A stretch of 44,476 nt of DNA. Source: Escherichia phage vB_EcoD_Pubbukkers. The position numbers and the translations under genes are program-made. Below the pieces are notes generated by a model. That model made no database searches. It was given only the letters and a program-made list of their open reading frames with translations, and was not told the origin of the DNA. How positions within the stretch are numbered: the first letter of the stretch is position 1; each line of letters starts with the position of its first letter. Shown here in pieces: positions 1-44,476 of this stretch. Where the stretch lies: the sequence record NC_073068.1; one strand, written 5' to 3'.

Positions 1-55
1 TATAATCCCCCTTAGATGGCAGGGCCGTCTCCTATGTCGCCGATGGTCGGCGCAT

Positions 56-628
56 ATGCACAAAAGGGCTTATATCATGGCAGAAATCAAAGTTAAGGGC
101 CGACGCGCCAAACTGGACGGACGAGTAGCAGTAACCCCGCGCCGTAAACCAGGCGAGCAAACCGAGCACACCAATCTTGGACCTGAAATCGAGTACGGGA
201 AGCGCCGTAAAGGCGGCAAATGTGGACGCCCTACTGACTACCGATCCGTTTACTGCGACCAGCTTCGCCGCTATTTTGCCGACGCAGACGCCTGGCAGGT
301 CAACTACTCCGATAAAGGCGCTGCGCAAGTAATCCCTCGCAACAAAATGCCAACCTTCGGTCGATTTGCCGCGGAAATCGGTGTGGGCGTCGCTTGCCTG
401 TATCGCTGGGCGCGCGCACATGAGGAGTTCGCCGAGGCGATGGCTGACGCGATGGAGTTGCAGAAAACTTTCCTGATGGAAGCTGGCGGCGTGACCATCG
501 CGGCGGGCTTCGCTACGTTCCTGCTTAAAGCCAACCACGGCGTACGCGACGATATCCCACTGGATGACGACGAGGATGATAACGGCGATGTTGTTGTCGA
601 ACCAACCGGCAAAGGCCAGGGCGAATAA
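56..628 (+). CDS. terminase small subunit (putative)
   Basis: 190-aa ORF whose stop overlaps the TerL start (TAATG at 626-630); basic N-terminus, acidic C-terminus; ATG at 77 is an alternative start with better RBS spacing. Assigned by synteny only. Confidence 0.55.
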   Translation: MHKRAYIMAEIKVKGRRAKLDGRVAVTPRRKPGEQTEHTNLGPEIEYGKRRKGGKCGRPTDYRSVYCDQLRRYFADADAWQVNYSDKGAAQVIPRNKMPTFGRFAAEIGVGVACLYRWARAHEEFAEAMADAMELQKTFLMEAGGVTIAAGFATFLLKANHGVRDDIPLDDDEDDNGDVVVEPTGKGQGE

Positions 629-2013
629 TGCGTAACTATGCGGCAGAACACCGCGCACTGGAACGCGCGATCGCGAAGCGCAACCGACCACCGCGCCCGA
701 CACGCGTTGCGCAGGCGGTGCGGCTTTACCAGCCTGATTGCCTACCACACCAGGTCGAACTACTGCGGGACACGAAGACTAAAATCCTCGGCCTGTGTTC
801 CGGCTTCGGCGGCGGCAAGTCATGGGTCGCAGCCCGTAAGGTAATCCAGCTTTTAACCCTGAACCCGGGTCATGATGGCATCGTTACCGAACCGACTATT
901 CCACTCCTGGTTAAAATCATGTATCCGGAATTGGAAAAGGCTTTCGACGAGGCTGGCTTCCGGTGGAAGTTCAACAAGCAGGACAAGATCTATAGCGTTC
1001 TGGTGAAAGGCAAATGGACCCGCGTGATCTGTGAATCAATGGAGAACTATACCCGCCTGATCGGGGTCAACGCCGCGTGGATTGTTGCCGACGAGTTCGA
1101 CACCACGAAACAAGACGTCGCGCTGGCGGCATATCACAAATTGCTAGGTCGTCTGCGTGCGGGCTTCGTCCGCCAGTTCGTCATCGTATCCACGCCTGAA
1201 GGCTACCGGGCGATGTATCAAATTTTCGAGGTGGAGAAGGATAGCCAAAAGCGCCTGATCCGGGCGAAGACCACCGACAACCACCATTTACCGGCAGACT
1301 TTATCGACACGCTGCGCAGTCAGTACCCGGCTAACCTGATTGATGCGTACCTGAACGGCCTGTTTGTTAACCTTACGTCGGGCGCGGTGTACAAGATGTT
1401 CAACCGAGAGGAGAACGCCAGCACCGAAGAAGTGCAGCCGGACGACACGCTGATTATCGGTATGGACTTTAACGTCACTAAGATGGCGGCGGTTGTGTAC
1501 GTCAGACGGCAGCGAGTCACCGAGAACAAGGAGTTCCTCGACGAGATTCACGCGGTGGATGAATTTGTGGATCTGTTTGATACCCCGGCTATGATTGAGG
1601 CGATCGAGGAGCGCTACCCCGAACATTGTGCCGCCGGTCGTGTTGTCGTCTACCCGGATAGCAGCGGCAAATCCCGCAAAACGGTCAACGCGTCGTCGTC
1701 CGATATCGCGCAACTGGAAGATGCTGGCTTCGAGGTGGAGTACGACAGCGTTAACCCACCTGTGAAAGACCGATTGATCGCGATGAATACGATGATGTGC
1801 AACTCGAAGGGCGTGCGCCAGTATTTTGTCAACCTGGATAAATGCCCTACACTAGCGAAATGCCTGGAACAGCAGGTTTACGACCTGAAGAAAGGCGAGC
1901 CGGATAAAACTGCCGGTGTGGACCACATGAATGATGCCGCGGGCTACCCTATTGCGCACTTGTTCCCTGTGATTCGTCCGATCGCCGTTGTTCCTACTGT
2001 AGACTTCTACTAA
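628..2013 (+). CDS. terminase large subunit
   Basis: 461 aa; Walker A-like GLCSGFGGGKS and Walker B-like WIVADEFD; position directly before the portal gene. Confidence 0.88.
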   Translation: MRNYAAEHRALERAIAKRNRPPRPTRVAQAVRLYQPDCLPHQVELLRDTKTKILGLCSGFGGGKSWVAARKVIQLLTLNPGHDGIVTEPTIPLLVKIMYPELEKAFDEAGFRWKFNKQDKIYSVLVKGKWTRVICESMENYTRLIGVNAAWIVADEFDTTKQDVALAAYHKLLGRLRAGFVRQFVIVSTPEGYRAMYQIFEVEKDSQKRLIRAKTTDNHHLPADFIDTLRSQYPANLIDAYLNGLFVNLTSGAVYKMFNREENASTEEVQPDDTLIIGMDFNVTKMAAVVYVRRQRVTENKEFLDEIHAVDEFVDLFDTPAMIEAIEERYPEHCAAGRVVVYPDSSGKSRKTVNASSSDIAQLEDAGFEVEYDSVNPPVKDRLIAMNTMMCNSKGVRQYFVNLDKCPTLAKCLEQQVYDLKKGEPDKTAGVDHMNDAAGYPIAHLFPVIRPIAVVPTVDFY

Positions 2014-2024
2014 GGAAACCGACC

Positions 2025-3545
2025 ATGACCGTTAACGTTGACAACCAGCACCCGCTCTATGCGCGCATCGCGCCAGAGTGGAAAATGATCCGCGACTGCG
2101 TAGCGGGGGAGCGCGCCGTGAAGGCGTGCGGCCCCTTGTACCTGCCACACCCCGCAAGCGGCGACACCACCGACCCGAAATCACGGGCACGGTATAAGGC
2201 GTATAAGCAACGTGCTGTCTTCCTGAACGCCACCGCCCGCACACTTAACGCGCTGTTAGGTGTCGCCTTCGCCAAACCGGTGAGTATGGACCTTTCCGGG
2301 GCAATGGCTGACCTGATTGATGACGTTGACGGCAGCGGTATGCCGCTGGCGCAACTCCTGCGCGGTGCTATGTCTGAAGTTCTGCAGTCAGGCCGTGCCG
2401 GGTTTATGGTCGACTACGACCGCCAGGCGCATTTTGACGAACTGGGTAACGTAGTACCGCAGACCGCCGCTGAAATGGCGGCACACCGCCCGCTTATCCG
2501 CCTGTATACGGCTGAACAGATCATTAACTGGCGGCAGACCCACGGGGTCGACACGCTAATCGTGCTGAAGGAAACGGACGAAATCAGCACCGAAGACCCG
2601 GACGACTTCGCAAACCACGAAGTAACGATCTGGACCGAGCTTCGCATGATTGCGGGTAAGGCCCACGCCCGCCGCTGGTTTTACAACGCTGACACGTCCG
2701 AGGTGCAGATGGACTTGCCGCGAGGCTTCACCCGCACCGACCTTGTACCATTGGTGGATGCCTCCGGTAATGCGCTAACTCAACTGCCATTTTGCTGGTG
2801 TGGCGCGGTGGACAACAACGCGACACCGGACGCCGCACCGCTGGCGGATATTGCGTCCATCAACATTAAGCACTACAACGCCGAAGCGGACGTCGCCGAG
2901 ATTGCGCACATCGTGGGCCAACCTACACTCATTGCGACTGGTCTGACCCAATCATGGGCGGACAAGAACCTGAAAGGAGGCATCGCGCTCGGGGCAACTA
3001 AGGGCGTTATCCTGGGCCAGAACATGGACGCCAAACTGCTTCAGGCGGAGGAGCGCAACTTGTCTGTTGCACTGTGTGAGCGCCGCGAATTGCAAATGGC
3101 TAAACTGGGCGCGGCCCTGGTCGAGAAGGGGACCGCACCTAAGACGGCAACCGAGGCGGCCTATGATGCACAGACTGATAACAGTATCCTGTCACTGATT
3201 GCCGGTAACGTCGAGAAGGCTTTCAACCGTGCGCTGCAAATCGTCAAGCTGTTCACGGGCGACACCGCAGATCAACGCGTAACGCTGAATAAGTTCTACA
3301 CCGAAATCACGGTTGACGCACAGCTTATGACCGCAATGATGGCGGGTGTGCAGACCGGTACGGTCCGTCTGGCGGACTTTATCAAGTGGATGATGGCCCA
3401 GGGCGTTATTGATGACTCGCAAACCGTCGAGCAGGTGGAAGACGAACTGCGAAATCAGAATCCATTGCCTCAAATGTCCCCGGATGCGGTAGAATCGACC
3501 GAAGAAGCCCCGGACGAGGTAGCGGACAATGGCGAAGACAATTAA
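2025..3545 (+). CDS. portal protein
   Basis: 506-aa ORF immediately after TerL and before a MuF-like gene; size and synteny typical of portal; acidic C-terminal tail. Confidence 0.75.
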   Translation: MTVNVDNQHPLYARIAPEWKMIRDCVAGERAVKACGPLYLPHPASGDTTDPKSRARYKAYKQRAVFLNATARTLNALLGVAFAKPVSMDLSGAMADLIDDVDGSGMPLAQLLRGAMSEVLQSGRAGFMVDYDRQAHFDELGNVVPQTAAEMAAHRPLIRLYTAEQIINWRQTHGVDTLIVLKETDEISTEDPDDFANHEVTIWTELRMIAGKAHARRWFYNADTSEVQMDLPRGFTRTDLVPLVDASGNALTQLPFCWCGAVDNNATPDAAPLADIASINIKHYNAEADVAEIAHIVGQPTLIATGLTQSWADKNLKGGIALGATKGVILGQNMDAKLLQAEERNLSVALCERRELQMAKLGAALVEKGTAPKTATEAAYDAQTDNSILSLIAGNVEKAFNRALQIVKLFTGDTADQRVTLNKFYTEITVDAQLMTAMMAGVQTGTVRLADFIKWMMAQGVIDDSQTVEQVEDELRNQNPLPQMSPDAVESTEEAPDEVADNGEDN

Positions 3546-4632
3546 TCAATATATGGCGGATCGAATGATTCGCCGTCACATCTTCACCCAGCGCCTGAGT
3601 AATGACCAGGCGCGGAGGGTGTTGGCTATGTGGGAGAAGTTCCGGCCCACGTTACTGGGTAAGCTGACCGAGTTGCTTGATGGTAAAAAGTCCATGAGCA
3701 ACAAGGCGCTTACCACCCTGTTAACGCAACTCGACAAGACCATCAAAACGGAACTGCGCACCGAGTTTAAGGTGCTGGCTGAAAGCCTTCAGGAGTTCGC
3801 CGACACCGAGGCCGATTATCTAGCCGACACATTAACGGCAGCGATCCAGCCGGTGGTCGCCGTACCGGCGGTCGAGGTGGTTGGCGTAGTGACCGGCGCG
3901 CAGATCGCAGCAACGGCAATGACAAACCCGTTCCAGGGCAATACCATGATGCAATGGCCCGACTCACTTTCTGAGTGGACCAGGACGCAGATCGGTAATC
4001 AGGTGCGGGCGGGATTCATCCAGGGCAAGCCAACGATGGAAATTATCGCGGACGTGAGGCGCGCGCTAGGCGGTCGTAGTGCGCAAGCCATCTCAAGCGT
4101 TGTTAAGTCCGCAGTCAACCACTATGCGGCGACCGCCCGCGAACTAATGGTAAAAGCAAATGACGATATTCTCGAAGGTCGCCAATGGTTATCTACATTG
4201 GACACGCATACTTCTCCCATGTGCCAGCTACGCGATCGCCTGTTTTATCCGGTTGATGTTACTCCCGACACCAAAGGAAAGCGCGGCGGGAAAGTGGTGG
4301 CTGGGTCACAATATGGCGCTGGTCCGGGCAAGTTGCATTATTGCTGCCGCTCGACGGAGACGTGGAAAGTCAAAGGTATGGAAGATTGGCCCAGTGGTAA
4401 GCGTCCGGCACTGAAGGCTGACGCAGGCAGATTGCTGAGTGAGCAGGTCGACGCGCAGACTGATTTCTTCTCATGGGTGCAGCGCCAGCCGCGCCATATC
4501 CTGGAAGAATTATATGGAGTGCAACGCGCCGACCAGATTATGCGCGGCGTGAAAGTGCCGAAGATGTTCACCGATTCTGGCGAACTGATGACTGTTGCAC
4601 AGCTTAAAAACCGGGGGTTATGGCGTGATTAA
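3529..4632 (+). CDS. head morphogenesis protein (Mu gpF / SPP1 gp7-like)
   Basis: 367 aa; start overlaps portal end; contains LSTLDTHTSPMCQLRDRLFYP, matching the conserved D-x-x-T-S-x-x-C core of the MuF domain. Confidence 0.75.
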   Translation: MAKTINQYMADRMIRRHIFTQRLSNDQARRVLAMWEKFRPTLLGKLTELLDGKKSMSNKALTTLLTQLDKTIKTELRTEFKVLAESLQEFADTEADYLADTLTAAIQPVVAVPAVEVVGVVTGAQIAATAMTNPFQGNTMMQWPDSLSEWTRTQIGNQVRAGFIQGKPTMEIIADVRRALGGRSAQAISSVVKSAVNHYAATARELMVKANDDILEGRQWLSTLDTHTSPMCQLRDRLFYPVDVTPDTKGKRGGKVVAGSQYGAGPGKLHYCCRSTETWKVKGMEDWPSGKRPALKADAGRLLSEQVDAQTDFFSWVQRQPRHILEELYGVQRADQIMRGVKVPKMFTDSGELMTVAQLKNRGLWRD

Positions 4633-4954
4633 ATATGCAGCGATCGGGGTGGTTATCGGCCTGGCGGTTGGCTTCTGGCTGGGTGATTCCTACCGCGCTG
4701 GCGTTGTGGCGAGCGCGGCGCAAGAAGCGCAAGCGAAAGCCCGACGGCAGCAAACTAAGGTTGTCGAGGGGGCAGTGCAGGCAGAACAGGCCCGCGACGT
4801 AGAATACCGGACTATCACGAAAGAGGTTGTAAAATATGTTACGCGTCCTAACCGTCCTGATTGTAGTTTTGATGCTGAGCGCGTGCGGATCAAGCAACGT
4901 GCCGTTGATGCCGCTAACGGAGTCGGCACTGCGACCGCCGTGCAAGTTCGATAA
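4595..4954 (+). CDS. i-spanin (Rz-like), putative
   Basis: N-terminal TM helix (IKYAAIGVVIGLAVGFWLG) followed by charged coiled-coil-like region; contains an overlapping lipoprotein ORF in the +1 frame. GTG at 4625 is an alternative start. Confidence 0.5.
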   Translation: MHSLKTGGYGVIKYAAIGVVIGLAVGFWLGDSYRAGVVASAAQEAQAKARRQQTKVVEGAVQAEQARDVEYRTITKEVVKYVTRPNRPDCSFDAERVRIKQRAVDAANGVGTATAVQVR

Positions 4955-5066
4955 CCCGTCCGCGGACCCCGACGAAGATTTGATGATTGACGTGAAAAAT
5001 ATGGAATGCGGCGCGAAGCTAAGGGCGCAAGTGCTGGAGTTGCAGAAAATAATTCGGGGGCCGTGA
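4836..5066 (+). CDS. o-spanin (Rz1-like outer-membrane lipoprotein), putative
   Basis: 76 aa; lipoprotein signal with lipobox LSAC; Pro-rich mature part; starts inside the Rz-like ORF in another frame and runs past its stop (overlapped architecture); RBS AGAGG 9 nt upstream. Confidence 0.55.
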   Translation: MLRVLTVLIVVLMLSACGSSNVPLMPLTESALRPPCKFDNPSADPDEDLMIDVKNMECGAKLRAQVLELQKIIRGP

Positions 5067-5080
5067 TGGCCCCTTTTGTT
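5056..5080. terminator. rho-independent terminator between convergent genes
   Basis: GGGGCC-gtgat-GGCCCC stem followed by TTTTGTT; lies between the plus spanin ORF end (5066) and the minus gene end (5079). Confidence 0.6.
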
Positions 5081-5843
5081 AGCGTGGAATACCGCAGATT
5101 TCGTTTAACGTCTTCACATCCAGCGCCACCGCCGTGGACTTAGGCTTGTCCGGGTATGGAATGAACTGTTCCACTTCAGGCCACGCCTTGATCAGCTTCT
5201 TATCGGTATTGTGCATGTTCAGAACGCCGGTAACGGTTAGCTTGAACGCGTCATACTTAGCTCGCAACTCGCGTCGGGCCTTGTCGTTACGGTCCAGGCG
5301 CTTGCAGAAATCATGATCCGCCGGAAAATCAGCGCGGCAGCGTGGCTTATAGATCGGCAGCGCTTTCCCGTCCTCGTCCAATTCGCACACAGAAGCCAGC
5401 ATAACTTCTTCGTACCCAGGCACAATATCGCCGAGATCGGGAGATAGCATATTCATGTATTTATATTCCCAGTATCCGCGATGTATTCGGTATTGTCGTC
5501 CGTCACCGCTCAATGACAGTGTGCGCACATTTCCGCCTGCGTTGATTTCGAAAGTGGCGTCATAAACGCTGCCGATACCGTTCGGGCTGTCGGCGTCATA
5601 TCTATACGTCGCCTTGTTGGTGTATACGCAGACGCCGTACATCTGCGACGGGTCATCGCCGATTGCTTCAATGCGCTCACGTAGCTCGGCGAACGAATGA
5701 ATGCCTTCCGGCATACAGTCAAGCGTAATGGCGTACGCCAGATTTCGAGAGTCCATCATGATTGATTTGGCTTCGGTCGCGATTTCGTGGTCGCGCAGGA
5801 TGTTAGCCAGAATCTGGTTTTTAATGTCTTTCGTCAGTCTCAT
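5079..5843 (-). CDS. hypothetical protein (reverse-strand moron in head module)
   Basis: 255 aa starting MRLTKDIKNQ with RBS GAGGA; the ORF-track N-terminal extension (to 6224) is low-complexity antisense of the scaffold gene and is rejected. No recognisable motif. Confidence 0.6.
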   Translation of the reverse strand: MRLTKDIKNQILANILRDHEIATEAKSIMMDSRNLAYAITLDCMPEGIHSFAELRERIEAIGDDPSQMYGVCVYTNKATYRYDADSPNGIGSVYDATFEINAGGNVRTLSLSGDGRQYRIHRGYWEYKYMNMLSPDLGDIVPGYEEVMLASVCELDEDGKALPIYKPRCRADFPADHDFCKRLDRNDKARRELRAKYDAFKLTVTGVLNMHNTDKKLIKAWPEVEQFIPYPDKPKSTAVALDVKTLNEICGIPR

Positions 5844-5991
5844 TAGTGTGTCCTCGTTGTTGGTGTGCAACCAATATATGCAACCAATACGAGGATCGCA
5901 AGCGAATTTTGCGATTATTTTTATCGCTGATAATATTAGAAGCGTGAAGTCGAGCGGGTGGCCTGCTCTGCCACAATCCCAGGGGGATAGC

Positions 5992-6696
5992 ATGAAACTT
6001 ACTAAAGCAGAATATGACGCGTTGCCGGAAGGTATGAAGGCGCTTTTTGTTGCCGATGGCGACGGGTATAAATCAACTTTCATGACCGCAGAAGAAGTAC
6101 AGGCGGAAATCAAGGGTCTGAAAGAAAACAACGCGAAGCTGGTGAGCGAGAAGAAAGCAGAAGCCGAACGCCGCGCCGAAGCTGAGCGCCTTGCGAAAGA
6201 GAAAGAGGAAGCCGCCGCGCGCAAAAATGGCGACCTCGAAGCGATCGATAAGTCCTGGAAGGATAAGTTTGCGAAACACGAAGCAGATACATCGGGAAAA
6301 ATCGAAGCCTACCGCAAGCAGATCCACGACCTAACCATCGGCAGCGCTGCCAAAGACCTGGCATCGAAGCTATTCGGTAAGAATGCGGGCATCATGCAAC
6401 GCCACGTAATGGACCGCCTGACGCTGGAAGACGGCGAAGATGGCAGCTTGAAAGTGCGTGTCTTGCAGGATGGCAAACCGTCCGCGCTGACTATGGAAGA
6501 GCTTGAAAAAGAGTTCCGTAATAACGCAGATTTTGCATCCGTCCTGGCTGGCACGCCAGCCGGTGGCGCGCCTAGCAAACCGACGCAGGTTGTCGAAGAT
6601 GTGAAGTCGAAAATCACTATGGGCCACAGCTTCGGTATCACTGACCTTACGAAACAGGCAGGTGAAATCATCGCTAAGATGGGCGACGACGAGTAA
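5992..6696 (+). CDS. scaffolding protein (putative)
   Basis: 234 aa starting MKLTKAEYDALPEG with RBS AGGGGGA; long charged coiled-coil-like segment (AEAERRAEAERLAKEKEEAAARK); immediately upstream of the putative major capsid gene. Confidence 0.6.
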   Translation: MKLTKAEYDALPEGMKALFVADGDGYKSTFMTAEEVQAEIKGLKENNAKLVSEKKAEAERRAEAERLAKEKEEAAARKNGDLEAIDKSWKDKFAKHEADTSGKIEAYRKQIHDLTIGSAAKDLASKLFGKNAGIMQRHVMDRLTLEDGEDGSLKVRVLQDGKPSALTMEELEKEFRNNADFASVLAGTPAGGAPSKPTQVVEDVKSKITMGHSFGITDLTKQAGEIIAKMGDDE

Positions 6697-6702
6697 GCAG
6701 AT

Positions 6703-6727
6703 TGCCCGCGAAAGCGGGCAATTTTGC
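6703..6727 (+). terminator. rho-independent terminator
   Basis: TTGCCCGC-gaaa-GCGGGCAA stem followed by TTTT, just after the scaffold stop (6696). Confidence 0.65.
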
Positions 6728-6793
6728 GAGCGCGTAAATCTAAGGTAACATTAACGTCACTGGGCGAATGCTCACAACTCAAAGGATTTCGAT

Positions 6794-7894
6794 ATGTCTT
6801 TAACAGTGTTCCAGCGTAAACTCGTTACCGCGGTTACGCAAATGATCCCCGACAACCTGAACGTTTTCAACGCCGCCGCCAATGGCGCTGTTGTTCTCGG
6901 TACTGGTGAAGTGCTGAAGGATGTTATTGAGAAAATGTCCGTAGGCTTGATCGCCAACCTCGTTACCGACCGTAACGCCTACGCCCCTGTCGGTACTCCG
7001 GCAACCGCTAAAGTGCTGGCGCGTATGCTGACCAACTCCGTTAACCTATCCGCGAAAGTGGGTCCGGTAGCGATCACTAAGGCTATGATGGCTAAGATCG
7101 AAACCAACGTTAACAGCGTTGCGGCTGAGATTGCGGCGCAGGCCACTCAAGCGATTATGCTGCACTACCTGAAAGCGGGTATCGGTGCGGGTAAAGCGGC
7201 GATCGAAAGCAACGCAGCGGCAAAATACACCCAACCGGCGCGCGTTGACGGCGTTGGCGGTCGTACCTTCCCGACCCTGGCAGACTTCCCGCTGGCGGCT
7301 TCTAAGTTCGGCGATCAGGCGTCTTTGATTAAGTCCTGGTTTATGGACGGCGTTACCTGGGCAAACTTCATCGCGTACCAGGCACTCCCTTCCGCTGAAC
7401 AGGTATTCGCAATTGGCGATCTCCAGGTAATGGGTGATGGCCTGGGCCGTCGTTTCATTATCTCCGATGCCGCTGCCGATGCTATGGGCACGGGTAACAT
7501 GCTGGGTCTGGTCCCTGGCGCGGTTGCCGTTACCACCAACGGCCTCGATATGCTGGCGCAGGAGAAAGGCGGTAACGAGAACATCGAACGCTGGTGGCAG
7601 GGTGAGTTCGACTTCAACGTGGCTGTTAAAGGCTACCGTCTGAAGGCGTCCGCTCGTACCCCGATCGAAGGTGTGCGCTCGTTCAAACTGGACGATATTA
7701 CCACTTCCGCTAACTGGGAATTGGATCAGGGCCAGGTAGACAACGCACCGGCAACCGTTCAGGATGTTGGCGCGGTGGGTGATGGCGATACTAAAGGTCG
7801 TCGTAAGACCCAGGCCGCACAGGCAGTGCCTACCCGTCACATCAAGGAAACCGCTGGCGTACTGGTTACGCTGACGGCGACCACAGCGTCTTAA
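6794..7894 (+). CDS. major capsid protein (putative)
   Basis: 366 aa; follows scaffold gene; flanked by strong terminators; Ala/Gly/Val-rich composition typical of abundant structural proteins. No fold-level verification. Confidence 0.65.
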   Translation: MSLTVFQRKLVTAVTQMIPDNLNVFNAAANGAVVLGTGEVLKDVIEKMSVGLIANLVTDRNAYAPVGTPATAKVLARMLTNSVNLSAKVGPVAITKAMMAKIETNVNSVAAEIAAQATQAIMLHYLKAGIGAGKAAIESNAAAKYTQPARVDGVGGRTFPTLADFPLAASKFGDQASLIKSWFMDGVTWANFIAYQALPSAEQVFAIGDLQVMGDGLGRRFIISDAAADAMGTGNMLGLVPGAVAVTTNGLDMLAQEKGGNENIERWWQGEFDFNVAVKGYRLKASARTPIEGVRSFKLDDITTSANWELDQGQVDNAPATVQDVGAVGDGDTKGRRKTQAAQAVPTRHIKETAGVLVTLTATTAS

Positions 7895-7912
7895 TCGACG
7901 CACATCCCAAAT

Positions 7913-7938
7913 GGGCGGGCTTATGCCCGCCTTTTTTA
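7913..7938 (+). terminator. rho-independent terminator
   Basis: GGGCGGGC-ttat-GCCCGCC stem followed by TTTTTT, directly after the capsid gene stop (7894). Confidence 0.75.
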
Positions 7939-7952
7939 TAGGAGTGAATAAG

Positions 7953-8453
7953 ATGTATGGCGACCCGCAAACCTTTGTTGTTTATGCCGCTGCGCGAGGC
8001 GTTGAAATTACGCAGAGCGACGCAACGCGACACCTTACCATTGTTAATGACTTCCTTAACGGCATCGACTGGATCGGCGAACAAGCGGACCAGACAGGAA
8101 TAGACGCATGGCCCCGCATCAATTACCCATCGGACGGTAAGCCGGTGCGCGACACGCTCACTGAAGTTGTGGCAGTAGTGCCTGCAGGGCAGATCGTAGA
8201 TTTTGCATCAATCCCCATTGCCGTCGAGCAAGCCGTTTACAGGTTGGCGATGTTGGTGGCGGACGAGGTCGATATTTCTCCTGTTGGCAGTGGTAAGGAG
8301 ACTATCCGCGAAACTGTTGGCCCGATCACGATGGAATATGACCCTGCGACGATTGGTAGCGGTGTCTCGTTCCCGTGGTGGGATGGCTTGCTGAGCCACT
8401 GGGTTGATTCTGGCGGCAACGCCGCAGGCAATTTCGATGTATTCCGGGGGTGA
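7953..8453 (+). CDS. hypothetical structural protein (head-tail connector region)
   Basis: 166 aa from ATG 7953 with RBS TAGGAGTG; the ORF-track start at 7911 lies inside the terminator hairpin and is rejected. Confidence 0.6.
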   Translation: MYGDPQTFVVYAAARGVEITQSDATRHLTIVNDFLNGIDWIGEQADQTGIDAWPRINYPSDGKPVRDTLTEVVAVVPAGQIVDFASIPIAVEQAVYRLAMLVADEVDISPVGSGKETIRETVGPITMEYDPATIGSGVSFPWWDGLLSHWVDSGGNAAGNFDVFRG

Positions 8454-8551
8454 TATGAATCCTGCATTACTGGCGGCTATTATCGCCGCAAATACTAAAC
8501 GCCAACCAGAACAGGAGCCAGCACCAGAACCAGAACCACCGGTACAGGAGG

Positions 8552-8911
8552 ATGATAATGGCGGGCTTTAATTACGCAGGATTAAAGCGGAAAGTGAATC
8601 CGCTGATTAAAAAGTACGGCATGACCGTTACGGTTACGCGTCCTGGTACAGTCGACCGCGTAGACGGCGACGAAGTGGTCATCCCTCCGACCTCGTTTGA
8701 CGTCATCGGACTTCGTGAGGAGTACAAGCCAAGCGAGATCGACGGGACGCGTATCGTTGCCGGAGATGTGAAGTTTTTGTGTCAGGCAGTAAAGCCGGTG
8801 CAGGTCGGGGATTTGATTAGCCTGAACAATACAGACTACAGGGTCATCAACCCAAACCCCCTGCAACCGGCTGGCACTACCATGCTGTTTCAACTACAGC
8901 TAAGGGGCTAA
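8552..8911 (+). CDS. hypothetical structural protein
   Basis: 119-aa ORF with RBS CAGGAGG; the second ATG (8558) has better spacing; position in head-tail joining region. Confidence 0.55.
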   Translation: MIMAGFNYAGLKRKVNPLIKKYGMTVTVTRPGTVDRVDGDEVVIPPTSFDVIGLREEYKPSEIDGTRIVAGDVKFLCQAVKPVQVGDLISLNNTDYRVINPNPLQPAGTTMLFQLQLRG

Positions 8912-8912
8912 C

Positions 8913-9506
8913 GTGGCTGAAGTCTACTCATTCGCCGCCACTATTGCTACGTGGGTGGATAAGACGAAGGAGAACAACGACAAGGCGGTGCGGGCGTACG
9001 GTATGCAAATACTCGGACGCCTGATCGAGATCTCCCCAGTGGGCGACCCCCGCCGGTGGAAAATTAACAGGGCTTACGCGCTCGCCCGCCAGCACGCAAA
9101 CAAGGTGAACGCCGCACAGCGTCGCAAGAATGGCGGCAAACTGAAGCGCGGGCAGAAAAAGCACGCCAGCGTGCTGGTATCATTCAAGACTAAAAACGGC
9201 AACGTCACGTTCCGCCAGCGTGGCTGGGCTGCGAAGAATTACACCGGCGGACGCTTCCGGGGAAACTGGCAGGTTACGTTCGACCGCCCGGCTGTTGGCG
9301 CTATTGACCGCGTGGACAAGGCCGGAACGGCAACATTAGCCGCTGGGCGTGAAGTGTTAGCGCACTATGATTCGAGTGAATACGGGTCGATCTGGTTTAC
9401 TAACAACGTGCCATACGCGCAGCGACTTGAGTATGGCTGGAGTAAACAAGCGCCAGCGGGGATTGTTCGCGTCGTAGCGGCAGAAATTAATTCGAAGGTG
9501 AAATAA
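8913..9506 (+). CDS. hypothetical structural protein (neck / tail completion region)
   Basis: 197 aa; GTG start preceded by AAGGGG; abuts flanking genes; basic. Confidence 0.55.
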   Translation: MAEVYSFAATIATWVDKTKENNDKAVRAYGMQILGRLIEISPVGDPRRWKINRAYALARQHANKVNAAQRRKNGGKLKRGQKKHASVLVSFKTKNGNVTFRQRGWAAKNYTGGRFRGNWQVTFDRPAVGAIDRVDKAGTATLAAGREVLAHYDSSEYGSIWFTNNVPYAQRLEYGWSKQAPAGIVRVVAAEINSKVK

Positions 9507-9928
9507 TGAGCAATACCGCAATCCGCAAAGCGCTTAACAGCGTGGTTGAAGAGTTATCGGCAAGCCTGAGCACAAGCCAGCGTCCGATTAGGGTTAACTG
9601 GGAGAACGTGAGCGGCGACCACGCAAACGGCAGCGGTGTCTACCTGGAGCCGTACCTGCTACCGGCCCCGACCCAGTTTGTGGGCTTACAGCAGAAGGGT
9701 CGGGTCTATGCTGGCGTATATCAGGTTGCCGTGGTGTTTCCCGCAGGAACTGGAACACAGTACGCGAGCGAACTGGCGGACGCCATCGCTACGTCTGATA
9801 AGTGGCTGGAGGTGAAGATTTCCGGTGCGTCATTTCAGCTTCAGGACGCGCCATACACCAGTTCAGTGATTGAAGACGTTGATCGCGCCCGCATCGTGGT
9901 TACAGTACCCTACACCTGTTGCGCCTGA
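9506..9928 (+). CDS. hypothetical structural protein (tail terminator region)
   Basis: 140 aa; ATG overlaps the stop of the previous gene (TAATG); immediately upstream of the putative major tail gene. Confidence 0.55.
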   Translation: MSNTAIRKALNSVVEELSASLSTSQRPIRVNWENVSGDHANGSGVYLEPYLLPAPTQFVGLQQKGRVYAGVYQVAVVFPAGTGTQYASELADAIATSDKWLEVKISGASFQLQDAPYTSSVIEDVDRARIVVTVPYTCCA

Positions 9929-9989
9929 TTTGGCGCTATTCTGCGCGTGCTGTATCATTAAACCGTATATCTAAACAGGAGCGTTCATT

Positions 9990-10715
9990 ATGGGTTATCA
10001 ACTTCCTAACGGGTCTAGCGTCCAGATTGGGTCCGTACTGGGCAACGGCATCGCTGTTACGGCAGCTACCAACGCCGCCGCGTCGATCTCCGACCTTACG
10101 CAAGGTTGCGTAATTACCTGCGCGGAGTCTCACGGTCTGGTTGTTGGCGACGTTGTTATGTTCACTAAAACCCCGTGGGTCCGTGCGCTGAACCGCGCGT
10201 TCATCGTTGGTAAAGTATCGGGGAACGACGTTACACTGGCGCGCTTCGACACCGAAGACGTCACAAAATACCCGACCGGCGCTTTCAGCGTAGGCACTCC
10301 GGGCGAAGTGGTGAAGGTGTCGAGCTTTATCGACTTCCCTTTCATTACTAACGTTGCCGTGTCTGGTGGCGACCAGCAGACGACTACATTCCAGCCGTTG
10401 CAGGTGAACACCGCAATCAGTCTGAACACCACGAAAAACCCGTTGGTTCAGACTTACACCTTCACCCACGACGAAGAAGACCCGATCCGCCCAATCCTGG
10501 AAGACCTGGACGACACACAGAAAACCACTGTGATTAAGTTCACTAACCCGGCAGCGGCAAGCGGCAAAGGTGAGATCCGTATTTACCCGGCTAAGGTATC
10601 TTTCCAGAAGATTCCGTCCGCTGAAGTAAACAACGTGGAAACAGTACAATCCACTCTGACCATGCAGTCTGATATGGTTATCTACCGTAAGGATCTTGTC
10701 GAGGCATTGTCTTGA
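9990..10715 (+). CDS. major tail (tube) protein, putative
   Basis: 241 aa; directly upstream of the frameshifting chaperone pair and tape measure gene (lambda V-G-GT-H order); followed by a strong terminator. Confidence 0.65.
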   Translation: MGYQLPNGSSVQIGSVLGNGIAVTAATNAAASISDLTQGCVITCAESHGLVVGDVVMFTKTPWVRALNRAFIVGKVSGNDVTLARFDTEDVTKYPTGAFSVGTPGEVVKVSSFIDFPFITNVAVSGGDQQTTTFQPLQVNTAISLNTTKNPLVQTYTFTHDEEDPIRPILEDLDDTQKTTVIKFTNPAAASGKGEIRIYPAKVSFQKIPSAEVNNVETVQSTLTMQSDMVIYRKDLVEALS

Positions 10716-10745
10716 TTTGGTCGCTTAAATAGCGAGTGTTAATAT

Positions 10746-10769
10746 GGGGCCAGCACGGCCCCTTTTTTA
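10746..10769 (+). terminator. rho-independent terminator
   Basis: GGGGCC-agcac-GGCCCC stem followed by TTTTTT after the major tail gene. Confidence 0.75.
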
Positions 10770-10784
10770 TTGGAGAATACTACA

Positions 10785-11147
10785 ATGGCTAAAGCACCAC
10801 TCTTTACACTTGACCCTAAGCCGACCTTTAAGCTGCCGATTGAGATCCCGCGCCCAGGTGAGAACGAACCAGGCAAGATGACTTTTACCGTCCGCCACCG
10901 CCCGATCGACGAATTTTCGCAAACCATGCAGGACACCGAACGAAAGCTGTCGGAATATGACGACAATGACCCGGACGGCTTTAACGTTATGGTCGAGGCC
11001 ATCATGCACGTCGCGGAAGGCTGGAATCTGCCAGACGAATTTAACGCGGAGAACGTCCGGCGCCTGGTGGTCAACTATCCACGCGCGTTCGGGGTGTTCC
11101 ACACGTCGTACTATCTCGAACTGATGGGATTGCGTGAAAAAAACTAA
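10785..11147 (+). CDS. tail assembly chaperone (lambda gpG-like)
   Basis: 120 aa from ATG 10785 (MAKAPLF); acidic; ends with the slippery run GAAAAAAAC just before its stop; position between major tail and tape measure genes. Confidence 0.75.
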   Translation: MAKAPLFTLDPKPTFKLPIEIPRPGENEPGKMTFTVRHRPIDEFSQTMQDTERKLSEYDDNDPDGFNVMVEAIMHVAEGWNLPDEFNAENVRRLVVNYPRAFGVFHTSYYLELMGLREKN

Positions 11148-11461
11148 TTGAGGCGGCGCGACGCTTTTATGGCCCGCCGCCACCCTCCGAAGATTTAGCC
11201 GCGAGTTTATGGGGTGCAGCCCCTGAAGATGTTTGTCCGCCTGTTGCGCTATGGCCCGACAACGCGAAGGTAGTCGCAGTCTTCACAGATTGCTCCACGC
11301 AATGGCGCACCGGTTTTGGTGGCGCATACGGCATCGACTACGGCGTGCTGGAGTGGTTATTTAAGATGCACGGTATCGAAAACGAGCAGCGCGCGTTTAA
11401 AGATATCAAGCTAATGGAGCGAATCGCGCTTGATGAGATGGCGCAGCAGAACCCCGCATAA
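10785..11461 (+). CDS. tail assembly chaperone -1 frameshift fusion product (gpGT-like)
   Basis: The -1 frame is closed by TGA at 11135-11137 and opens exactly at the slippery heptamer A_AAA_AAC (11138-11144), then runs to TAA at 11459-11461 with no in-frame start codon near its beginning; a GGCGGCG/CGCCGCC hairpin (11152-11181) lies 8 nt downstream. Confidence 0.7.
11138..11181 (+). other. programmed -1 ribosomal frameshift site (slippery heptamer plus downstream stem-loop)
   Basis: A_AAA_AAC at 11138-11144 in the chaperone frame; inverted repeat GGCGGCG (11152-11158) / CGCCGCC (11175-11181) downstream. Confidence 0.65.
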
Positions 11462-11595
11462 TGAAGCGGGACAGGCGGGACGTCCCGTTTTGTCCCGCCT
11501 CTGTAAAACTGCATATCTACTCACTTCCACTGCATAAACTCAAAACGGGACAAGCGGGACGTCCCGCTTAGTCCCGCCCTGTAAATGTGCATACC

Positions 11596-11782
11596 TATGC
11601 AGTTTTATTGCATAAACTAAGCGGGACAAAAAGCGGGACAAACAAGGGGCGGGACAAAGCGGGACAGCACCCCGTCCCCGCCAGTGCTGCCGCGGTTTTC
11701 AGCCGATCGGGACAGCGGGACAGCACCCCAGTCTTTCAGACTAGACGGGGGTCAATGGCCCCCCTCGTCTGAGACTGAATAA
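11596..11782. repeat. copy 1 of a ~188-bp duplicated non-coding element (GCGGGACA iterons plus conserved stem-loop)
   Basis: Near-identical to 40076..40263; contains a TATGCA-gttttat-TGCATA palindrome, four tandem GCGGGACA units, two more after a divergent 26-bp segment, and the hairpin AGACGGGGG-loop-CCCCCCTCGTCT (11743-11770). Confidence 0.85.
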
Positions 11783-11845
11783 GGTTTGTTTTGAAATCGC
11801 TGATACAATATCCATCGGCAACTGCATAAAAAAGGGGACTGCATA

Positions 11846-14488
11846 ATGGCAGATCAGGCAGCAGGCATCACGCTAAAGGCTGATGTTGCACAAATCAGAA
11901 CGGCAAATACTGTGCTGGACTCCTTCGCACAGAAATCCGAGAACACAGAAAACAAGGTTAAGAAATTAAACGACACCCTCGGCAAATCCAAAAAGGTGAC
12001 GAGTGACGCCGCGGGCGGAATGGAAAAGCTGGCAAACGAATCGCAGCGCGCCGCCGATGGCATGACGAAACAGGAGCGACTCGCCAACAGGTTAGGCATG
12101 TCGACTAAAAACCTGGGCTTTGCCTCGCGTAACGCCGCATTCCAGTTACAGGATATCGCAGTTACGCTTGAGATGGGGATGCCGGTACACCGCGTTATGC
12201 TTCAGCAGTTACCGCAGCTAACTGGGGCGTTCGGTGGATTGGGTAACACTCTGCGTTATGTTGCTGGCTTCCTCGGTCCAGTTGGGATCGGCCTTGCTGC
12301 GGTAACGGCAACGTTAGGCGTGGGCGTAGCAATTACGTCCCGCGCAGAGAACCAGGTCGCAGCGCTTAACAAGACGCTGGCGCTGTCAGGTAACATTTCC
12401 GGCCTAACGGCAAACCAGATCCTGGTGCTATCCGAGAACGCCGAGCGCATGGGCGGATCATTCCGCAAGACGCGTGACACAATCCAGGCGCTGGCGGCGG
12501 CGGGTGTGAAAGCGGGGGCGGACTTCGGCGCGCTGGCGAAGGTTGTGAATGACTTCGCGAAGGCGTCTAATCAGCCGATCTCTGACGTGGTTGAATCCAT
12601 CTCAAAATTGTCGAACGACCCAGTGGGCGGACTGCGTGCGCTGGCGGATAAGTATCATGTCGTTACCGAGGCGCAGATCCAGCAGGTGCAATCGCTTGTA
12701 GATATGGGGCGTGAAACGGACGCGGTTGCTCTGGCTAACAAAACAGCCGCTGCGTCGTTCTCCAGCATGACCGATGAGGTAAAGTCCAACATGGGTACGC
12801 TTGAGCGGTCGATGAACGTAGTTACATCGGCAGCTAAATCTATGTGGGATGCCATCCTGGATGTGGGCCGCGCGCAGTCCTCGAATGAGTCCGAGATGAA
12901 AGCGCGTGAGTCCTTGCAGCGCATGACCACGGCGTACTATGCCGAGATGAGGGCGGTAAACGCTGCCGGTGGGGTGATGACCGAAGCGCAGAAAGCGCGT
13001 ATTAACATGCTTTACAGCGAACTGGTCGCCCAGGAAAAGGTAGTAGCGTCGCTCACCCTTCGCAACCGTGCCGAGCGAGACAGCGCCAGCGCCGCGGATG
13101 AAGCAGCAAAGGCGAACGAGGAGGCAAACCGCGCCGCCCGCGACCGCGCCGCGTTTGAGAAGGAGTACGCAACCAACGCGAAGCGGCGAGCCGACGAGAT
13201 CGCCCGCCTAAATTTGCTGAATAAGCGCGGTGTTATTAACGAGAAAGAACTAGCCGAGGCGGTGAAGCAGGTCAACGAGCGTTACAAAGACCCCGCGCCG
13301 AAGAAAGCGGCGGCAGTTCGAGTCGATGCCGGGCTGAAAATGCTGGAAGTCGCGCGAAGCGAATTAGCCCAGCTTCGTGAGTCTGGAAAGCAGATCGAAG
13401 CCAACGCATCGACGCAGACCCGCACGCAACGCGCGCAAGCGTCCCTGAACAAGCTGATTGCCGATAATGAGCAGTTAATCACCGCGAGCAAGGAGCGCGC
13501 ACTCACGGCAGCAGAAAAGCAGCAAACGGCGGCGTTCGAGGCGGTTAAATCGGTACGCGAGCAGATCGTCGAAGAAGCCAAATTGCTGGACGCGAAAGAG
13601 AAGCAGATCAAAGCACACGCCCAGGTCGATGCATTCATCAAGAACCAGAACGCCGAGCTAAAAGCCACCGCGGCGGGATATGCGCTTTCCACTCGCGAAG
13701 CGGCTAACCTGCGCGAAGAATTGCAGCTAATTGATCGCCTGAAGCGGGTGGGCGCTAACGATACCGATATTGATCTGGCGGTGTCTAAGCTGCGCGAAGT
13801 GCAGGAAGCACAGACCGGTGCTAACGCCTCGCTATGGGATGGCCTCAGCCGCGGGCTTAAGGATAGCGTTGATGAAATGGGTAACGGCTATACGCAGATG
13901 ACGTCACTCACAAAATTCACGTTCGGCGCTATGCAGGACACGATGAACGAGTTTTTCGAGACTGGCAAGCTGAACGCAAAAGATATGGTTAAGTCCATTC
14001 TGAGCGAATTAATAAAGCTGGCTACCTCGCAGGCATTCAAGTCCATCGTTAGCGCTTTCGGTGGCGACGGCGGCAAAAACGGATTGTTCGGCGCTATCTT
14101 CTCTGGCCTAACTAAGAATGCGGACGGAGGAGCGTACGCAGGGGGCAATCTCGCGGCCTATTCGGGGCAAGTGGTAAGCCAGCCCACCTTTTTCAGTTAC
14201 GGCGTCCAGGCGTTCGCAAAGGGCGCGGGATTGATGGGGGAGGCCGGACCAGAGGCCATCATGCCACTGAAGCGCGGCCCGGACGGCAAACTGGGCGTTG
14301 CCGCTGCCGGTGTAGGCGGAGGGATGATTGTAACGACCAACGTTAACATGGGGACCGGTAAGACGGATACCAGTGTTAGCGGTCCAGACCCGCGCACCGC
14401 GCAGGCGTTCGGAAAGCAAATCACCGAGTCGGTCAAGGCCGAGATCGTGAAGGCGACGAAACCGGGTGGTGTACTTTACAAACGATGA
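11846..14488 (+). CDS. tail tape measure protein
   Basis: 880 aa; long Ala/Gln/Glu-rich predicted helical protein with Gly-rich C-terminal region; lies between the G/GT chaperones and the minor tail genes. Confidence 0.88.
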   Translation: MADQAAGITLKADVAQIRTANTVLDSFAQKSENTENKVKKLNDTLGKSKKVTSDAAGGMEKLANESQRAADGMTKQERLANRLGMSTKNLGFASRNAAFQLQDIAVTLEMGMPVHRVMLQQLPQLTGAFGGLGNTLRYVAGFLGPVGIGLAAVTATLGVGVAITSRAENQVAALNKTLALSGNISGLTANQILVLSENAERMGGSFRKTRDTIQALAAAGVKAGADFGALAKVVNDFAKASNQPISDVVESISKLSNDPVGGLRALADKYHVVTEAQIQQVQSLVDMGRETDAVALANKTAAASFSSMTDEVKSNMGTLERSMNVVTSAAKSMWDAILDVGRAQSSNESEMKARESLQRMTTAYYAEMRAVNAAGGVMTEAQKARINMLYSELVAQEKVVASLTLRNRAERDSASAADEAAKANEEANRAARDRAAFEKEYATNAKRRADEIARLNLLNKRGVINEKELAEAVKQVNERYKDPAPKKAAAVRVDAGLKMLEVARSELAQLRESGKQIEANASTQTRTQRAQASLNKLIADNEQLITASKERALTAAEKQQTAAFEAVKSVREQIVEEAKLLDAKEKQIKAHAQVDAFIKNQNAELKATAAGYALSTREAANLREELQLIDRLKRVGANDTDIDLAVSKLREVQEAQTGANASLWDGLSRGLKDSVDEMGNGYTQMTSLTKFTFGAMQDTMNEFFETGKLNAKDMVKSILSELIKLATSQAFKSIVSAFGGDGGKNGLFGAIFSGLTKNADGGAYAGGNLAAYSGQVVSQPTFFSYGVQAFAKGAGLMGEAGPEAIMPLKRGPDGKLGVAAAGVGGGMIVTTNVNMGTGKTDTSVSGPDPRTAQAFGKQITESVKAEIVKATKPGGVLYKR

Positions 14489-14523
14489 TAAAATGGCCCT
14501 CACTACAACGTGGGGGCTTTTTT

Positions 14524-15123
14524 ATGGCGCAAGGTACAATCACACTAACTAAGGGAAGTAAGACCATCACAGGCGTGGGAACCGCGTTCCTGAGCGAGAT
14601 CGGGAAGGTCCGCGTATTTACCCGCATCGACGGCAACGACTACACCGGAAAAATTGCGGCATTCAACTCTAACACCGTCATCACCCTGGCGGATAACTGG
14701 GCCGGACCGACAAAAGCCGGCGCAGCTTATGAGCTAATCGAAGCGCACGACCCGCGATCAAACGAATGGCCCTATTACTGGCACATGCAATTGCAAGGCG
14801 GCGGAGACGTGCAGTTGGCTTTCCGGTCCGAGGAATTGCAGTTTGGTAACGGTTACGGTCAGAACATCGCGGACGGCCCGAACGCCGAAACGAAACAGTT
14901 CCCCGTGCAATTCATCGGACTGACTACTGACAAGTGGTGCAACCCTAAACTGGTTTACAACTTCCTTCGCGGGCACTTCGTCAAACCGTTTGTCGTCACC
15001 GCGCCGGATGGCGAAACAGGTTTATTCGTGGTCGAGCGTTCGAGCTTGTCGTACACTGACAACGGGCACTACACGGCAACGGTATCCGCCACCCTTAAGA
15101 CTGCTATTGGATTCGTAAGATGA
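14524..15123 (+). CDS. minor tail protein (lambda gpM position)
   Basis: 199 aa from ATG 14524 (MAQGTITLTKGSKTITGVGTAF); first gene after tape measure; N-terminal ~23 aa resemble the N-terminus of the side tail fibre (22006). Confidence 0.6.
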   Translation: MAQGTITLTKGSKTITGVGTAFLSEIGKVRVFTRIDGNDYTGKIAAFNSNTVITLADNWAGPTKAGAAYELIEAHDPRSNEWPYYWHMQLQGGGDVQLAFRSEELQFGNGYGQNIADGPNAETKQFPVQFIGLTTDKWCNPKLVYNFLRGHFVKPFVVTAPDGETGLFVVERSSLSYTDNGHYTATVSATLKTAIGFVR

Positions 15124-15908
15124 ATAAACTATATCGCGAGGCGACGCGCTTTGACCCATCGGGACGCGTTCGCCTGATTCACATTGATGCGCAGGACGTG
15201 GAACCGGGAGACGGCGCCATCGGTGCGGGTCATCACTATTTTCACTATTGCTTTATCCCTCACACTGCCGAGGATATTGCCGCCGCAGGCGGTGACGAGG
15301 ACAAGCTAAAACCTAAATCCATCTTCTTCGGCGGGCAGGAGTTCGAATTTTGGCCCTTCGATTTGTCCGGCCTCAACTTCTCCACATCAACGGCCGCAGA
15401 ACCGCAACTAACAATCGTCGATATTGGCGGCATAATAACCCGGCTGTCGCTGAATCACGACCAGCTACTGGGCGCGAAGGTTGAGATCATTGATACGTTC
15501 GCGAAGTTCCTGGACAACGGGACAGATCCAGACCCGACGCAGAAACGAGTTCAGGAGTATTACATTGACTCGCAGGTCGGGCGCAATCCTGGCAAGCAAA
15601 TCACCTTCGCACTATCCTCGCCTGCGGATATGGAAGGGCAGGTCGTTCCCCGTCGCCAAATCATGAATATGTGCGAGTGGGCGCTCAACGGGAAGTACGC
15701 CAGCGGGGACGGGTGCACCTGGAACCTTGCGAAGCCTGGTATAAAGTATTATGACGAGCGAGGTAATGAAGTCATCGCGATGAACATGGACCGATGCGGC
15801 GGCTGTTTGTCAGACTGTTATCTTCGATTTGGGCAAGGGCTTGCGGACCCTAAAGCGGCGGTGCTGGACTTCGGCGGCTTTCCGGGGTCCAGATTAATTA
15901 AGGGGTAG
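15120..15908 (+). CDS. minor tail protein L-like
   Basis: 262 aa; C-terminal Cys cluster (CGGCLSDC) as expected for the Fe-S-binding lambda gpL family; M-L-K-I-J synteny. Confidence 0.7.
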   Translation: MNKLYREATRFDPSGRVRLIHIDAQDVEPGDGAIGAGHHYFHYCFIPHTAEDIAAAGGDEDKLKPKSIFFGGQEFEFWPFDLSGLNFSTSTAAEPQLTIVDIGGIITRLSLNHDQLLGAKVEIIDTFAKFLDNGTDPDPTQKRVQEYYIDSQVGRNPGKQITFALSSPADMEGQVVPRRQIMNMCEWALNGKYASGDGCTWNLAKPGIKYYDERGNEVIAMNMDRCGGCLSDCYLRFGQGLADPKAAVLDFGGFPGSRLIKG

Positions 15909-15910
15909 TT

Positions 15911-16651
15911 ATGTTAACGAAAAAGGTTAAAAGCGATATAGCCGCACACGTCGCGGCGTGTCTGCCGGAAGAAGCCTGTGGCCTGGTTGTCATGGTGGGT
16001 CGTAAGCAAGTGTTCGTCCCATGTCTGAACGTATTCGAAGACCCGACCGGCGTGCGCTCCCGCAAAGACGCTTTTACGATTAGTGATATGGCCTGGATGG
16101 ATGCCGAGGATATGGGCGACGTCGTGCGCGTAGTCCACTCACACCCGGGTCAGCGCGAGTTAACCCCGTCGTTGGGCGACGTTAACGGATGCAACGGCAG
16201 CGGCGTCGTCTGGACCATCACTAACGAATATGGCGACTTTATCGAGATCGACCCGGAAGACCCGCCGCTGGTGGGTCGCCGATTTGTTCTCGGAATTACG
16301 GATTGTTATGGCCTCGTTATGGACTGGCACAAAAAGCAGGGAGTAAATTTGCCAGACTTCCGCGTGCCGTACAACTGGTGGGAGACCGGGGAGAACCTGT
16401 ACATGGATAACTGGTACGGTGCAGGCTTCAGAGAATGCGAGGAGAATACGCCTGGGGCGATGGTCATCATGCAGATTAGCGCGCCAGTGCCTAACCATGC
16501 CGGAATCTACCTTCCGGGCAACCAACTACTACACCATATCTACGGCAGCCTGTCGAGCGTGATACCCTTCCGGGCAGGATTTTTCCGCGACAATGTGGTT
16601 AAATGGGTACGTCATAAAGACCTACCGGGGAATATCACAGAATGGCAATGA
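15911..16651 (+). CDS. tail assembly protein K-like (JAB/MPN plus NlpC/P60)
   Basis: 246 aa; JAMM-like VVRVVHSHPGQ motif followed by a Cys/His pair (ITDCYGLVMDWH) consistent with an NlpC/P60 domain. Confidence 0.78.
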   Translation: MLTKKVKSDIAAHVAACLPEEACGLVVMVGRKQVFVPCLNVFEDPTGVRSRKDAFTISDMAWMDAEDMGDVVRVVHSHPGQRELTPSLGDVNGCNGSGVVWTITNEYGDFIEIDPEDPPLVGRRFVLGITDCYGLVMDWHKKQGVNLPDFRVPYNWWETGENLYMDNWYGAGFRECEENTPGAMVIMQISAPVPNHAGIYLPGNQLLHHIYGSLSSVIPFRAGFFRDNVVKWVRHKDLPGNITEWQ

Positions 16652-17259
16652 CCACATTTAAATTGTACGGCGTCTTAGGACGTCGTTTTGGTAAAGTGCA
16701 TAAGCTGGACTGCTTCACACCGGGCGAGGGTATCACCGGCCTGTGCGTGAAGTTACCCGGCTTACAGGACTTTCTAATGTCGGCCCACCTGGACAACATG
16801 ATGTTCAAAGTGCGCAAGGGCAATCACACTCTGACCGGCTACGATGAGCTAGGCGAGTTCCACGGCAATCGCGTAGTGACCATCGCGCCGGTTATGACTG
16901 GTGCAAAAAGCGGACTGGGCCAATTGCTGGCGGGTGTAGCAATCGTGGTGGCGTCGTTCTATACCGGCGGGCTTGCGACTGCCGCTTTTGGAGCTTCAGC
17001 GGCGACCGCGGCCTCTATCGGCGCAGCGACGTTTTCGTTCGGGATGTCGATGGCGCTGGGCGGCGTTATGCAATTGCTGTCGCCACAACCGAAAGGATTG
17101 CAGACACGGCAGGACGTGGATAACAAAGCGTCGTATGCGTTCGGCGGCCCGGTAAACACGACCGCGCAAGGTACGGCGCTTGGTGTATTATGGGGCGAGC
17201 GTGAGATCGGCGGCGCTATTATTTCAGCCGGAATCGTAACCGAGGACTTGAACGAATGA
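16642..17259 (+). CDS. tail assembly protein I-like
   Basis: 205 aa between the K-like and J-like genes; Gly/Ala-rich hydrophobic C-terminal half; assigned by synteny. Confidence 0.65.
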   Translation: MAMTTFKLYGVLGRRFGKVHKLDCFTPGEGITGLCVKLPGLQDFLMSAHLDNMMFKVRKGNHTLTGYDELGEFHGNRVVTIAPVMTGAKSGLGQLLAGVAIVVASFYTGGLATAAFGASAATAASIGAATFSFGMSMALGGVMQLLSPQPKGLQTRQDVDNKASYAFGGPVNTTAQGTALGVLWGEREIGGAIISAGIVTEDLNE

Positions 17260-20200
17260 CGATTATCTACGACGTCACAGGGCATAAAGGCGGCGGCGGC
17301 AAACAGCACACCCCACAGGAGACGCCAGATAGCCTGCATTCGCTGGCTAAAATCCGCATCTTGCTTGCGCTGGGGGAAGGGGAATTCGAAAGTATTACCA
17401 GCGCCAGCGAATTGCGGCAGCGTGTTTACCTTGATGGAACGCCGATCCAGAACGCTGACTTGTCCGAAAACTTCCCTGGCGCGCGTGTGGAGTTCCGCCC
17501 CGGCACACAGCACCAGGATGTGATCCACGGATTTTCAGCGGTGGAAAGTGAGCAATCTGTCGGCGTAAAACTGGAAAACGGTACGCCGTGGGTACGCCAG
17601 ATTAACGATACCAGTCTGGACGCCGTTCGCATTCGCATCGGAATTCCGGCCCTGTACACTAACGAAGATAATGGCGACCTGGTTGGCGGACGCATTGACT
17701 ATAAGATCGTTGTGTATACGGATAACGCCGACCCGCGTGAGTTCAGATTCGCCGCCGTTGGTAAAACAATGTCGCTGTATGAGCGCGACCACCGCATCGA
17801 ATTACCGCCGAACGTGAATACCGGCTGGCGCGTGGAGGTGCACCGCATAACGGCAGACTCCACATCGGCGAAAGTGGTTAATGATATCCGGGTGCAGTCC
17901 ATCACTGAGATTATTGACGCCCGCCTGCGTTACCCGCTAACCGCGCTGTTGTTTGTGGAGTTCGACGCCAAAGCGTTCCAGAACATCCCGCGCGTGTCCA
18001 TCAAGTGCAAAGGTCGCAAAGTTCTAATACCGAACAACTACGACCCGATCAATCATACCTATTCCGGGGACTGGGACGGCACGTTTAAACGCGCATGGAC
18101 GGATAACCCTGCGTGGCACTGGTACGATATTTGTATTACTGAGCGCTTCGGCCTCGGTCGGCGTATCAAACCGCAAATGCTAAACCGATACGCGCTCTAC
18201 CAGATTGCGCAGCGCTGCGATCAGTTGGTCAGCGACGGCAACGGTGGTCGAGAAATCCGCTTTAAGAATGATATGTACATTCAGTCACAGACGGATGCCT
18301 GGACCGTGCTTAAGGATTTAGCCGCCATCTTCGCCGGAATGACCTGGTGGGGCAACCAGATGTTGAATATCGTCAGTGACCAACCGGTCGCAGCAGTGTC
18401 GCACACTATCACCAACGCCTCGGTTATTGATGGGCGCTTCGACTACGCGTCCGGTAGCCAGAAAACTCGGTACTCCACGTTCGCAGTAGCATACGGCAAC
18501 CCGAAGAACCACTATGAAGATGCTATCGCAACGGGGCAACGTGTCGAACTGGTACGCCGCCATAAGATTAACCGTCTCGATATTACGGCGATCGGCTGTA
18601 CGCGTGAATCTGAAGCGCAGCGTCGCGGGCACTGGGCGCTAATTTCCAACCAGCTTGACCAGCAAGTTAGCTTTAAAGTTGGCATGGAAGGGTTATTCTT
18701 TATTCCCGGTAGCGTAGTCGCGATCGCGGATACAAACATTTCTGGCGGTTTTGAGACGCGCGGCGGTCGACTGTTGTCGGACCCCGGAACTCGTACCGTG
18801 CTGAACACGGACAGCGAAATCACATTCCGCCCTGGCGATAAGTTCCTGGTACGCACCGATAGCGGTAATGTGGAGACTCGCGAGATCGCCAGCGTCAACG
18901 GCAACAAGGTAACGCTAAAAACCGCACTGGACGCCAACCCTATTCCTGACCAGCCGTTTTGCGTTGATGGCGACGATATCCAGTTGCAGAAATTCCGCAT
19001 CACCGACCTGGAGTATGACGACTCTACGAGCACTTTCTCGGTGCGCGGGATTGAGTACAACGATAGCAAGTATGATGCCGTTGATAATGGCGCGCGCCTT
19101 GATCCGGGTATCTTTACGCAAGTGCCTGACGGGGTAATGAAGGGGCCGGAATCCGTGACCATCACCCCGTCGCAGATTTCATCGCAAGGGCAGCTAATCA
19201 CCAACGTGGATATTGTATTCCCTCCGGTGAAGGATGCCGTGGTGTATGAAATCCAGTGGAGGCGTACCAGCCTTCAGAATATGGAAATCCAGTGGGGTAA
19301 CGACTGGGTGAATATCCCACGCACGGCGTCGAATGGGGCGCACATCCCTAACGTGTTCTCCGGTAACTACCAGGCACGCGTCCGCGCGATCGGTATGGGC
19401 GAGATTTCATCTCCGTGGGTGTCGTCCGCCATCACGCCGGTGGAAGGTCGTCTCGGTGGGCTTAACGCACCAATCATCACCAACGCTATTTCGGGCCTTC
19501 ACCAGATCTTGTGGAAGTGGAACCACAACAACGCCGCTACTGATATCTCGTACACCGAGCTTGAAGTGCGCAAGACCGGTGAGACTGAATGGAAATTCCT
19601 TACCAACGTCCCATATCCGGGGGCGGAGTATGCGCAAACATCGCTGGAGTTCGGAATTTACCAGCAGTTGCGCGCCCGTGTAGCGGATAAAATCGGCAAC
19701 CTGTCGGACTGGTCGGCCCCGTTTGAAGGGCAGGTGAGTGACAAAGTTGACGAGTACATGAAGGGGCTTGATGACGAGTTCTTGACTTCCGAGGATGGTA
19801 AACGCTTCCAGGAAGCAATCAACACGATCCCGCAGGGTATTTACGAGGCGATGCTCACCGACGCGCAGCAATTGTTCAACGCCCGCGCCGAGTACAAGGG
19901 TATTTATGCGGAAATCTCGGTCGCGTATAACGTGGCGGCGGACGCCCACAAGGCGGTCGCTCAACTGGAGACGTTGATCGGCACGCGACTTGATGACGCG
20001 GAAGCTGCGATCCACACGTTGCAGACCGCGCAGAGCACACAGGAACAAGCGTTCGCCCAGTACCAGCAAACTGTTGCCGCTAAGTTCGGGGAACAGGAAG
20101 CCGCCATCCAGCAGGTACAAACGGCAACCGCAGACGTGGCGGGAGCGCTGGCGGAATATAAGACCCAGGTCGCTACACAGTTCGGTCAGCAGTCCGCCGC

Positions 20201-20675
20201 TATCGAGCAGAAGATGACGTCCTCGTTTAACCACTCTGGTGGTAGCGCCACGTATAGCCTTAAGGCTGGCGTGACATATAACGGGACTTATTATGACGCC
20301 GGTATGCAGCTTTCAGTTGTTGCGGAAGGTGGCGCGGTTAAATCCCGCATCGCGTTCAAGGCGGACCAGTTCTACATCATGCACCCATCTAACGGGTCGC
20401 TTTCGTCCGCGTTTATTGTAGACGGCGGCGCGGTGTATATTGACACGGCACGCATCAAAGACGCGACTATCAACTTCGCGCAGATTACGGACACGTTGCA
20501 ATCGAATAACTACGACGGCTACTCGCGTGGTTGGCGTTTAGGGAAAGACGGAACGTTTATCAACCTGGGAACCGGTAACGGTGGCGGGATGAAACAGACA
20601 AACACGCAAATCAGCGTCAGGGACGGAAACGGCGTGCTCCGCGTGCAGATTGGTGAGATCACAGGTTATTGGTAA
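17256..20675 (+). CDS. central tail fibre / host specificity protein (lambda gpJ-like)
   Basis: 1139 aa, matching gpJ size and position after M/L/K/I-like genes; C-terminal region likely receptor-binding. Confidence 0.85.
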   Translation: MTIIYDVTGHKGGGGKQHTPQETPDSLHSLAKIRILLALGEGEFESITSASELRQRVYLDGTPIQNADLSENFPGARVEFRPGTQHQDVIHGFSAVESEQSVGVKLENGTPWVRQINDTSLDAVRIRIGIPALYTNEDNGDLVGGRIDYKIVVYTDNADPREFRFAAVGKTMSLYERDHRIELPPNVNTGWRVEVHRITADSTSAKVVNDIRVQSITEIIDARLRYPLTALLFVEFDAKAFQNIPRVSIKCKGRKVLIPNNYDPINHTYSGDWDGTFKRAWTDNPAWHWYDICITERFGLGRRIKPQMLNRYALYQIAQRCDQLVSDGNGGREIRFKNDMYIQSQTDAWTVLKDLAAIFAGMTWWGNQMLNIVSDQPVAAVSHTITNASVIDGRFDYASGSQKTRYSTFAVAYGNPKNHYEDAIATGQRVELVRRHKINRLDITAIGCTRESEAQRRGHWALISNQLDQQVSFKVGMEGLFFIPGSVVAIADTNISGGFETRGGRLLSDPGTRTVLNTDSEITFRPGDKFLVRTDSGNVETREIASVNGNKVTLKTALDANPIPDQPFCVDGDDIQLQKFRITDLEYDDSTSTFSVRGIEYNDSKYDAVDNGARLDPGIFTQVPDGVMKGPESVTITPSQISSQGQLITNVDIVFPPVKDAVVYEIQWRRTSLQNMEIQWGNDWVNIPRTASNGAHIPNVFSGNYQARVRAIGMGEISSPWVSSAITPVEGRLGGLNAPIITNAISGLHQILWKWNHNNAATDISYTELEVRKTGETEWKFLTNVPYPGAEYAQTSLEFGIYQQLRARVADKIGNLSDWSAPFEGQVSDKVDEYMKGLDDEFLTSEDGKRFQEAINTIPQGIYEAMLTDAQQLFNARAEYKGIYAEISVAYNVAADAHKAVAQLETLIGTRLDDAEAAIHTLQTAQSTQEQAFAQYQQTVAAKFGEQEAAIQQVQTATADVAGALAEYKTQVATQFGQQSAAIEQKMTSSFNHSGGSATYSLKAGVTYNGTYYDAGMQLSVVAEGGAVKSRIAFKADQFYIMHPSNGSLSSAFIVDGGAVYIDTARIKDATINFAQITDTLQSNNYDGYSRGWRLGKDGTFINLGTGNGGGMKQTNTQISVRDGNGVLRVQIGEITGYW

Positions 20676-20712
20676 CACAGGGGCTTTGGCCCCTTTCTTA
20701 GGGAGGTATAGC

Positions 20713-21015
20713 ATGGCTTTCGGTGTAGCAACATGGGACGCGCAAGGGCGTCCAAACAACTACGGGATCAAGCCCGTTTCGGTTGTCGGAATTATTAAAC
20801 TGGCACAAGGTCAAACATCAGGGGCGTGGTCATTCGATATTCCGTCAGGGATGAAAGTAGGTTTTGCGGTTACGCTGGACGTAGGTGGCACTACGGTCGG
20901 TCGGGCGATCCGCGCCAGCGGGAACACGATAACAGTATATGCGGCGAACAGCGTCGGTATTGGAAACTACCCCGCATCAGAATGTGAAGTAGTAGTTTTT
21001 GTGGAGAAAGCGTAA
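20713..21015 (+). CDS. hypothetical tail-associated protein
   Basis: 100 aa from ATG 20713 (MAFGVATWDAQG) with RBS GGGAGG; directly downstream of the J-like gene. Confidence 0.5.
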   Translation: MAFGVATWDAQGRPNNYGIKPVSVVGIIKLAQGQTSGAWSFDIPSGMKVGFAVTLDVGGTTVGRAIRASGNTITVYAANSVGIGNYPASECEVVVFVEKA

Positions 21016-21017
21016 AA

Positions 21018-21689
21018 ATGGCAAACTTCGGCGCGTTAATCGATAACAACAACGGCAACCCATTCGTCACGCCAAACTCAACGCCATTCGTGCTCTATGC
21101 TAAGGTGTCCGCAAATTCAGTTGACGCAGGTGCGGGTTATAAGACCGCGAGTGGCGCAGTGGATATCCCCGCGAACTATCCGGCGATGGTGTTCATGCGG
21201 TCTAATAACCGTTGTGTACTCGCAGCGTCCCGGTCAGGAAACAGGATTTTATTTAGCGGAAGCATTCAGGGGCGGAATAACCCACATTTTACCGTCACGG
21301 CGTATGTATTCGCGCGATTCCCACAGCCGCTGCCGAAATGGGGATTTGCTATTTGGGACGCCAGCGGGACTTGCATACTAACCAACGAGAGCAAGGTGCT
21401 CACCGATCTAGTCACTGTTGGCAGCTTCGGTAATAACGGCGGGATCAACATAGACCAGACGTTGCCGGGTAAGTACGCGGTGTCGCCAATGTTAATGGGG
21501 GCTACTCTAATCCGAATATTCGTGCAAGGACAGCCGCAAATAATCCAGATTTCGGCGGGCGCAGGCGCTTATGACAACGGAAGCGGCACTCGTATTAACG
21601 CAGTCGCAACGCAGGCGGGGTCTGGTAGCATCGCAGGATATCAAAACACCGGCGTTGCTCTGACTGCAATTAACGTTGATGGGATATGA
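21018..21689 (+). CDS. hypothetical tail-associated protein
   Basis: 223 aa; Gly/Asn/Ser-rich; shares a W-D-A-x-G segment with the preceding small protein (possible paralogue). Confidence 0.5.
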   Translation: MANFGALIDNNNGNPFVTPNSTPFVLYAKVSANSVDAGAGYKTASGAVDIPANYPAMVFMRSNNRCVLAASRSGNRILFSGSIQGRNNPHFTVTAYVFARFPQPLPKWGFAIWDASGTCILTNESKVLTDLVTVGSFGNNGGINIDQTLPGKYAVSPMLMGATLIRIFVQGQPQIIQISAGAGAYDNGSGTRINAVATQAGSGSIAGYQNTGVALTAINVDGI

Positions 21690-21707
21690 GTAAACCCCTT
21701 TCGGGGT

Positions 21708-21926
21708 TTACTTGCAGGTTGTGCTTTTGAAATGGTCAACTGACACATACTGGAAGTTGAACGGGTATCCCGCCCTTAGCATTTTATGCCCGGAGAAGTC
21801 CGCAACACCATACACAGGGACCACATAATCCATGCCGCTATTCTGGTATGTGGCGTCGCAGACTTTAGCGGGCATGTCGGCGCAACCGGACAAAAGAACC
21901 GCACAAATCATAATTAAAGTTTTCAT
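21708..21926 (-). CDS. small lipoprotein, candidate superinfection-exclusion protein (Cor/Llp-like)
   Basis: 72 aa from ATG 21926 (MKTLIMICAVLLSGCADMP) with lipobox LLSGC and RBS AGGGGATGA; on the opposite strand between tail genes and the side fibre gene. Confidence 0.6.
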   Translation of the reverse strand: MKTLIMICAVLLSGCADMPAKVCDATYQNSGMDYVVPVYGVADFSGHKMLRAGYPFNFQYVSVDHFKSTTCK

Positions 21927-22005
21927 GGTATCATCCCCTATATTTGGTTGAGTTTTAGTATTACACCGCTCAGCCAGGATTGCAACCAATTACGAGGATT
22001 TAGCT

Positions 22006-23577
22006 ATGGCAGCGGGTACGCTATCCGTAACGAACAATAGCAAGGCGGTAGTAGGGGTCGGCACAACGTTTACCTCGTTTAACGCTGGCGACTTCTTAAC
22101 GCTGGTGGTAGGACAAGTCCCCTACACCGTAGCAATCGCGTCCATTGAAAGCGAAACCGCGCTTACGCTGGTGCTGCCGTTCGACGGCCCAACGGCAACC
22201 GGCCTCGCGTGGGATGGCGTTAAGCGCGATACCATGTCACTGGCTACGATGGGTGTTACCGTCCAGGCACAGAAAGCACTACGCTTGATGATTGCAGATG
22301 AAAACAACTGGCGTGCAATCTTCGGCGACGCTGAAGAAATCACAGTGACGTTACCTAACGGGCAGGTTATGCAGGGCATGTCATGGGGCTATCTGTCACA
22401 GCTAATGAAGCAGATCGACCCTGTTGAGATGCGCAACCTGCAACAGCAAGCCGCCGCATCGGAAGCAGCCGCGCAGGGATTTCGCGATCAGGCCGAAGAA
22501 TGGGCGAAAAGCGTAAACCCCGACAACCTACTAACCAAATCCGGCAACCTAGCGGGGCTTGCGGACAAAGGCGCGTCGTGGGCTAACCTTATGCCGCCCG
22601 GACCGCTTCGCATAGGTGCGGACCCCGTAAACCACCTGGACGCTGCGACTAAAGGGTGGGTGTGGCGCGGTCTTGATGACGTGGGGCTTTGGGGCTTACG
22701 CAATAACTACGCTTCAGAACCCGCAGGGGGTGCAGAAGTATACGGCGGGCGCTTTGACTCCTCTATGAACGTCGCAGGGGCCGAAAAATATAGAATGTCG
22801 ATACAGCTTCAGGGCTTAAATAACGTAGACGCCTGGACCCGCTTGGCGACCGTTGACGCCAGCAGCATGGCTACCGAGGCGTCGTGGGACTTTAAATATG
22901 ATGGCAAGATTATTTTCAACAAAGGATTGTCGCCATCGTCCACCTCGGCGTCGCCAGGTAATACCTACGTAACCCTTGCGAATACATGGATGGGCGACCA
23001 ATATTCGGGACACGTCGGCTTTGTTGGAGGCGGGGCGGGGACGAGTGGTGGCGGGTGGCGTAACTTTATTTCGTTCGGCGCGCTGATCCACCCGCCCACC
23101 GGTAACTCGCACCCCCATGCTATGATTGCGCAGGTCTTTGATTATGATTTGGCGTCCGGTACACAGCCTAACGGCGATATCGTTCGAAACACTACATTCA
23201 ACCCCGAAGCATACGATATCACCTTCGGCAACAACTCAGGGACTGTTAACTATATTTTCGCAAAGTCCCCGGTATCCGATAGGGCGCTGAAGCATGATAT
23301 CGCCCGGATCGATACTCAAGTTGCGTACGATAACGTTATGACTATGGAGTACTCGTCCTTTGTTTATAACTACGACAAAAAAGAGACGGTTAGACGTGGT
23401 TTTATCGCGCAGCAGTTGGAAGAGATCGACCCGCAGTATGTCCGCAAGTACACCAACGCAACCGGTAAAGAGTTTCTGGCATTAGACGAAAACGTCCTAC
23501 TACTTGACCTTGTCGCGACTGTTCAGCATTTGGCGGCGAAGGTTGAGGCGTTAGAAAGTAAGTTAGCGGAGAAATAA
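22006..23577 (+). CDS. side tail fibre with C-terminal intramolecular chaperone (peptidase S74-like)
   Basis: 523 aa; C-terminal SDRALKHDIARIDTQVAYDNVMTMEYSSFVYNYD...RRGFIAQQLEEIDPQYV resembles the auto-cleaving chaperone domain of endosialidase/T5-type fibres. Confidence 0.75.
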   Translation: MAAGTLSVTNNSKAVVGVGTTFTSFNAGDFLTLVVGQVPYTVAIASIESETALTLVLPFDGPTATGLAWDGVKRDTMSLATMGVTVQAQKALRLMIADENNWRAIFGDAEEITVTLPNGQVMQGMSWGYLSQLMKQIDPVEMRNLQQQAAASEAAAQGFRDQAEEWAKSVNPDNLLTKSGNLAGLADKGASWANLMPPGPLRIGADPVNHLDAATKGWVWRGLDDVGLWGLRNNYASEPAGGAEVYGGRFDSSMNVAGAEKYRMSIQLQGLNNVDAWTRLATVDASSMATEASWDFKYDGKIIFNKGLSPSSTSASPGNTYVTLANTWMGDQYSGHVGFVGGGAGTSGGGWRNFISFGALIHPPTGNSHPHAMIAQVFDYDLASGTQPNGDIVRNTTFNPEAYDITFGNNSGTVNYIFAKSPVSDRALKHDIARIDTQVAYDNVMTMEYSSFVYNYDKKETVRRGFIAQQLEEIDPQYVRKYTNATGKEFLALDENVLLLDLVATVQHLAAKVEALESKLAEK

Positions 23578-23583
23578 GGATAA

Positions 23584-23608
23584 GGGGCCGTATGGCCCCT
23601 ATTTTTAG
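23584..23608. terminator. bidirectional rho-independent terminator
   Basis: AGGGGCC-gtat-GGCCCCT stem followed by ATTTTT; between the plus fibre gene end (23577) and the minus gene end (23605). Confidence 0.7.
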
Positions 23609-24180
23609 TTTGAGTTTTCCCAGTCCATTTTGCGCCGCACCAGCGGGCTTTCGTAATATTCCTTTCCTTCCACTTCCACCAAAGGCCAGTCGTTCACAAT
23701 CACGTATGGCTCCGCGATATCCTCAATCACGCCGTGCGCGCTTTGCGGCCCTAACGACACACCAACCAGGATAACACCGGCAACGCGACGGGTCAGATAT
23801 TCGCGAGCACAACGCGCCTCTACCAGCCCGCGACGGATGCCGCTGGTGGCTTTAACCTCGTAGGTCCAGACGGCATCGATCACATGCTCGCGGAAGTCGG
23901 GGCCGGACTTTACCTTGCGCTTGCCGACCATGATGATATCGCCGCGGTCAATGGTATTGGCGCTAAACAGGCCGGTACGCATAAGTAAGCCTTGCGGTAT
24001 GCAACTACGCCCGCCCGCCTGCCCTTCAAGGTACATGCCTGCAAACATTTCGCCCAGCACACCGACCAGTCGGCTTTGCTTGCACGCGTCAGACTTTAAG
24101 CGCCACTGATCAAACTCGATGCTTGCTATCATTGCCGCCAGGTGGAATTGTTTACCGGATATTTCATATTCGCCGTACAT
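23605..24180 (-). CDS. hypothetical protein
   Basis: 191-aa ORF at the distal end of the leftward operon; no motif recognised. Confidence 0.55.
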   Translation of the reverse strand: MYGEYEISGKQFHLAAMIASIEFDQWRLKSDACKQSRLVGVLGEMFAGMYLEGQAGGRSCIPQGLLMRTGLFSANTIDRGDIIMVGKRKVKSGPDFREHVIDAVWTYEVKATSGIRRGLVEARCAREYLTRRVAGVILVGVSLGPQSAHGVIEDIAEPYVIVNDWPLVEVEGKEYYESPLVRRKMDWENSN

Positions 24181-24222
24181 CGTGTGGCCCTCATTGATGC
24201 GGGCCAGAGCCCGCGATTAGAA

Positions 24223-24777
24223 TTATTTCAGTGCACCAGTCACCAGTGTTTTTTCCATGTTACGGAAATCTTCCTGCGTCATGCAGATTTTCGATCCGTC
24301 TTCGCCGGTGCGCACGACCATAGGCTGGACGTCCTGGGCTACAACTCCAAAATTGGCGGCCCTAACAGTCTTTCCGAACGAGGCCACCGTGTCCTCTGCA
24401 ACGCGAATTGCGTTGTTATACGCATTAATCTCGCCGTCCAGGCGCACGGACAGGCCTTTGAGGCTGTCGAATTGTGCTGCCGTTGTGTCGATCTGAATCT
24501 CGTCATGCACGGTCATGTACGACTCGCCCAGCAATGCGGCATACGCTACCAGGTCCACGATATTATCTTCCTGGTGCTTACGGTGCTGGCGTACCAGCTT
24601 CAGGCAGATCAAGAAGGTCCAGGCTTCTTGCTCGGTCAGGTCGCGACCGGTAAGCGCATTAAACACGGCAGCGATCTGTTTAGCGCTGCGTTCTTCTTTC
24701 GCGTTGTCATAGCCGTTTTCTTTCCCGCGCTGTTCCATAGTGGTGGCGGCGTTTTTGCAGTATTCGTATGCTTTCAT
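24223..24777 (-). CDS. hypothetical protein (all-alpha, possibly MazG-like NTP pyrophosphohydrolase)
   Basis: 184 aa; start ATG at 24777 sits directly downstream of a promoter-like palindromic motif; functional guess is weak. Confidence 0.5.
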   Translation of the reverse strand: MKAYEYCKNAATTMEQRGKENGYDNAKEERSAKQIAAVFNALTGRDLTEQEAWTFLICLKLVRQHRKHQEDNIVDLVAYAALLGESYMTVHDEIQIDTTAAQFDSLKGLSVRLDGEINAYNNAIRVAEDTVASFGKTVRAANFGVVAQDVQPMVVRTGEDGSKICMTQEDFRNMEKTLVTGALK

Positions 24778-24839
24778 TATGTGGTCCTTTTTAGTTGGGG
24801 GCGGTATTGCCCCGACGCGTTAACTATAGTGCAACCAAC

Positions 24840-25310
24840 CTATTGGTTGCAAGTGAATTTCGCAACGTTTATTGCGTAAATATTCGGGACCAAATCGCTA
24901 CACGCCCGACGGATAGCTGCAATGTTCTTCGGGCAGTCTTCAATGATGACCAGTTCCGACACGTCTGCGTAGCAGACCATTTTGAACACGGTGCACGCCT
25001 TAAACTCCGGCGGCGGGGTGTCGTCCAGCATGTGGCGCATAAACAACCGGCCTGCCGGGAATACTTCCAGTTGCTCGGCGGTAGTCTCCCAACATTCGCG
25101 CTGCCGGTTAGTCAGATACGCTATCTCGAAGCCTTGCTCTTTGTACATGCGCAACAGCGGCAGCATATCCATGTTCAGGTCTTCGCGAACGTGCGCTTTG
25201 TGCCACTTCGCCCAAAAGGTGGATTTCGTTTTTATGCCTGGCACCAGGTCGGCGCGGGCATCACTCGAACCATTAATGACGCCATCCAGATCACAAATCA
25301 GTAATTTCAT
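24840..25310 (-). CDS. HAD-superfamily phosphatase (putative)
   Basis: 156 aa from ATG 25310 (MKLLICDLDGVINGS): the DxDGV motif I of haloacid dehalogenase-like hydrolases sits at the N-terminus; the ORF-track extension to 25376 is rejected. Confidence 0.6.
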   Translation of the reverse strand: MKLLICDLDGVINGSSDARADLVPGIKTKSTFWAKWHKAHVREDLNMDMLPLLRMYKEQGFEIAYLTNRQRECWETTAEQLEVFPAGRLFMRHMLDDTPPPEFKACTVFKMVCYADVSELVIIEDCPKNIAAIRRACSDLVPNIYAINVAKFTCNQ

Positions 25311-25531
25311 TTTAATTCCTCGATCAAATTCATACGAACAGCACGGGCGGATAACGTGTCGCACACTAGATGACAACGGGCGGTCATTACGAGCCAGCCG
25401 GTAAGATCCATCCCAAGCAATTGCTCGGGGCGGATAACGCGACGTACTTTATTCTCCCTCGGGTTGATTTGGTAGCGTTTAACAATTTCGTCCACGACGC
25501 GCAGACTGCGATCAACGACTAAGATATTCAA
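25307..25531 (-). CDS. hypothetical protein
   Basis: 74-aa ORF with TTG start per ORF track, tightly packed between flanking genes. Confidence 0.4.
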   Translation of the reverse strand: MNILVVDRSLRVVDEIVKRYQINPRENKVRRVIRPEQLLGMDLTGWLVMTARCHLVCDTLSARAVRMNLIEELK

Positions 25532-25997
25532 GGAGTTCTCCTTCGCTCATTATTTCAATTTTTGCGCTGCCGATTGGTGGCGCTTCGTCAAAGATTATCA
25601 ATTGCTGGCACTTGTTATTGCTCGGCCCGACTTCGCCGGTGACGGCGTGAATGAATCTAATCCGCCAGTCCAGAAGAATTATCAGGTTTGCAGTCTTCCG
25701 GGCCAACTTCGCCCACTTCGTCGACGTGTCCTGATTCAGTAGCATGACAGTCCGGCGACCGTGCGCTGCGCATTCCACCCACGGCAGCGGGTCGGAATAC
25801 GGCGGATTGCACCATTTCCACCCTTTCAACTCTGCCCAGTCCACATCAAGCGCGCTGTGCTCCGCCGTGAAGTAACGCGGTAGCAGATGATTGGCGTCGC
25901 TCGCCGCCATATCGTAACGGAATCGGAACTTACGGCGCAGCGGTTTGAATAAAGCTGGCGGCGTGCGCCAGCTATCTTTTTGCTCACTCTTCTGCAT
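25512..25997 (-). CDS. DNA N6-adenine methyltransferase (phage N6A-MTase family)
   Basis: 161 aa; catalytic NPPY motif (WCNPPYSD) and the N-terminal WRTPP...LF segment typical of small phage Dam-like methylases. Confidence 0.78.
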   Translation of the reverse strand: MQKSEQKDSWRTPPALFKPLRRKFRFRYDMAASDANHLLPRYFTAEHSALDVDWAELKGWKWCNPPYSDPLPWVECAAHGRRTVMLLNQDTSTKWAKLARKTANLIILLDWRIRFIHAVTGEVGPSNNKCQQLIIFDEAPPIGSAKIEIMSEGELLEYLSR

Positions 25998-26448
25998 GAC
26001 CTGGATCTATCGCGTATAAAGGGACTTTATTGCCGGTTTTCATAACGCGCTGGACGCGCTTTGACTCCTCGGCGCTCATTGGGCGCATATCAGTGCTATA
26101 ACCACCGTTTGATGTGTGCCGCCACGCTATCAGCACCAGATCTTTCCGGTCGATCTTAGACTGGCGGCCCTTCGGTCGCACGTACGCCTCGGCCAGTTTG
26201 CAATGCTCGCGCAGACCTTCGGCAGTGATGCGGTTTAGCGCGACGGTGGTTGTGTACCCGGTGCGCTGCATAATACCCATCAACTCATACAGCAGTTCGA
26301 AGCGCTCCTCTAACTCCTTGCGCATCTTTTCCTCGCCTTCATAGCTCGCCAGGTAGGTATCCGCCAGCGCGTTCGCCCGTTCGACCTGTTCGCGGGCTTC
26401 GAGGCATTGCGCGGCCCAGTAATTTTTCTCTTCTTGTAAAATTTTCAT
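25984..26448 (-). CDS. hypothetical protein
   Basis: 154 aa; charged, helical-looking N-terminus; no motif recognised. Confidence 0.5.
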   Translation of the reverse strand: MKILQEEKNYWAAQCLEAREQVERANALADTYLASYEGEEKMRKELEERFELLYELMGIMQRTGYTTTVALNRITAEGLREHCKLAEAYVRPKGRQSKIDRKDLVLIAWRHTSNGGYSTDMRPMSAEESKRVQRVMKTGNKVPLYAIDPGHAEE

Positions 26449-26691
26449 TTATTTAATCTCCGTAGTGCGGATTTCCTTGCGAGGAATAAATTTGCCGTCT
26501 TTCTCGACCCAGCAAGTTCCGTAACGCCATTGGGTATTACGGCCTGTTTGCTCGGCATATACGGTCTTGCATTCGTAGCGTTCCGAGTAGTAAATAGCCG
26601 CGGTAGGTACGAAAATACAAACGGCAAACATGAGGGTGAGTATCACCCAAAATCGAAGGTCGCCGTCGTAGTCGAAAAATAATGATCTCAT
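26449..26691 (-). CDS. small membrane protein
   Basis: 80 aa with one hydrophobic helix (FWVILTLMFAVCIFVPTAAIYY); ATG at 26691 downstream of a promoter-like motif pair. Confidence 0.45.
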   Translation of the reverse strand: MRSLFFDYDGDLRFWVILTLMFAVCIFVPTAAIYYSERYECKTVYAEQTGRNTQWRYGTCWVEKDGKFIPRKEIRTTEIK

Positions 26692-26705
26692 TGTGTCGTC
26701 TCCGG

Positions 26706-26736
26706 GTATTAAAAAGGGCGTCCAAACCGGACACCC
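26706..26736 (-). terminator. rho-independent terminator on minus strand
   Basis: On the minus strand GGGUGUCC-gguuu-GGACGCCC followed by UUUUUAAU; immediately downstream of the motif pair at 26746-26772. Confidence 0.5.
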
Positions 26737-26772
26737 TCAATATAATGCAACCAATACGGTTACGCAACCAAT

Positions 26773-27096
26773 TTACGAATAAAAATTTGGGTCGCGCGCA
26801 ACGTCTACCAGATACAGGTTACTAATGCGGTTGCCGTAGTGCCCTGGAGTGCGCTGGCGGCACACAACGGCGAAGCCTGGAGGGATTGTATTGCCCGTCG
26901 CAATAATCCACGCCACGCGTGCGCCAGACAGCGTCTTGCCGTTGCATTCGATACGGGTTCCGCCATCGGCGGTGTTGATGTTGCCAATCTTGCATCCGGT
27001 GGACTTCAGACGGATGACTCCGGTTTTGCTGTCGTATGTGAATAGCTGGTTAGTCATTGCGACCGAAAAATCGATTGGTTCGAATGTAGCGTTCAT
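26773..27096 (-). CDS. HNH endonuclease-like protein (possibly degenerate)
   Basis: 107 aa; N-terminal LFTYDSKTGVIRLK resembles the FxYDxxTGxLxWK start of small phage HNH endonucleases; C-terminal GHYGNRISNLYLV resembles the N-R-x-x-N-L core, but the usual DHxxG His position is altered. Confidence 0.45.
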   Translation of the reverse strand: MNATFEPIDFSVAMTNQLFTYDSKTGVIRLKSTGCKIGNINTADGGTRIECNGKTLSGARVAWIIATGNTIPPGFAVVCRQRTPGHYGNRISNLYLVDVARDPNFYS

Positions 27097-27803
27097 TTTA
27101 AATTTTCCTCGTTAACCGCTATCGCGAAGCCGCGCGGAGTGAGTGAGCGGATTAATTTTGTACGAGCGGATTTACCACCGAGGCGACTATACTGTTTCGA
27201 GTACCCTTTTTCAACGAAAACAGGTTTCTTCTCTGGCATACGGAAGCCGTTGCCGGTCCATAAGCAGGTCAGCTTCGGATATGAATCGCGGGCGTTGATG
27301 TATTCCGGGAAAAGCGGGTGTACGTCATCTTCCGGCAGATATCCCCCATACTCCCACGGGTCGAATGAGTGATCCGGCTTGCGCCACTGGGTGGAAAGCA
27401 CACTGCGCGGATTCTCAATCATATATGGCACTTCGAAGAAGTCACCCAGGTAGGCGGCGATCTTCGCGGTGCGCACCGCCTTAAGCTGAAAGGCGGGGTC
27501 TTTTGCACGCTTGCGCGGGAAAGCTGGCGCTCCGCTCACTGCCAGATCCGTACACGGAGGGAACGCATAGATTATATCCGGCGTACCGAAATCGCCATTC
27601 ATCGCGCGGTCCACAAAGTCCATATCGATAAACTCATTGCGATATCGGATTCCACGACCATAAATCCGGTAGTCAAGGTATGATCCGTGATCGGCTTCGG
27701 AGTAGTTGAAGCAATAACACTTATGCCCCATCTCGGCAGCACGCTCAATCATCAAGCCGCTGCCGTCAAACAATGACCAGATTGTCATTTTCGCAATAGT
27801 CAT
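27093..27803 (-). CDS. DNA cytosine-C5 methyltransferase-like protein (short)
   Basis: 236 aa; motif I-like SLFDGSGL, motif IV-like FPPCTDLAVSG (Pro-Cys catalytic dipeptide) and motif VI-like MIENPRSV; no obvious target-recognition domain, so the substrate is uncertain. Confidence 0.5.
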   Translation of the reverse strand: MTIAKMTIWSLFDGSGLMIERAAEMGHKCYCFNYSEADHGSYLDYRIYGRGIRYRNEFIDMDFVDRAMNGDFGTPDIIYAFPPCTDLAVSGAPAFPRKRAKDPAFQLKAVRTAKIAAYLGDFFEVPYMIENPRSVLSTQWRKPDHSFDPWEYGGYLPEDDVHPLFPEYINARDSYPKLTCLWTGNGFRMPEKKPVFVEKGYSKQYSRLGGKSARTKLIRSLTPRGFAIAVNEENLK

Positions 27804-29224
27804 TTGCGCGCCTTCTTAGCTTTCATGTATTCCATCAAGTCGTCCTGAATGTCTCGCTTACTGTCGCGACGCTCGGCGACCAATTCGTCCAGTGTCCCGC
27901 GAGCCTGGATAATGTAGACGAATACTGGTCGAGGGTGTCCGGCTTGCATCTGGCGAACCGGCCCAATACGTTCAACGATCTGCGAAAAGTGTTCAAAGTT
28001 CCAGGTGTCGGAGAAGATTGCCAGGTGATGACCGCCGTCCTGCAAGTTAAGGCCGTGGCCCGCCGATGCCGGGTGTGCAAACATGATGGGGATCTCGCCC
28101 CTGTTCCATGCTTCCATATCCTTATTGCCCTGCTTTCCTTTACCCAACGCAACGCCGTGCGGAAATTTCTTCTTAAGACGAGCCAGGTCATGTTTATACT
28201 GATACGCGACGAGCAACGGCGCACCGTTCAACTCCTCCACAATACTTTCCAGCGCGTCCAGTTTAGCGTCGTGGATTTTAACCCATTCGTCGGTGCGCTC
28301 GCCGTCTTCGTCGACCTTATACACGGCCCCGGAAGCAAGCTGAAGGCACTTAATAGTCTTCGACGCAGCGTTCGCCGCCTCCACTGTTCCGCTTTCCAGT
28401 TCCGCAAATAGCTCCGCTTCGAACTGGTCATAAATCTTGCGGGCTTTCTTCGGCAGGTCCACAACAACCGGCGTATATATTGGCTTGTCACATCCGAAAT
28501 ATTCAGCCGCATCAACGGTTAGCGACACGTCTGACAGGCGTTGTTGTATTTCTTTCTCGGAGTTTTTTAGCGGGGCGTGCTGCATAGTGAAGCTGCCAGG
28601 CTTAACCGGCTTGCTAATAAACCAGCGGTCTGTGAATGCCTTATAACTACTGCCGAGGCGTTCGCCACCGTCGACAAACCACGTCTGACCCCATAAGTCC
28701 TTCAGCCCGTTTGGTGCGGGTGTGCCGGTAAGGTTAATCCAGCGTTTGACGTGCTTATGCGCAATAGCCGCCAGCGCGCGGGCGCGCTTACTCCCCTGCT
28801 TGCTTCTATAGCCTTTCAGCTTAGTGGATTCATCGGCAACAACGACCGTAAAGGGCCACTCGTCGCCGCAATACTCGACAAGCCACTCAACCACATCATA
28901 GTTAACACAAACTACGTTAGCGTCGCTCTCAAGCGCAGCGATGCGGTCCTTCTCTGGTCCGGTGCCGTCTACTACCAGCAGGGCAGGGAAGCGCCATTTT
29001 TCTTGCTCCGGGGGCCATGTACCGGACGCAACGCGCAGCGGGGCCAGCACCAGTACGCGGTCCTCCTGGTTGGATAGGATGCCGGTCTGGAACATTTTAT
29101 TCAGCGCCCACATAGTCGCGCCGGTTTTACCAGACCCCATTGTCGCCCATATATTGCATCGCTTATGCTTGAGGATGAACGCGGTTATCAACTTCTGATA
29201 TTCGCGACGTCGGAAACGTGCCAT
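27800..29224 (-). CDS. SNF2-family helicase
   Basis: 474 aa from ATG 29224 (MARFRRREYQ); Walker A MGSGKTG, DExx box VVADESTKLKG, motif III NLTGTPAPNGLKDLW; the 30-aa low-complexity N-terminus in the ORF track is rejected. Confidence 0.78.
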   Translation of the reverse strand: MARFRRREYQKLITAFILKHKRCNIWATMGSGKTGATMWALNKMFQTGILSNQEDRVLVLAPLRVASGTWPPEQEKWRFPALLVVDGTGPEKDRIAALESDANVVCVNYDVVEWLVEYCGDEWPFTVVVADESTKLKGYRSKQGSKRARALAAIAHKHVKRWINLTGTPAPNGLKDLWGQTWFVDGGERLGSSYKAFTDRWFISKPVKPGSFTMQHAPLKNSEKEIQQRLSDVSLTVDAAEYFGCDKPIYTPVVVDLPKKARKIYDQFEAELFAELESGTVEAANAASKTIKCLQLASGAVYKVDEDGERTDEWVKIHDAKLDALESIVEELNGAPLLVAYQYKHDLARLKKKFPHGVALGKGKQGNKDMEAWNRGEIPIMFAHPASAGHGLNLQDGGHHLAIFSDTWNFEHFSQIVERIGPVRQMQAGHPRPVFVYIIQARGTLDELVAERRDSKRDIQDDLMEYMKAKKARK

Positions 29225-29228
29225 ATCT

Positions 29229-29447
29229 TTATTCCGCCTTTTTCCAGACTTCTGTTTCACTGTTCCAGTTCCTTTTTGTGGCGTCGTAGTTGGTGGCGTG
29301 TCCGATGTGCACACCGGTAGCCCGGAAGCTCTTAAATTTTTGCCAGCACACCGTCAACGGCAGCGGATCATTCATGCCCGCGATAAACCATACGCGATCG
29401 CCCGGTTTACATTCGCCCAGCTTGGTGAGTCGGTAGTGTTCTTTCAT
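29229..29447 (-). CDS. hypothetical protein
   Basis: 72 aa from ATG 29447 (MKEHYRLTKL) with RBS GGGAGA 7 nt upstream; stop abuts the helicase start. Confidence 0.45.
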   Translation of the reverse strand: MKEHYRLTKLGECKPGDRVWFIAGMNDPLPLTVCWQKFKSFRATGVHIGHATNYDATKRNWNSETEVWKKAE

Positions 29448-29457
29448 CGTCATGTCT

Positions 29458-29480
29458 CCCAAAAATGGCGGGACAAGCCC
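29458..29480 (-). terminator. rho-independent terminator on minus strand
   Basis: GGCGGG-loop-CCCGCC stem (plus 29464-29480) followed on the minus strand by AUUUUU; downstream of the zinc-ribbon gene. The stem contains GCGGGACA. Confidence 0.5.
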
Positions 29481-29490
29481 GCCGTATTAA

Positions 29491-29664
29491 TTATTTTTGT
29501 TCTGCACGGTAGCGGCGCTGCCGTTCGCGCTCTTTCTTATTGCGGCACGATTTGCACTCTGCCCGATACCCGTCTGGACTTCGCGCAGTCTTACCGGTGT
29601 ATTTGTGGAACTGGGACAGCGGCTTGATGCAGCCGCAATTACTACAACGTTTTTCTTCAATCAT
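29491..29664 (-). CDS. small zinc-ribbon protein
   Basis: 57 aa from ATG 29664 (MIEEKRCSNCGC...ECKSCRNK) with two CxxC pairs and RBS AGGA. Confidence 0.45.
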   Translation of the reverse strand: MIEEKRCSNCGCIKPLSQFHKYTGKTARSPDGYRAECKSCRNKKERERQRRYRAEQK

Positions 29665-29704
29665 TTCTAAAATCCTAGGTAGTGCTATCCGGCACACTAT
29701 ACCG

Positions 29705-29983
29705 CTATGCGACCAATTCAGCAACCAATAAATCGCAGTCGGATATGTTGTCGATAACGCGAACGTCAGCACCGCGGCGGGCCATTCGCTCATGTTCACG
29801 TACCTGGTGCGGCTTCGGTTTTCCTCCGGGGCGCTTCACTTCGACGAACACTATTTTGCCGTTGATGATAATAATCAGGTCGGGCGCACCTGCGCGCCCC
29901 TCCCATGCCAGTTTTCGGCAGAATCCGCCTACCTCTTTCACCCGTCGCATCAGGTGACTTTGAATCTTGCCTTCTGGTGTCAT
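29705..29983 (-). CDS. VRR-NUC domain nuclease
   Basis: 92 aa; PD-(D/E)xK-type core DLIIIINGKIVFVEVKRPGGKPKPHQ typical of VRR-NUC; start overlaps the polymerase stop. Confidence 0.7.
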   Translation of the reverse strand: MTPEGKIQSHLMRRVKEVGGFCRKLAWEGRAGAPDLIIIINGKIVFVEVKRPGGKPKPHQVREHERMARRGADVRVIDNISDCDLLVAELVA

Positions 29984-32900
29984 TACTTCCTGTACCTGTA
30001 CATGATGTCGCCTTCAGCGGCAAGCGGGAAGCCTTTCGCCCAAATAGGCAGGTCGCACATCAGCGCGCAAAGCTCCTCGGTCGTGTAGTCGTCGGTGTCC
30101 GGAACTTCGGTGATCAATTCATCGTGCACTGACAGGACGATTTCATATCCGGCAGCTTCAACGCCAGGCATGGACCACGCGAGGATATCGCGGCACAGCG
30201 CCTGTACGATGTTTTCCGTCAGTTTGCCGCCGTAGGTGTACTGGAACCCCCACTGGCGCGTCGTCTGATTCTCGCCCTGATATTTAATGCGGGTGCTGGT
30301 GCGCTTCTTGCCGGTGTCTTCGTCAATCTCGGTCGTGACCGACAGCGCGATGCCGGGGTAACTCATGATGCGCCCCGACGGCAACTCAATTTTCAACCAC
30401 CACCCCGCGGCGTTCGGGTCGTCGCGCTCCTCGTCAAAGGTTGGGTCGTGCTTCGCCTTCGTACGGACAATCTTGAGCGCTTTTCTACCGTCCGGGCGAA
30501 CGGTAGCGCCAGCCCAGTATGCTTTGCCCGGATTGCGTATTGCACACAACACCGCGTCCTCAAGCTCGGCCCAAAAGGCTACCGTCTTCGGGTGCGCCTC
30601 TCGCCACATGCGTTTAATCGCATCACACGTAAGCCATACGTTTTTCGGCAGTATGTAAGTCGGGCGCTCGTCCTTCTTGCCCGGCTTCGGCGGTCGCTTC
30701 GCTTCGTTAATGCGGGCGTACTCATAACCCCGTTTAGCCGCTGCCCAAATGTGATTGGGGAATGTGCCCTTCATGACGTCCGCCATCGCGTAAAGGTCGA
30801 GGCCCAGGTTTTTAGCGAACTGCAAGAACGCCGCGACGCCGCCACCATAGCCCAGGCCAAGCTCGCAGTTATGCGCCACCAGAAAACCAGACTTAGACGC
30901 AATAAGGAACCGGTTTCCGTCTTCCACATCAATCAGGTCGTAAACCGGCTCGCAATAGGTTAACTTCCCGTTCCAGTTCAGCAATGCGGGTAAGGGCTTC
31001 ATCGTACTTTCGCTGAAGCTCGGGCACGCTGCGCCGGTTACGGCAGTTTTCCGAACGGCTGACAAACCGAAGGTTTCCAGGCTCATAGTTGCTGTCTGTA
31101 TCGATCCGGTCCATTTCGAAGTCTGGATTATCCCAGCCGTCCAGCGTTTGAACGTAGAGAAGAAACGACCTTTTATCTCTCTGCCATTCGTCACATACGG
31201 CAATCCCACGACCGCCGTAGTTTTTATACCCTTTGGCGCGGGGGTTTGTCGTTCGTGATATTGCCGCTGACAGCCGGTTGAGCAACCGCGTTCTGTGCGC
31301 ATCGTCTGGCATTGCGTCATCGTAGCAAAAATACTGTTTACGATACCGCTTTGTCGCTTCAATTGCGCAGAGGTTGCATTGGGATGTTTTACCCCTTCGG
31401 ACGTTGTCATACCCGACGCGTCCTGGCATCGCTCCGCAATCACATTGGGCCAGCAGTTGTCTGTGCCCCTGTCGTTTTGGTAATTCGCGCAGGATAACCA
31501 GGCGTCCATACCTCTCGCCAGGGCGCGGGCCATCGTGCACCTGTCTGAAACGAGTTGCCTTGCCTCCTTCCATGAATGCGTCAAGATTTTGTGGTCTTCT
31601 GTCATCAAGACCCCGTCCACGTCTATCACTGGTTTCCACCCCATAAGGTGCGCGCCTTTTGTACTCACCCATTTTTCGCCGTTCCATACTTTATCCGTTG
31701 ATGTTACGGCCATAATATCCTTGAACCCGCCATCGGTCAATACTTGGGTATGGCGGTGCAAGCAAGCCTTCCCTATCTGGCGTAAGTCCTTGCGGTTAGC
31801 TTTAATGTAGTCCGGGTCCAGGCCGAACATCTTACCGGCAGTCTCACAATAGATATCACGACCGGCCTTAAACACCATTAGCGCGGTTTTCTCGCCAGCG
31901 ATCCAGGCAAGTCCACGCCCTTCCACGTTGGAGTAGTCCGCTACGACAAACTTCTTGCCCTTAGCCGGGATAATGCACCCGCGAACGGTCGAGGCTGTTA
32001 GCTTCGATATGTCGTACGCCCAGTGTGCGGTCCCGCGTAGCAGGGAATTGATGCCGTTGGTGAGCATGTGCGACCGGACCCAAAAAGCAACGTCGCTCTC
32101 GCCTTCGCGGCGCTTAATCTTCCCTTCGTGATCGTCGCTATACTCGCCGCGTGCCAGGTTTTGAGGCTGGAAGCCTTTACCGGCCCAGCGTAGCGTGCGC
32201 TTTGCCCCTCCATACTGAAGACAACCTCGGCGGCGACCGTCGGCGGATAGGCCATTAACGAGCGGATTGTACTTAGTCGACGCCGTGGATGACGCACCGA
32301 GGCGCATCTCGATAAGCACTTTGCCCTCGTCGGGGAAGTCTGGATCTTCCAGCAGGTCGTTAAGCGTGGATTTCTGCGCATTGTGGATTGTGAACGCAGG
32401 CGCGAGGTCGCGCAGCGCTGGCAGGAAGTCATTGCCGGTCAGCTTACCGCCGAAGCGCTCCCAGGCTTCTTCCTTCAATTCTTCCTTATGCGCCTGCACC
32501 GCTTTGATCGCGGCGTTCGCCAGGTCAACGTCCACATAGAAGCCGCGGTCATTGATCAACTGGTCGATAAGCAGGATTTCATCTTCCTTCGGGGTATTAC
32601 CCCAGTCCGGTATGCGCCAGTAGACCTCCCGCATCGCGATAATATCCAGCGCGGCATATCGCAGAAATTTGGCCCATTCTTCAGGGTGAGTCTCGCGAGT
32701 GTAGCGGCGGATTTTGTAAGTCTTAGGGGTAGGCTTGCAGAATCGTTTAATCAGCGCCTTGCCTGCCTTATCCTTCGCGTGCTCTGCGTCAACGCCCAGC
32801 ACCTGACACTGCATATCGAGGCTGCCCGGCAGCGCGTGCCGAAAGGCCATAATCATGGTATCTTCGATCTGGCTTACCGGCAGGTCGATTCCCCACTTTT

Positions 32901-33171
32901 CACGGATAACCAGGCGGTCAAACAGGAGGCCGTTAGCCATCACGATTTTTGCTTTCTTGCGGGATACCTGACGGAGCGCCTTGCGCAGTTCACGCGGCAT
33001 TGTTGGTGATTCAGTGGCATCCCATGTCTGCACGCGGCCTTCGTCGATGGCGTAGGTGCAAATCATGATCTCGGTGGTTGGGTGCTCTGCGTAGGCGTAC
33101 GCCCCTACTTTCTTCAGGTCCACCCCGCTAAATGTCTCGGTATCGAGAAACAGGCGTTCAAAGTTTTTCAT
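29983..33171 (-). CDS. DNA polymerase I family (3'-5' exonuclease plus polymerase) interrupted by an intein
   Basis: 1062 aa; Exo I FLDTETFS; motif A VADYSNVEGRGLAW; motif B split as RQIGKA | intein | CELGLGYGGG; motif C VLSVHDELITEV. Intein residues 470-768 carry block A (CLHRHTQVLTDGG), block B (ILTHSW), block F (VYDLIDVEDGNRFLIA) and block G (FLVAHN followed by +1 Cys). Confidence 0.85.
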   Translation of the reverse strand: MKNFERLFLDTETFSGVDLKKVGAYAYAEHPTTEIMICTYAIDEGRVQTWDATESPTMPRELRKALRQVSRKKAKIVMANGLLFDRLVIREKWGIDLPVSQIEDTMIMAFRHALPGSLDMQCQVLGVDAEHAKDKAGKALIKRFCKPTPKTYKIRRYTRETHPEEWAKFLRYAALDIIAMREVYWRIPDWGNTPKEDEILLIDQLINDRGFYVDVDLANAAIKAVQAHKEELKEEAWERFGGKLTGNDFLPALRDLAPAFTIHNAQKSTLNDLLEDPDFPDEGKVLIEMRLGASSTASTKYNPLVNGLSADGRRRGCLQYGGAKRTLRWAGKGFQPQNLARGEYSDDHEGKIKRREGESDVAFWVRSHMLTNGINSLLRGTAHWAYDISKLTASTVRGCIIPAKGKKFVVADYSNVEGRGLAWIAGEKTALMVFKAGRDIYCETAGKMFGLDPDYIKANRKDLRQIGKACLHRHTQVLTDGGFKDIMAVTSTDKVWNGEKWVSTKGAHLMGWKPVIDVDGVLMTEDHKILTHSWKEARQLVSDRCTMARALARGMDAWLSCANYQNDRGTDNCWPNVIAERCQDASGMTTSEGVKHPNATSAQLKRQSGIVNSIFATMTQCQTMRTERGCSTGCQRQYHERQTPAPKGIKTTAVVGLPYVTNGREIKGRFFSTFKRWTAGIIQTSKWTGSIQTATMSLETFGLSAVRKTAVTGAACPSFSESTMKPLPALLNWNGKLTYCEPVYDLIDVEDGNRFLIASKSGFLVAHNCELGLGYGGGVAAFLQFAKNLGLDLYAMADVMKGTFPNHIWAAAKRGYEYARINEAKRPPKPGKKDERPTYILPKNVWLTCDAIKRMWREAHPKTVAFWAELEDAVLCAIRNPGKAYWAGATVRPDGRKALKIVRTKAKHDPTFDEERDDPNAAGWWLKIELPSGRIMSYPGIALSVTTEIDEDTGKKRTSTRIKYQGENQTTRQWGFQYTYGGKLTENIVQALCRDILAWSMPGVEAAGYEIVLSVHDELITEVPDTDDYTTEELCALMCDLPIWAKGFPLAAEGDIMYRYRK
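30868..31764 (-). mobile_element. intein inserted in DNA polymerase motif B
   Basis: 299 codons between extein residues ...RQIGKA and CELGLGYG...; starts with Cys, ends with His-Asn followed by Cys; canonical Hint blocks at both ends; the central ~180 codons show no endonuclease motifs in the polymerase frame. Confidence 0.8.
30929..31687 (-). CDS. HNH homing endonuclease encoded in the -1 frame inside the polymerase intein
   Basis: 252-aa ORF offset by one nucleotide from the polymerase frame; contains GRLVILREL...CDCG...SQCNLC, KGYKNYGGRGIAVCDEW and DRIDTDSNYEPGNLRFVSRSENCRNR (HNH core). Likely true start at Met39 (31573); no strong RBS seen. Confidence 0.6.
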   Translation of the reverse strand: MERRKMGEYKRRAPYGVETSDRRGRGLDDRRPQNLDAFMEGGKATRFRQVHDGPRPGERYGRLVILRELPKRQGHRQLLAQCDCGAMPGRVGYDNVRRGKTSQCNLCAIEATKRYRKQYFCYDDAMPDDAHRTRLLNRLSAAISRTTNPRAKGYKNYGGRGIAVCDEWQRDKRSFLLYVQTLDGWDNPDFEMDRIDTDSNYEPGNLRFVSRSENCRNRRSVPELQRKYDEALTRIAELEREVNLLRAGLRPD

Positions 33172-33338
33172 TGCTTAATCCTCACTACGGCGTCCGCGCT
33201 GCCGACCATGGAGAAGATGCCGTCAGACAGGGCAATCTCTTCGCCATTGTTGCGAATCTCGGCAACTGTGAAATATTCCCCCAGTAGCTTGGACCATACT
33301 TGCATTCCGACTTTTACTTCGCTGGCTTTAATACGCAT
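33168..33338 (-). CDS. small hypothetical protein translationally coupled to the polymerase
   Basis: 56-aa ORF (MRIKASEVKVGMQVWSKL...) whose stop overlaps the polymerase ATG (ATGA); AGGA upstream. Below the ORF-track size cutoff; found by reading. Confidence 0.4.
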   Translation of the reverse strand: MRIKASEVKVGMQVWSKLLGEYFTVAEIRNNGEEIALSDGIFSMVGSADAVVRIKQ

Positions 33339-33357
33339 TTTTCATTGTCCTATTTAA

Positions 33358-33380
33358 AAGCCCGCATTAAGCGGGCTTGA
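33358..33380 (-). terminator. possible terminator on minus strand
   Basis: AAGCCCGC-attaa-GCGGGCTT stem (plus 33358-33378) followed on the minus strand by a short U/A run; downstream of the SSB-like gene. T-tract is weak. Confidence 0.35.
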
Positions 33381-33396
33381 ATAGTGGGCTTTGCCC

Positions 33397-34173
33397 TTAA
33401 CGGCGGCGACGTTTACGTGGCGCTTCGTCTTCGTCGTCGTCCTCATCTTCGTCATCGCGTGGCTTACGACGTTTACGTGGTGCTTCATCTTCGTCGTCGT
33501 CATCGCGGCGCTTGGACTTTTTGGACTTGCGCGGCTTGTCGTCTTCGTCATCGTCATCACGACGTTTTGACTTTTTGGACTTACGCGGGCTTTCGTCTTC
33601 GTCATCGTCGCCCAGGTCTTCGTCGGAACATGAAGACCCGCCACCTCCGAAGGCTTCGCCGTCTTCACGGAATCGCAGACCCAGCAAGCCTGCCCCGAGT
33701 CCCTTGCCGTTGGTATTGTTCCACGCCCAAATATCAAGGGACACGTTGCAATAACAACCGGAGTAGATCTCCTGGCCTTCAATCTCGTCGCCTTCTACGG
33801 TCAGACCTTGTTCAGTCTGCTTCTCGCCGAGTGACGTTTGAATGATAGGCTGTTTGAACGATTTGGCGTTGATATACAACATGCCTTCGAATTCTTCGGT
33901 CACTTCGTCGCGCTCGTCACCGTCGCGGACTGCGCATTCCTTCGAATCCTGGGCGTAGTGGCGGTCCATCCACTTATCGGCATTCTTCTCGGATTTCAGC
34001 TTGTCGGTGAGCACTGCGCGCGCTGCCGCTTCCACTTTGTCCACCTGCGGATCTTCTTTATCCAGAAGAATCACGGCACGGTATGCCGGTTTTTGCCCAT
34101 CCTGTTTAGGGGTATCACGTTCCCAAATTTTAAGGAAGCATACGCGCACATTTTTCAGGTTGACTTTAGCCAT
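33397..34173 (-). CDS. ssDNA-binding protein-like (DUF2815-like N-domain) with alternating acidic/basic repeat tail
   Basis: 258 aa from ATG 34173 (MAKVNLKNVRVCF) with RBS GAGGAA; C-terminal ~80 aa are repeats of D/E-rich blocks followed by PRKSKKSKRR-like blocks, ending RKRRRR; encoded by imperfect tandem DNA repeats. Confidence 0.5.
   Translation of the reverse strand: MAKVNLKNVRVCFLKIWERDTPKQDGQKPAYRAVILLDKEDPQVDKVEAAARAVLTDKLKSEKNADKWMDRHYAQDSKECAVRDGDERDEVTEEFEGMLYINAKSFKQPIIQTSLGEKQTEQGLTVEGDEIEGQEIYSGCYCNVSLDIWAWNNTNGKGLGAGLLGLRFREDGEAFGGGGSSCSDEDLGDDDEDESPRKSKKSKRRDDDDEDDKPRKSKKSKRRDDDDEDEAPRKRRKPRDDEDEDDDEDEAPRKRRRR
33408..33610. repeat. imperfect tandem repeats within the SSB-like gene 3' region
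   Basis: Two ~35-bp units (cgacgtttacgtggYgcttcRtcttcgtcgtcgtc) and two ~45-bp units (ttggactttttggacttRcgcgg...tcgtcttcgtcatcgtc) encoding the charged repeat tail. Confidence 0.6.
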
Positions 34174-34263
34174 TTTCCAATTCCTCATTTTCACATGTAT
34201 CGGGGTTATTGGAAGCCACCCCGTTCGGCTTGGTTGCTAATCTACTTGGTTGCGCCTTAGCGG

Positions 34264-34506
34264 TCAAGCGTTTTTATTAAAAAGATTTCGTGTCACGTAG
34301 TTGGTGGCGTTCTCGATCCAGCTTAACGGCGGGCGGTCGATATTCCTCTCCACCCAGTCGACGGCAGCGTCGCTATAACCGTTGTCCAGCCAGCGGGTCG
34401 GATGTCGAATCATCCACGCCACCATTAATACGCCTTGTACGCAATGCAGAATAAAACCCAGCGCGCCGAGCAAAAACATCAATAAGATTGCGAATACTTT
34501 ATTCAT
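34264..34506 (-). CDS. small membrane protein
   Basis: 80 aa with N-terminal hydrophobic helix (VFAILLMFLLGALGFILHCV); start overlaps the stop of the upstream nuclease gene. Confidence 0.45.
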   Translation of the reverse strand: MNKVFAILLMFLLGALGFILHCVQGVLMVAWMIRHPTRWLDNGYSDAAVDWVERNIDRPPLSWIENATNYVTRNLFNKNA

Positions 34507-35929
34507 TGCTTAAGTCCTCGTCAGTAGCTTCAGACCACGCAGGGCGCGGGTCGTCTATTGGCGCTAATACCGGTTTAGCCGGTGCGCGCGTGATTTTATC
34601 ACACAGCTTCGCCCATACTTTCGGCTTCTCGTCCTTCAGTACCTTCTCGGCATCGGTAGGACTGAGTAATGTTTCTTTGTACATCACATCGCGCTTGATC
34701 CGGGCCTTAGTGAAGATTTCAATCACTTCGCGTTCGTCCGCCCACTTGCGAATCCCTTCCTTACCGGCAACCATCTTGAGGCCCAGCGATTCGCCATCAC
34801 CCGCCATTACGGCCTTGAATACCGCGGACTCGATAGCCTTGATGTGCTGGCGCATTGCGTCTAGACCCTCATATGCCTTGCGCAGTTCCGCCGCGCTCAT
34901 AGCGCCTGGTGCCGCTTCTCTCTTACTACGCTTCGCACGTCGTGCCGCTTTGCGGGCTTCGCGGGCCATATTGCGGTCGTGATTGGCGCATTCTTCCTCG
35001 GTCGCCACGCTCACGTCGTCGCCCAGGTCTTCGTCGGTTGCCGTTGGAGGTGTCATCGTGTCGATTGCGGCCTTAGCGCGGGCACTACACTGATCCGCAA
35101 ATCGACACCACTGGCACGCATCAACGCTGGGCCGGAAGTCTGCGCGGGTAAGCCCCTTCTTGCCTCGGGAATACGCCTCCAGTGCGGCAATAGCGCGCTT
35201 GGATGCAAACTTCGCGAATATCTCCAGCGCTTCTACCGAAATATCCCACTCCGACGCCCCGCCGCAATACGGCTGGAAGATAACCAGTCGCACGGTTGTA
35301 ATGTCGTACATAGTTTGCAGCTTGCGCAGCAGTCCGAGCGCGTACAACATAAGCTGTTTGTTCTCTTTCGCCTCGACCTTATGCCGCCCGGTCTTCAGGT
35401 CGCCAACAATCAGCATGTACGTTCCATCGGTCTTTTTCATGACCATGACCATATCGGCAGTACCGAACGTTTTAATCCTGTTGCCGTCGATCTCGTAGCC
35501 TGAGTGAAGGACGCGGGTCAGATCGGCGCGCATCTCAAGCTGGACAAACTCCGCCACTTCGAGGAGCGGTCGCCAGTGGTCGATGTACGCGTCGCACTGT
35601 TTCACCATGTCGTCGTTGACCAGTACGCCGCCTTTCGGTGCGTTAGGGTGTGCCTTTACTGGCCCCTTGCCTTCGTTCTCGACGTAGCACCCTTTATACG
35701 TCTTCGCGGTTATCAGCTTCTCACCGGCGATAATGCGGTTTAGCACCACCTCAGATACGGTGTGCATACTCGTACCGTTAATCGCGGCTTGCCCGGATTC
35801 GTTCGGGATATCTTTTTCCACCACCAGGGCGGCAGGGCAACCCATCCATTTTTTAGCACCGGATGGACCAAGTAATGAGTGTTCCGTATTGCTACCGGAT
35901 TGCGTTTTACGTTTTGGTTTAATCGCCAT
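34499..35929 (-). CDS. PD-(D/E)xK nuclease, DUF2800 / Cas4-like
   Basis: 476 aa; N-terminal LGPSGAKKWMGCPA, central VGDLKTGRHK (D-x-K) and C-terminal Cys cluster (ACQWCRFADQCS) as in Cas4/RecB-family exonucleases; adjacent to the SSB-like gene. Confidence 0.68.
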   Translation of the reverse strand: MAIKPKRKTQSGSNTEHSLLGPSGAKKWMGCPAALVVEKDIPNESGQAAINGTSMHTVSEVVLNRIIAGEKLITAKTYKGCYVENEGKGPVKAHPNAPKGGVLVNDDMVKQCDAYIDHWRPLLEVAEFVQLEMRADLTRVLHSGYEIDGNRIKTFGTADMVMVMKKTDGTYMLIVGDLKTGRHKVEAKENKQLMLYALGLLRKLQTMYDITTVRLVIFQPYCGGASEWDISVEALEIFAKFASKRAIAALEAYSRGKKGLTRADFRPSVDACQWCRFADQCSARAKAAIDTMTPPTATDEDLGDDVSVATEEECANHDRNMAREARKAARRAKRSKREAAPGAMSAAELRKAYEGLDAMRQHIKAIESAVFKAVMAGDGESLGLKMVAGKEGIRKWADEREVIEIFTKARIKRDVMYKETLLSPTDAEKVLKDEKPKVWAKLCDKITRAPAKPVLAPIDDPRPAWSEATDEDLSNE

Positions 35930-36117
35930 TATTCCACCCTTGAAAACTGAGCAATGTAATATTCATGTTTAACCCCAGCCCGCTTCGCGGCTTCGTTCAT
36001 GGTAGCCGCCAGTCCTCTGGCGTGAGTCCAGCAGCAATTCCAGTTCTGATTCATAACGATTTCCGGTTGCTCATCGCCGGTAATACGGCAACGAAATAAA
36101 ACAAAGAATATAGCCAT
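35929..36117 (-). CDS. hypothetical protein
   Basis: 62-aa ORF tightly packed between flanking genes. Confidence 0.4.
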   Translation of the reverse strand: MAIFFVLFRCRITGDEQPEIVMNQNWNCCWTHARGLAATMNEAAKRAGVKHEYYIAQFSRVE

Positions 36118-36369
36118 TTATTTTGTCTCCCAGCGGTCAATTGTTTTTGCTTCGGACGCAACGGCGAAGCGAACATATTCCAGATTGGAGTCCGCCCAAA
36201 TATAAAAGTCGGGGTTAGTAAAGGTGGTGCGCTTAATTTGCGCGGGGGTATTGCGGCGTTTGTCTATTACGGCAACGCGGGACTTAAAATTGCCGATGCG
36301 TTCGAATAGCCAATAATACGGGCGCTGGTCGCGGGAGTCCACCGCCTCGATTAGCGTGAAGCGTGCCAT
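36118..36369 (-). CDS. hypothetical protein
   Basis: 83 aa; ATG at 36369 lies immediately after the terminator that follows the acidic-protein gene. Confidence 0.45.
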   Translation of the reverse strand: MARFTLIEAVDSRDQRPYYWLFERIGNFKSRVAVIDKRRNTPAQIKRTTFTNPDFYIWADSNLEYVRFAVASEAKTIDRWETK

Positions 36370-36380
36370 TGTCTCGTCCT

Positions 36381-36410
36381 CTAAAAAGAGGCCCGCTAAT
36401 CTGCGGGCCG
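36381..36410 (-). terminator. rho-independent terminator on minus strand
   Basis: GGCCCGC-agatta-GCGGGCC followed by UCUUUUUAG on the minus strand; separates the first early gene from the rest of the leftward operon with no room for a new promoter. Confidence 0.65.
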
Positions 36411-36417
36411 GAATATA

Positions 36418-36933
36418 TTAATCTTCCAGTTCGAAATAGGTTTCGACGATTTCTTTTAGCTCTTCGTGGAAGTCTTCGACGTCGTCATCTTCCAGCTTGG
36501 CGATTGATTTGATCTCGAACGATTCCAGCAGGTTGTCGAATTCGTCGTTCGCATCGTCGTCATCGCCACCGGCGATAATCGCGGCATACTGTTTGATTTC
36601 GTCGCGCATCTCTGCCAGCGGGTCGGCATCTTTCTTACCTTTGCCTTTCGCCGGTGCTTTCTTAGACTTAGCCGGTTTTTCGTCTTCGGCATCGTCGTCG
36701 TCATCTTCTACGACTTCTTTTTTAGCCTTACCTTTCGCCGGGGATTTTTTAGATTTAGCCGGTTTTTCGTCTTCGGCGTCATCGTCGTCATCTTCGACAA
36801 CTTCTTTTTTGGCCTTAGACGGCTTCTTATCTTCCTGTTTACCAACGGCAGCGCCAACGGTTTCATAATGCTTTGCAATGGTTTCCAGTGCTACTACGCC
36901 GCGAGTGATCAGGTTTACGATTTGCTCAAACAT
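36418..36933 (-). CDS. acidic/basic repeat protein (first gene of the leftward early operon)
   Basis: 171 aa from ATG 36933 (MFEQIVNLITRG) with RBS GGAG; two tandem ~28-aa repeats (KKEVVEDDDDDAEDEKPAKSKKxPAKGKxKK) and an acidic C-terminus; has its own promoter and terminator. Confidence 0.6.
   Translation of the reverse strand: MFEQIVNLITRGVVALETIAKHYETVGAAVGKQEDKKPSKAKKEVVEDDDDDAEDEKPAKSKKSPAKGKAKKEVVEDDDDDAEDEKPAKSKKAPAKGKGKKDADPLAEMRDEIKQYAAIIAGGDDDDANDEFDNLLESFEIKSIAKLEDDDVEDFHEELKEIVETYFELED
36635..36814. repeat. tandem ~90-bp repeat (2 units) inside the acidic-protein gene
   Basis: Units 36635-36727 and 36728-36814 are imperfect copies (ttacctttcgccgg...agccggtttttcgtcttcggc...atcgtcgtcatcttc...cttcttttttRgcc). 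Confidence 0.7.
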
Positions 36934-37129
36934 GGTATATCTCCGATTGGTTAAGTTTAGGTGTCGGCAGTTAACTTCGTCGGTGGCCTTAACATATTGC
37001 CAGGTTACGCGTTCTCCCGTTCGGGTAGTGGACCTGGTTATATAATCACGGTTGGGAATCCTGACACTTCGATCCGGCCCCTGCGTTACCCCTCTCCAGT
37101 TTGCGTCCTGCATCCTGTCGACGGGGTGA

Positions 37130-37159
37130 ATAATAGATTGGTTGCAGGATGGGTGTCAA
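37130..37159 (-). promoter_or_regulatory. sigma70-like promoter for the acidic-protein gene
   Basis: On the minus strand: -35 TTGACA (37159-37154), 18-bp spacer containing TGCAACCAAT, -10 TATTAT (37135-37130); a 7-bp inverted repeat CATCCTG/CAGGATG (37111-37117 and 37146-37152) brackets the -10. Confidence 0.5.
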
Positions 37160-37170
37160 CAACTAATTTC

Positions 37171-37206
37171 AAAAAAAAAAGCGCCGAGGCAAAATGCGAC
37201 GGCGCT
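37171..37206 (-). terminator. strong rho-independent terminator on minus strand (A10 on plus = U10 on transcript)
   Basis: On the minus strand AGCGCCG-13 nt loop-CGGCGCU followed by ten U; stem at plus 37180-37206. Confidence 0.65.
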
Positions 37207-37234
37207 AACCAATAAGAGACAATGAGACGGGAGT

Positions 37235-37263
37235 ATTATTACACGCGTGCGCGCCCGTTTCAA
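37235..37263 (-). promoter_or_regulatory. sigma70-like promoter on minus strand upstream of the U10 terminator
   Basis: -35 TTGAAA (37263-37258), 17-bp spacer, -10 AATAAT (37240-37235) on the minus strand; would give a ~55-60 nt transcript ending at 37171. Confidence 0.4.
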
Positions 37264-37335
37264 TATCCAAAGGATTTGACACCTTGCGGTTTTAGGTGTA
37301 GTTTCGTTGATCATTAACCAACTGAGGGCAGAGCA

Positions 37336-37665
37336 ATGAATGTAAACGACGCAATCGAAATGTTAACGAAGACTGTTTGCAGTGAGACTAGCCGGTCCTG
37401 GGCTTATACCGATGCCGTTGGGGAGGTGTTATTTGAAATCGAACGACTGCGCAGTGTCGAAAAAGAATTACGCGCCAGGCTGGAATTGCTCAACGGTACG
37501 GCGGCCAGCAAGCTGCAAAAGCACAATGAAGAAATGGAAGAATACAAAAAGCAGGTTATCCGTTTGCGCGCCGAGGGCAAATCCTGGGCGATGATTGCCG
37601 AGTTGACCGGAATTAATCAGAGCACAGTGCGCTCCTGGGTACGCAATAATAAAACTTCTAAGTAA
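37336..37665 (+). CDS. HTH DNA-binding protein (putative transcriptional regulator)
   Basis: 109 aa; C-terminal helix-turn-helix-like GKSWAMIAELTGINQSTVRSWVR; first gene of the rightward arm; perfect -35 TTGACA at 37276-37281 upstream. Confidence 0.55.
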   Translation: MNVNDAIEMLTKTVCSETSRSWAYTDAVGEVLFEIERLRSVEKELRARLELLNGTAASKLQKHNEEMEEYKKQVIRLRAEGKSWAMIAELTGINQSTVRSWVRNNKTSK

Positions 37666-37675
37666 GGCCACGGCA

Positions 37676-39940
37676 ATGAGCTTAATTAAATTCGCTGTAA
37701 CACGACCCGCTAAAAAAGGCGAAAAAGCCAGGGCGGAAAACTTCCAGATGACTACCGAAGAGTTTTTCGAATTTATCAATGATGCGAAAGAAATCTCCTC
37801 GGTGCATATCAACAAGACGGAAGATAAAGCCGAGTATGCGCGCCGCAAGCGTAAGGCCGATGGCATCGTAGCGTATACCAGTGACGGCTTACGCCGCAAG
37901 ACCAGTGCGGTGGACCGCTCGATCCTGTTCTTCGATATTGACCGTACCGACACCCGCACCCTACGCCGCTGCCGTAAGGCGTTCATCGACGCGGGACTGG
38001 AGCACGTCTTCCACACCACAACCGGCGACCGCCATCCGCTGAAAGGCGGCACGCGTTGCGCTCGATTCCTGGTACTCACGGACAAGCCTGTACCGGCTGA
38101 AGACCTGGGCCGTGTCCAGTATGCGCTATTACACCAACTGGGTCTGTCAGATGTGGACTTCGACGATTGCACGAAAGACACAAACCGCCTTATGTACCTG
38201 CCACACCAGCAATCGGTTGTTAAGTGTCACTACGGCAAACGCGCCCGCGTCCGTCGTCTTCTTCGCCTGGCTGATAAGCTGGGAATGGAAAAAGAGGAAG
38301 TCCGCCGCGAACTGACCCAGGGCGACGACGCAGTGGCAGACGGCATTCTGGACTGGTGCTTCCAGGCAGGATTCGAGGAGTTATCTTCCGGGCGGGGCTA
38401 TGAAGTGCCGTGCCCTAACGAACACCTACACAGCGGCGAAGGGTCCACCGCTATTATGGTCAAGGATGGCGAGATCCGTTTCAAGTGTATGCACACCGGC
38501 AACGAGTGTTGCTCGGAACTGAATAGACACCAGCACCTGGCGCTACGTCTTATCGGGATCCCGGACCACCTGAACGTCGAACCGCACAACATGTCACGTA
38601 AGCAAATCGCCGCCATCCTCCCAGGGCTGGACGACGAGGAAGTCGAATCATTATATGAACATATTGTTGATGCGGTTGGCGACGGCGAAGAATACGGCGT
38701 GTGCACCGATGCGGATCTGGATAACGAGCCGGTTGCGCTGTTCAGTAAGCACGACCCGATCATAGAAGGCCTGGTCAACTTCAAATCGACCTGGTATCTT
38801 GCTGGCGAGTCGAACATCGGTAAATCGTTCTACGTGCTGGGGCAAATGGGTGCGGTTGCCGCGGGGATTCCGTTCGGTGGCGCGAAGGTCGTCCAGTCTC
38901 ATTGCTTCTATTTCGACGCGGAAGGTGGCGAAGCCTCTAACCAGCGCAAAGAAGCATTGCAGATTAAATATGAGCACGACCTGGACAAGCTGCACATTAT
39001 CGATCTGCAATCACGCGGCTGGGATATCACCAGCAAATCCGGCTTGCGTGAAGTTATCAGCTTCATCAACCGCACCGCTAACGGCGAGCCGGTTGGCCTG
39101 GTGGCGTTCGACTCACTCAACCAGACTGTCGCGCTGCGGTCCGCCGATGCCAAACCGTTCGACGAGAACAACGCCAGCGATATGGGTGAAGTGGTCAAAG
39201 CGCTGAAGGCCATCGCGGAAAATACAGGCGGCAGCGCGGGCGTCATCCACCACCCGGCGAAGGGTGCAAACGGCAGCAGAACCCCCCGAGGGTCCGGCGC
39301 GCTGCATGGTGCTGTCGATTCTGCGTTCTTCCTGGAACAGCCGGACGACAACCAGCCCGGACAATTGAACCTGTATCATGAGAAGTCACGTAACGGCATC
39401 AAGCAAGCGCCGCGTGGCTTCGTCCTGCTCAAGTGCAAGGTGAAGGTGGATCTCCGCAAGTCCGAGGCGTTCGAGGCGCACCAGTCCACCAGCACCGGGC
39501 CAGACTTCGGCGATGTGGTTGCCGGTTGGGACGTCAAGCCAATTGCCTCCACGCCACGCGACGAGACTCTTTACCTCGTACCGGTCGCCCTGGCACCGTT
39601 CGCCATCGAGCAGGCGAAGTCCGCGGGCAAGGCCGCAGTTAAGGAAGAGAACGCCGCGGGACCGCGCAACGAAAAAGAGAAAGTGCTTTATGCGGCCCTG
39701 GAAAAACTGATGGAAGATAACCCGGACCATACTGGTTTCAGTAAATCGGCAATTGTCCGCCAGGCGGGACTCGCGAAGGGTGGTACTTCGACGAAGGCAA
39801 TCGACGATATGGTCGAGCGCGGCGTACTCGGTTTTTATACCGATCCGCACACCGGGGCCATCTATGGGTCGTCGAATATCGTCATCAAAACGAACATACC
39901 AATCACGCTTTCGGCGACCGATGATGATTTAAAAGATTAA
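37676..39940 (+). CDS. DNA primase/helicase (AEP prim-pol-like N-domain plus RecA-like ATPase)
   Basis: 754 aa; N-terminal ILFFDIDRTD (acidic D-x-D motif as in archaeo-eukaryotic primases); Cys/His cluster (CPNEHLHSGEG...FKCMHTGNECC); Walker A GESNIGKSF and VAFDSLNQ Walker B-like segment. Confidence 0.75.
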   Translation: MSLIKFAVTRPAKKGEKARAENFQMTTEEFFEFINDAKEISSVHINKTEDKAEYARRKRKADGIVAYTSDGLRRKTSAVDRSILFFDIDRTDTRTLRRCRKAFIDAGLEHVFHTTTGDRHPLKGGTRCARFLVLTDKPVPAEDLGRVQYALLHQLGLSDVDFDDCTKDTNRLMYLPHQQSVVKCHYGKRARVRRLLRLADKLGMEKEEVRRELTQGDDAVADGILDWCFQAGFEELSSGRGYEVPCPNEHLHSGEGSTAIMVKDGEIRFKCMHTGNECCSELNRHQHLALRLIGIPDHLNVEPHNMSRKQIAAILPGLDDEEVESLYEHIVDAVGDGEEYGVCTDADLDNEPVALFSKHDPIIEGLVNFKSTWYLAGESNIGKSFYVLGQMGAVAAGIPFGGAKVVQSHCFYFDAEGGEASNQRKEALQIKYEHDLDKLHIIDLQSRGWDITSKSGLREVISFINRTANGEPVGLVAFDSLNQTVALRSADAKPFDENNASDMGEVVKALKAIAENTGGSAGVIHHPAKGANGSRTPRGSGALHGAVDSAFFLEQPDDNQPGQLNLYHEKSRNGIKQAPRGFVLLKCKVKVDLRKSEAFEAHQSTSTGPDFGDVVAGWDVKPIASTPRDETLYLVPVALAPFAIEQAKSAGKAAVKEENAAGPRNEKEKVLYAALEKLMEDNPDHTGFSKSAIVRQAGLAKGGTSTKAIDDMVERGVLGFYTDPHTGAIYGSSNIVIKTNIPITLSATDDDLKD

Positions 39941-40015
39941 ATTTTGCGCGCATTGGTCGCCGTTATGGGAATCCCCATATCGGTAAAAGATTAAATTTTG
40001 CGCGCATTGGTTGCC
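39930..40015. repeat. pair of 32-bp direct repeats (31/32 identical) overlapping the primase stop
   Basis: taaaagattaaattttgcgcgcattggtYgcc at 39930-39961 and 39984-40015, 54-bp period; each ends in an ATTGGTYGCC motif. Confidence 0.8.
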
Positions 40016-40075
40016 ATTTTGCGTGCTTTTAGCTGGTCGTATTGGTTGCCGTGTAGTGTAAATATAATGAATAGT

Positions 40076-40263
40076 TATGCAGTTTTATTGCATAAAGTAA
40101 GCGGGACAAAAAGCGGGACAGACCAGGGGCGGGACAAAGCGGGACAGCACCCCTGTCCCGCCCCGGATGACGCGGCCTGGCGAGGAGCGGGACAGCGGGA
40201 CAGCACCCCAGTCTTTCAGACTAGACGGGGGGTCTGGCACCCCCCTCGTCTGAGACTGAATAA
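40076..40263. repeat. copy 2 of the ~188-bp duplicated element (GCGGGACA iterons plus conserved stem-loop)
   Basis: Aligns with 11596-11782: same TATGCA...TGCATA palindrome, four plus two GCGGGACA units and the same stem (loop sequence differs). Confidence 0.85.
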
Positions 40264-40475
40264 AATCCGGGATTGCATAACGCACGGCAACAAGATGCGG
40301 AGTGCGGTCGTCGATGAACTAGGCAACCAACGCGAGATGCATTATGCTGAGTGAAAAATTCAGTTTGCAGTTGCAGCAGATAGCGATCAACTTTTTCATG
40401 CGCGTGATTGATATTGGTTGCATTCGTCCTGCCAGGGTGTTAGATTGGTTGCATATCAAACGAAGGAGGGCATTC

Positions 40476-40781
40476 ATGAAGGCTTTAATCTGGAATTACA
40501 CATCAGCGGTCGCAGCGCTCTATGAAGCGAAGGCGCTGAACGGCAACGTAGACCGTGCGCGCCAGTTTGCGACACTGGCACACCAGTCAATCATGTGTGC
40601 GCTAGACGATATGGACGCCAGCATGGATGACCTGGGTCCGCTGCGTAAGGCAATCCATGAATACGCGCTGGCATTCTCCCGTGAGCGCCTGGCTTATCGC
40701 TTCGGTATTGGCGAGAAGGCAGTGACAAACGTAGCCAGGATTAAAGCCCAGCGTGAGCTATTCGCCCAGCTTGCGAAATAA
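40476..40781 (+). CDS. hypothetical protein
   Basis: 101 aa from ATG 40476 (MKALIWNYTS) with RBS AAGGAGGG; the ORF-track start at 40344 is rejected. Confidence 0.55.
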   Translation: MKALIWNYTSAVAALYEAKALNGNVDRARQFATLAHQSIMCALDDMDASMDDLGPLRKAIHEYALAFSRERLAYRFGIGEKAVTNVARIKAQRELFAQLAK

Positions 40782-40790
40782 GGGGCCAAA

Positions 40791-41066
40791 ATGGGGCGTA
40801 GACGAGCAAAACAGCTTTCGTGGCATATTCCCCTGCATTGCATACGAATATGGGCGGAGAATGCGACTGAGGGCGATTCTGTATTCTGGTGCTATCGCGA
40901 TGACGTGAAGCCACTGACGCAGACTCGCTACTTACACCAGTTCGCAGCACAACACGATTTCAGGGTGCGGACTTCCTTGAAACCAATGGGAATACGTATT
41001 ACATTACGCCGGAAGCCCGCCGTTGAGCGGGTAGGCAAACACTGGAGACTGCGCAAATGTTCTTAG
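40791..41066 (+). CDS. hypothetical protein
   Basis: 91-aa basic ORF with RBS AAGGGG. Confidence 0.45.
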   Translation: MGRRRAKQLSWHIPLHCIRIWAENATEGDSVFWCYRDDVKPLTQTRYLHQFAAQHDFRVRTSLKPMGIRITLRRKPAVERVGKHWRLRKCS

Positions 41067-41187
41067 ACGGAATATCGCAGGCGTTTATCGACCTGCATAT
41101 GTGCGTACTTGACTACGAACAAAACGGCATCGCTACGGTATGCGATGGCGACTATAAGACTGTTGACGAGATTGAGGAGACTGAGCA

Positions 41188-41730
41188 ATGAAATTACTAT
41201 TCCGCCGTAAGCACGATGGGCGCATCCTGAAGCCGATCCAGACCCTGGATTCCTACGTCCGCTTGCAAGACGCGGCAGGCAATCGGGTGTGGTGGGCGGT
41301 GAAAGACAAGCTGCCTGAAAACTTTGACGTACTCACACACGATATCGAGCGGGGCGATGTTCTGCGTAATATTCGCGACGGGCAATTGTGGGTCGTGGAG
41401 TATGTCGGACAGCACGCCTTGCGTATGCAGACCCGCAAGGGTGGCGTATCGGGCAACATGATTAGGGGAATGACGTACTTCGGGCTAATCCACTACGAGC
41501 GCGTTGGTCGCAAATACAGCCTTCGCGACCGCCAGCCGCATGAGCGCGCTACTTACGACGCGACCCAGGTGCAATCTAAAATTCGCCAGGCCACGCGTGA
41601 GATAGTCAATCGCTTTGATGCCGTGACGAACGCACAGCGCCATGCGCAGGAGTACGGTGTGGGATTCATCCGCGTCGAACAGGACGGCAGCATGAACGCT
41701 ATTGACCCGCGCTCGGTGATTCTGAAATGA
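41188..41730 (+). CDS. hypothetical protein
   Basis: 180-aa ORF; its ATG overlaps the stop of an upstream 44-codon ORF (41057-41191). Confidence 0.5.
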   Translation: MKLLFRRKHDGRILKPIQTLDSYVRLQDAAGNRVWWAVKDKLPENFDVLTHDIERGDVLRNIRDGQLWVVEYVGQHALRMQTRKGGVSGNMIRGMTYFGLIHYERVGRKYSLRDRQPHERATYDATQVQSKIRQATREIVNRFDAVTNAQRHAQEYGVGFIRVEQDGSMNAIDPRSVILK

Positions 41731-41955
41731 GTGCGACGATCCGTGATATGCTTCAGCACAACCGCTTTGAGATAGGCGGTCGGGTGTTTCGCAATTACTT
41801 CGTGGCGCGTGCATGGGCGCGCCATATTGGCAAACCGGAAGGGGCAATTCGATGCTATACGTCTTCGCGGTAGTATGTGGCGGTAGTCTGGTGGCCCTGG
41901 TGCTGTTGGCGTCGGCAAGTGGTCCATTTTCGATTAATTATGCAAGCGTGATATA

Positions 41956-41990
41956 GTCCCAGTGAGCTAAAACTTACTGGGACTTTTTTA
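41956..41990 (+). terminator. rho-independent terminator / RBS-occluding hairpin immediately upstream of the holin
   Basis: GTCCCAGTGAG-ctaaaa-CTTACTGGGAC stem followed by TTTTTT and then the holin ATG at 41990. Confidence 0.6.
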
Positions 41991-42280
41991 TGGATAAGCT
42001 AAACGAGTGGTTATTTGCCCTCGCATGTCTGGCAGGCGGCTTCGTAGGCGCACGCATTCACGGCGAGGCTACGAAAGGGCCGCTAAACTTCGTGTTATAT
42101 ATCGTAGTTGGCTTCCTGTGTGCCATCTTTGGTGCGCCAGCTATCGCCGAGTGGGCTGGCTTATCTGGCGAGCGCACTGTCGCCGGTTTGGGCTTCGTAA
42201 CTGCCATCTTCTGGATGCCAATAGCTGACCGGATCCGGGAGACAATTGCGTCGCTACACCTTCCGGGGGGCGCAAAATGA
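41990..42280 (+). CDS. holin (putative)
   Basis: 96 aa with three hydrophobic segments and a charged C-terminus; first gene of a three-gene cassette ending in a lysozyme. Confidence 0.6.
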   Translation: MDKLNEWLFALACLAGGFVGARIHGEATKGPLNFVLYIVVGFLCAIFGAPAIAEWAGLSGERTVAGLGFVTAIFWMPIADRIRETIASLHLPGGAK

Positions 42281-42522
42281 TTATCACCGTCCTGTTGTTT
42301 GTTATCATAGGGGCTTCGTCCCTGTTTAACGTGTATGCGCCGTCCGTTCAGGATGGCTTCTTCGGTCGGGTGTTATATCTGCTAACAGCAATGACCTGTA
42401 TTGTCGGGCTGTTGCAAACGGGAGACGTCTCTGATGCCACCTGGACCGCGTTAATCTGGCTGTTTGCATTGCGCACCCTGCGTAATGCTGTGTTGAATGG
42501 GGTAAAACATGCGATTCAGTGA
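42277..42522 (+). CDS. second holin-like membrane protein (holin or antiholin)
   Basis: 81 aa with two or three hydrophobic helices; start overlaps the previous stop; overlaps the endolysin start. Confidence 0.5.
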   Translation: MIITVLLFVIIGASSLFNVYAPSVQDGFFGRVLYLLTAMTCIVGLLQTGDVSDATWTALIWLFALRTLRNAVLNGVKHAIQ

Positions 42523-43000
42523 TAACGGTCTAAGATTTACGGCAGCATGGGAGGCTTTCAGCCCGGTGCCGTATTTCGCGACCAAGAAAGAGCAGGCCCG
42601 CGGCCTGTACACCTGGGGTTATGGGCACACTGGCACTAATCCGCCACGAAGCATTACCCGTGCGGAAGCGCTGGAACTGCTCAAGCGCGATGTGGCGTAT
42701 GCTGAGGACTGGGTGAACAAATACGCACATCCGAGCATTAACCAGGCGCAATTCGACGCGCTGGTGGATCTGGTAATCAACGCCGGTCCAGGTCCGATCG
42801 TCCCGGATGACGTCGCGACCGACTTTGATGATGCGGTGCGACTGGGCGACTGGGCGAAGGTGCGGGCTATACTGCCACAATTCCGCAAGCAAGGCGGTGT
42901 AGTGCTCAAGGGGCTTGTCCGTCGTGCAATCGGCAGGCAAGCGCTATTCGATGGTAAGCAGTGGGACGTTGCCGAGCGAATCGGTCGTAACGCTGCATAA
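42509..43000 (+). CDS. endolysin, phage lysozyme (GH24-like)
   Basis: 163 aa; N-terminal GLRFTAAWEAFSPVPY...GLYTWGYGHT matches the catalytic-Glu region and the Y-T-I-G-x-G-H core of T4-type lysozymes. Confidence 0.72.
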   Translation: MRFSDNGLRFTAAWEAFSPVPYFATKKEQARGLYTWGYGHTGTNPPRSITRAEALELLKRDVAYAEDWVNKYAHPSINQAQFDALVDLVINAGPGPIVPDDVATDFDDAVRLGDWAKVRAILPQFRKQGGVVLKGLVRRAIGRQALFDGKQWDVAERIGRNAA

Positions 43001-43201
43001 TACGAGGTGACACGATATGTTAAAAAGTATTCTTGATCATAATGCGGACGCGCTCGCCGCGCTGGCTAAAACCGAAGACCCTGGCGCACGCGCTATCATC
43101 GCGGACACTATCAGCCATGCAGGCGTCTTTGACGCGAAGCTGCCTAGCCCGCCGCCACAGGAAGAATCTGGCCCAGTGACGTAAACAATCAAGCCCGGTT
43201 A

Positions 43202-43227
43202 ATTCCGGGCTTTTTTATTTATTGCCC
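43202..43227 (+). terminator. rho-independent terminator
   Basis: AGCCCGG-ttaatt-CCGGGCT stem followed by TTTTTTATTT after the lysis cassette. Confidence 0.7.
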
Positions 43228-43279
43228 CAGTACCGTGGTATATTGCATCCAGGTCATCTCAATCTGGAAGTAAATTAAT

Positions 43280-44422
43280 ATGCACCCGCAAACTAAAATC
43301 ACCGACGAGCAATTGATCGCAGAATTGCAATCCGGCACTACCGCGAAAGAGATTGCGAAGAAGTACGGCCTTTCCCTACGAAATGTCTACATGCGCAAAG
43401 CCCGCCTGTCGAAGAAAGGTATTGGTCATGGTAACGATGCCGTAATCCGTAAGCGCGTTGCCGATGGCTTTGGCGTTAAGCGCGTATCCGCCCTGGTGCG
43501 CGGCAATGGTGAAGAGGTCATGTCGTGGGTTATCACTGAGCAGGACAAGGAGCGCCAGCTTGAAGCAATGCGCGCAGTGCTGGACGGCATGAACAGCGAA
43601 ATCACACCGGCAGCACCAGTTAGCGCCCCGCCAGTCCCGATCCAGGCGCTGGACTTGCTCAACCTGTACACCGTGTCTGACTTCCACCTGGGCATGTTGG
43701 CCTGGGGCGAGGAGACTGGCGAAGACTGGGATATGGCGATCGCCGAAGACCTGTTCTACCGCTGGTTTGTCGAAGCCTTCGCACGCGCCCCGGACGCAGG
43801 CACTGCCGTAATTAATATCCTCGGTGATATGGCCCACTTTGATAGCCTCGATGCTGTCACTCCGGCAAGTGGTCACATACTGGACGCCGACACCCGCTAC
43901 CAGAAACTGGTCCGATACATGATTCGCATGGTGCGCAACGTCGTCGAACTGGCGCTGCAAAAACACCACAAAGTCAAACTGCTAATCGTCCAGGGAAATC
44001 ATGACGAGTCGGGTATGATTTGGCTGGCTGAGATGTTCAATACTCTGTACGAGAACGAGCCGCGCGTCGATGTGGATACGTCCCCGGACGTCTACAAAAT
44101 GGTGCAGCACGGCAAGACCACGCTATTTTTCCACCACGGGCATAAAGCGCGCTTTGACGCTATCGAAACCGTCATGATTTCTAAATTCAGACAGGCTTTC
44201 GGGGCCAGTGAGTACAGCTACGCGCATGTCGGTCACTTGCACCACCAGAAGATTGTTGAATCCCGCAACATGATTGTTGAACAGCACCGGACCCTCGCAG
44301 CGAAAGACGCATATGCCAGCCGTGGTGGTTGGATGTCCGGTCGCAGTGCCAACGTAATCACCTATAGCGCCAACTACGGCGAAGTGGCGCGCTTAACCAT
44401 TAGCCCGGAAATGTTGAAGTAA
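43280..44422 (+). CDS. calcineurin-like metallophosphoesterase (SbcD/Mre11-like) with N-terminal HTH
   Basis: 380 aa; N-terminal HTH-like TAKEIAKKYGLSLRNVYMRK; phosphoesterase motifs DFHLG, GDMAHFD, GNHDE and HHGH; extended -10 TGgTATATT at 43246-43254 upstream. Confidence 0.65.
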   Translation: MHPQTKITDEQLIAELQSGTTAKEIAKKYGLSLRNVYMRKARLSKKGIGHGNDAVIRKRVADGFGVKRVSALVRGNGEEVMSWVITEQDKERQLEAMRAVLDGMNSEITPAAPVSAPPVPIQALDLLNLYTVSDFHLGMLAWGEETGEDWDMAIAEDLFYRWFVEAFARAPDAGTAVINILGDMAHFDSLDAVTPASGHILDADTRYQKLVRYMIRMVRNVVELALQKHHKVKLLIVQGNHDESGMIWLAEMFNTLYENEPRVDVDTSPDVYKMVQHGKTTLFFHHGHKARFDAIETVMISKFRQAFGASEYSYAHVGHLHHQKIVESRNMIVEQHRTLAAKDAYASRGGWMSGRSANVITYSANYGEVARLTISPEMLK

Positions 44423-44476
44423 CGGCGACCCGTAAGCCTCCCAGCCTGCCGATTTGGTGGGCTTTTTTGTGCCTGT

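Follow-up and report, generated by a model that had tools for sequence, protein, structure and literature searches.

The lambda gam gene is promoter-proximal to bet and exo, and T7 gene 5.9 is likewise promoter-proximal to gene 6. Gam and gp5.9 are small, acidic, helical, non-enzymatic proteins that inhibit RecBCD. T7 Ocr (gp0.3) and ArdA are rigid elongated dimers. They are small, very acidic, and highly expressed, from the first gene behind a strong host RNA polymerase promoter. Caulobacter PopZ is an acidic protein of about 170 aa that is composed of an interaction helix at the N-terminus, a disordered linker of ~75-80 aa with tunable length, and a C-terminal three-helix module. At the RNA level, the HK022 put RNAs act in cis on RNA polymerase, giving read-through of terminators.

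The window analyzed here is the 44,476-nucleotide genome of a Dhillonvirus (HK578/SO-1-like). The first gene of its leftward replication/recombination operon encodes a protein of family phrog_3127. This gene is oriented divergently to the genes for the HTH protein and the primase-helicase. It is followed by an 83-aa gene, a 62-aa ORF, a PD-(D/E)XK exonuclease, a gp2.5-like SSB/annealase, and a DNA polymerase. The arrangement of the gene, two small ORFs, the exonuclease, and the annealase is similar to that around gam and 5.9, and the phrog_3127 protein shares the size, acidity, helical content, and lack of enzymatic features of Gam and gp5.9. However, neither has a profile or structure match to it, and the helix-tether-bundle architecture of the phrog_3127 protein has no equivalent in them. 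The protein also shares the size, acidity, expression level, and promoter position of Ocr and ArdA, but is unrelated to them in sequence and fold and has disordered charge repeats and a 60-residue folded bundle in place of a rigid dimer. The resemblance to PopZ is architectural only, because the DUF2497 profile of PopZ is missing from the Pfam matches of 35 family members. Moreover, the PopZ linker is Pro/Glu-rich, whereas that of the phrog_3127 protein is a blocky polyampholyte. Finally, the transcript would begin with a structured 5'-end RNA followed by an A/C-rich unstructured stretch and a Shine-Dalgarno sequence, as in HK022 put, the ompA 5' UTR, and the T7 gene 10 leader, though the phage RNA is much larger, more intricate, and has no Rfam match.

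We give a probability of about 0.4 to the reading that this locus, as the promoter-proximal unit of the leftward operon, expresses a putative decoy or adaptor, acidic and tethered, for proteins of DNA metabolism. Early expression is suggested by the type and position of the promoter. Dhillonviruses (SECphi4/6/18, Bas14-18) are common in phage-defense research, and this member of an uncharacterized family is the most strongly promoted gene in their genome.

Promoter, coding sequence, and hairpin

The promoter of the gene (Table 1) matches 11 of 12 sigma70 consensus positions. No other site in the 44.5-kb window does as well, and only three others reach 10/12. It is kept in 18/18 aligned Dhillonvirus relatives. 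The strong promoter that the original prediction assigned to the gene is thus borne out. Transcription is predicted to start near 37123.

Table 1. Features of the promoter-proximal unit, in the order of transcription
Feature	Position	Strand	Details
Sigma70-type promoter	37130..37159	-	TTGACA 37159..37154, 18 nt, TATTAT 37135..37130
Structured leader RNA, 160 nt	36963..37122	-	From predicted transcription start; covariance model 136.9 bits
A/C-rich short spacer holding Shine-Dalgarno GGAG	36934..36962	-	Read from sequence
CDS, 171 aa, family phrog_3127	36418..36933	-	ATG 36933, TAA 36418
Conserved N-terminal amphipathic helix, residues 1-29	36847..36933	-	AF2 helix 2-29, pLDDT 66-73
Disordered polyampholyte linker, residues 30-104	36622..36846	-	pLDDT below 50 in both predictions
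Tandem repeat encoding 29-aa linker units	36629..36817	-	TRF period 87 bp, 2.2 copies
Acidic three-helix domain, residues 105-171	36421..36621	-	Net -21, pI 4.05
Terminator-like hairpin + UCUUUUUAG	36381..36409	-	7 G-C pairs, 6-nt loop
Next gene, 83 aa, phrog_4965	36118..36369	-	Shine-Dalgarno begins within U-tract region

The Shine-Dalgarno sequence GGAG (36944..36941) lies 7 nt 5' of ATG 36933, which is the real start codon as judged by comparison with relatives. A longer in-frame ORF of 231 aa from ATG 37113 is rejected as an annotation artefact overlying the leader RNA. The extension is broken or deleted in 7/15 IMG/VR relatives and is also missing in the Guernseyvirinae homologues, in which the first residue is the aligned Met. 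Several GenBank records annotate the extended version, as a protein of 203-232 aa.

The hairpin (GGCCCGC-AGATTA-GCGGGCC, 36409..36390) is followed by TCTTTTTAG, giving the U-run UCUUUUU. It is the top terminator-like site within 30-44 kb, with a dG of about -17 kcal/mol (z = -3.6 vs shuffles). Only 11 nt separate it from ATG 36369 of the next gene, and the Shine-Dalgarno of that gene is inside those 11 nt. No sigma70-like site of >= 9/12 is found between the start of the phrog_3127 gene and ATG 36369. The earlier claims that the gene is promoter-proximal with an attenuator-like hairpin, and that this terminator leaves no room for a promoter, agree with these results; no separate promoter is visible for the later genes. 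Right after the stop codon, Dhillonvirus and most Guernseyvirinae-type loci keep a GC-rich hairpin and a short U-run of differing sequence, and the U-tracts are short at the Guernseyvirinae loci. The hairpin is likely an attenuator or a 3' stabilizer between the first gene and the remaining operon.

Data from an orthologue fit the high expression originally proposed and indicate a non-virion protein. In infected cells only four phage proteins were detected; EE09_56 is one of them, and it is missing from the virion protein list (PMC10673088). The EE09 cos sequence ATCTTAAGGG is not in the window, where matches with 1 mismatch occur at chance level only. A search of the literature for Dhillonvirus transcriptomics returned nothing usable.

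A three-module acidic protein

Over its full length, the protein matches the phrog_3127 profile (E = 6.3e-54, residues 1-171 vs profile 1-178 of 178). Members of this family include Dhillonvirus proteins annotated as 'hypothetical protein', SO-1 gp46, Shemara gp52, and Edwardsiella phage eiAU Gp46, and they share both the three-part layout and the genomic position of the window protein. All 153 GenBank Dhillonvirus records that were detected carry the gene. Within 1.84 billion proteins the family has 63 cluster representatives at 50% identity, and a Pfam domain is found in 0 of the 1,942 homologues of the window protein. Whether the query is the protein alone or a 35-member profile, searches of Pfam, NCBIfam, and PDB sequences return compositional noise only (BUD22, UTP23, and designed helical proteins, for example). 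UniProt gives the label 'late protein' to a remote relative from phage MB78, which counts against early expression, and nothing usable was found in the MB78 literature.

The protein has 52 D+E and 29 K+R residues, a pI of 4.4, and a net charge of -23. It is composed of three modules: an N-terminal amphipathic helix, a disordered polyampholyte linker, and an acidic three-helix domain. The five AF2 models agree, with a pLDDT of about 90 in the C-domain and below 50 in the linker. Among 35 diverse members, conservation is restricted to the two ends of the protein. In the N-terminal helix, R11, A15, and E17 are invariant, and L8, V13, and A20 are nearly so. The C-domain helices are predicted at residues 105-122, 126-138, and 152-167 and carry the motif LR.EI..A..I..GD.D...D.FD.LLE.Y.V..V..L.D.DV..FH. 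The final 69 aa have a net charge of -21, in accord with the strongly acidic C-terminus described in the original prediction. Some homologues contain the C-domain twice.

The linker is made of alternating acidic and Lys/Pro/Ala blocks and has a net charge of -2 (21 K+R, 23 D+E). Across 74 Dhillon-type clusters its length ranges from 18 to 82 aa, and in one cluster it is nearly gone. Its sequence is unconserved, yet acidic and basic blocks reappear in the Guernseyvirinae homologues. The acidic/Lys-rich tandem repeat seen at the outset is real, but its unit was given as 28 aa and ~90 bp. The TRF period of 87 bp (score 287, 87% matches) instead makes the unit 29 aa. In the protein this unit is KAKKEVVEDDDDDAEDEKPAKSKK(S/A)PAKG, present in two copies and a partial third. 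Relatives have one or two units and smaller slippage variants. Because one natural variant has only an 18-aa linker, the charged repeats may matter little. This domain map of conserved ends and an expendable repeat tether guides the choice of mutation targets and of bait.

Co-inheritance and candidate functions

The gene is promoter-proximal to the exonuclease and annealase genes in the window, SO-1, welsh, VLCpiS11a, and Shemara, and the Guernseyvirinae homologues follow the same order. Identity between the window and the Guernseyvirinae is 45-49% for the primase-helicase, 50-54% for the exonuclease, 45-50% for the SSB, 32-34% for the 83-aa protein, and 31-41% for the phrog_3127 protein. Judged by this synteny and divergence, the gene has descended vertically together with the primase-helicase/exonuclease/SSB module in both Dhillonvirus and Guernseyvirinae, unlike an exchangeable accessory gene. 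Co-inheritance is equally compatible with a decoy and with a true accessory of the replisome or of recombination.

In the favored decoy or adaptor reading, transcription by host RNA polymerase would begin at the sigma70-like promoter that is the strongest of the genome. The transcript would open with the 160-nt structured RNA, followed by a good Shine-Dalgarno and the 171-aa protein. The hairpin would cause partial termination, so that the first gene would be expressed far above the downstream enzymes. The protein, having no catalytic features, would probably act stoichiometrically. Its N-terminal helix may dock or self-associate, and the flexible linker, whose length drifts through the unstable 87-bp repeat, may supply reach. 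The acidic bundle could then cover a basic surface with which a DNA-metabolism protein binds nucleic acid, and the Lys-rich blocks may contribute weak DNA affinity. The co-inheritance with the primase-helicase, exonuclease, and SSB/annealase and the gam/5.9-like position would favor targets in DNA-end or ssDNA-processing machinery, either of the host (RecBCD-like, SSB clients) or of the phage, and not type I restriction enzymes.

A less probable but possible function is that of a replication or recombination accessory, in which the protein serves as scaffold, loader, or hub and connects the phage primase-helicase, SSB/annealase, exonuclease, or polymerase. Through its blocky polyampholyte linker it might then also build a condensate-like focus of replication. 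In two phage lineages the gene keeps strict synteny with the replication genes and diverges along with them, and it is present in every Dhillonvirus record detected; both points are consistent with such a role. The PopZ-like layout of a helix, a ~75-aa disordered region, and three helices fits it as well, and the duplicated C-domains of some homologues suggest a valency module. However, related Drexlerviridae do not have the gene, and tblastn matches are confined to Dhillonvirus, Guernseyvirinae-type phages, and a few others. The protein has no likeness to known loaders or organizers, PopZ included at the profile level, and a hub has no obvious need for expression far above its partners.

The original prediction raised a DNA-mimic anti-restriction role. 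In a version of the Ocr/ArdA type, the acidic protein would mimic B-DNA and inhibit type I restriction or BREX right after infection. The phrog_3127 protein is very acidic, abundant, and promoter-proximal, and acidic positions in its C-domain are conserved. Nevertheless, no Ocr, ArdA, or other anti-restriction Pfam family is matched at E <= 1 by the window protein or by any of 35 diverse members, and no Gam profile match is seen. No PDB chain is found by sequence, and the structural matches include no solved DNA mimic. The charge pattern and the predicted structure place the acidic/basic repeats in a disordered linker and not in a rigid charge array, and the prediction contains no rigid fold with a B-DNA-like array of carboxylates. 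The acidic repeat blocks vary in length and are in places nearly missing, and only about 60 residues make up the folded part that is acidic. In addition, this is a core gene that is co-inherited with the replication module. The BASEL Dhillonviruses, which carry the gene, are described as sensitive to type I and type II restriction-modification in comparison with the Queuovirinae (PMC8594841). With no link to Ocr, ArdA, or Gam, and with Dhillonviruses reported as restriction-sensitive, an anti-restriction role is unsupported and quite unlikely.

It is similarly improbable that the protein binds nucleic acid or remodels the nucleoid, with Lys/Pro/Ala blocks contacting DNA or RNA and acidic parts regulating them: KPAKSKKSPAKGKAKK-type blocks resemble the tails of histone H1, AlgP, and HupB, and K/R/P basic blocks reappear in distant homologues, whose linkers are otherwise unconserved, but the protein is net -23 overall with an about neutral linker, the basic blocks are down to a few residues in some variants, and the conserved parts are the non-basic termini.

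The gene was also considered as a known Dhillonvirus determinant and was rejected, as the known determinants are other genes. Escape mutations for retron-Eco8, Borvo, and RAZR lie in the genes for SSB, polymerase, and portal. The anti-Tmn protein of a Dhillonvirus is ORF35, a beta-sheet-containing protein encoded by a different gene (PMC11846954).

The structured leader RNA

Between the promoter and the ATG lies a leader of about 190 nt, which was missing from the original prediction. Its structured part forms a highly conserved multi-helix junction. Helix P1 closes the structure, which also contains a small hairpin with a GGA loop, a long hairpin (P3), and an arm of P4, P5, and P6 in which most capping loops are of the GNRA type. 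The strands that join the helices, GGAGAGG, AACGCA, AACCGUGA, CACU, AGAACGC, and CGACGAAG, are invariant, and about 60 junction nucleotides in all are invariant. This RNA is the more unexpected result, as it is large, has good covariation support, and is absent from Rfam.

Among 28 distinct sequences, 90.5% of cells are paired, compared to 29-44% in slid controls. Two-sided changes occur in 23/38 pairs (controls, 3-9), and the covariation score of 0.41, versus at most 0.08 in controls, is reached by 0/500 shuffles. The minimum free energy of the whole leader is not better than that of shuffles (z = 0.09), and the structure is visible only by comparison across phages. A scan of all column pairs for tertiary or pseudoknot covariation is uninformative because the sequences fall into two clades. 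With Rfam 15, no match reaches the gathering score in the window, nothing is found at E <= 10 over 36950..37125, and nothing is found at E <= 1 for six other variants. No tRNA or tmRNA is found, and a literature search with the RNA core sequence returned nothing usable. Between P1 and the start codon, no conserved terminator or anti-SD pairing is seen by eye in the cross-phage sequences.

In at least five phage genera the leader RNA precedes unrelated genes, always at +1 of a host-type promoter, and it is followed in other phages by A/C-rich spacers comparable to that of the window. It is found in none of 5,426 E. coli genomes. A search of IMG/VR with a 15-nt core gave 44 extra loci, all of which were chance matches. 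The RNA most likely acts in cis, as a portable cassette of promoter and leader by which expression is raised or tuned.

More tentatively, the leader may be a new phage RNA class with a specific partner, horizontally exchanged as a 'promoter + RNA' cassette, while the protein would be the founding member of a helix-tether-acidic-bundle class of early phage hubs or decoys. Such an RNA may be a riboswitch-like sensor, a modifier of RNA polymerase or the ribosome, or an abundantly produced decoy against a host RNA-directed factor or defense. If true, the cassette moves among virulent enterobacterial siphophages. It is doubtful that the leader works like put, modifying RNA polymerase in cis for read-through of the terminators after the first gene and later, which would make the RNA and not the protein the key regulatory element. 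A structured RNA at +1 of a putative early promoter, upstream of a terminator without a downstream promoter, fits such a mechanism. However, the element is about 160 nt with six helices, compared to about 70 nt and two hairpins in put RNA, and in other phages the genes downstream are unrelated and no consistent terminator follows.

Dhillonviruses without the element retain the identical terminator and operon, which also argues against put-like read-through. The leader RNA is missing in 4/15 IMG/VR Dhillonviruses and in about 18/153 GenBank records (about 12%). These phages have a simple hairpin instead and keep the gene and the terminator, and thus the leader RNA is dispensable for the cassette. 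Its presence or absence within one genus provides isogenic-like natural pairs for testing its role.

Control region and the leftward transcription unit

The interval studied comprises a 400-bp divergent control region between two operons and the first gene on its left. The rightward operon encodes a 109-aa helix-turn-helix (HTH) protein and then a 754-aa primase-helicase. The leftward operon encodes the acidic protein, two small ORFs, a PD-(D/E)XK exonuclease, a gp2.5-like SSB/annealase, and a DNA polymerase. By megablast, 36200..37400 matched 174 phage records, nearly all Dhillonvirus (HK578/SO-1-like siphophages, 43-46 kb), with Escherichia phage Over9000 on top (97.5%). GenBank labels the 109-aa product as a transposase, resolvase or 'Gam nuclease inhibitor'. 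Its sole matches are to HTH_23 and sigma70-region-4-type helix-turn-helix models, and it is more likely a regulator or origin-binding protein of the control region.

The promoter of the acidic-protein gene, originally predicted to be strong, is the top sigma70 match of the entire window and is kept in 18 aligned relatives. The longer ORF from ATG 37113 in several GenBank records is an annotation artefact. Of 15 IMG/VR relatives, 7 have this extension disrupted or deleted. It is also missing in distant homologues (whose start is the aligned Met) and overlaps a structured leader RNA; the CDS coordinates of the original prediction are therefore correct. That prediction also placed a terminator after the gene with no room for a downstream promoter. 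Indeed, the hairpin and its 3' tract form the strongest terminator-like site within 30-44 kb (dG about -17 kcal/mol, z = -3.6), and the 11 nt between it and ATG 36369 contain the next gene's Shine-Dalgarno sequence and no detectable promoter-like site. A GC-rich hairpin and short U-run lie directly 3' of the stop codon family-wide, differing in sequence between members, and this conservation supports a putative role as an attenuator or 3' stabiliser. Some Dhillonviruses (welsh, PTXU06, EP23-like) have an extra 37-aa ORF between the gene and the hairpin. The window is without this insertion. Length differences of ~130 bp among the first BLAST matches are due to it and not to repeat number.

The main promoter has a self-contained second mini transcription unit immediately upstream (37171..37263, minus strand), whose own promoter is followed by about 57 nt that end in a hairpin. 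It resembles a small RNA gene or an insulating terminator. The unit occurs in 153/153 Dhillonvirus records and nowhere else, and its hairpin has compensatory changes in the related contig L018 (UCCCCG..CGGGGA). Within the putative small RNA, CAUUGUCUC is complementary to GAGACAAUG, a segment that covers the ATG of the 83-aa gene immediately beyond the terminator. In a genome of 44 kb, a match of 9 nt is expected by chance, and the possible pairing is only a lead.

Features of the interval, of related contigs (L numbers), and of the acidic protein
Feature	Position	Strand	Details
109-aa HTH gene	37336..37665	+	
Mini-unit promoter	37263..37235	-	TTGAAA-17-(TG)TAATAAT
Putative small RNA segment	37213..37221		CAUUGUCUC
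Mini-unit hairpin	37205..37181	-	GCGCCG..CGGCGC, then U10 (37180..37171)
Main sigma70 promoter	37159..37130	-	TTGACA-18-TATTAT, score 11/12
Leader RNA	36963..37122	-	covariance model, 136.9 bits
Acidic-protein CDS	36933 to 36418	-	171 aa; GGAG 7 nt upstream
Tandem repeat	36629..36817		87-bp unit, 2.2 copies (TRF)
Terminator-like hairpin	36409..36390	-	then UCUUUUUAG
Complementary segment	36367..36375		GAGACAAUG
Short-leader allele	about 2440..2500		L007, L009, L012, L018
Extra 37-aa ORF	L001 3990..4103; L002 3974..4087		also L010 and L015, right after stop codon
Leader RNA apart from the acidic-protein homologue	L056 5837..5996; L060 2474..2633		same contigs as L034, L037
N-helix	residues 2-29		AlphaFold2, pLDDT 66-73
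Disordered middle	residues about 27-94		AlphaFold2, pLDDT below 50
Three-helix bundle (C-domain)	residues 105-167		AlphaFold2, pLDDT about 90

A structured leader RNA

The leader between the promoter and the ATG is about 190 nt long. In alignment, 4 of 15 IMG/VR Dhillonviruses are missing roughly 150 nt of this leader. Their short allele has a ~25-nt hairpin (e.g. GGGC-AUACC-GCCC) in place of the 160-nt RNA, between unchanged flanks (GUCGACAGG ... GACACC); thus, each allele puts a stem close to the mRNA 5' end. The leader alignment contains compensatory changes (CCAGG..CCUGG to CCUGG..CCAGG or CCCGG..CCGGG). A six-helix model (P1-P6) was derived by eye, and a covariance model built from 17 diverse sequences found exactly one copy per phage. 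Across 28 distinct sequences, 90.5% of cells were paired (29-44% in controls with slid partners), 23 of 38 pairs changed on both sides (controls, 3-9), and the covariation score was 0.41 (controls, at most 0.08); none of 500 shuffles reached the observed value. P1, P3, P5, and P6 are backed by independent within-clade events, including P3 changes in KA2-1 (UGUU/AACA) and KMI8 (UUAAU/GUUAG), and P5 has seven different sequences. Rfam 15 had no family match for any variant, ARAGORN found no tRNA or tmRNA, and the literature searches turned up no description of the leader. The leader RNA is a structured element and the most novel item of the interval.

The element core also has blastn matches in unrelated phages, every one of them intergenic and in sense orientation. 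Carriers are Warwickvirus (tunus, swan01), other Drexlerviridae (Motto, KMI8), Jilinvirus (PT1, Bas97), Sortsnevirus (sortkaff, IME279), Murrayvirus (Lumpael), and unclassified phages (Arya, KA2-1, MQ-4). Beyond these the distribution is narrow: 18 IMG/VR contigs, 14 JGI metagenome contigs, one 42.7-kb contig among 185,579 GTDB species genomes, and none of 5,426 E. coli genomes. That 42.7-kb contig (L105, QFQS01000013.1) carries a sortkaff-like copy and is binned as a Cereibacter sphaeroides MAG. Three records named Acinetobacter phage NJ01, Campylobacter phage A144, and Pseudomonas phage Motto (H25, H46, H122) are near-identical to coliphage groups. The host or bin assignments of these four look questionable.

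In 16 of 23 distinct contexts, the element is preceded by a sigma70 promoter of 9/12 or better whose end lies 6-10 nt away; only 1.3% of random positions reach this score. Judged by this placement, the leader RNA is the predicted 5' end of the transcript. The ORFs that follow are unrelated (acidic protein, EaA-like proteins, a lipoprotein-like ORF, various small ORFs). In Klebsiella Guernseyvirinae-like contigs encoding an acidic-protein homologue, the RNA lies elsewhere, before an ORF with a lipoprotein-like signal peptide (MKRITAIAITLAAVLGCS...), so RNA and protein are not obligatorily linked. At its simplest, the element can be read as a portable promoter-plus-leader cassette that combines a 5' stabiliser and an A/C-rich ribosome landing zone. 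A more specific partner is suggested by its horizontal spread, its GNRA-capped arms, and about 60 invariant nucleotides at the junctions. Antitermination in cis, as by the HK022 put RNA, is unlikely to be essential since Dhillonviruses without the element have the same terminator and operon.

Family and architecture of the acidic protein

The acidic protein is a full-length member of phrog_3127, a family without assigned function. Neither the single sequence nor a 35-member profile found a relative in Pfam, NCBIfam or PDB. A profile search of 5.8 billion proteins returned 1,942 homologues, all lacking a Pfam domain and an informative name, and 63 were recovered when 1.84 billion cluster representatives were searched exhaustively. 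Two AlphaFold2 runs agreed on the architecture. Conserved positions are restricted to the termini: all 35 diverse members share R11, A15, and E17, and the C-domain motif GD.D...D.FD.LLE...L.D.DV..FH is found in a closer 14-member set. The middle cannot be aligned, yet it combines acidic with K/R/P-rich blocks in every case. The protein contains 52 D+E against 29 K+R (pI 4.4), and its C-domain has a net charge of -21 over 69 residues. This domain is duplicated in some homologues, and several of Guernseyvirinae type (P0001, P0048, P0125, P0128, P0135) have two tandem acidic three-helix copies, which shows it to be an independent module. The acidic protein thus belongs to a coherent, uncharacterised family whose domain logic is now clear.

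The predicted tandem DNA repeat is present in the CDS and encodes two units, as proposed, of 29 rather than 28 aa, plus a partial one. The linker measures 18-82 aa in 74 Dhillon-type clusters, which have zero, one or two unit starts of the KKEVV type and numerous slippage variants. The repeat therefore builds a flexible, length-tolerant tether and not a rigid charge array.

Homologues occupy the same genomic position in Guernseyvirinae (Cornellvirus Shemara gp52; Klebsiella phage VLCpiS11a), and the protein and its neighbours have diverged to similar degrees. Identities to the window are 45-49% for the primase-helicase, 50-54% for the exonuclease, 45-50% for the SSB, 32-34% for the 83-aa protein, and 31-41% for conserved parts of the acidic protein. 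Gene order and divergence thus indicate that the gene, detected in 153/153 GenBank Dhillonvirus records, is an old, vertically inherited part of the replication/recombination module.

Possible roles of the acidic protein

The acidic protein is abundant, modular and non-enzymatic, and its gene is tied to the DNA-metabolism module. With modest confidence, we prefer to read it as a tethered decoy or adaptor, whose acidic bundle would engage the basic surface of a DNA-end or ssDNA-processing protein. In placement, the acidic-protein gene is comparable to gam in the gam-bet-exo set of lambda or to 5.9 in the 5.9-6 pair of T7. Almost as likely as the decoy or adaptor is a genuine scaffold of the replisome or of recombination. 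The sequence features of the original prediction are confirmed, and its interpretation is partly supported: the expression logic stands, but the DNA-mimic anti-restriction mechanism is not supported. Neither profiles nor folds connect the protein to Ocr, ArdA or Gam, and its acidic/basic repeats are predicted to be disordered and expendable. Dhillonviruses encode the gene and, according to the BASEL study, are sensitive to type I and II restriction-modification in comparison with Queuovirinae (PMC8594841). The defence determinants published for Dhillonvirus (Ksap1, anti-Tmn, SSB, polymerase, portal) are all other genes.

In cells infected with phage EE09, only four phage proteins were detected at 25 min; one was the orthologue, EE09_56, which is absent from the list of virion proteins (PMC10673088). 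A BFVD match, Q9T1Z8 of Salmonella phage MB78, is a remote relative (28% identity, E = 3.6e-4); its name, '13.88 kDa late protein', is at odds with the assumed early timing.

Follow-up and report, generated by a model that had tools for sequence, protein, structure and literature searches.

The 44,476-nt stretch of DNA analysed here (the window, 44.5 kb), which comes from a Dhillonvirus (an HK578/SO-1-like coliphage), carries on its minus strand a compact promoter-to-terminator unit at 37263-37171 that most probably constitutes an unannotated gene, its product being a regulatory RNA of about 57 nt made early in infection. The elements of the unit are conserved among related phages, the stem of its terminator co-varies, the unit is non-coding, and the 5′ part of its transcript is complementary to ribosome-binding regions of phage genes in a manner that appears to co-vary between lineages. 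The RNA probably represents a new family of phage small RNAs that act as base-pairing regulators. Our preferred reading, to which we give a probability of about 55%, is that an independent ncRNA gene of this virulent phage yields an RNA that pairs in trans with phage early mRNAs and lowers their translation; we infer from the sequence the production and pairing of the RNA, the sign of its regulatory effect and a possible role of Hfq.

Host sigma70 RNA polymerase would start at the promoter P1 (37235..37263, minus strand), which is composed of a −35 hexamer TTGAAA at 37263-37258, a 17-bp GC-rich spacer and an extended −10 element TGt-AATAAT at 37243-37235 (TG at 37243-37242, hexamer AATAAT at 37240-37235). 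The promoter scanner scored it 10/12 with the extended −10, its hexamers and spacing are of the sigma70 type (16-18 bp), and the site is annotated as a promoter in the HK578 GenBank record. The RNA start is placed at G 37228 on the basis that this G lies 7 nt past the −10; a G is conserved 7-8 nt past the −10 in every lineage. After 22 unstructured nucleotides, polymerase would halt at a strong intrinsic terminator (37171..37206, minus strand), made up of a hairpin at 37206-37180 and T10 at 37180-37171. The hairpin has a 7-bp GC stem (AGCGCCG/CGGCGCU), a 2x2 internal loop and a 3-bp inner helix; alone it folds at −16.2 kcal/mol, and U10 follows it directly, as is typical of intrinsic terminators. 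The terminator scanner missed it only because the loop limit of the scanner is 8 nt. Since the plus strand reads TAACCAAT after the hairpin, the terminator is expected to work in one direction only. The predicted RNA (37172..37228, minus strand; GUCUCAUUGUCUCUUAUUGGUUAGCGCCGUCGCAUUUUGCCUCGGCGCUUUUUUUU) is about 55-58 nt long, its start and end being read from the sequence and its 3′ end probably lying inside the U-tract, and the fold of a 68-nt stretch reaches −17 kcal/mol (z = −3.0 against shuffles). The product would consist of an unstructured C/U-rich 5′ region, a single GC hairpin and a long U tail; it would thus be built like the Hfq-type base-pairing small RNAs of enterobacteria and may likewise use Hfq. 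The preliminary description had reported the promoter, the hairpin and the T-run at these positions and a transcript lacking a start codon; all the elements were found there, and neither AUG nor GUG occurs in the predicted transcript.

Sites with at least 10/12 promoter matches number only four in the whole window. Two of them are P1 and the promoter of the downstream acidic-protein operon, P2, which lie 104 bp apart, and the A10/T10 run between them is the sole A/T homopolymer of at least 8 in the window. Promoter-like sites by themselves are not enriched (6 found versus 4.3 expected in 6 kb); the case beyond chance rests on the conjunction of the elements and on their conservation. No paralogues of the RNA were found elsewhere in the window. 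A permissive Rfam search of 36000-38500 gave sub-threshold noise only, with no family reaching its gathering threshold (best overlapping matches: STnc480, 20.9 bits versus 72; RsaE, 19.7 versus 79; ncS54, 18.1 versus 43). A blastn comparison of the 106-nt unit with E. coli genomes, which detects only matches of about 20 nt or more, returned none, indicating that the unit is not derived from the host or a prophage. A literature search found neither a Dhillonvirus transcriptome nor a report of a Dhillonvirus small RNA; the 'small RNA' literature on HK578 concerns Argonaute guides, and the 'Dhillonvirus' RNA-seq literature concerns another phage.

The unit is conserved far beyond this phage. A 221-nt intergenic query is covered over at least 80% of its length by 151 phage records at 84-99% identity, and the unit is present in all 30 of the non-duplicate Dhillonvirus-lineage sequences that were aligned. 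It also occurs in four more distant lineages (L015/L051/L055, L052/L053/L058, L054 and L056), in which the promoter hexamers and hairpin sequences differ whereas the geometry is unchanged; the geometry of promoter, RNA and terminator is conserved in six lineages altogether. Pattern scans of IMG/VR and metagenomes detected Dhillonviruses only, and the wider lineages were reached through protein database and contig look-ups. The unit is specific to the clade: it is missing from the more distant relatives Smarc3, STP-1 and eiAU (primase identity about 45%), in which the genes are still divergently arranged. P1 is near-invariant in Dhillonviruses, its variable columns being mostly singletons, and five further lineages have an equivalent promoter at the corresponding place, with sequences such as TTGCGC-17-TATTAT, TTGTAC-17-TAAGAT, TTGCGC-18-TATAAT and TTGTGC-17-TATTAT. 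Because a MAFFT alignment across the lineages left the hairpins out of register, each hairpin was folded and stem co-variation was tallied upwards from its foot. Six different hairpin sequences were seen across the lineages, with at least two standard pair types at 5/7 aligned stem positions, indicating that the terminator structure is conserved through compensatory change; every lineage has a U-tract of 8-14.

Open reading frames over the unit are not conserved. Between phages, the same-strand frames range from 7 to 52 aa and the opposite-strand frames from 19 to 31 aa, and the frames shift. A 52-aa same-strand ORF, annotated in phage KarlBarth, was rejected as frame-unstable, and a 31-aa opposite-strand ORF (37222-37317) was rejected because both its frame and its length change among relatives. 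The absence of a start codon, the unstable ORFs and the unit's own promoter and terminator characterize a non-coding, independent transcription unit. Nor does it resemble a cis-antisense RNA, since the sole opposite-strand ORF is the unstable one and the divergent candidate promoter P_R points away from the unit. The preliminary description had offered either a stand-alone ncRNA unit of about 57 nt or an attenuator, and had seen in the transcript a likeness to a recurrent motif. Conserved geometry, stem compensation, sequence conservation from the start site and unstable ORFs argue for the stand-alone unit; the attenuator and the motif as a conserved feature were not supported. The segment concerned, UAUUGGUUAGC, was compared with the motif ATTGGTTGC; the resemblance is absent in L015 and L054 and altered in L012 and L052. 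In Dhillonviruses the segment has its complement, UUAACCAAU, in the acidic-protein leader instead.

The unstructured 5′ region, or seed (37207..37228, minus strand; GUCUCAUUGUCUCUUAUUGGUU), is unpaired in both the MFE and the centroid folds. Only 1/22 of its columns is variable among the 30 Dhillonvirus-lineage sequences, compared with 6/6 in the 6-nt discriminator directly upstream, 11/33 in P1 and 8/30 in P2, and sequence conservation begins exactly at the predicted start. The 5′ part of the RNA is the most conserved intergenic stretch, which suggests that selection acts on the RNA and not on the promoter. Across lineages, the RNA 5′ end (G)UCUCAUUGUC is maintained; the motif (G)(U)CUCAUUG(U/C) is present in all six lineages, and six retain UCUCAUUG.

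The sequence of the 5′ region looks like a ribosome-binding site in complement (GAGACAAUGAGAC). It would most likely act in trans, pairing with phage early mRNAs around the Shine-Dalgarno sequence and the start codon and so lowering their translation. The best candidate targets are the acidic-protein gene immediately downstream, a gp7-like Nmad5 gene (5843..5079) and an 83-aa gene (36369..36118). With distances of 220 nt to 31 kb between the unit and its candidate targets, the pairing would be in trans and imperfect. For the acidic-protein gene (36933..36418), a duplex of −18 to −19 kcal/mol is predicted between sRNA nt 8-23 and its ribosome-binding region (36938..36954, minus strand; UUAACCAAUCGGAGAUA), an energy reached by 3/1000 shuffled seeds. 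When RNAs and leaders of the six lineages were compared, the cognate pairs summed to −110.7 versus a permutation mean of −89.0, and 3/720 permutations were as low. The start-codon region of the Nmad5 gene (5837..5846, minus strand; UAAUGAGAC) contains a perfect 8-nt complement of sRNA nt 1-8, and the match is kept in three other lineages: L052 has an 11-nt complement with a lineage-specific extension (0/5000 shuffles), L015 has AAUGAGC (7 nt) against GCUCAUU with a matched 1-nt indel, and L012 has 9 bp; the AUGAGA part of this match is fixed by a conserved Met-Arg N-terminus. The start-codon region of the 83-aa gene (36367..36375, minus strand; GAGACAAUG) is a perfect 9-nt complement of sRNA nt 5-13. 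L052 and L058 have CGACAAUG at this place, matching their own CAUUGUCG. The site changes along with the RNA, GAGACAAUG in Dhillonviruses going with UUGUCUC and CGACAAUG in L052 with UUGUCG; a permutation test on five lineages was not significant for this target (20/120). A fourth candidate is the start-codon region of an accessory 80-aa gene (26686..26694, minus strand; ACAAUGAGA), a perfect 9-nt complement of sRNA nt 2-10, which lies downstream of a promoter with a motif pair; the gene is absent from phage Over9000.

ATG-containing complements of at least 8 nt outside the locus fall on plausible gene starts in 3/7 cases. The duplex energies are not outliers genome-wide, since the best four of 64 ribosome-binding regions form a continuum from −19.4 to −17.9, and C/U-rich seeds pair with any Shine-Dalgarno sequence. 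The lineage tests rest on four to six lineages of shared ancestry. The ribosome-binding region of the HTH gene reached −20.1 in the window (12/1000 shuffles) and showed no cognate preference (91/720), and it is retained only as a weak candidate. A duplex scan of the whole window with the 27-nt 5′ region gave a best non-self match of −26.2. This match was rejected: it falls within a 1062-aa ORF (29983..33171), and its energy is in the range that shuffled seeds give.

The acidic-protein operon has its own promoter, P2 (37130..37159, minus strand; TTGACA-18-TATTAT; scanner 11/12), which begins 12 bp past the terminator T-tract and carries the motif GCAACCAAT in its spacer (37137-37145). The terminator would also bar P1 transcription from P2, and its T-tract is probably the UP element of P2, judging from its position and A/T content. 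On the other side, the divergent candidate promoter P_R of the HTH/primase-helicase arm (37276..37304, plus strand; TTGACA-17-TAGTTT), which was read from the sequence, stands back to back with P1, with 12 bp between the −35 hexamers; the divergence from a TTGACA promoter candidate noted at the outset agrees with this position. P_R is under the scanner threshold because its −10 is weak (3/6); the HK578 record marks a promoter at the equivalent site. We consider it possible, if rather doubtful, that one tiny RNA from the first minutes of infection acts as a master 'anti-ribosome-binding-site' on the lead genes of several early operons (the genes for the acidic protein, the Nmad5-like gp7 and the 83-aa protein, and perhaps that for the HTH regulator) whose promoters share the GCAACCAAT operator, so that early expression would be shut down or balanced by a DNA-binding regulator together with the RNA.

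The RNA may instead act mainly on the host, its seed pairing with an E. coli mRNA or the RNA titrating a host RNA-binding protein, in which case the phage matches would be secondary or generic. A slowly evolving host target would fit the constancy of the seed UCUCAUUGUC in lineages whose phage leaders and remaining RNA sequence have diverged, the hairpin and long U tail would suit Hfq binding, and a lambda small RNA that regulates host dnaN provides a precedent (10.1101/2024.10.31.621285). However, the blastn search of the E. coli genome collection, within its detection limit of about 20 nt, gave no match to the unit, and a host-only model leaves the apparent lineage-specific co-variation with phage ribosome-binding regions unexplained. 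We regard action mainly on the host as unlikely.

Equally improbable in our view is that the RNA has no trans function, P1 existing because it is paired back to back with the rightward promoter, the terminator insulating P2 and supplying its UP element, and the conserved sequence after the start being a DNA operator that recurs, inverted, close to further early genes. In every lineage, P2 has the T-tract and the A/T-rich bases that follow it at about −38 to −57; the conserved 5′ DNA is a direct repeat, GTCTC-ATT-GTCTC, with three copies in L056; and the genome does use short repeated DNA operators, GCAACCAAT having 27 matches versus 12 expected and being often paired. The GTCTC repeat could be a protein-binding site whose inverted copies at the target genes mimic RNA complementarity. 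A pure insulator, however, gives no reason for the first 22 nt of the RNA to be the most conserved of the region, nor for a GC hairpin upheld by compensatory change. Against a DNA operator, all the candidate sites are on the RNA-complementary strand and at start codons, not in promoters, and two differences between RNA and site are G-U-compatible transitions.

It is very unlikely that the unit is a leader with an attenuator, in which P1 transcripts stop at the hairpin and regulated read-through feeds the acidic-protein operon. The unit does lie in tandem with this operon on the same strand, and the leader contains CUCUUA, which we take to resemble the boxA of lambda nut sites. Nevertheless, the ORFs are frame-unstable, no antiterminator was found and the downstream gene has a strong promoter of its own. 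Structures in the nascent leader reach −2 to −6 kcal/mol, compared with −12 to −16 kcal/mol for the terminator hairpin; none pairs in a conserved way with the terminator's left arm, and no competing antiterminator structure was seen in any lineage. There is no leader peptide and no match to a riboswitch or leader family. The perfect U-tracts predict efficient termination, and the position of P2 directly after the terminator does not point to dependence of the operon on read-through; Smarc3, STP-1 and eiAU share the gene order without having the unit.

Least probable of all is that the short transcript primes or activates a replication origin, a role reportedly proposed for an early ncRNA transcribed within the ori of lactococcal phage c2. 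The recombination/SSB arm and the primase-helicase gene flank the unit, and the unit lies at the cumulative GC skew minimum (about 36-37 kb), which is not independent evidence because it coincides with the gene-orientation switch. There are neither iterons nor an AT-rich unwinding element beyond the T-tract around the unit, a more iteron-like repeat cluster lies at 39952-40049 and 40413-40452, and priming leaves the apparent co-variation with ribosome-binding regions unexplained.

The base-pairing RNA of the preferred reading resembles several known systems. As with RybB, OmrA/B and MicA, which are Hfq-dependent and have a 5′-terminal seed, it is an independent sigma70 unit of the about 50-90 nt class with a conserved unstructured 5′ seed, a 3′ terminator hairpin with a long U tail, and complementarity to the Shine-Dalgarno and start-codon regions of several mRNAs. 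Unlike these, it would be the RNA of a virulent phage, has no Rfam similarity and a single hairpin, and its candidate targets are phage genes; the link to Hfq is suggested by analogy. Lambda OOP and P22 Sar are likewise short (about 70 nt) promoter-to-terminator phage transcripts of the early regulatory region that pair with phage early mRNA, Sar covering the ant ribosome-binding site, and pairing of this kind is predicted for the Dhillonvirus RNA. OOP and Sar are, however, cis-antisense RNAs overlapping their target gene, whereas nothing is encoded opposite the Dhillonvirus unit. Lambda PreS/LPR1 and prophage DicF are also phage-encoded, terminator-ended small RNAs, and base-pairing regulation is predicted here as well; PreS was found by RIL-seq on Hfq (10.1101/2024.10.31.621285). 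Whereas PreS/LPR1 and DicF are RNAs of temperate phages with host genes (dnaN, ftsZ) as their targets, the Dhillonvirus RNA comes from a strictly lytic genus and is complementary to phage genes. In the type I toxin-antitoxin systems IstR-1/tisB and OrzO/zorO, the small RNA gene adjoins its target gene without overlap and pairing over about 15-20 nt of the target 5′ region blocks translation, as is predicted for the acidic-protein gene, but the Dhillonvirus RNA is in tandem and not divergent, it has further candidate targets, and the acidic protein bears no sign of toxicity.

To our knowledge, few small RNAs of strictly lytic phages have been described, and almost none has a known target. If the phage itself is the regulon, the Dhillonvirus RNA would be a rare example among lytic phages and an RNA counterpart of the T4 translational repressor RegA. 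Dhillonviruses are common, easily grown phages of E. coli K-12, and several are included in the BASEL collection and in panels for testing defence systems. If confirmed, the unit would offer a tractable system in these phages, with a testable model made up of an RNA of 57 nt whose seed is defined and of three or four phage genes as candidate targets, each with natural compensatory variants, in which the post-transcriptional timing and balancing of early proteins by a lytic phage could be studied directly.

The annotation of this region varies between records. Some place a 48-52-aa protein over the RNA gene, and some extend the acidic protein across its non-coding leader; promoters are marked only in HK578.

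The region 36400-38000 matched 174 phage records by megablast, most of them 90-97% identical and nearly all from Dhillonvirus, including HK578, SO-1, SSL-2009a and the BASEL isolates. The unit occupies the intergenic space separating two divergent early arms. The leftward arm (minus strand) encodes an acidic 171-aa protein (36933..36418; phrog_3127, unknown function), small ORFs, a PD-(D/E)XK nuclease and an SSB-like protein, and the rightward arm encodes a 109-aa HTH_23/sigma70-region-4-like protein (37336-37665) and a 754-aa primase-helicase. Sequence read-out confirmed the promoter, hairpin and T10 tract at the minus-strand coordinates assigned to them in the preliminary description. The promoter, P1, consists of the -35 element TTGAAA (37263-37258), a 17-bp spacer and TG-t-AATAAT (37243-37235), and is followed by a 6-nt discriminator and the predicted start, G37228. 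The unstructured stretch GUCUCAUUGUCUCUUAUUGGUU lies between G37228 and the hairpin AGCGCCG-UC-GCA-UUU-UGC-CU-CGGCGCU (37206-37180), which runs into the T10 tract (37180-37171). P2 (TTGACA-18-TATTAT, 37159-37130, minus strand), which drives the acidic-protein gene, begins 12 bases past the T-tract and scores 11/12, stronger than P1. Only four sites in the whole window reach a promoter score of 10/12, two of them being P1 and P2, and A10/T10 is the sole A/T homopolymer of at least 8 in the window. The 68-nt stretch has a predicted fold of -17 kcal/mol (z = -3.0); the consensus terminator scanner skipped the hairpin because of its loop limit of 8 nt. The conjunction of P1, hairpin and T10 is not due to chance.

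The HK578 RefSeq record annotates three promoters here, the counterparts of P1, P2 and P_R (the divergent candidate promoter of the rightward arm, 37276-37304, plus strand), and a terminator is annotated in phage CS16. The KarlBarth record places a 48-aa protein over the unit, and none of the records examined annotates an RNA there. A same-strand ORF (52 aa in the window) and an opposite-strand ORF (31 aa) were rejected as genes, since their frames and lengths shift among relatives (7-52 and 19-31 aa, respectively). An Rfam search gave nothing above noise for the unit, the E. coli genome collection showed no DNA similar to it, and the literature search found no Dhillonvirus transcriptome.

Conservation was evaluated in an alignment of 30 non-duplicate Dhillonvirus-lineage sequences (IMG/VR, metagenome, GenBank). 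Only 1 of 22 columns varied in the RNA 5' region (37228-37207), the sole change being the loss of one nucleotide in the divergent L012 type, as compared with all six columns of the discriminator immediately 5' of the start, 11/33 in P1, 12/30 in the hairpin and 8/30 in P2. Conservation thus sets in precisely where transcription is predicted to start, and the transcript is more strongly conserved than the promoters. In the L012 type the stem GCGCCG/CGGCGC is replaced by UCCCCG/CGGGGA, which represents two compensatory double changes. Across the sequences, the U-tract ranges from 8 to 14, never below 8.

Further lineages were reached via HTH-protein homologues (60-87% identity) and then their contigs. 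All four lineages found (L015/L051/L055, L052/L053/L058, L054 and L056) carry a unit-like layout between the HTH gene and P2. Their promoters are good but differ in sequence (TTGCGC-17-TATTAT, TTGTAC-17-TAAGAT, TTGCGC-18-TATAAT, TTGTGC-17-TATTAT). A G lies 7-8 nt past the promoter, followed by (U)CUCAUUG(U/C), by 20-45 mostly unstructured nt and by hairpins of unrelated sequence (AUCCCCAG.., CCCGCAAAA.., GCCUGGCC.., AUCCCUG..), and U8-13 closes the unit in each case. When stems were counted upward from the base, at least two standard pair types were present at 5/7 positions across lineages. The anti-Shine-Dalgarno CUCCUGA directly precedes the hairpin in L015, L054 and L056. The unit is missing in Smarc3, STP-1 and eiAU (primase ~45% identical) though the divergent gene order is the same, indicating a clade-specific, self-contained insertion. 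In HK578-type phages (L032, which is HK578, and L042), the 109-aa HTH gene and the P_R -10 region are swapped for an unrelated 142-aa 'transposase' gene. The P1-RNA-terminator-P2 block is intact from the P_R -35 onwards, which means that inheritance of the RNA unit follows the leftward arm. There is good support, with a probability of about 0.85, for a small RNA gene that is under selection and has its own transcription start and termination.

The reverse complement of the seed (the unstructured RNA 5' region), GAGACAAUGAGAC, resembles a ribosome-binding site (GAGA Shine-Dalgarno, AUG, AGA codon). No outlier emerged when the window was scanned for full-length duplexes. In phage Over9000, with its 64 annotated ribosome-binding regions, the four best-pairing regions belonged to gp7, the HTH gene, gp47 and the acidic gene, and their energies formed a continuum from -19.4 to -17.9 kcal/mol. 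Since duplex energies were continuous and without outlier, we relied on co-variation between lineages. In the acidic-gene leader, UUAACCAAUCGGAGAUA (36954-36938) is predicted to pair across the Shine-Dalgarno with RNA nt 8-23, counted from G37228 (-19.0 kcal/mol in the window, reached by 3/1000 shuffled seeds). In L015, where RNA and leader sequences are both different, the pairing reaches -19.4 to -20.9 kcal/mol (2/1000), versus about -11 for non-cognate RNA-leader combinations. Summed over six lineages, the cognate pairs reached -110.7, whereas permutations averaged -89.0 (sd 8.2) and were as low in 3/720 cases; composition effects cancel because each permutation uses every RNA and every leader once.

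The gp7-like gene (5843..5079, minus strand; 254 aa; PF18757, nucleotide-modification-associated domain 5, Nmad5) lies on the opposite strand within the structural-gene block and is served by its own promoter, in which the ATTGGTTGC motif occurs twice. RNA nt 1-8 are perfectly complementary to the start region of the gene, AAUGAGAC, a match in which AUGAGA is partly fixed by the Met-Arg N-terminus conserved in all homologues. The L052 site CGACAAUGAGA is complementary over 11 nt to the L052 RNA UCUCAUUGUCG (0/5000 shuffles). In L015 both partners are one nucleotide shorter: the RNA begins GCUCAUU (a U is missing) and the site reads AAUGAGC (an A is missing). The L012 site CGAUGAGAC forms 9 bp including one G-U, and CAAUGAG also occurs on the Shine-Dalgarno. 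Two further candidates are an 83-aa gene (36369..36118), in which GAGACAAUG matches RNA nt 5-13, and an accessory 80-aa gene (start 26690), in which ACAAUGAGA matches nt 2-10. For the former, CGACAAUG matches the own RNA CAUUGUCG in L052 and L058; the five-lineage permutation was not significant (20/120). The HTH gene paired well in the window, yet showed no cognate preference (91/720 permutations). Seven perfect complements of at least 8 nt that contain ATG lie outside the locus, and three of them coincide with plausible gene starts.

The mechanism that the data support best, although from few lineages and short matches, is pairing with ribosome-binding regions of early phage genes, and we give slightly better than even odds to a small RNA with phage targets. 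Judging from promoter quality, P1 would be fired by host RNA polymerase immediately after DNA entry, and the transcript would end at the hairpin and U-tract. Its free 5' region would pair with Shine-Dalgarno/start-codon regions of early mRNAs from near and distant motif-bearing promoters, as the computed complementarity and co-variation suggest. Ribosome binding would be occluded, so that accumulation of the RNA may cap early proteins or shut them off. The terminator would additionally shield P2, and the T-tract with the A/T-rich bases after it, from its UP-element position, would enhance P2. If the multi-operon anti-ribosome-binding-site role is true, interest in the unit rises.

An alternative is that the conserved DNA, which reads GTCTC-ATT-GTCTC and is present in triplicate in L056, may be a protein-binding repeat with inverted copies at the candidate target genes. 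However, every candidate site is oriented so as to give RNA complementarity and the sites lie on start codons rather than in promoters, and two of the differences between RNA and sites are G-U-compatible. It is improbable that the unit is a by-product, an insulator or an operator, and a host-directed small RNA, whose invariant seed would have a host target, is about as improbable. The preliminary description had also proposed an attenuator, which is quite unlikely. The nascent leader folds at -2 to -6 kcal/mol before the hairpin right arm emerges, versus -12 to -16 for the terminator hairpin, and no conserved pairing with the left arm was found in the folds of the lineages. Regulated read-through is neither necessary nor provided for, because the long U-tract is perfect and P2 lies immediately downstream. 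An origin primer is the least probable role of the transcript.

The unit is built like the enterobacterial 5'-seed Hfq small RNAs, and its setting is like that of the short phage regulatory RNAs OOP, Sar, DicF and lambda PreS. Its RNA is not cis-antisense and is encoded by a strictly lytic genus. By the Rfam comparison the RNA falls outside all described families, and it is best filed as a new family of known type.

The 9-mer GCAACCAAT/ATTGGTTGC has 27 matches at up to one mismatch versus 12 expected, mostly close pairs and intergenic (5867-5888, 21982, 24831-24850, 26747-26772, 29709-29729, 37137-37145, 39952-40049, 40413-40452). It occupies spacers of sigma70-like promoters, namely P2 and the promoters upstream of the gp7-like gene (TTGCGA-17-TATATT) and of the 80-aa gene starting at 26690 (TTGCGT-17-TATATT); in L015, L052 and L054, two tandem copies fill the P2 spacer. 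A phage regulator probably uses the 9-mer as its operator, and the 109-aa HTH protein is a candidate for this regulator. Just past the primase-helicase stop codon (39952-40049), there are two copies of the 30-nt unit GC(A/G)ACCAATGCGCGCAAAATTTAATCTTTTA, spaced 54 nt apart, and a third copy of the motif lies close by. These iteron-like repeats could mark an origin or regulatory region. The cumulative GC skew minimum (~36-37 kb) lies at the divergent early region, and is ambiguous as an origin signal because it coincides with the gene-orientation switch.

Several early-type mRNAs appear to have a short GC hairpin at their very start, only a few bases past the promoter (for example, GGGUGUCCGGUUUGGACGCCC then UUUUU, or GGGGCGAAAGCCCC), as at 26700-26735 (minus strand) and upstream of gp7 in L060 and L062-L066. 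These could be stabilising 5' stem-loops or more short terminated leaders. In the acidic-gene 5' leader, a 148-nt segment (36966-37113, minus strand) takes the place of 12 nt that other Dhillonviruses (L001, L008, L010 and L038) have there, and is shared with the distant L054 lineage. It is annotated as an N-terminal protein extension in Over9000 gp49 and KarlBarth gp49; the frame is disrupted by indels in L004, L009 and L011, so the segment does not code for protein. The segment is predicted to be highly structured, one pair occurring as A-U, U-A and C-G, and gave no Rfam match. The acidic protein itself (36418-36933, minus strand) had no Pfam match and contains two copies of a tandem repeat, KKEVVEDDDDDAEDEKPAKSKK then PAKGK, which the phage bob record lists as a repeat_region. 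The protein may be of a DNA-mimic or anti-defence type, and even in eiAU and Smarc3 its gene is conserved as the one that opens the leftward arm.

Follow-up and report, generated by a model that had tools for sequence, protein, structure and literature searches.

The window, by which we mean the whole stretch of 44,476 nucleotides analysed here (Escherichia phage vB_EcoD_Pubbukkers, NC_073068.1), is a Dhillonvirus (SO-1/HK578-like) genome with 54.6% G+C. Directly 3' of its primase/helicase gene lies a non-coding, repeat-rich stretch, termed region B (39941-40300; about 39930-40300 as candidate origin), with the early replication genes on one side of it and the genes for lysis, packaging and structure on the other (Table 1). 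All features listed in the original prediction were found at the positions given there. The 118-aa ORF 39998-40354, noted in the original prediction as lacking an RBS, was rejected as a gene: it has no Pfam match, and 1-nt indels occur across it in relatives. Annotators of these relatives call unrelated small ORFs, on either strand, over the same stretch. PHROG 9839 matches residues 45-145 of ORF 40344-40781, so that the true start of this ORF is taken to be 40476, and the pair of ATTGGTTGC motifs in front of it is probably the promoter or operator of this next gene, outside the core of the candidate origin described below. The small HTH protein encoded at 37336-37665 is a candidate reader of ATTGGTTGC; it was rejected as the reader of the iterons in region B, as it is found only in Dhillonvirus-level lineages and the array architecture is far wider.

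Table 1. Features of the primase/helicase gene, of region B (5' to 3') and of region A, in positions of the window unless residues are given
Feature	Position	Strand	Remarks
Primase/helicase gene	37676..39940	+	754 aa; proposed initiator
AEP PrimPol domain of primase/helicase	residues about 1-200
Cys/His zinc-like motif of primase/helicase	residues 246-287
RepA-type helicase domain (AAA_25)	residues 357-531		Pfam PF13481, E 1.3e-19
Winged helix, proposed iteron reader	residues about 666-738; coding 39671..39889	+
Acidic tail DDDLKD	C terminus of primase/helicase
Variable-number units (TTAAATTTTGCGCGC-ATTGGTYGCC)	39930..40050	+	three copies here
Direct repeats	39930-39967 and 39984-40021		38 nt, 92% identity; first 32 nt 31/32 identical
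ATTGGTYGCC motifs	39952, 40006, 40041		one to three such units in region B of relatives
AT-rich box, 20% G+C	40059..40098	+	holds ATGAATAGTTATGCAG (40067-40082); candidate DNA-unwinding element
TATAAT	40064-40069
Hairpin TATGCA-N7-TGCATA in AT-rich box	40076-40094		loop in both orientations among relatives
Four direct GCGGGACA iterons	40101..40146	+	at 40101, 40113, 40129, 40139
Inverted iteron	40154..40161	-	TGTCCCGC on + strand; dyad with fourth direct unit
Two abutting direct iterons (GCGGGACAGCGGGACA)	40187..40202	+	units at 40187, 40195
Compound palindrome CAGTCT-TTC-AGACT-AGAC-G6(T)-loop-(A)C6-T-CGTCT-G-AGACTG	40209..40258	none
Conserved downstream flank GCATAACGCACGGCAACAAGAT, then inverted TTGGTTGC motif	40275..40330	+	inverted motif GGCAACCAAC, 40321-40330
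GCAACCAAC	40322-40330
Pair of ATTGGTTGC motifs	40413..40452	+	upstream of next gene (RBS AAGGAGG, ATG 40476)
Region A	11462..11785	+	between gene upstream of tape-measure (SO-1 gp16 counterpart) and tape-measure gene
Region A iteron palindromes	11464-11499, 11543-11578
Region A box GTGCATACCTATGCAG	11587-11602
Region A direct units	11621, 11633, 11649, 11659, 11707, 11715
Region A palindrome	11729-11777

The primase/helicase protein and the parts of region B

The primase/helicase belongs to PHROG 3228 (replicative helicase-primase). An AlphaFold model of residues 1-345 (pLDDT 85.5) has the AEP domain of the cyanophage S-2L PrimPol as its top PDB fold match (6zp9_A, E 1.2e-5), and D87 and D89 are invariant; by sequence, no PDB chain matches the protein. 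The winged-helix part of the fragment model has a pLDDT of 80-88 and the helix/strand order H-b-H-H-b-b, and the PDB fold matches of the C-terminal domain are all winged-helix DNA binders (MarR family, MepR-DNA, histone H1), with probabilities of 0.9-0.99 but weak E-values of 0.013 or more. A 105-aa C-terminal fragment used as query returned two homologues only, too few to align, and full-length homologues were used instead. None of the four ORFs scanned around region B showed a RepC-like domain in Pfam. The predicted domain content, comprising an AEP PrimPol fold, an AAA_25 RepA-like helicase and a winged helix, fits a self-contained initiator.

The 5' part of region B is variable, with a 54-bp tandem duplication (39930-39967 / 39984-40021) overlapping the primase/helicase stop codon. 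The 32-bp direct repeats reported in the original prediction were recovered as the first 32 nt of this pair, and the 32-bp repeat is a variable-copy unit found once, twice or three times in different relatives. All three ATTGGTYGCC motifs and the further GCAACCAAC motif also occur where they had been placed; they form a genome-wide, promoter-associated family (16 sites vs ~1 expected) and are not specific to the origin. The perfect TATAAT that had been noted is present, but it is not conserved (TATAGT, AAGAAG and ATAAGT in relatives), and the promoter scan found no -35 partner for it. The earlier reasoning for an origin has to be corrected as regards the ATTGGTYGCC, GCAACCAAC and TATAAT motifs and the direct repeats.

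Only one 40-mer of the genome is richer in AT than the AT-rich box, and the GTGAATAGTTATGCAG box is nearly invariant across lineages with differing iterons. DnaA was considered and rejected as the reader of GTGAATAGTTATGCAG: no DnaA box (TTATNCACA) lies within one mismatch in 39930-40340, and the genome-wide count (31 sites vs 25.8 expected) represents no enrichment. Cumulative GC skew has its minimum at 36-37 kb, the point of divergent transcription, and its maximum at ~23 kb, with neither at 40.1 kb; the skew tracks gene orientation and is therefore uninformative as an origin locator.

The GCGGGACA unit occurs 17 times in the window, where 2.0 occurrences are expected, and 13 of these 17 are inside regions A and B. 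Within all six direct units CGGGACA is invariant in every one of 24 aligned copies, at overall identities down to 68%. The abutting pair of units keeps its position in all lineages sharing the layout, and the inverted iteron forms a loopless palindrome, CGGGACGTCCCG, in Ioannina, LM40P1 and HK578 region A.

The compound palindrome, proposed here as a candidate site for helicase loading or priming, can fold in two ways, either as one long hairpin or as a small hairpin beside a G/C hairpin. Folded as DNA it reaches -15.2 kcal/mol (z -3.9), which is better than shuffled sequence, and its loop is variable among relatives. Folding of region B as RNA likewise gives a z of -3.9, which would suit an RNA or transcription signal, in which a short structured transcript or leader, similar to lambda PR'-qut-6S-tR' or the HK022 put RNAs, acts at the early/late boundary (B) and in the late operon (A), its repeats forming alternative hairpins. 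The TATAAT at 40064, the place of region B at the boundary between early replication and lysis-packaging-structural genes, the sense-strand orientation of both copies and a terminator annotated over the iteron dyad in one relative would also agree with such a signal. We nevertheless consider it quite improbable, as consensus scans of both regions and of the St162 counterpart called neither a sigma-70 promoter nor an intrinsic terminator, none of the hairpins leads into a T-run, and the lack of conservation of the TATAAT also counts against it. Rfam is blank at gathering thresholds and gives, below them, only hairpin-like noise against eukaryotic families. The inverted units, moreover, are poorly kept as pairing partners in the A copies, and 7-mers that are invariant, differ between lineages and go with a DNA-binding domain speak for recognition as double-stranded DNA.

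Conservation of the element and its second copy

The element is present in ~157 sequenced relatives (phage-collection records), most of which hold it twice; whether both copies are conserved was a check named in the original prediction. In the window, the ~188-bp second copy described earlier corresponds to an alignment of 11588-11782 (region A) with 40068-40263 (region B) at 81-87% identity, depending on span and alignment, and each side carries six direct units; as had been stated, the G/C stem is identical in both copies and the loops differ (TCTGGCA vs TCAATGG). Read from the sequence by eye, region A as a whole holds ~10 direct and 4-5 inverted units. Identities of 87% among A copies, 86% among B copies and 77% between A and B show that A and B are separate groups of equivalent copies. 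Because 157 records hold the element, mostly twice, and because of this separate grouping, the features of the element are neither chance nor an assembly artefact, and the data do not bear out the recent assembly duplication that the original prediction had named as a refutation.

Both copies are oriented with transcription, and they lie ~16 kb apart on the circular map. Region A is restricted to Dhillonvirus, where it is kept throughout the radiation, and has no counterpart in St162 or the other lineages scanned; these lineages carry a single copy, always after the helicase gene. Region B is the ancestral copy, and region A a secondary duplicate found in Dhillonvirus alone. The record of Sodalis phage SO-1 (NC_013600 / GQ502199) already marks the same loci as repeat regions A and B, with annotation text that, in the part covered, describes direct, inverted and palindromic repeats and a resemblance between A and B. 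This is annotation only; it neither resolves iterons, box and palindrome nor connects them with a winged helix or compares lineages, and no paper discussing these SO-1 regions was found in the literature searched. In Edwardsiella phage eiAU, a gap of 870 bp precedes the tape-measure gene (PMC3025963).

Two dispersed copies with inverted repeats would also be expected of a selfish, MITE-like repeat, or of a packaging (pac) signal, without any role in replication. Binding to arrays of short repeats is common among small terminase subunits. This explanation is nonetheless the most improbable of those considered: the related genomes hold only two fixed, equivalent positions with no further copies, the single copy of other lineages invariably follows the helicase gene, terminal inverted repeats and target-site duplications are lacking, and the repeats track the winged helix of the helicase and not the terminase. 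Counted further against a pac signal is that packaging is headful and that the small terminase gene, where the genomes are opened by convention, lies ~4.4 kb downstream (PMC9022532).

Comparison of arrays and winged helices across lineages

An array lies 3' of the homologous gene in Dhillonvirus, in Kagunavirus St162 and in at least nine metagenomic lineages whose proteins are 37-50% identical. It begins within ~160 bp of the stop codon here and, in other lineages, at the stop itself or only a few bases away; in certain lineages, with proteins of 43-44% identity, the gene has no array within 3 kb. The repeated 6-8-mer is lineage-specific (CGGGACA, GGGGAGA, AGGGATA, CGGACAA, CCGACA or GGGGAT(G)A, with TTGCGA, GGGGATC and TCCGCACA in lineages of looser layout), and the lineages retain the box, the spacer motif, the downstream flank and the place of the palindrome. 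CACGGCARCAAAGAT is conserved after the box at a distance of 213-215 nt in most lineages (range 194-238), and at the position of the inverted iteron other lineages have inverted units too. All iterons are on one side of the AT-rich box here; in St162, L057, L060 and L078, 1-2 units precede it.

The arms of the palindrome vary by lineage yet stay complementary (AGTCT/AGACT, ATCCTC/GAGGAT, ATCATC/GATGAT, TCTCC/GGAGA) and covary across at least seven lineages, most lineages having a small hairpin within each arm. The fold has a z of -2.5 to -4.6 in 10 of 11 lineage representatives. Covariation was judged from per-lineage folds; RNAalifold/MAFFT placed the 3' arms out of register and recovered only the central G/C stem.

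Two natural module swaps were found. Between St162 and L057 the AEP domain is 97% and the helicase 98% identical, the winged helix 43%, and the iterons are GGGGAGA vs CGGACAA; between L060 and L063 the corresponding identities are 98%, 97% and 50%, with iterons CGGACAA vs CCGACA. Phages sharing an iteron have the most similar winged helix, even with the remainder of the protein 77-85% identical. These comparisons show that a change of winged helix goes with a change of repeats, independently of the other parts of the protein. Physical linkage partly confounds any covariation between neighbours; in the swap pairs, however, near-identical DNA separates the winged-helix coding part from the iterons, so that the change does not form a single linked block. 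The winged helix was rejected as a reader of TTGGYTGC, a motif that is unchanged between St162 and L057 though their winged helices are 43% identical.

Covariation of this kind shows only that protein and repeats are coupled, and the arrays might instead be winged-helix binding sites with no part in initiation, serving in autoregulation of the replication operon, as a transcriptional roadblock or attenuator, in pairing of the two regions, or in helicase loading for recombination-dependent replication. Region A is placed where lower tape-measure expression would make sense, HK578 annotators called a terminator at it, and the shared orientation of the two copies along transcription can be read in the same way. 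We regard this explanation as unlikely, given that an AT-rich box and palindrome beside an array are typical of origins, that every characterised system with this arrangement of protein and array uses the array as an origin, and that no intrinsic terminator was called in region A or region B.

A candidate origin and its likeness to known systems

Region B is close in layout to the SaPI/PICI origins (Staphylococcus aureus pathogenicity islands), which likewise lie directly 3' of an initiator-helicase gene and have iterons in both orientations by an AT-rich stretch. In SaPIs, 6-12 short iterons immediately 3' of rep form the ori and are read by a C-terminal winged helix (PMC9371898), and region B, with six direct units and one inverted, has such a set in opposing directions. 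Lineage-specific iterons and a C-terminal winged-helix reader, here predicted, are common to both, and SaPI5 has a fusion of primase and helicase (PMC9371898), as in the phage protein. Judging from the module swaps, the winged helix would set iteron specificity in the SaPI manner. The phage system differs in its unit length (7-8 nt vs 5-6 nt in SaPI), its RepA/AAA_25 helicase in place of an SF3 or MCM-like one, its fused AEP primase domain, an AT-rich box mostly to one side of the main array instead of central, and the extra conserved compound palindrome; Dhillonviruses also carry the second copy.

In satellite phage P4 a single polypeptide, alpha, similarly has primase and helicase parts and binds the origin through a C-terminal winged helix, but it comprises a Toprim primase and an SF3 (D5-like) helicase, and the protein studied here, with its AEP primase and AAA_25 helicase, is not of the P4 alpha type. 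Ziegelin and Lanka reportedly described in 1995 that the octamer iterons of P4 lie in two separated regions, ori and crr, both bound by the protein. Two separated iteron regions, A and B, both conserved, are found here as well. For pRN1, the origin is a large stem-loop just downstream of a gene for an AEP-helicase-winged-helix protein, with diverging sequence and preserved structure, and an origin of this ORF904 type has also been proposed for Bordetella phage BIP-1 (PMC4234260). The present palindrome is likewise downstream of the replication gene with its structure conserved and its sequence diverging, but it spans ~50 bp vs ~100 bp in pRN1, and an iteron array comes before it; iterons are lacking in pRN1, whose helicase is of the SF3 type.

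The IncQ plasmid RSF1010 shares with this phage a RepA-family helicase and an AEP primase, which are fused here. Its iterons are 20-mers. Neither 20-bp iterons nor, in the four ORFs scanned with Pfam, a RepC initiator of the RSF1010 type was found here: RSF1010 employs three separate proteins (RepA, RepB', RepC), with RepC reading the iterons, whereas the phage has one fused protein and units of 7-8 bp. The oriV of RSF1010 combines iterons, an AT-rich segment and the inverted ssiA/ssiB priming hairpins, and is served by the hexameric helicase RepA and an AEP-fold primase (PMC8567376, PMC4234260).

We consider it likely that region B is an iteron-type replication origin served by the self-loading protein encoded immediately upstream. 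It is read as the start site of this enzyme because the repeats change with the DNA-binding tip of the enzyme in related phages, and the comparative data back the original prediction of an origin beside the primase/helicase gene strongly, though indirectly. Counted for an origin were the six invariant CGGGACA units, the adjoining AT-rich box, the covarying and better-than-shuffled palindrome, the position of the array, the lineage-specific repeats in a conserved frame, the two natural module swaps, the domain content of the protein, and the same logic in the experimentally defined SaPI, pRN1 and RSF1010 origins. Counted against it were the second conserved copy amid tail genes, which a simple one-origin model does not predict, the transcription-wise orientation of both copies, which would also suit a role at the RNA level, the weak winged-helix E-values, the array-less lineages and the confounding by linkage. 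Neither marker-frequency nor 2D-gel nor binding data on a Dhillonvirus came up in the literature searched, nor did a publication defining Dhillonvirus or Kagunavirus origins; the SPARHA paper, which mentions HK578, was set aside as unrelated to origins.

In the mechanism that we propose, the C-terminal winged helix would bind the CGGGACA units, six direct and one inverted, as the covariation suggests. Several protomers on the array would then melt the adjoining 20% G+C box, and a hairpin or cruciform may be extruded from the compound palindrome, steps suggested by the anatomy of the region and by analogy with SaPI, pRN1 and RSF1010. Judging from domain content, the RepA-type helicase ring would load on the single strand thus exposed, and the first primers for the family A DNA polymerase of the phage would come from the N-terminal AEP primase. 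The upstream ATTGGTYGCC units, as members of a separate promoter-associated family, may link the origin to regulation or transcription.

Region A might serve either as another origin or, in the manner of P4 crr, as a partner acting in cis. A more speculative, doubtful extension is that Dhillonvirus replication is a two-site process, in which one winged helix binds A and B as two origins, or as origin and crr-like partner, and the palindrome is a priming or loading hairpin similar to the IncQ ssi. If so, a virulent siphophage would bring together, in a single protein and a single locus, the logic that IncQ plasmids divide among three proteins, and specificity would be reprogrammable by swapping the winged-helix and iteron module.

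The proposal is a sound, testable prediction and not a new principle. The analysis supplies a candidate origin at base level and a named binding domain; the specificity-determining residues are predicted at the start of the winged-helix recognition helix, and the natural swap pairs predict which protein binds which repeat. If the origin reading is true, it would provide orthogonal origin/initiator pairs for phage engineering, would explain a recombination hot spot inside the replication gene, and would extend the scheme of a self-loading initiator-helicase with 3' iterons from satellites and plasmids to lytic siphophages with an AEP/RepA-type fusion protein. Dhillonviruses and Kagunaviruses are common phages of E. 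coli and Salmonella, and are represented in the BASEL collection and in phage-therapy work.

Conserved repeat elements of the Dhillonvirus genome

The window represents a Dhillonvirus genome, complete or nearly so (SO-1/HK578-like E. coli siphophages), and the 3.4 kb around the element are 90-93% identical to SM_A8, JLBYU37 and the BASEL phages GeorgBuechner and KarlBarth. The original prediction described a repeat-rich element following the primase/helicase gene (region B) and a second copy of it, here found before the tape-measure gene (region A). Its components, comprising direct repeats, three ATTGGTYGCC motifs, a TATAAT and six direct GCGGGACA units, were all located in region B at the predicted positions, together with one inverted unit. 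Of the 17 GCGGGACA copies in the window (2.0 expected), 13 fall within regions A and B. Alignment with relatives established that both copies are conserved; the element is present in 157 phage-collection records, mostly twice, which rules out an assembly artefact. Copies of region A are 87% identical to each other and copies of region B 86%, with 77% between A and B. The two therefore form separate groups of equivalent copies, which places the duplication before the radiation of the genus, with both copies retained. In the Sodalis phage SO-1 record the two loci are already annotated, as repeat regions A and B with repeats of direct, inverted and palindromic type, and our literature search found no paper discussing them.

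Positions of features in the window
Feature	Position	Strand
Structural genes	1 to 23.6 kb	+
Nmad5 gene	5079-5843	-
ATTGGTYGC sites	5867-5888, 21982, 22994, 26747-26772, 27876, 29709-29729	-
ATTGGTYGC sites	24842, 37137, 39952-40049, 40413-40452	+
CTGCATA(A) copies around region A	11504-11536, 11822-11846	
Second element copy (region A)	11588-11782	
TATGCA-N7-TGCATA hairpin, region A	11596-11614	
Gene block including DNA polymerase	23.6 to 37.1 kb	-
DNA polymerase ORF (1062 aa)	29983-33171	-
Nested ORF (252 aa)	30929-31687	-
In-frame tandem repeats	33407-33612, 36624-36797	
Third gene block (HTH protein and primase/helicase first, lysis genes last)	37.3 to 44.4 kb	+
HTH protein (109 aa)	37336-37665	+
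Primase/helicase (754 aa)	37676-39940	+
Acidic tail codons	39920-39940	+
Direct repeats, region B	39930-39967, 39984-40021	
ATTGGTYGCC motifs, region B	39952, 40006, 40041	
AT-rich box, region B (contains the conserved box GTGAATAGTTATGCAG)	40059-40098	
TATAAT	40064-40069	
TATGCA-N7-TGCATA hairpin, region B	40076-40094	
Compound palindrome, region B	40209-40258	

Among 15 B copies and 9 A copies aligned within Dhillonvirus, all six CGGGACA units and the palindrome flanks AGTCTTTCAGACTAGAC and CGTCTGAGACTG are invariant. As predicted, the G/C stem is the same in both copies of the window and the loop differs; across the alignment a G5-6/C5-6 stem is kept with approximately six different loops. 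The TATGCA-N7-TGCATA hairpin carries the loop GTTTTAT or its reverse orientation ATAAAAC depending on the phage; the entire hairpin has been flipped, an outcome known from short inverted repeats that undergo recombination or template switching. B copies keep the inverted unit well, whereas many A copies have it in decayed form, and in Ioannina, LM40P1 and HK578 region A it forms with the fourth unit a loopless palindrome, CGGGACGTCCCG. Two of the original components vary among relatives: the direct repeats, described as a 32-bp pair, number one, two or three depending on the relative, and the TATAAT is not conserved in the alignment. The 118-aa ORF spanning the repeats is not a gene, as the aligned copies contain scattered 1-nt insertions and deletions, Pfam gave no match, and ORF calls in relatives are inconsistent.

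The AT-rich box abuts the first repeat and, at 20% G+C, is the second most AT-rich 40-mer of a genome with 54.6% G+C. Folded as DNA, the palindrome reaches -15.2 kcal/mol (z -3.9), and representatives of 10 of 11 lineages give z between -2.5 and -4.6. The sequence of its arms varies by lineage with complementarity kept, and in most lineages each arm contains a small hairpin, so that the palindrome could fold as a single long hairpin or as a G/C hairpin flanked on one or both sides by a small one. Around region A, CTGCATA(A), which resembles the arms of the TGCATA hairpin, has two copies between the iteron palindromes and two immediately ahead of the tape-measure gene, of which the last overlaps the ATG of that gene.

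Primase/helicase domains and lineage-specific repeats

The only Pfam match in the primase/helicase is a RepA-like AAA_25 helicase domain (residues 357-531). The best fold match for residues 1-345, modelled with AlphaFold at pLDDT 85.5, is the AEP domain of the primase-polymerase from cyanophage S-2L (E 1.2e-5, probability 1.0), and LigD-polymerase and Prim-PolC come next; D87, D89 and a Cys/His cluster are invariant. A second model, of residues 585-754, shows for residues 666-738 (pLDDT 80-88) the helix and strand order of a winged helix; the PDB fold matches are without exception winged-helix DNA binders, with high probability and weak E-values. In every lineage the protein ends in an acidic tail, (D/E)(D/E)DL, reminiscent of the acidic C-terminal tails by which T7 replication proteins bind polymerase. 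In the longer form (D/E)(D/E)DL(x)(D/N), this tail is present in every lineage down to 26% identity.

Homologues covering the full length come from the Kagunavirus St162, at 44% identity, and from many metagenomic phage contigs, at 37-50%. Downstream of the stop codon, the St162 non-coding DNA has the same layout as the Dhillonvirus element: a TTGGCTGC-type motif, a box GAATAGTTATGCAG-AAAAA-GTGAATAGTTATG, inverted repeats together with direct repeats (four to five) separated by A-rich stretches, a spacer with GGGTTTGTTGCCGA, two further repeats, a G/C-centred palindrome and then ACACGGCAACAAAGAT. Its unit is GGGGAGA, with six copies in the array and one elsewhere in 42.7 kb. Other lineages have the same frame with units AGGGATA, CGGACAA, CCGACA or GGGGAT(G)A, and lineages of looser layout have TTGCGA/TCGCAA, GGGGATC/GATCCCC or TCCGCACA/TGTGCGGA directly 3' of the stop. 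Box and downstream flank lie 213-215 nt apart in the majority of lineages, over a range of 194-238 nt. The other lineages scanned have one array copy per genome, which indicates that region B is ancestral and region A a Dhillonvirus-specific addition. In one further lineage (L064, 45% identity), the sole repeat after the helicase gene is GCAACCAAC, in six to seven copies (5280-5600). Kagunavirus Sciku and Jerseyvirus ZCSE9, which are more distant (L025, ~900; L026, ~700), instead have short repeat clusters (GAGTGA, AGTTAC) in non-coding DNA 5' of the helicase gene.

Pairwise identity was calculated separately for the AEP domain, the helicase and the winged helix. Over all pairs, mean winged-helix identity is 75% between phages with the same iteron versus 39% with different iterons, compared with 84% versus 69% for the helicase. 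Variation is greatest at the start of the predicted recognition helix, in its first four residues. Dhillonvirus has TSTK there, St162 DRYK, phages with CCGACA RRRP and those with CGGACAA RRRA/RRRS; NRRP and GRYA also occur. In the swap pairs, St162 with L057 and L060 with L063, the DNA between the winged-helix codons and the repeats (C-terminal tail codons, TTGGCTG motif and box) is near-identical, as is the downstream flank, and the repeat units are altered at every one of their dispersed positions; simple linkage therefore does not explain the coupling.

Domain identity (%) between phage lineages with different or shared iterons
Pair	Iterons	AEP domain	Helicase	Winged helix
St162 vs L057	GGGGAGA vs CGGACAA	97	98	43
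L060 vs L063	CGGACAA vs CCGACA	98	97	50
L057 vs L060	both CGGACAA	80	85	65
L054 vs L063	both CCGACA	77	78	68

Region B as a candidate replication origin

By position, anatomy, covariation and analogy with known systems, region B is quite likely to be the replication origin, and this part of the original prediction is supported. Less probably, the protein-bound arrays serve a non-origin role. Neither a sigma-70 promoter nor an intrinsic terminator was called in either region or in the counterpart of St162, the element contains no hairpin followed by a run of T, and Rfam returned nothing meaningful for it. DnaA boxes are absent from region B. GC skew tracks transcription and is uninformative for origin position; packaging is headful and genomes are by convention opened at the terminase gene (PMC9022532).

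The ATTGGTYGCC motifs, also offered as origin evidence, do not carry this reading. ATTGGTYGC has 16 sites in the window against approximately one expected; these are found genome-wide, often paired and mostly oriented like the next gene, and at five of them the TTGC lies 16-17 bp 5' of a -10-like TAnnnT. The motif probably represents a phage-specific promoter or operator, so the three region B copies by themselves are no evidence for an origin. Related forms (GTTGGCTGC, GTTGGCCGC, GTTGGCAGC) occur in the origin region of other lineages, and even within the last helicase codons in either orientation, resulting in differing amino acids there (QPT, MLA, ELVA). The winged helix was ruled out as a reader of TTGGYTGC, as the motif is unchanged in the swap pairs.

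An origin in region B would work like that of the SaPIs, whose 6-12 short iterons lie just 3' of rep and are recognised by a self-loading helicase through its C-terminal winged helix (PMC9371898), and like that of pRN1, where the gene for a protein with AEP, helicase and winged-helix parts is followed by the origin stem-loop (PMC4234260). It also resembles RSF1010 oriV, which combines iterons and an AT-rich segment with inverted ssi hairpins and relies on a RepA helicase and an AEP primase (PMC8567376). The P4 alpha protein is a one-protein counterpart of the phage primase/helicase. P4 has two iteron regions, ori and crr, in parallel to regions B and A. By descent the phage system falls outside all of them. 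Its helicase class differs from those of SaPI, P4 and pRN1, its primase class differs from that of P4, the ORFs scanned contain no RepC-like domain of the RSF1010 type, and RSF1010 iterons are far longer than the units here. The kind of system is already known; this particular combination is not previously described: a single protein fusing an AEP primase, a RepA-type helicase and a winged helix; an iteron array accompanied by a conserved AT-rich box and a compound palindrome; a winged helix and iterons that appear to be exchanged as a module; and a second conserved copy within the tail genes.

Other features of the genome

The DNA polymerase ORF is longer than its 763-aa HK578 counterpart and has the 252-aa ORF nested in another frame. 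The SO-1 record labels this locus a group I intron with HNH endonuclease; in the window the reading frame is unbroken, Rfam detected no such intron, and Pfam gave no match for the nested ORF. Two minus-strand genes contain tandem repeats, of 54-60 bp and 87 bp, and by eye these repeats code for charged segments of low complexity. A minus-strand gene inside the plus-strand head-gene block encodes a protein with nucleotide modification associated domain 5 (Nmad5; Pfam E 1.8e-56), and two ATTGGTTGC motifs lie in front of the gene; SO-1 and HK578 have different genes there, so the position looks like a variable, moron-like insertion slot. The HTH protein directly 5' of the primase/helicase has a C-terminal HTH (HTH_23 / sigma-70 region 4-like) and is labelled transposase or resolvase depending on the record. 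It is limited to Dhillonvirus-level lineages and is a candidate reader of ATTGGTTGC.

Follow-up and report, generated by a model that had tools for sequence, protein, structure and literature searches.

A terminator-like hairpin that is predicted to bury the ribosome-binding site of a Dhillonvirus holin gene and may be bypassed by a promoter overlapping its 5' arm

In the genome of Escherichia phage vB_EcoD_Pubbukkers, a Dhillonvirus (HK578-like), a hairpin followed by a run of T residues abuts the start codon of the first gene of the lysis cassette, and this raises the question of how the predicted holin encoded there comes to be transcribed and translated. The stretch of DNA analysed (NC_073068.1; 44,476 nt, referred to here as the window) is a near-complete genome. 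An earlier note, made from the sequence alone, had described the hairpin as terminator-like, and had proposed that holin expression would require read-through or antitermination together with opening of the structure, a possible timing device for lysis. The features of the region, observed or predicted, are as follows.

41813..41956 (+), upstream open reading frame private to this phage; its TAG stop codon (41954-56) overlaps the base of the hairpin
41947..41951 (+), 5' strand (CGUGA) of a lower helix that pairs with UUAUG at 41988-41992 and so occludes the start codon (MFE and centroid prediction only)
41949..41957 (+), extended -10 promoter-like element TGaTATAGT (TGATATAGT), from PWM score, conservation and enrichment
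41955..41984 (+), hairpin with 5' arm 41955-41966, loop 41967-41972 (CTAAAA) and 3' arm 41973-41984, from sequence and folding
41963..41965 (+), putative transcription start within the 5' arm, placed 6-8 nt past the -10 hexamer by sigma-70 geometry
41979..41982 (+), GGGA, the only Shine-Dalgarno (SD)-like sequence, in the 3' arm and 7 nt 5' of the ATG, from sequence and folding
41985..41989 (+), U-tract directly 3' of the stem and abutting the ATG (6 T's with the paired T41984 included)
41990..42280 (+), holin-like gene (96 aa), first gene of the lysis cassette (phrog_2359 holin, E = 5e-31)
42277..42522 (+), second holin-like gene (81 aa), its ATG overlapping the stop codon of the first (phrog_2508 holin, E = 4e-27)
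42509..43000 (+), endolysin gene (163 aa; Pfam Phage_lysozyme, E = 5.7e-20)

The gene at 41990..42280 is annotated in relatives as a holin or as 'holin-like class II', its N-terminus (M-D-K) is common to the Kagunavirus homologue, and the holin family recovered by tblastn is essentially made up of Dhillon- plus Kagunavirus members. A TGA stop codon in the holin frame lies upstream of the ATG at 41963-65 and there is, therefore, no in-frame start upstream of the holin ATG. The private open reading frame that precedes the holin gene owes its existence to the loss of 300 nt from the gp59 homologue; the alignment to each of the listed relatives is split into two pieces, across 516 nt in the relative vs 216 nt in the window, and the upstream stop codon in these relatives is at the equivalent of 41935-37.

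The stem is made up of 12 pairs (41955-41966 with 41973-41984), six of them G:C and one G.U (41964:41975), and the order across 41955-41992 is AGTCCCAGTGAG, CTAAAA, CTTACTGGGACT, TTTTT and ATG. The 11-bp stem reported earlier is this stem minus its outer A:T pair, and the TTTTTT said to precede the ATG at 41990 is indeed present, with five T's past the stem and a sixth if the stem-closing T41984 is counted. The run thus extends from 41984 (paired) or 41985 to 41989 and is followed by ATGG, with the holin ATG at 41990-41992, and seven of the first eight bases past the G:C pair 41956:41983 are T. RNA structure prediction, which the earlier note had put forward as a check, returned the 12-bp hairpin at -19.3 kcal/mol (-24.1 kcal/mol with the lower helix added), and the 101-nt region folded at -33.3 kcal/mol compared to -19.3 +/- 3.1 kcal/mol for 200 dinucleotide shuffles (z = -4.46), none of which was as good.

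In a consensus scan the holin hairpin ranked first among the terminator-like sites of 38000-44476. The stem falls within the length of approximately 5-14 bp that is usual for the GC-rich stems of intrinsic terminators (12 bp), the loop is short (6 nt), U's follow immediately 3' of the stem, and the hairpin is on the sense strand at the end of a transcription unit, 3' of the + strand block of the primase and small open reading frames (37336-41956), where a 109-aa HTH protein is encoded at 37336-37665. There is no T-run after the stem on the - strand. As judged from its sequence, the hairpin has every feature of an intrinsic terminator, a character for which the U-tract would be the source, and it would be expected to terminate transcription. 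A search of the whole window against Rfam gave no match at the gathering score, and in a permissive scan the best match was to NsiR1 (29.3 bits, below the gathering score of 39) and the rest were noise; we read the sub-threshold match to NsiR1 as a generic terminator shape. A further terminator-like hairpin closes the lysis cassette at 43191..43212 (+), and the next extended -10 element lies at 43236-43244.

The GGGA at 41979-41982 was found, as had been noted, to be the only SD candidate and to lie within the 3' arm. In RNA containing both arms, the predicted probability of being unpaired is 0.00 for this GGGA and 0.03 for the AUG, and the pairing of GGGA with the anti-SD is itself weak (-3.9 kcal/mol for the identical leader of the relative Bas85). 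The energy needed to open the holin start region in Bas85, 21.5 kcal/mol, is the second highest among 71 genes, for which the median is approximately 5.5 kcal/mol. For the translation start in the window the value is 18.5 kcal/mol, falling to 1.5 kcal/mol when the RNA has its 5' end at 41963-66, and the predicted probability that the SD is unpaired is 0.6-0.77 once the 5' end is placed at the putative start. In Kagunavirus the lower helix does not keep this register. Elsewhere in the genome of the phage analysed, terminators are followed 10-15 nt downstream by an SD that stands apart from them.

Across 20 Dhillonvirus leaders the stem does not vary; differences are limited to the loop, which is CUGAAA or AUAAAA in relatives, and to the T-run, which consists of 5-7 T's in all Dhillonvirus relatives and is absent in Kagunavirus. 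Identity to Bas85 peaks at 100 % over 41950-41999 vs 64-90 % in the flanking coding sequence, and among viral contigs the exact hairpin was found at this locus only. LM40P1, the most divergent Dhillonvirus, has an extra C:G pair that arises from a change on both arms, and in the leader of the homologous Kagunavirus holin gene the hairpin is kept with four of nine stem pairs changed on both sides. When covariation was counted, 91 % of cells were paired vs 26-56 % with the partners slid, though with a sample of only five sequence types the statistics are thin. The count was made on constructs consisting of the arms alone joined by an artificial GAAA loop, because MAFFT alignment of full leaders mis-registers the 3' arms. 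No further covariation could be obtained from the holin homologues of Erwinia RF1 and Pantoea MED16, where the upstream layouts differ. These comparisons indicate that the stem is maintained by compensatory changes between Dhillonvirus and Kagunavirus. At the position equivalent to that of the SD, Kagunavirus has a strong GGAGGA that is likewise inside the 3' arm, and as the hairpin there has no U-tract, what is conserved is sequestration of the SD and not termination. On the same comparison, the terminator character is a Dhillonvirus addition.

The extended -10 element that overlaps the 5' arm has its TG at 41949-50 and its hexamer at 41952-57, and the last three nucleotides of the hexamer are the first three of the 5' arm. 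Its -35 region is weak (TCGATT or TTCGAT, 2-3 of 6 matches), and it is omitted from a consensus sigma-70 scan because at least four of six -35 matches are required there. Using a rough sigma-70 PWM, the element ranks 37th of approximately 89,000 positions and its single-site score is, therefore, not decisive. Dhillon- and Kagunavirus, LM40P1 included, share the TG, the T-A-T and the final T without change; variation is confined to the 'n' and to hexamer positions 4-5, where a -10 element tolerates it. The Kagunavirus hexamer is only TATCCT (4/6).

The gaps before + strand genes in Bas85 contain eight sense-strand TGnTAnnnT elements compared to 1.73 +/- 1.27 expected from within-gap shuffles (P = 0.0002), in a test designed after the pattern was seen. 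They lie 34-76 nt upstream of the terminase, scaffold, tail chaperone, tape measure, minor tail, fibre, holin and exonuclease genes. In LM40P1, six of the eight are conserved in place and a seventh is re-created 8 nt away; the alignment at the eighth, the tape-measure element, is mis-aligned and uninformative. For Kagunavirus K1ind3, TGnTAnnnT abutting terminators was found in 0 of 14 cases. A phage-specific motif (CGTGNTAT / GTGNTATNNT) was dropped, as the genome-wide counts were 6 vs 5.8 expected and 5 vs 3.6, and TGNTATNNT alone is mildly enriched (23 vs 13.8 expected). Maps of transcript 5' or 3' ends for Dhillon- or Kagunavirus were not found in the literature searched, and the published promoter and terminator lists for these genera are software predictions only.

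The other extreme translation start, that of the minor tail protein gene (23 kcal/mol), is laid out in the same way, with TGATAAAAT abutting a hairpin that is followed by five T's and the ATG (junction at 14495-14526); the stop codon of the tape-measure gene falls 6 nt short of this stem. With the terminator at 10746, which has TGTTAATAT against it, three of 18 terminator candidates are abutted by such an element compared to approximately 0.2 expected. Predicted promoters of the classic TTGACA type are found at 37135, 37240, 37299 and 41000 vs the TGn type before the late modules, a difference of sequence class. We tentatively propose that Dhillonviruses use fused terminator-promoter modules in which an extended -10 element is placed against or across the 5' arm such that its transcripts would begin within the stem, with an early-to-late switch by promoter class implied; the three candidates are at 10737-10768, 14486-14526 and 41949-41992. 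Such a module would stop incoming transcription and then restart it at a fixed level, leaving the ribosome-binding site accessible, and where the 3' arm carries the SD, as for the holin and the minor tail protein, it would silence translation of read-through RNA. By comparison of the two genera, the holin copy appears to predate the split between Dhillonvirus and Kagunavirus. If the proposal is correct, these modules, together with the classic -35/-10 early promoters, would constitute a promoter-class switch from early to late expression in a coliphage that depends on host RNA polymerase.

For the holin locus itself, the explanation that we favour, at roughly even odds (about 0.5), is that an internal promoter bypasses a combined terminator and translational lock, in the manner of T4 gene e. 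The GC-rich stem and U-tract would form an intrinsic terminator that closes the rightward early/replication operon, which would be fed by the classic -35/-10 promoters near 37299 and 41000. In RNA that reads through, the refolded hairpin would bury the weak GGGA and the lower helix would bury the AUG, and with both buried the early read-through RNA could not, it is proposed, make holin. The lysis cassette would most likely be transcribed from its own extended -10 promoter (TGATATAGT) with a start near 41963-41965, and mRNA from this internal start lacks the 5' arm and so, on this proposal, would neither terminate nor hide the ribosome-binding site. Computation or comparison supports the hairpin with its conservation, covariation and occlusion of the start, and likewise the promoter-like element with its conservation and its enrichment across the genome; termination itself, promoter activity, the start site and the early/late timing are what we infer from them. 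Counting against this explanation are the poor -35 region and modest PWM rank of the element, the four-of-six hexamer in Kagunavirus, the result for the K1ind3 terminators, the absence of genome-wide enrichment of CGTGNTAT and the design of the enrichment test after the pattern was seen. In addition, the lower helix or a protein site may be what keeps the CGTG/TAT bases conserved, and -10-like hexamers are more likely to arise by chance where the sequence upstream of a terminator is A/T-rich.

The reading given in the earlier note corresponds to a leaky attenuator, with no internal promoter and a small read-through fraction feeding the lysis genes. Holin would then be translated rarely from the occluded start, via breathing of the structure or ribosome standby on the U-tract, and would accumulate slowly. 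We consider this unlikely. In its favour, the terminator features and the occlusion are solid, the hairpin and the ATG are too close together for a conventional promoter to fit between them, holins are toxic proteins of which little is needed, and in Pantoea phage MED16 a plain terminator lies approximately 45 nt before the homologous holin gene. The arrangement would resemble that of ColE7, where terminator T1 between cei and cel cuts read-through and keeps the lysis protein below a lethal dose (PMC2896534). However, with a weak SD and 18-21 kcal/mol needed for opening, next to no translation would be expected. The minor tail protein is essential, and its gene, with a start of the same architecture, has to be expressed. 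Neither the cross-genus invariance of TG-n-TAT-nn-T nor its intergenic enrichment is explained by a leaky attenuator, and no antiterminator was found among the annotated genes of Bas85 or the open reading frames of the window that were scanned. The claim that expression must proceed via read-through or antitermination and opening is not supported, given also that the Kagunavirus hairpin is without a U-tract and that mRNA from the conserved extended -10 element overlapping the 5' arm would be unable to form the hairpin. A device that times lysis or guards against its early onset stays plausible, and would probably work via a promoter inside the hairpin, as for T4 gene e, rather than by antitermination. 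Nor is a by-product of genome compaction, that is, an ordinary terminator lying against the next gene whose overlap with the ribosome-binding site is of no consequence for regulation, at all probable. The genome is compact (4.3 % intergenic in Bas85) and contains the second hairpin-T5-ATG junction in front of the minor tail gene, but in Kagunavirus a strong SD is sequestered by a hairpin that is not a terminator, compensatory changes keep the stem, and other terminators in the genome leave the SD free downstream.

Ribosomes could also be directly involved, in that those ending the upstream open reading frame would melt the 5' arm, block the terminator and expose the SD for re-initiation. The terminator would be prevented when a ribosome closely trails RNA polymerase, and holin synthesis would be tied to upstream translation. 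A terminating ribosome unwinds mRNA approximately 11 nt ahead of the first P-site base, and as the upstream TAG in the window overlaps the base of the stem, it would melt the 5' arm, the whole of which is covered by this distance; the position of the tape-measure stop before the minor-tail hairpin is in keeping with such coupling. However, the layout in the window results from the private deletion, and the upstream stop is 17 nt before the stem in all other Dhillonviruses and approximately 30 nt in K1ind3. In these relatives the gap is too great for opening by the ribosome and the hairpin is still conserved, which counts against coupling and leaves it improbable. We give still less credence to an RNA processing or stability element, where an RNase III cut or protection of the 3' end of the upstream mRNA would be the function and cleavage would free the 5' region of the holin mRNA. 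The lambda N leader and the RNase III sites of T7 are examples of such processing, and two helices are predicted here (5 bp, a 3x3 internal loop, and 12 bp). Hairpins T1 and T2 stabilise cel mRNA in ColE7 (PMC2896534). Processing by RNase III was, however, set aside because the stem, 17 bp in total, is short for the E. coli enzyme, and the lower helix, with its unconserved register in Kagunavirus, and the failure of Rfam to return more than the sub-threshold NsiR1 also argue against an element of this kind. Control by CsrA was set aside as there is no GGA in the loop, and sigma-dependent pausing was considered and set aside.

Lysis timing sets phage fitness and is important for therapeutic phages. 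Both Dhillon- and Kagunaviruses are often met with in collections of the BASEL type and in those for phage therapy. In the literature searched, we found no publication on how the holin is kept silent during upstream same-strand early transcription in these siphoviruses, which depend on host RNA polymerase. If the internal-promoter model is true, a single 45-nt element would act as insulator, translational lock and promoter, a compact design for synthetic biology. If it is wrong, what is left is an ordinary arrangement, a well-conserved leaky terminator with an occluded ribosome-binding site that limits a toxic gene.

Several known systems share part of this arrangement. In ColE7, as here, an intrinsic terminator (T1, between cei and cel) is immediately 5' of a lethal lysis gene in an operon, and limited read-through is combined with control at the translational level (PMC2896534). 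However, the SD of cel is outside the stem and CsrA binds GGA in the loop and at the SD (PMC2896534), whereas the holin hairpin has a CUAAAA loop and its only GGA is paired in the 3' arm. Unlike here, no internal promoter has been proposed for cel.

Late control in lambda uses pR'-qut-tR' with the Q antiterminator upstream of S, and the terminator is approximately 200 nt past the promoter. The two arrangements are alike in having a terminator between a promoter region and a lysis cassette that begins with the holin gene; they differ in that the lambda terminator is well upstream of S and requires the Q protein, and in that the promoter-like element here overlaps the terminator rather than preceding it. 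Neither a Q-like antiterminator nor a sigma factor turned up among the 71 annotated genes of Bas85 or the open reading frames of the window scanned with PHROG and Pfam (a subset of the small ones). Nor was the terminator found to be preceded by a late promoter and qut site; within 900 nt upstream, the only promoter-like element that abuts the hairpin would start inside the stem, and so cannot yield a terminated leader RNA. In the sdi region of lambda S and P22 gene 13, a stem-loop selects between two start codons (holin vs antiholin). There too, a stem-loop at the holin start tunes translation and lysis timing, but here there is a single start (M-D-K...), the next in-frame start-type codon being a GTG approximately 36 codons downstream of the ATG, and the structure buries the SD itself.

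Thermus phage P23-45 uses early -10/-35 promoters followed by middle/late extended -10 promoters, with gp39 (PMC3950348, PMC3351154). The similarity lies in two promoter classes, with TTGACA-type promoters in the early divergent region and extended -10 elements, their -35 regions weak, before the structural and lysis modules, though in this case the class distinction is a sequence prediction only and a gp39- or AsiA-like factor was not identified.

The closest parallel is with phage T4, where genes e, soc, 49 and I-TevI have late promoters inside inhibitory hairpins (PMC3014915), the gene e hairpin having been described by McPheeters et al. 1986 (as reviewed in PMC3014915). In both cases a lysis gene is controlled and the SD and AUG are sequestered in transcripts from upstream promoters, which for the holin gene is predicted and supported by covariation. 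The differences are that the promoter here is a predicted extended -10 promoter for host sigma-70 and not a T4 gp55 late promoter (TATAAATA), that the hairpin has a U-tract and should also terminate transcription, and that the controlled gene encodes the holin, not the endolysin, of an unrelated siphovirus. A candidate start within the 5' arm is provided by the element at 41949-57, which is conserved and belongs to an enriched set, though its -35 is weak, and a transcript truncated there is predicted to have an open translation start (1.5 kcal/mol). The logic is already known from the lysozyme gene e, and, if the model is true, the T4 solution would have arisen independently with sigma-70 promoters.

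The window represents an essentially complete genome of a Dhillonvirus (HK578-like E. coli siphophage). Positions 41000-43300 are matched at 80-95% identity by 155 phage records, and relatives cut elsewhere, e.g. Zumzum, show the two ends of the window joined. The gene blocks are as follows:

1 to about 23577, + strand, terminase to tail fibre genes
23605 to 37113, - strand, replication genes
37336 to 44422, + strand, HTH protein, primase-helicase, small ORFs, two holin-like genes, endolysin and exonuclease

The ORF at 41990 was assigned to the holins through its match to phrog_2359 (E = 5e-31); next come a second holin-like gene (phrog_2508) and a Phage_lysozyme gene. A promoter-like sequence within the first codons of the second holin gene, TTATCA-16-TGtTATCAT (42281-42308, + strand), is probably a chance match. 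Symmetric GC-rich hairpins with a terminator-like score on both strands lie 3' of the lysis cassette (43191-43212) and between the convergent + and - gene blocks (23583-23600). The rightward early operon begins with a gene (37336-37665, + strand) for a 109-aa HTH protein, labelled 'transposase' in relatives. This protein exceeds the Pfam cut-offs of HTH_23, HTH_28 and Sigma70_r4_2 (27.7 bits vs 25.7) and is a candidate transcription regulator.

Immediately 5' of the holin gene lies a hairpin, AGTCCCAGTGAG-CTAAAA-CTTACTGGGACT (41955-41984), followed by TTTTT and the ATG at 41990. The earlier note had described this hairpin, its U-tract, the adjoining ATG and a GGGA buried in the 3' arm, and all were confirmed, the stem being counted here as 12 bp including one G.U pair. 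RNA structure prediction gives the hairpin by itself a folding energy of -19.3 kcal/mol, and none of the shuffled sequences folded as well as the region (0/200; z = -4.46). With a lower helix of CGUGA (41947-51) and UUAUG (41988-92) the predicted energy becomes -24.1 kcal/mol and the start codon is paired. The only Shine-Dalgarno (SD)-like sequence is the GGGA (41979-82), 7 nt upstream of the ATG; it would pair weakly with the anti-SD (-3.9 kcal/mol), and there is no alternative holin start upstream because of an in-frame TGA at 41963-65. In window RNA with both arms, the computed unpaired probability is 0.00 for the SD and 0.03 for the AUG. The opening energy, i.e. the cost of freeing positions -16 to +4 in a -60 to +35 context, was computed for all 71 annotated genes (71/71) of the relative Bas85, with a minor tail protein at the top (23.0 kcal/mol) and the holin second (21.5 kcal/mol), the third-highest value being 17.6 and the median about 5.5 kcal/mol. 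Given the established link of start-region stability to translation, RNA carrying both arms should yield almost no holin.

The stem does not vary in any of 20 Dhillonvirus leaders (20/20), which differ only in the loop (C/A, A/G) and in the length of the T-run (5-7). Identity to Bas85 peaks at 41950-41999 (100%), against 64-90% in the flanking coding sequence and about 85% overall in the neighbourhood, and the exact hairpin was found in viral contigs at this locus only. In LM40P1, the most divergent Dhillonvirus (holin 70% identical), the hairpin is CCCCAGTGAGG...CTTACTGGGG; insertions in both arms add one C:G pair, and T6 followed by ATG is kept.

Phages of the genus Kagunavirus carry a holin that is about 46% identical, also with a second holin and an endolysin downstream. 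The holin leaders of the two genera can be aligned, with invariant columns CGTG-n-TAT-nn-T-CC ... CTGG ... TGGA. The Kagunavirus hairpin, ATCCTCCAG-(22 nt)-CTGGAGGAT, has a folding energy of -14.2 kcal/mol (-21.1 for an LSPA1-like variant), and a strong SD, GGAGGA, sits in its 3' arm, 6 nt upstream of a TTG start codon. This TTG is the homologue of the Dhillonvirus ATG, and in each genus the protein begins M-D-K. No U-tract follows the Kagunavirus hairpin. When pairs were counted in the arms of five sequence types, a small sample, changes on both sides were found in 4/9 stem pairs, and 91% of cells were paired vs 26-56% after sliding of the 3' partners. Despite the small sample, the trend is clear: what is conserved is an SD-burying helix, and the U-tract, hence terminator character, is a Dhillonvirus addition. 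Kagunavirus holin annotations conflict; the start is apparently the TTG behind the hairpin-buried GGAGGA (K1ind3, L018 2456-2503; RP180, L019 2456-2524), and that of RP180 is given as a GTG located 21 nt further downstream. Just upstream there is a small palindrome, AGGATAATTCCT.

The hairpin and the ATG leave no space between them for a promoter. Overlapping the hairpin, however, is an extended -10 element, TGATATAGT (41949-57), with TGn and 5/6 hexamer matches, the last three bases of which are the first of the 5' arm. Judged in isolation, the site does not stand out, with a weak -35 and rank 37 in a rough PWM scan. In both genera the TG, T-A-T and last T of the element are invariant; the 'n' can be A, G or C and hexamer positions 4-5 either AG or CC, the latter covarying with the 3' arm, a pattern as would be expected of a -10 element. 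By standard geometry, a start 6-8 nt past the hexamer would fall at 41963-65, within the 5' arm, and RNA beginning there cannot form the terminator hairpin. With this 5' end, opening the holin start would cost a computed 1.5 instead of 18.5 kcal/mol, and the unpaired probability of the SD rises to 0.6-0.77.

The same arrangement was found elsewhere. At the minor tail gene, an extended -10-like sequence, TGATAAAAT (14486-94), overlaps the tape-measure TGA stop and adjoins a hairpin at 14495-14518, GGCCCTCAC-tacaac-GTGGGGGCT, with a G-rich SD in its 3' arm, then T5 and ATG 14524. This start, the most occluded among the 71 Bas85 genes (23 kcal/mol), is supported as the true one by a full-length match to phrog_9922 (1-199 of 199); the ORF list begins the gene at 14485. 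An internal 5' end would lower its opening energy from 23.7 to about 5.5 kcal/mol. After the major tail gene, a terminator at 10746-62 (GGGGCC-agcac-GGCCCC then T6) is adjoined by TGTTAATAT, with a distinct SD (GGAG) and ATG 10785 downstream; this layout (10737-10768) is kept in Bas85, and LM40P1 has TAACAT as hexamer and a rebuilt stem. Hence, an extended -10 adjoins 3 of 18 candidate terminators vs about 0.2 expected, and all three sites are conserved in Bas85 (3/3).

In Bas85, gaps before + strand genes contain 8 sense-strand TGnTAnnnT vs 1.73 +/- 1.27 in shuffles within gaps (P = 0.0002), and 3 on the antisense strand. Each + strand module has one of the eight 34-76 nt ahead of its first gene, and their positions in the window are:

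44474 (44474-6, across the ends), + strand, before terminase
5928, + strand, before scaffold
10737, + strand, before tail chaperone
11801, + strand, before tape measure
14486, + strand, before minor tail
21926, + strand, before fibre
41949, + strand, before holin
43236, + strand, before exonuclease

LM40P1 keeps six despite diverged flanks and has the terminase element re-created 8 nt away (TGATATAAT); its tape-measure element was mis-aligned in the comparison. At 44443-44476 and 1-6, a terminator, AGCCTGCCGATTTGGTGGGCT then T6, shares sequence with a near-consensus promoter, TTGGTG-17-TGtTATAAT, which precedes the terminase gene and has its -35 within the terminator's 3' half; the window ends are contiguous here, the junction occurring also in Zumzum. 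Classic promoters (TTGACA/TTGAAA, 17-18 nt spacer) of the best quality are concentrated in the divergent early region and the leftward block. The first three below are near consensus and belong to the divergent early control region (37130-37310):

37135 (-10), - strand, TTGACA-18-TATTAT
37240, - strand, TTGAAA-17-TG-AATAAT
37299, + strand, TTGACA-17-TAGTTT
27191, 31717 and 34244, - strand, classic promoters
41000, + strand, classic promoter

The contrast between these early promoters and the extended -10 set suggests two promoter classes.

We favour a model in which the element would act as an intrinsic terminator closing the early rightward operon and would also keep any read-through RNA translationally locked; transcription of the lysis cassette would probably come from a promoter firing within the lock. 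The probability of this model in full is put at about 0.5. The structure, its selection and the occlusion are regarded as established by computational and comparative analysis, and the promoter element as supported statistically and phylogenetically rather than demonstrated; termination, the start site and any timing we infer. No published transcript data for Dhillonvirus or Kagunavirus were found in the literature searched.

The earlier note had holin expression depend on read-through or antitermination and on structural opening. The corresponding reading is a leaky attenuator with no internal promoter and rare translation. The terminator features fit this, and the ColE7 lysis gene, preceded by the T1 terminator, is a parallel (PMC2896534). 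However, an essential tail protein with an identical layout and the conservation and enrichment of TGnTAnnnT are left unexplained, and no antiterminator or sigma factor was found in a relative's annotation or in scans made here, making this possible but rather unlikely. Opening of the stem by ribosomes is improbable: it would suit the window, where the TAG (41954-56) of a fused ORF lies on the stem base, but the upstream stop is 17 nt before the stem in relatives and about 30 nt before it in K1ind3. The fused ORF (41813-41956) arose by a private deletion (site 41874-41937) of about 300 nt, most of a gp59 homologue that is present in all listed relatives; a small membrane-peptide ORF is joined, out of frame, to the gp59 tail, and the TAG overlaps the hairpin base. 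RNase processing and a mere by-product of compaction are less likely again, each having very little probability.

The components of the favoured model are known, namely intrinsic terminators, SD-sequestering helices and promoters inside such helices, and Thermus phage P23-45 provides a precedent for -35-dependent early vs extended -10 late promoters (PMC3950348). The closest likeness is to T4 genes e, soc, 49 and I-TevI, where an inhibitory helix forms in early read-through RNA and translatable RNA comes from late promoters located in the DNA that encodes the 5' strand of this helix (PMC3014915), so that a start-locking helix is bypassed by an internal promoter. Unlike in T4, the promoter here would be of the sigma-70 extended -10 type and the target is a holin, not an endolysin; the variant feature would be that the lock doubles as a terminator, in a design that recurs at three sites.
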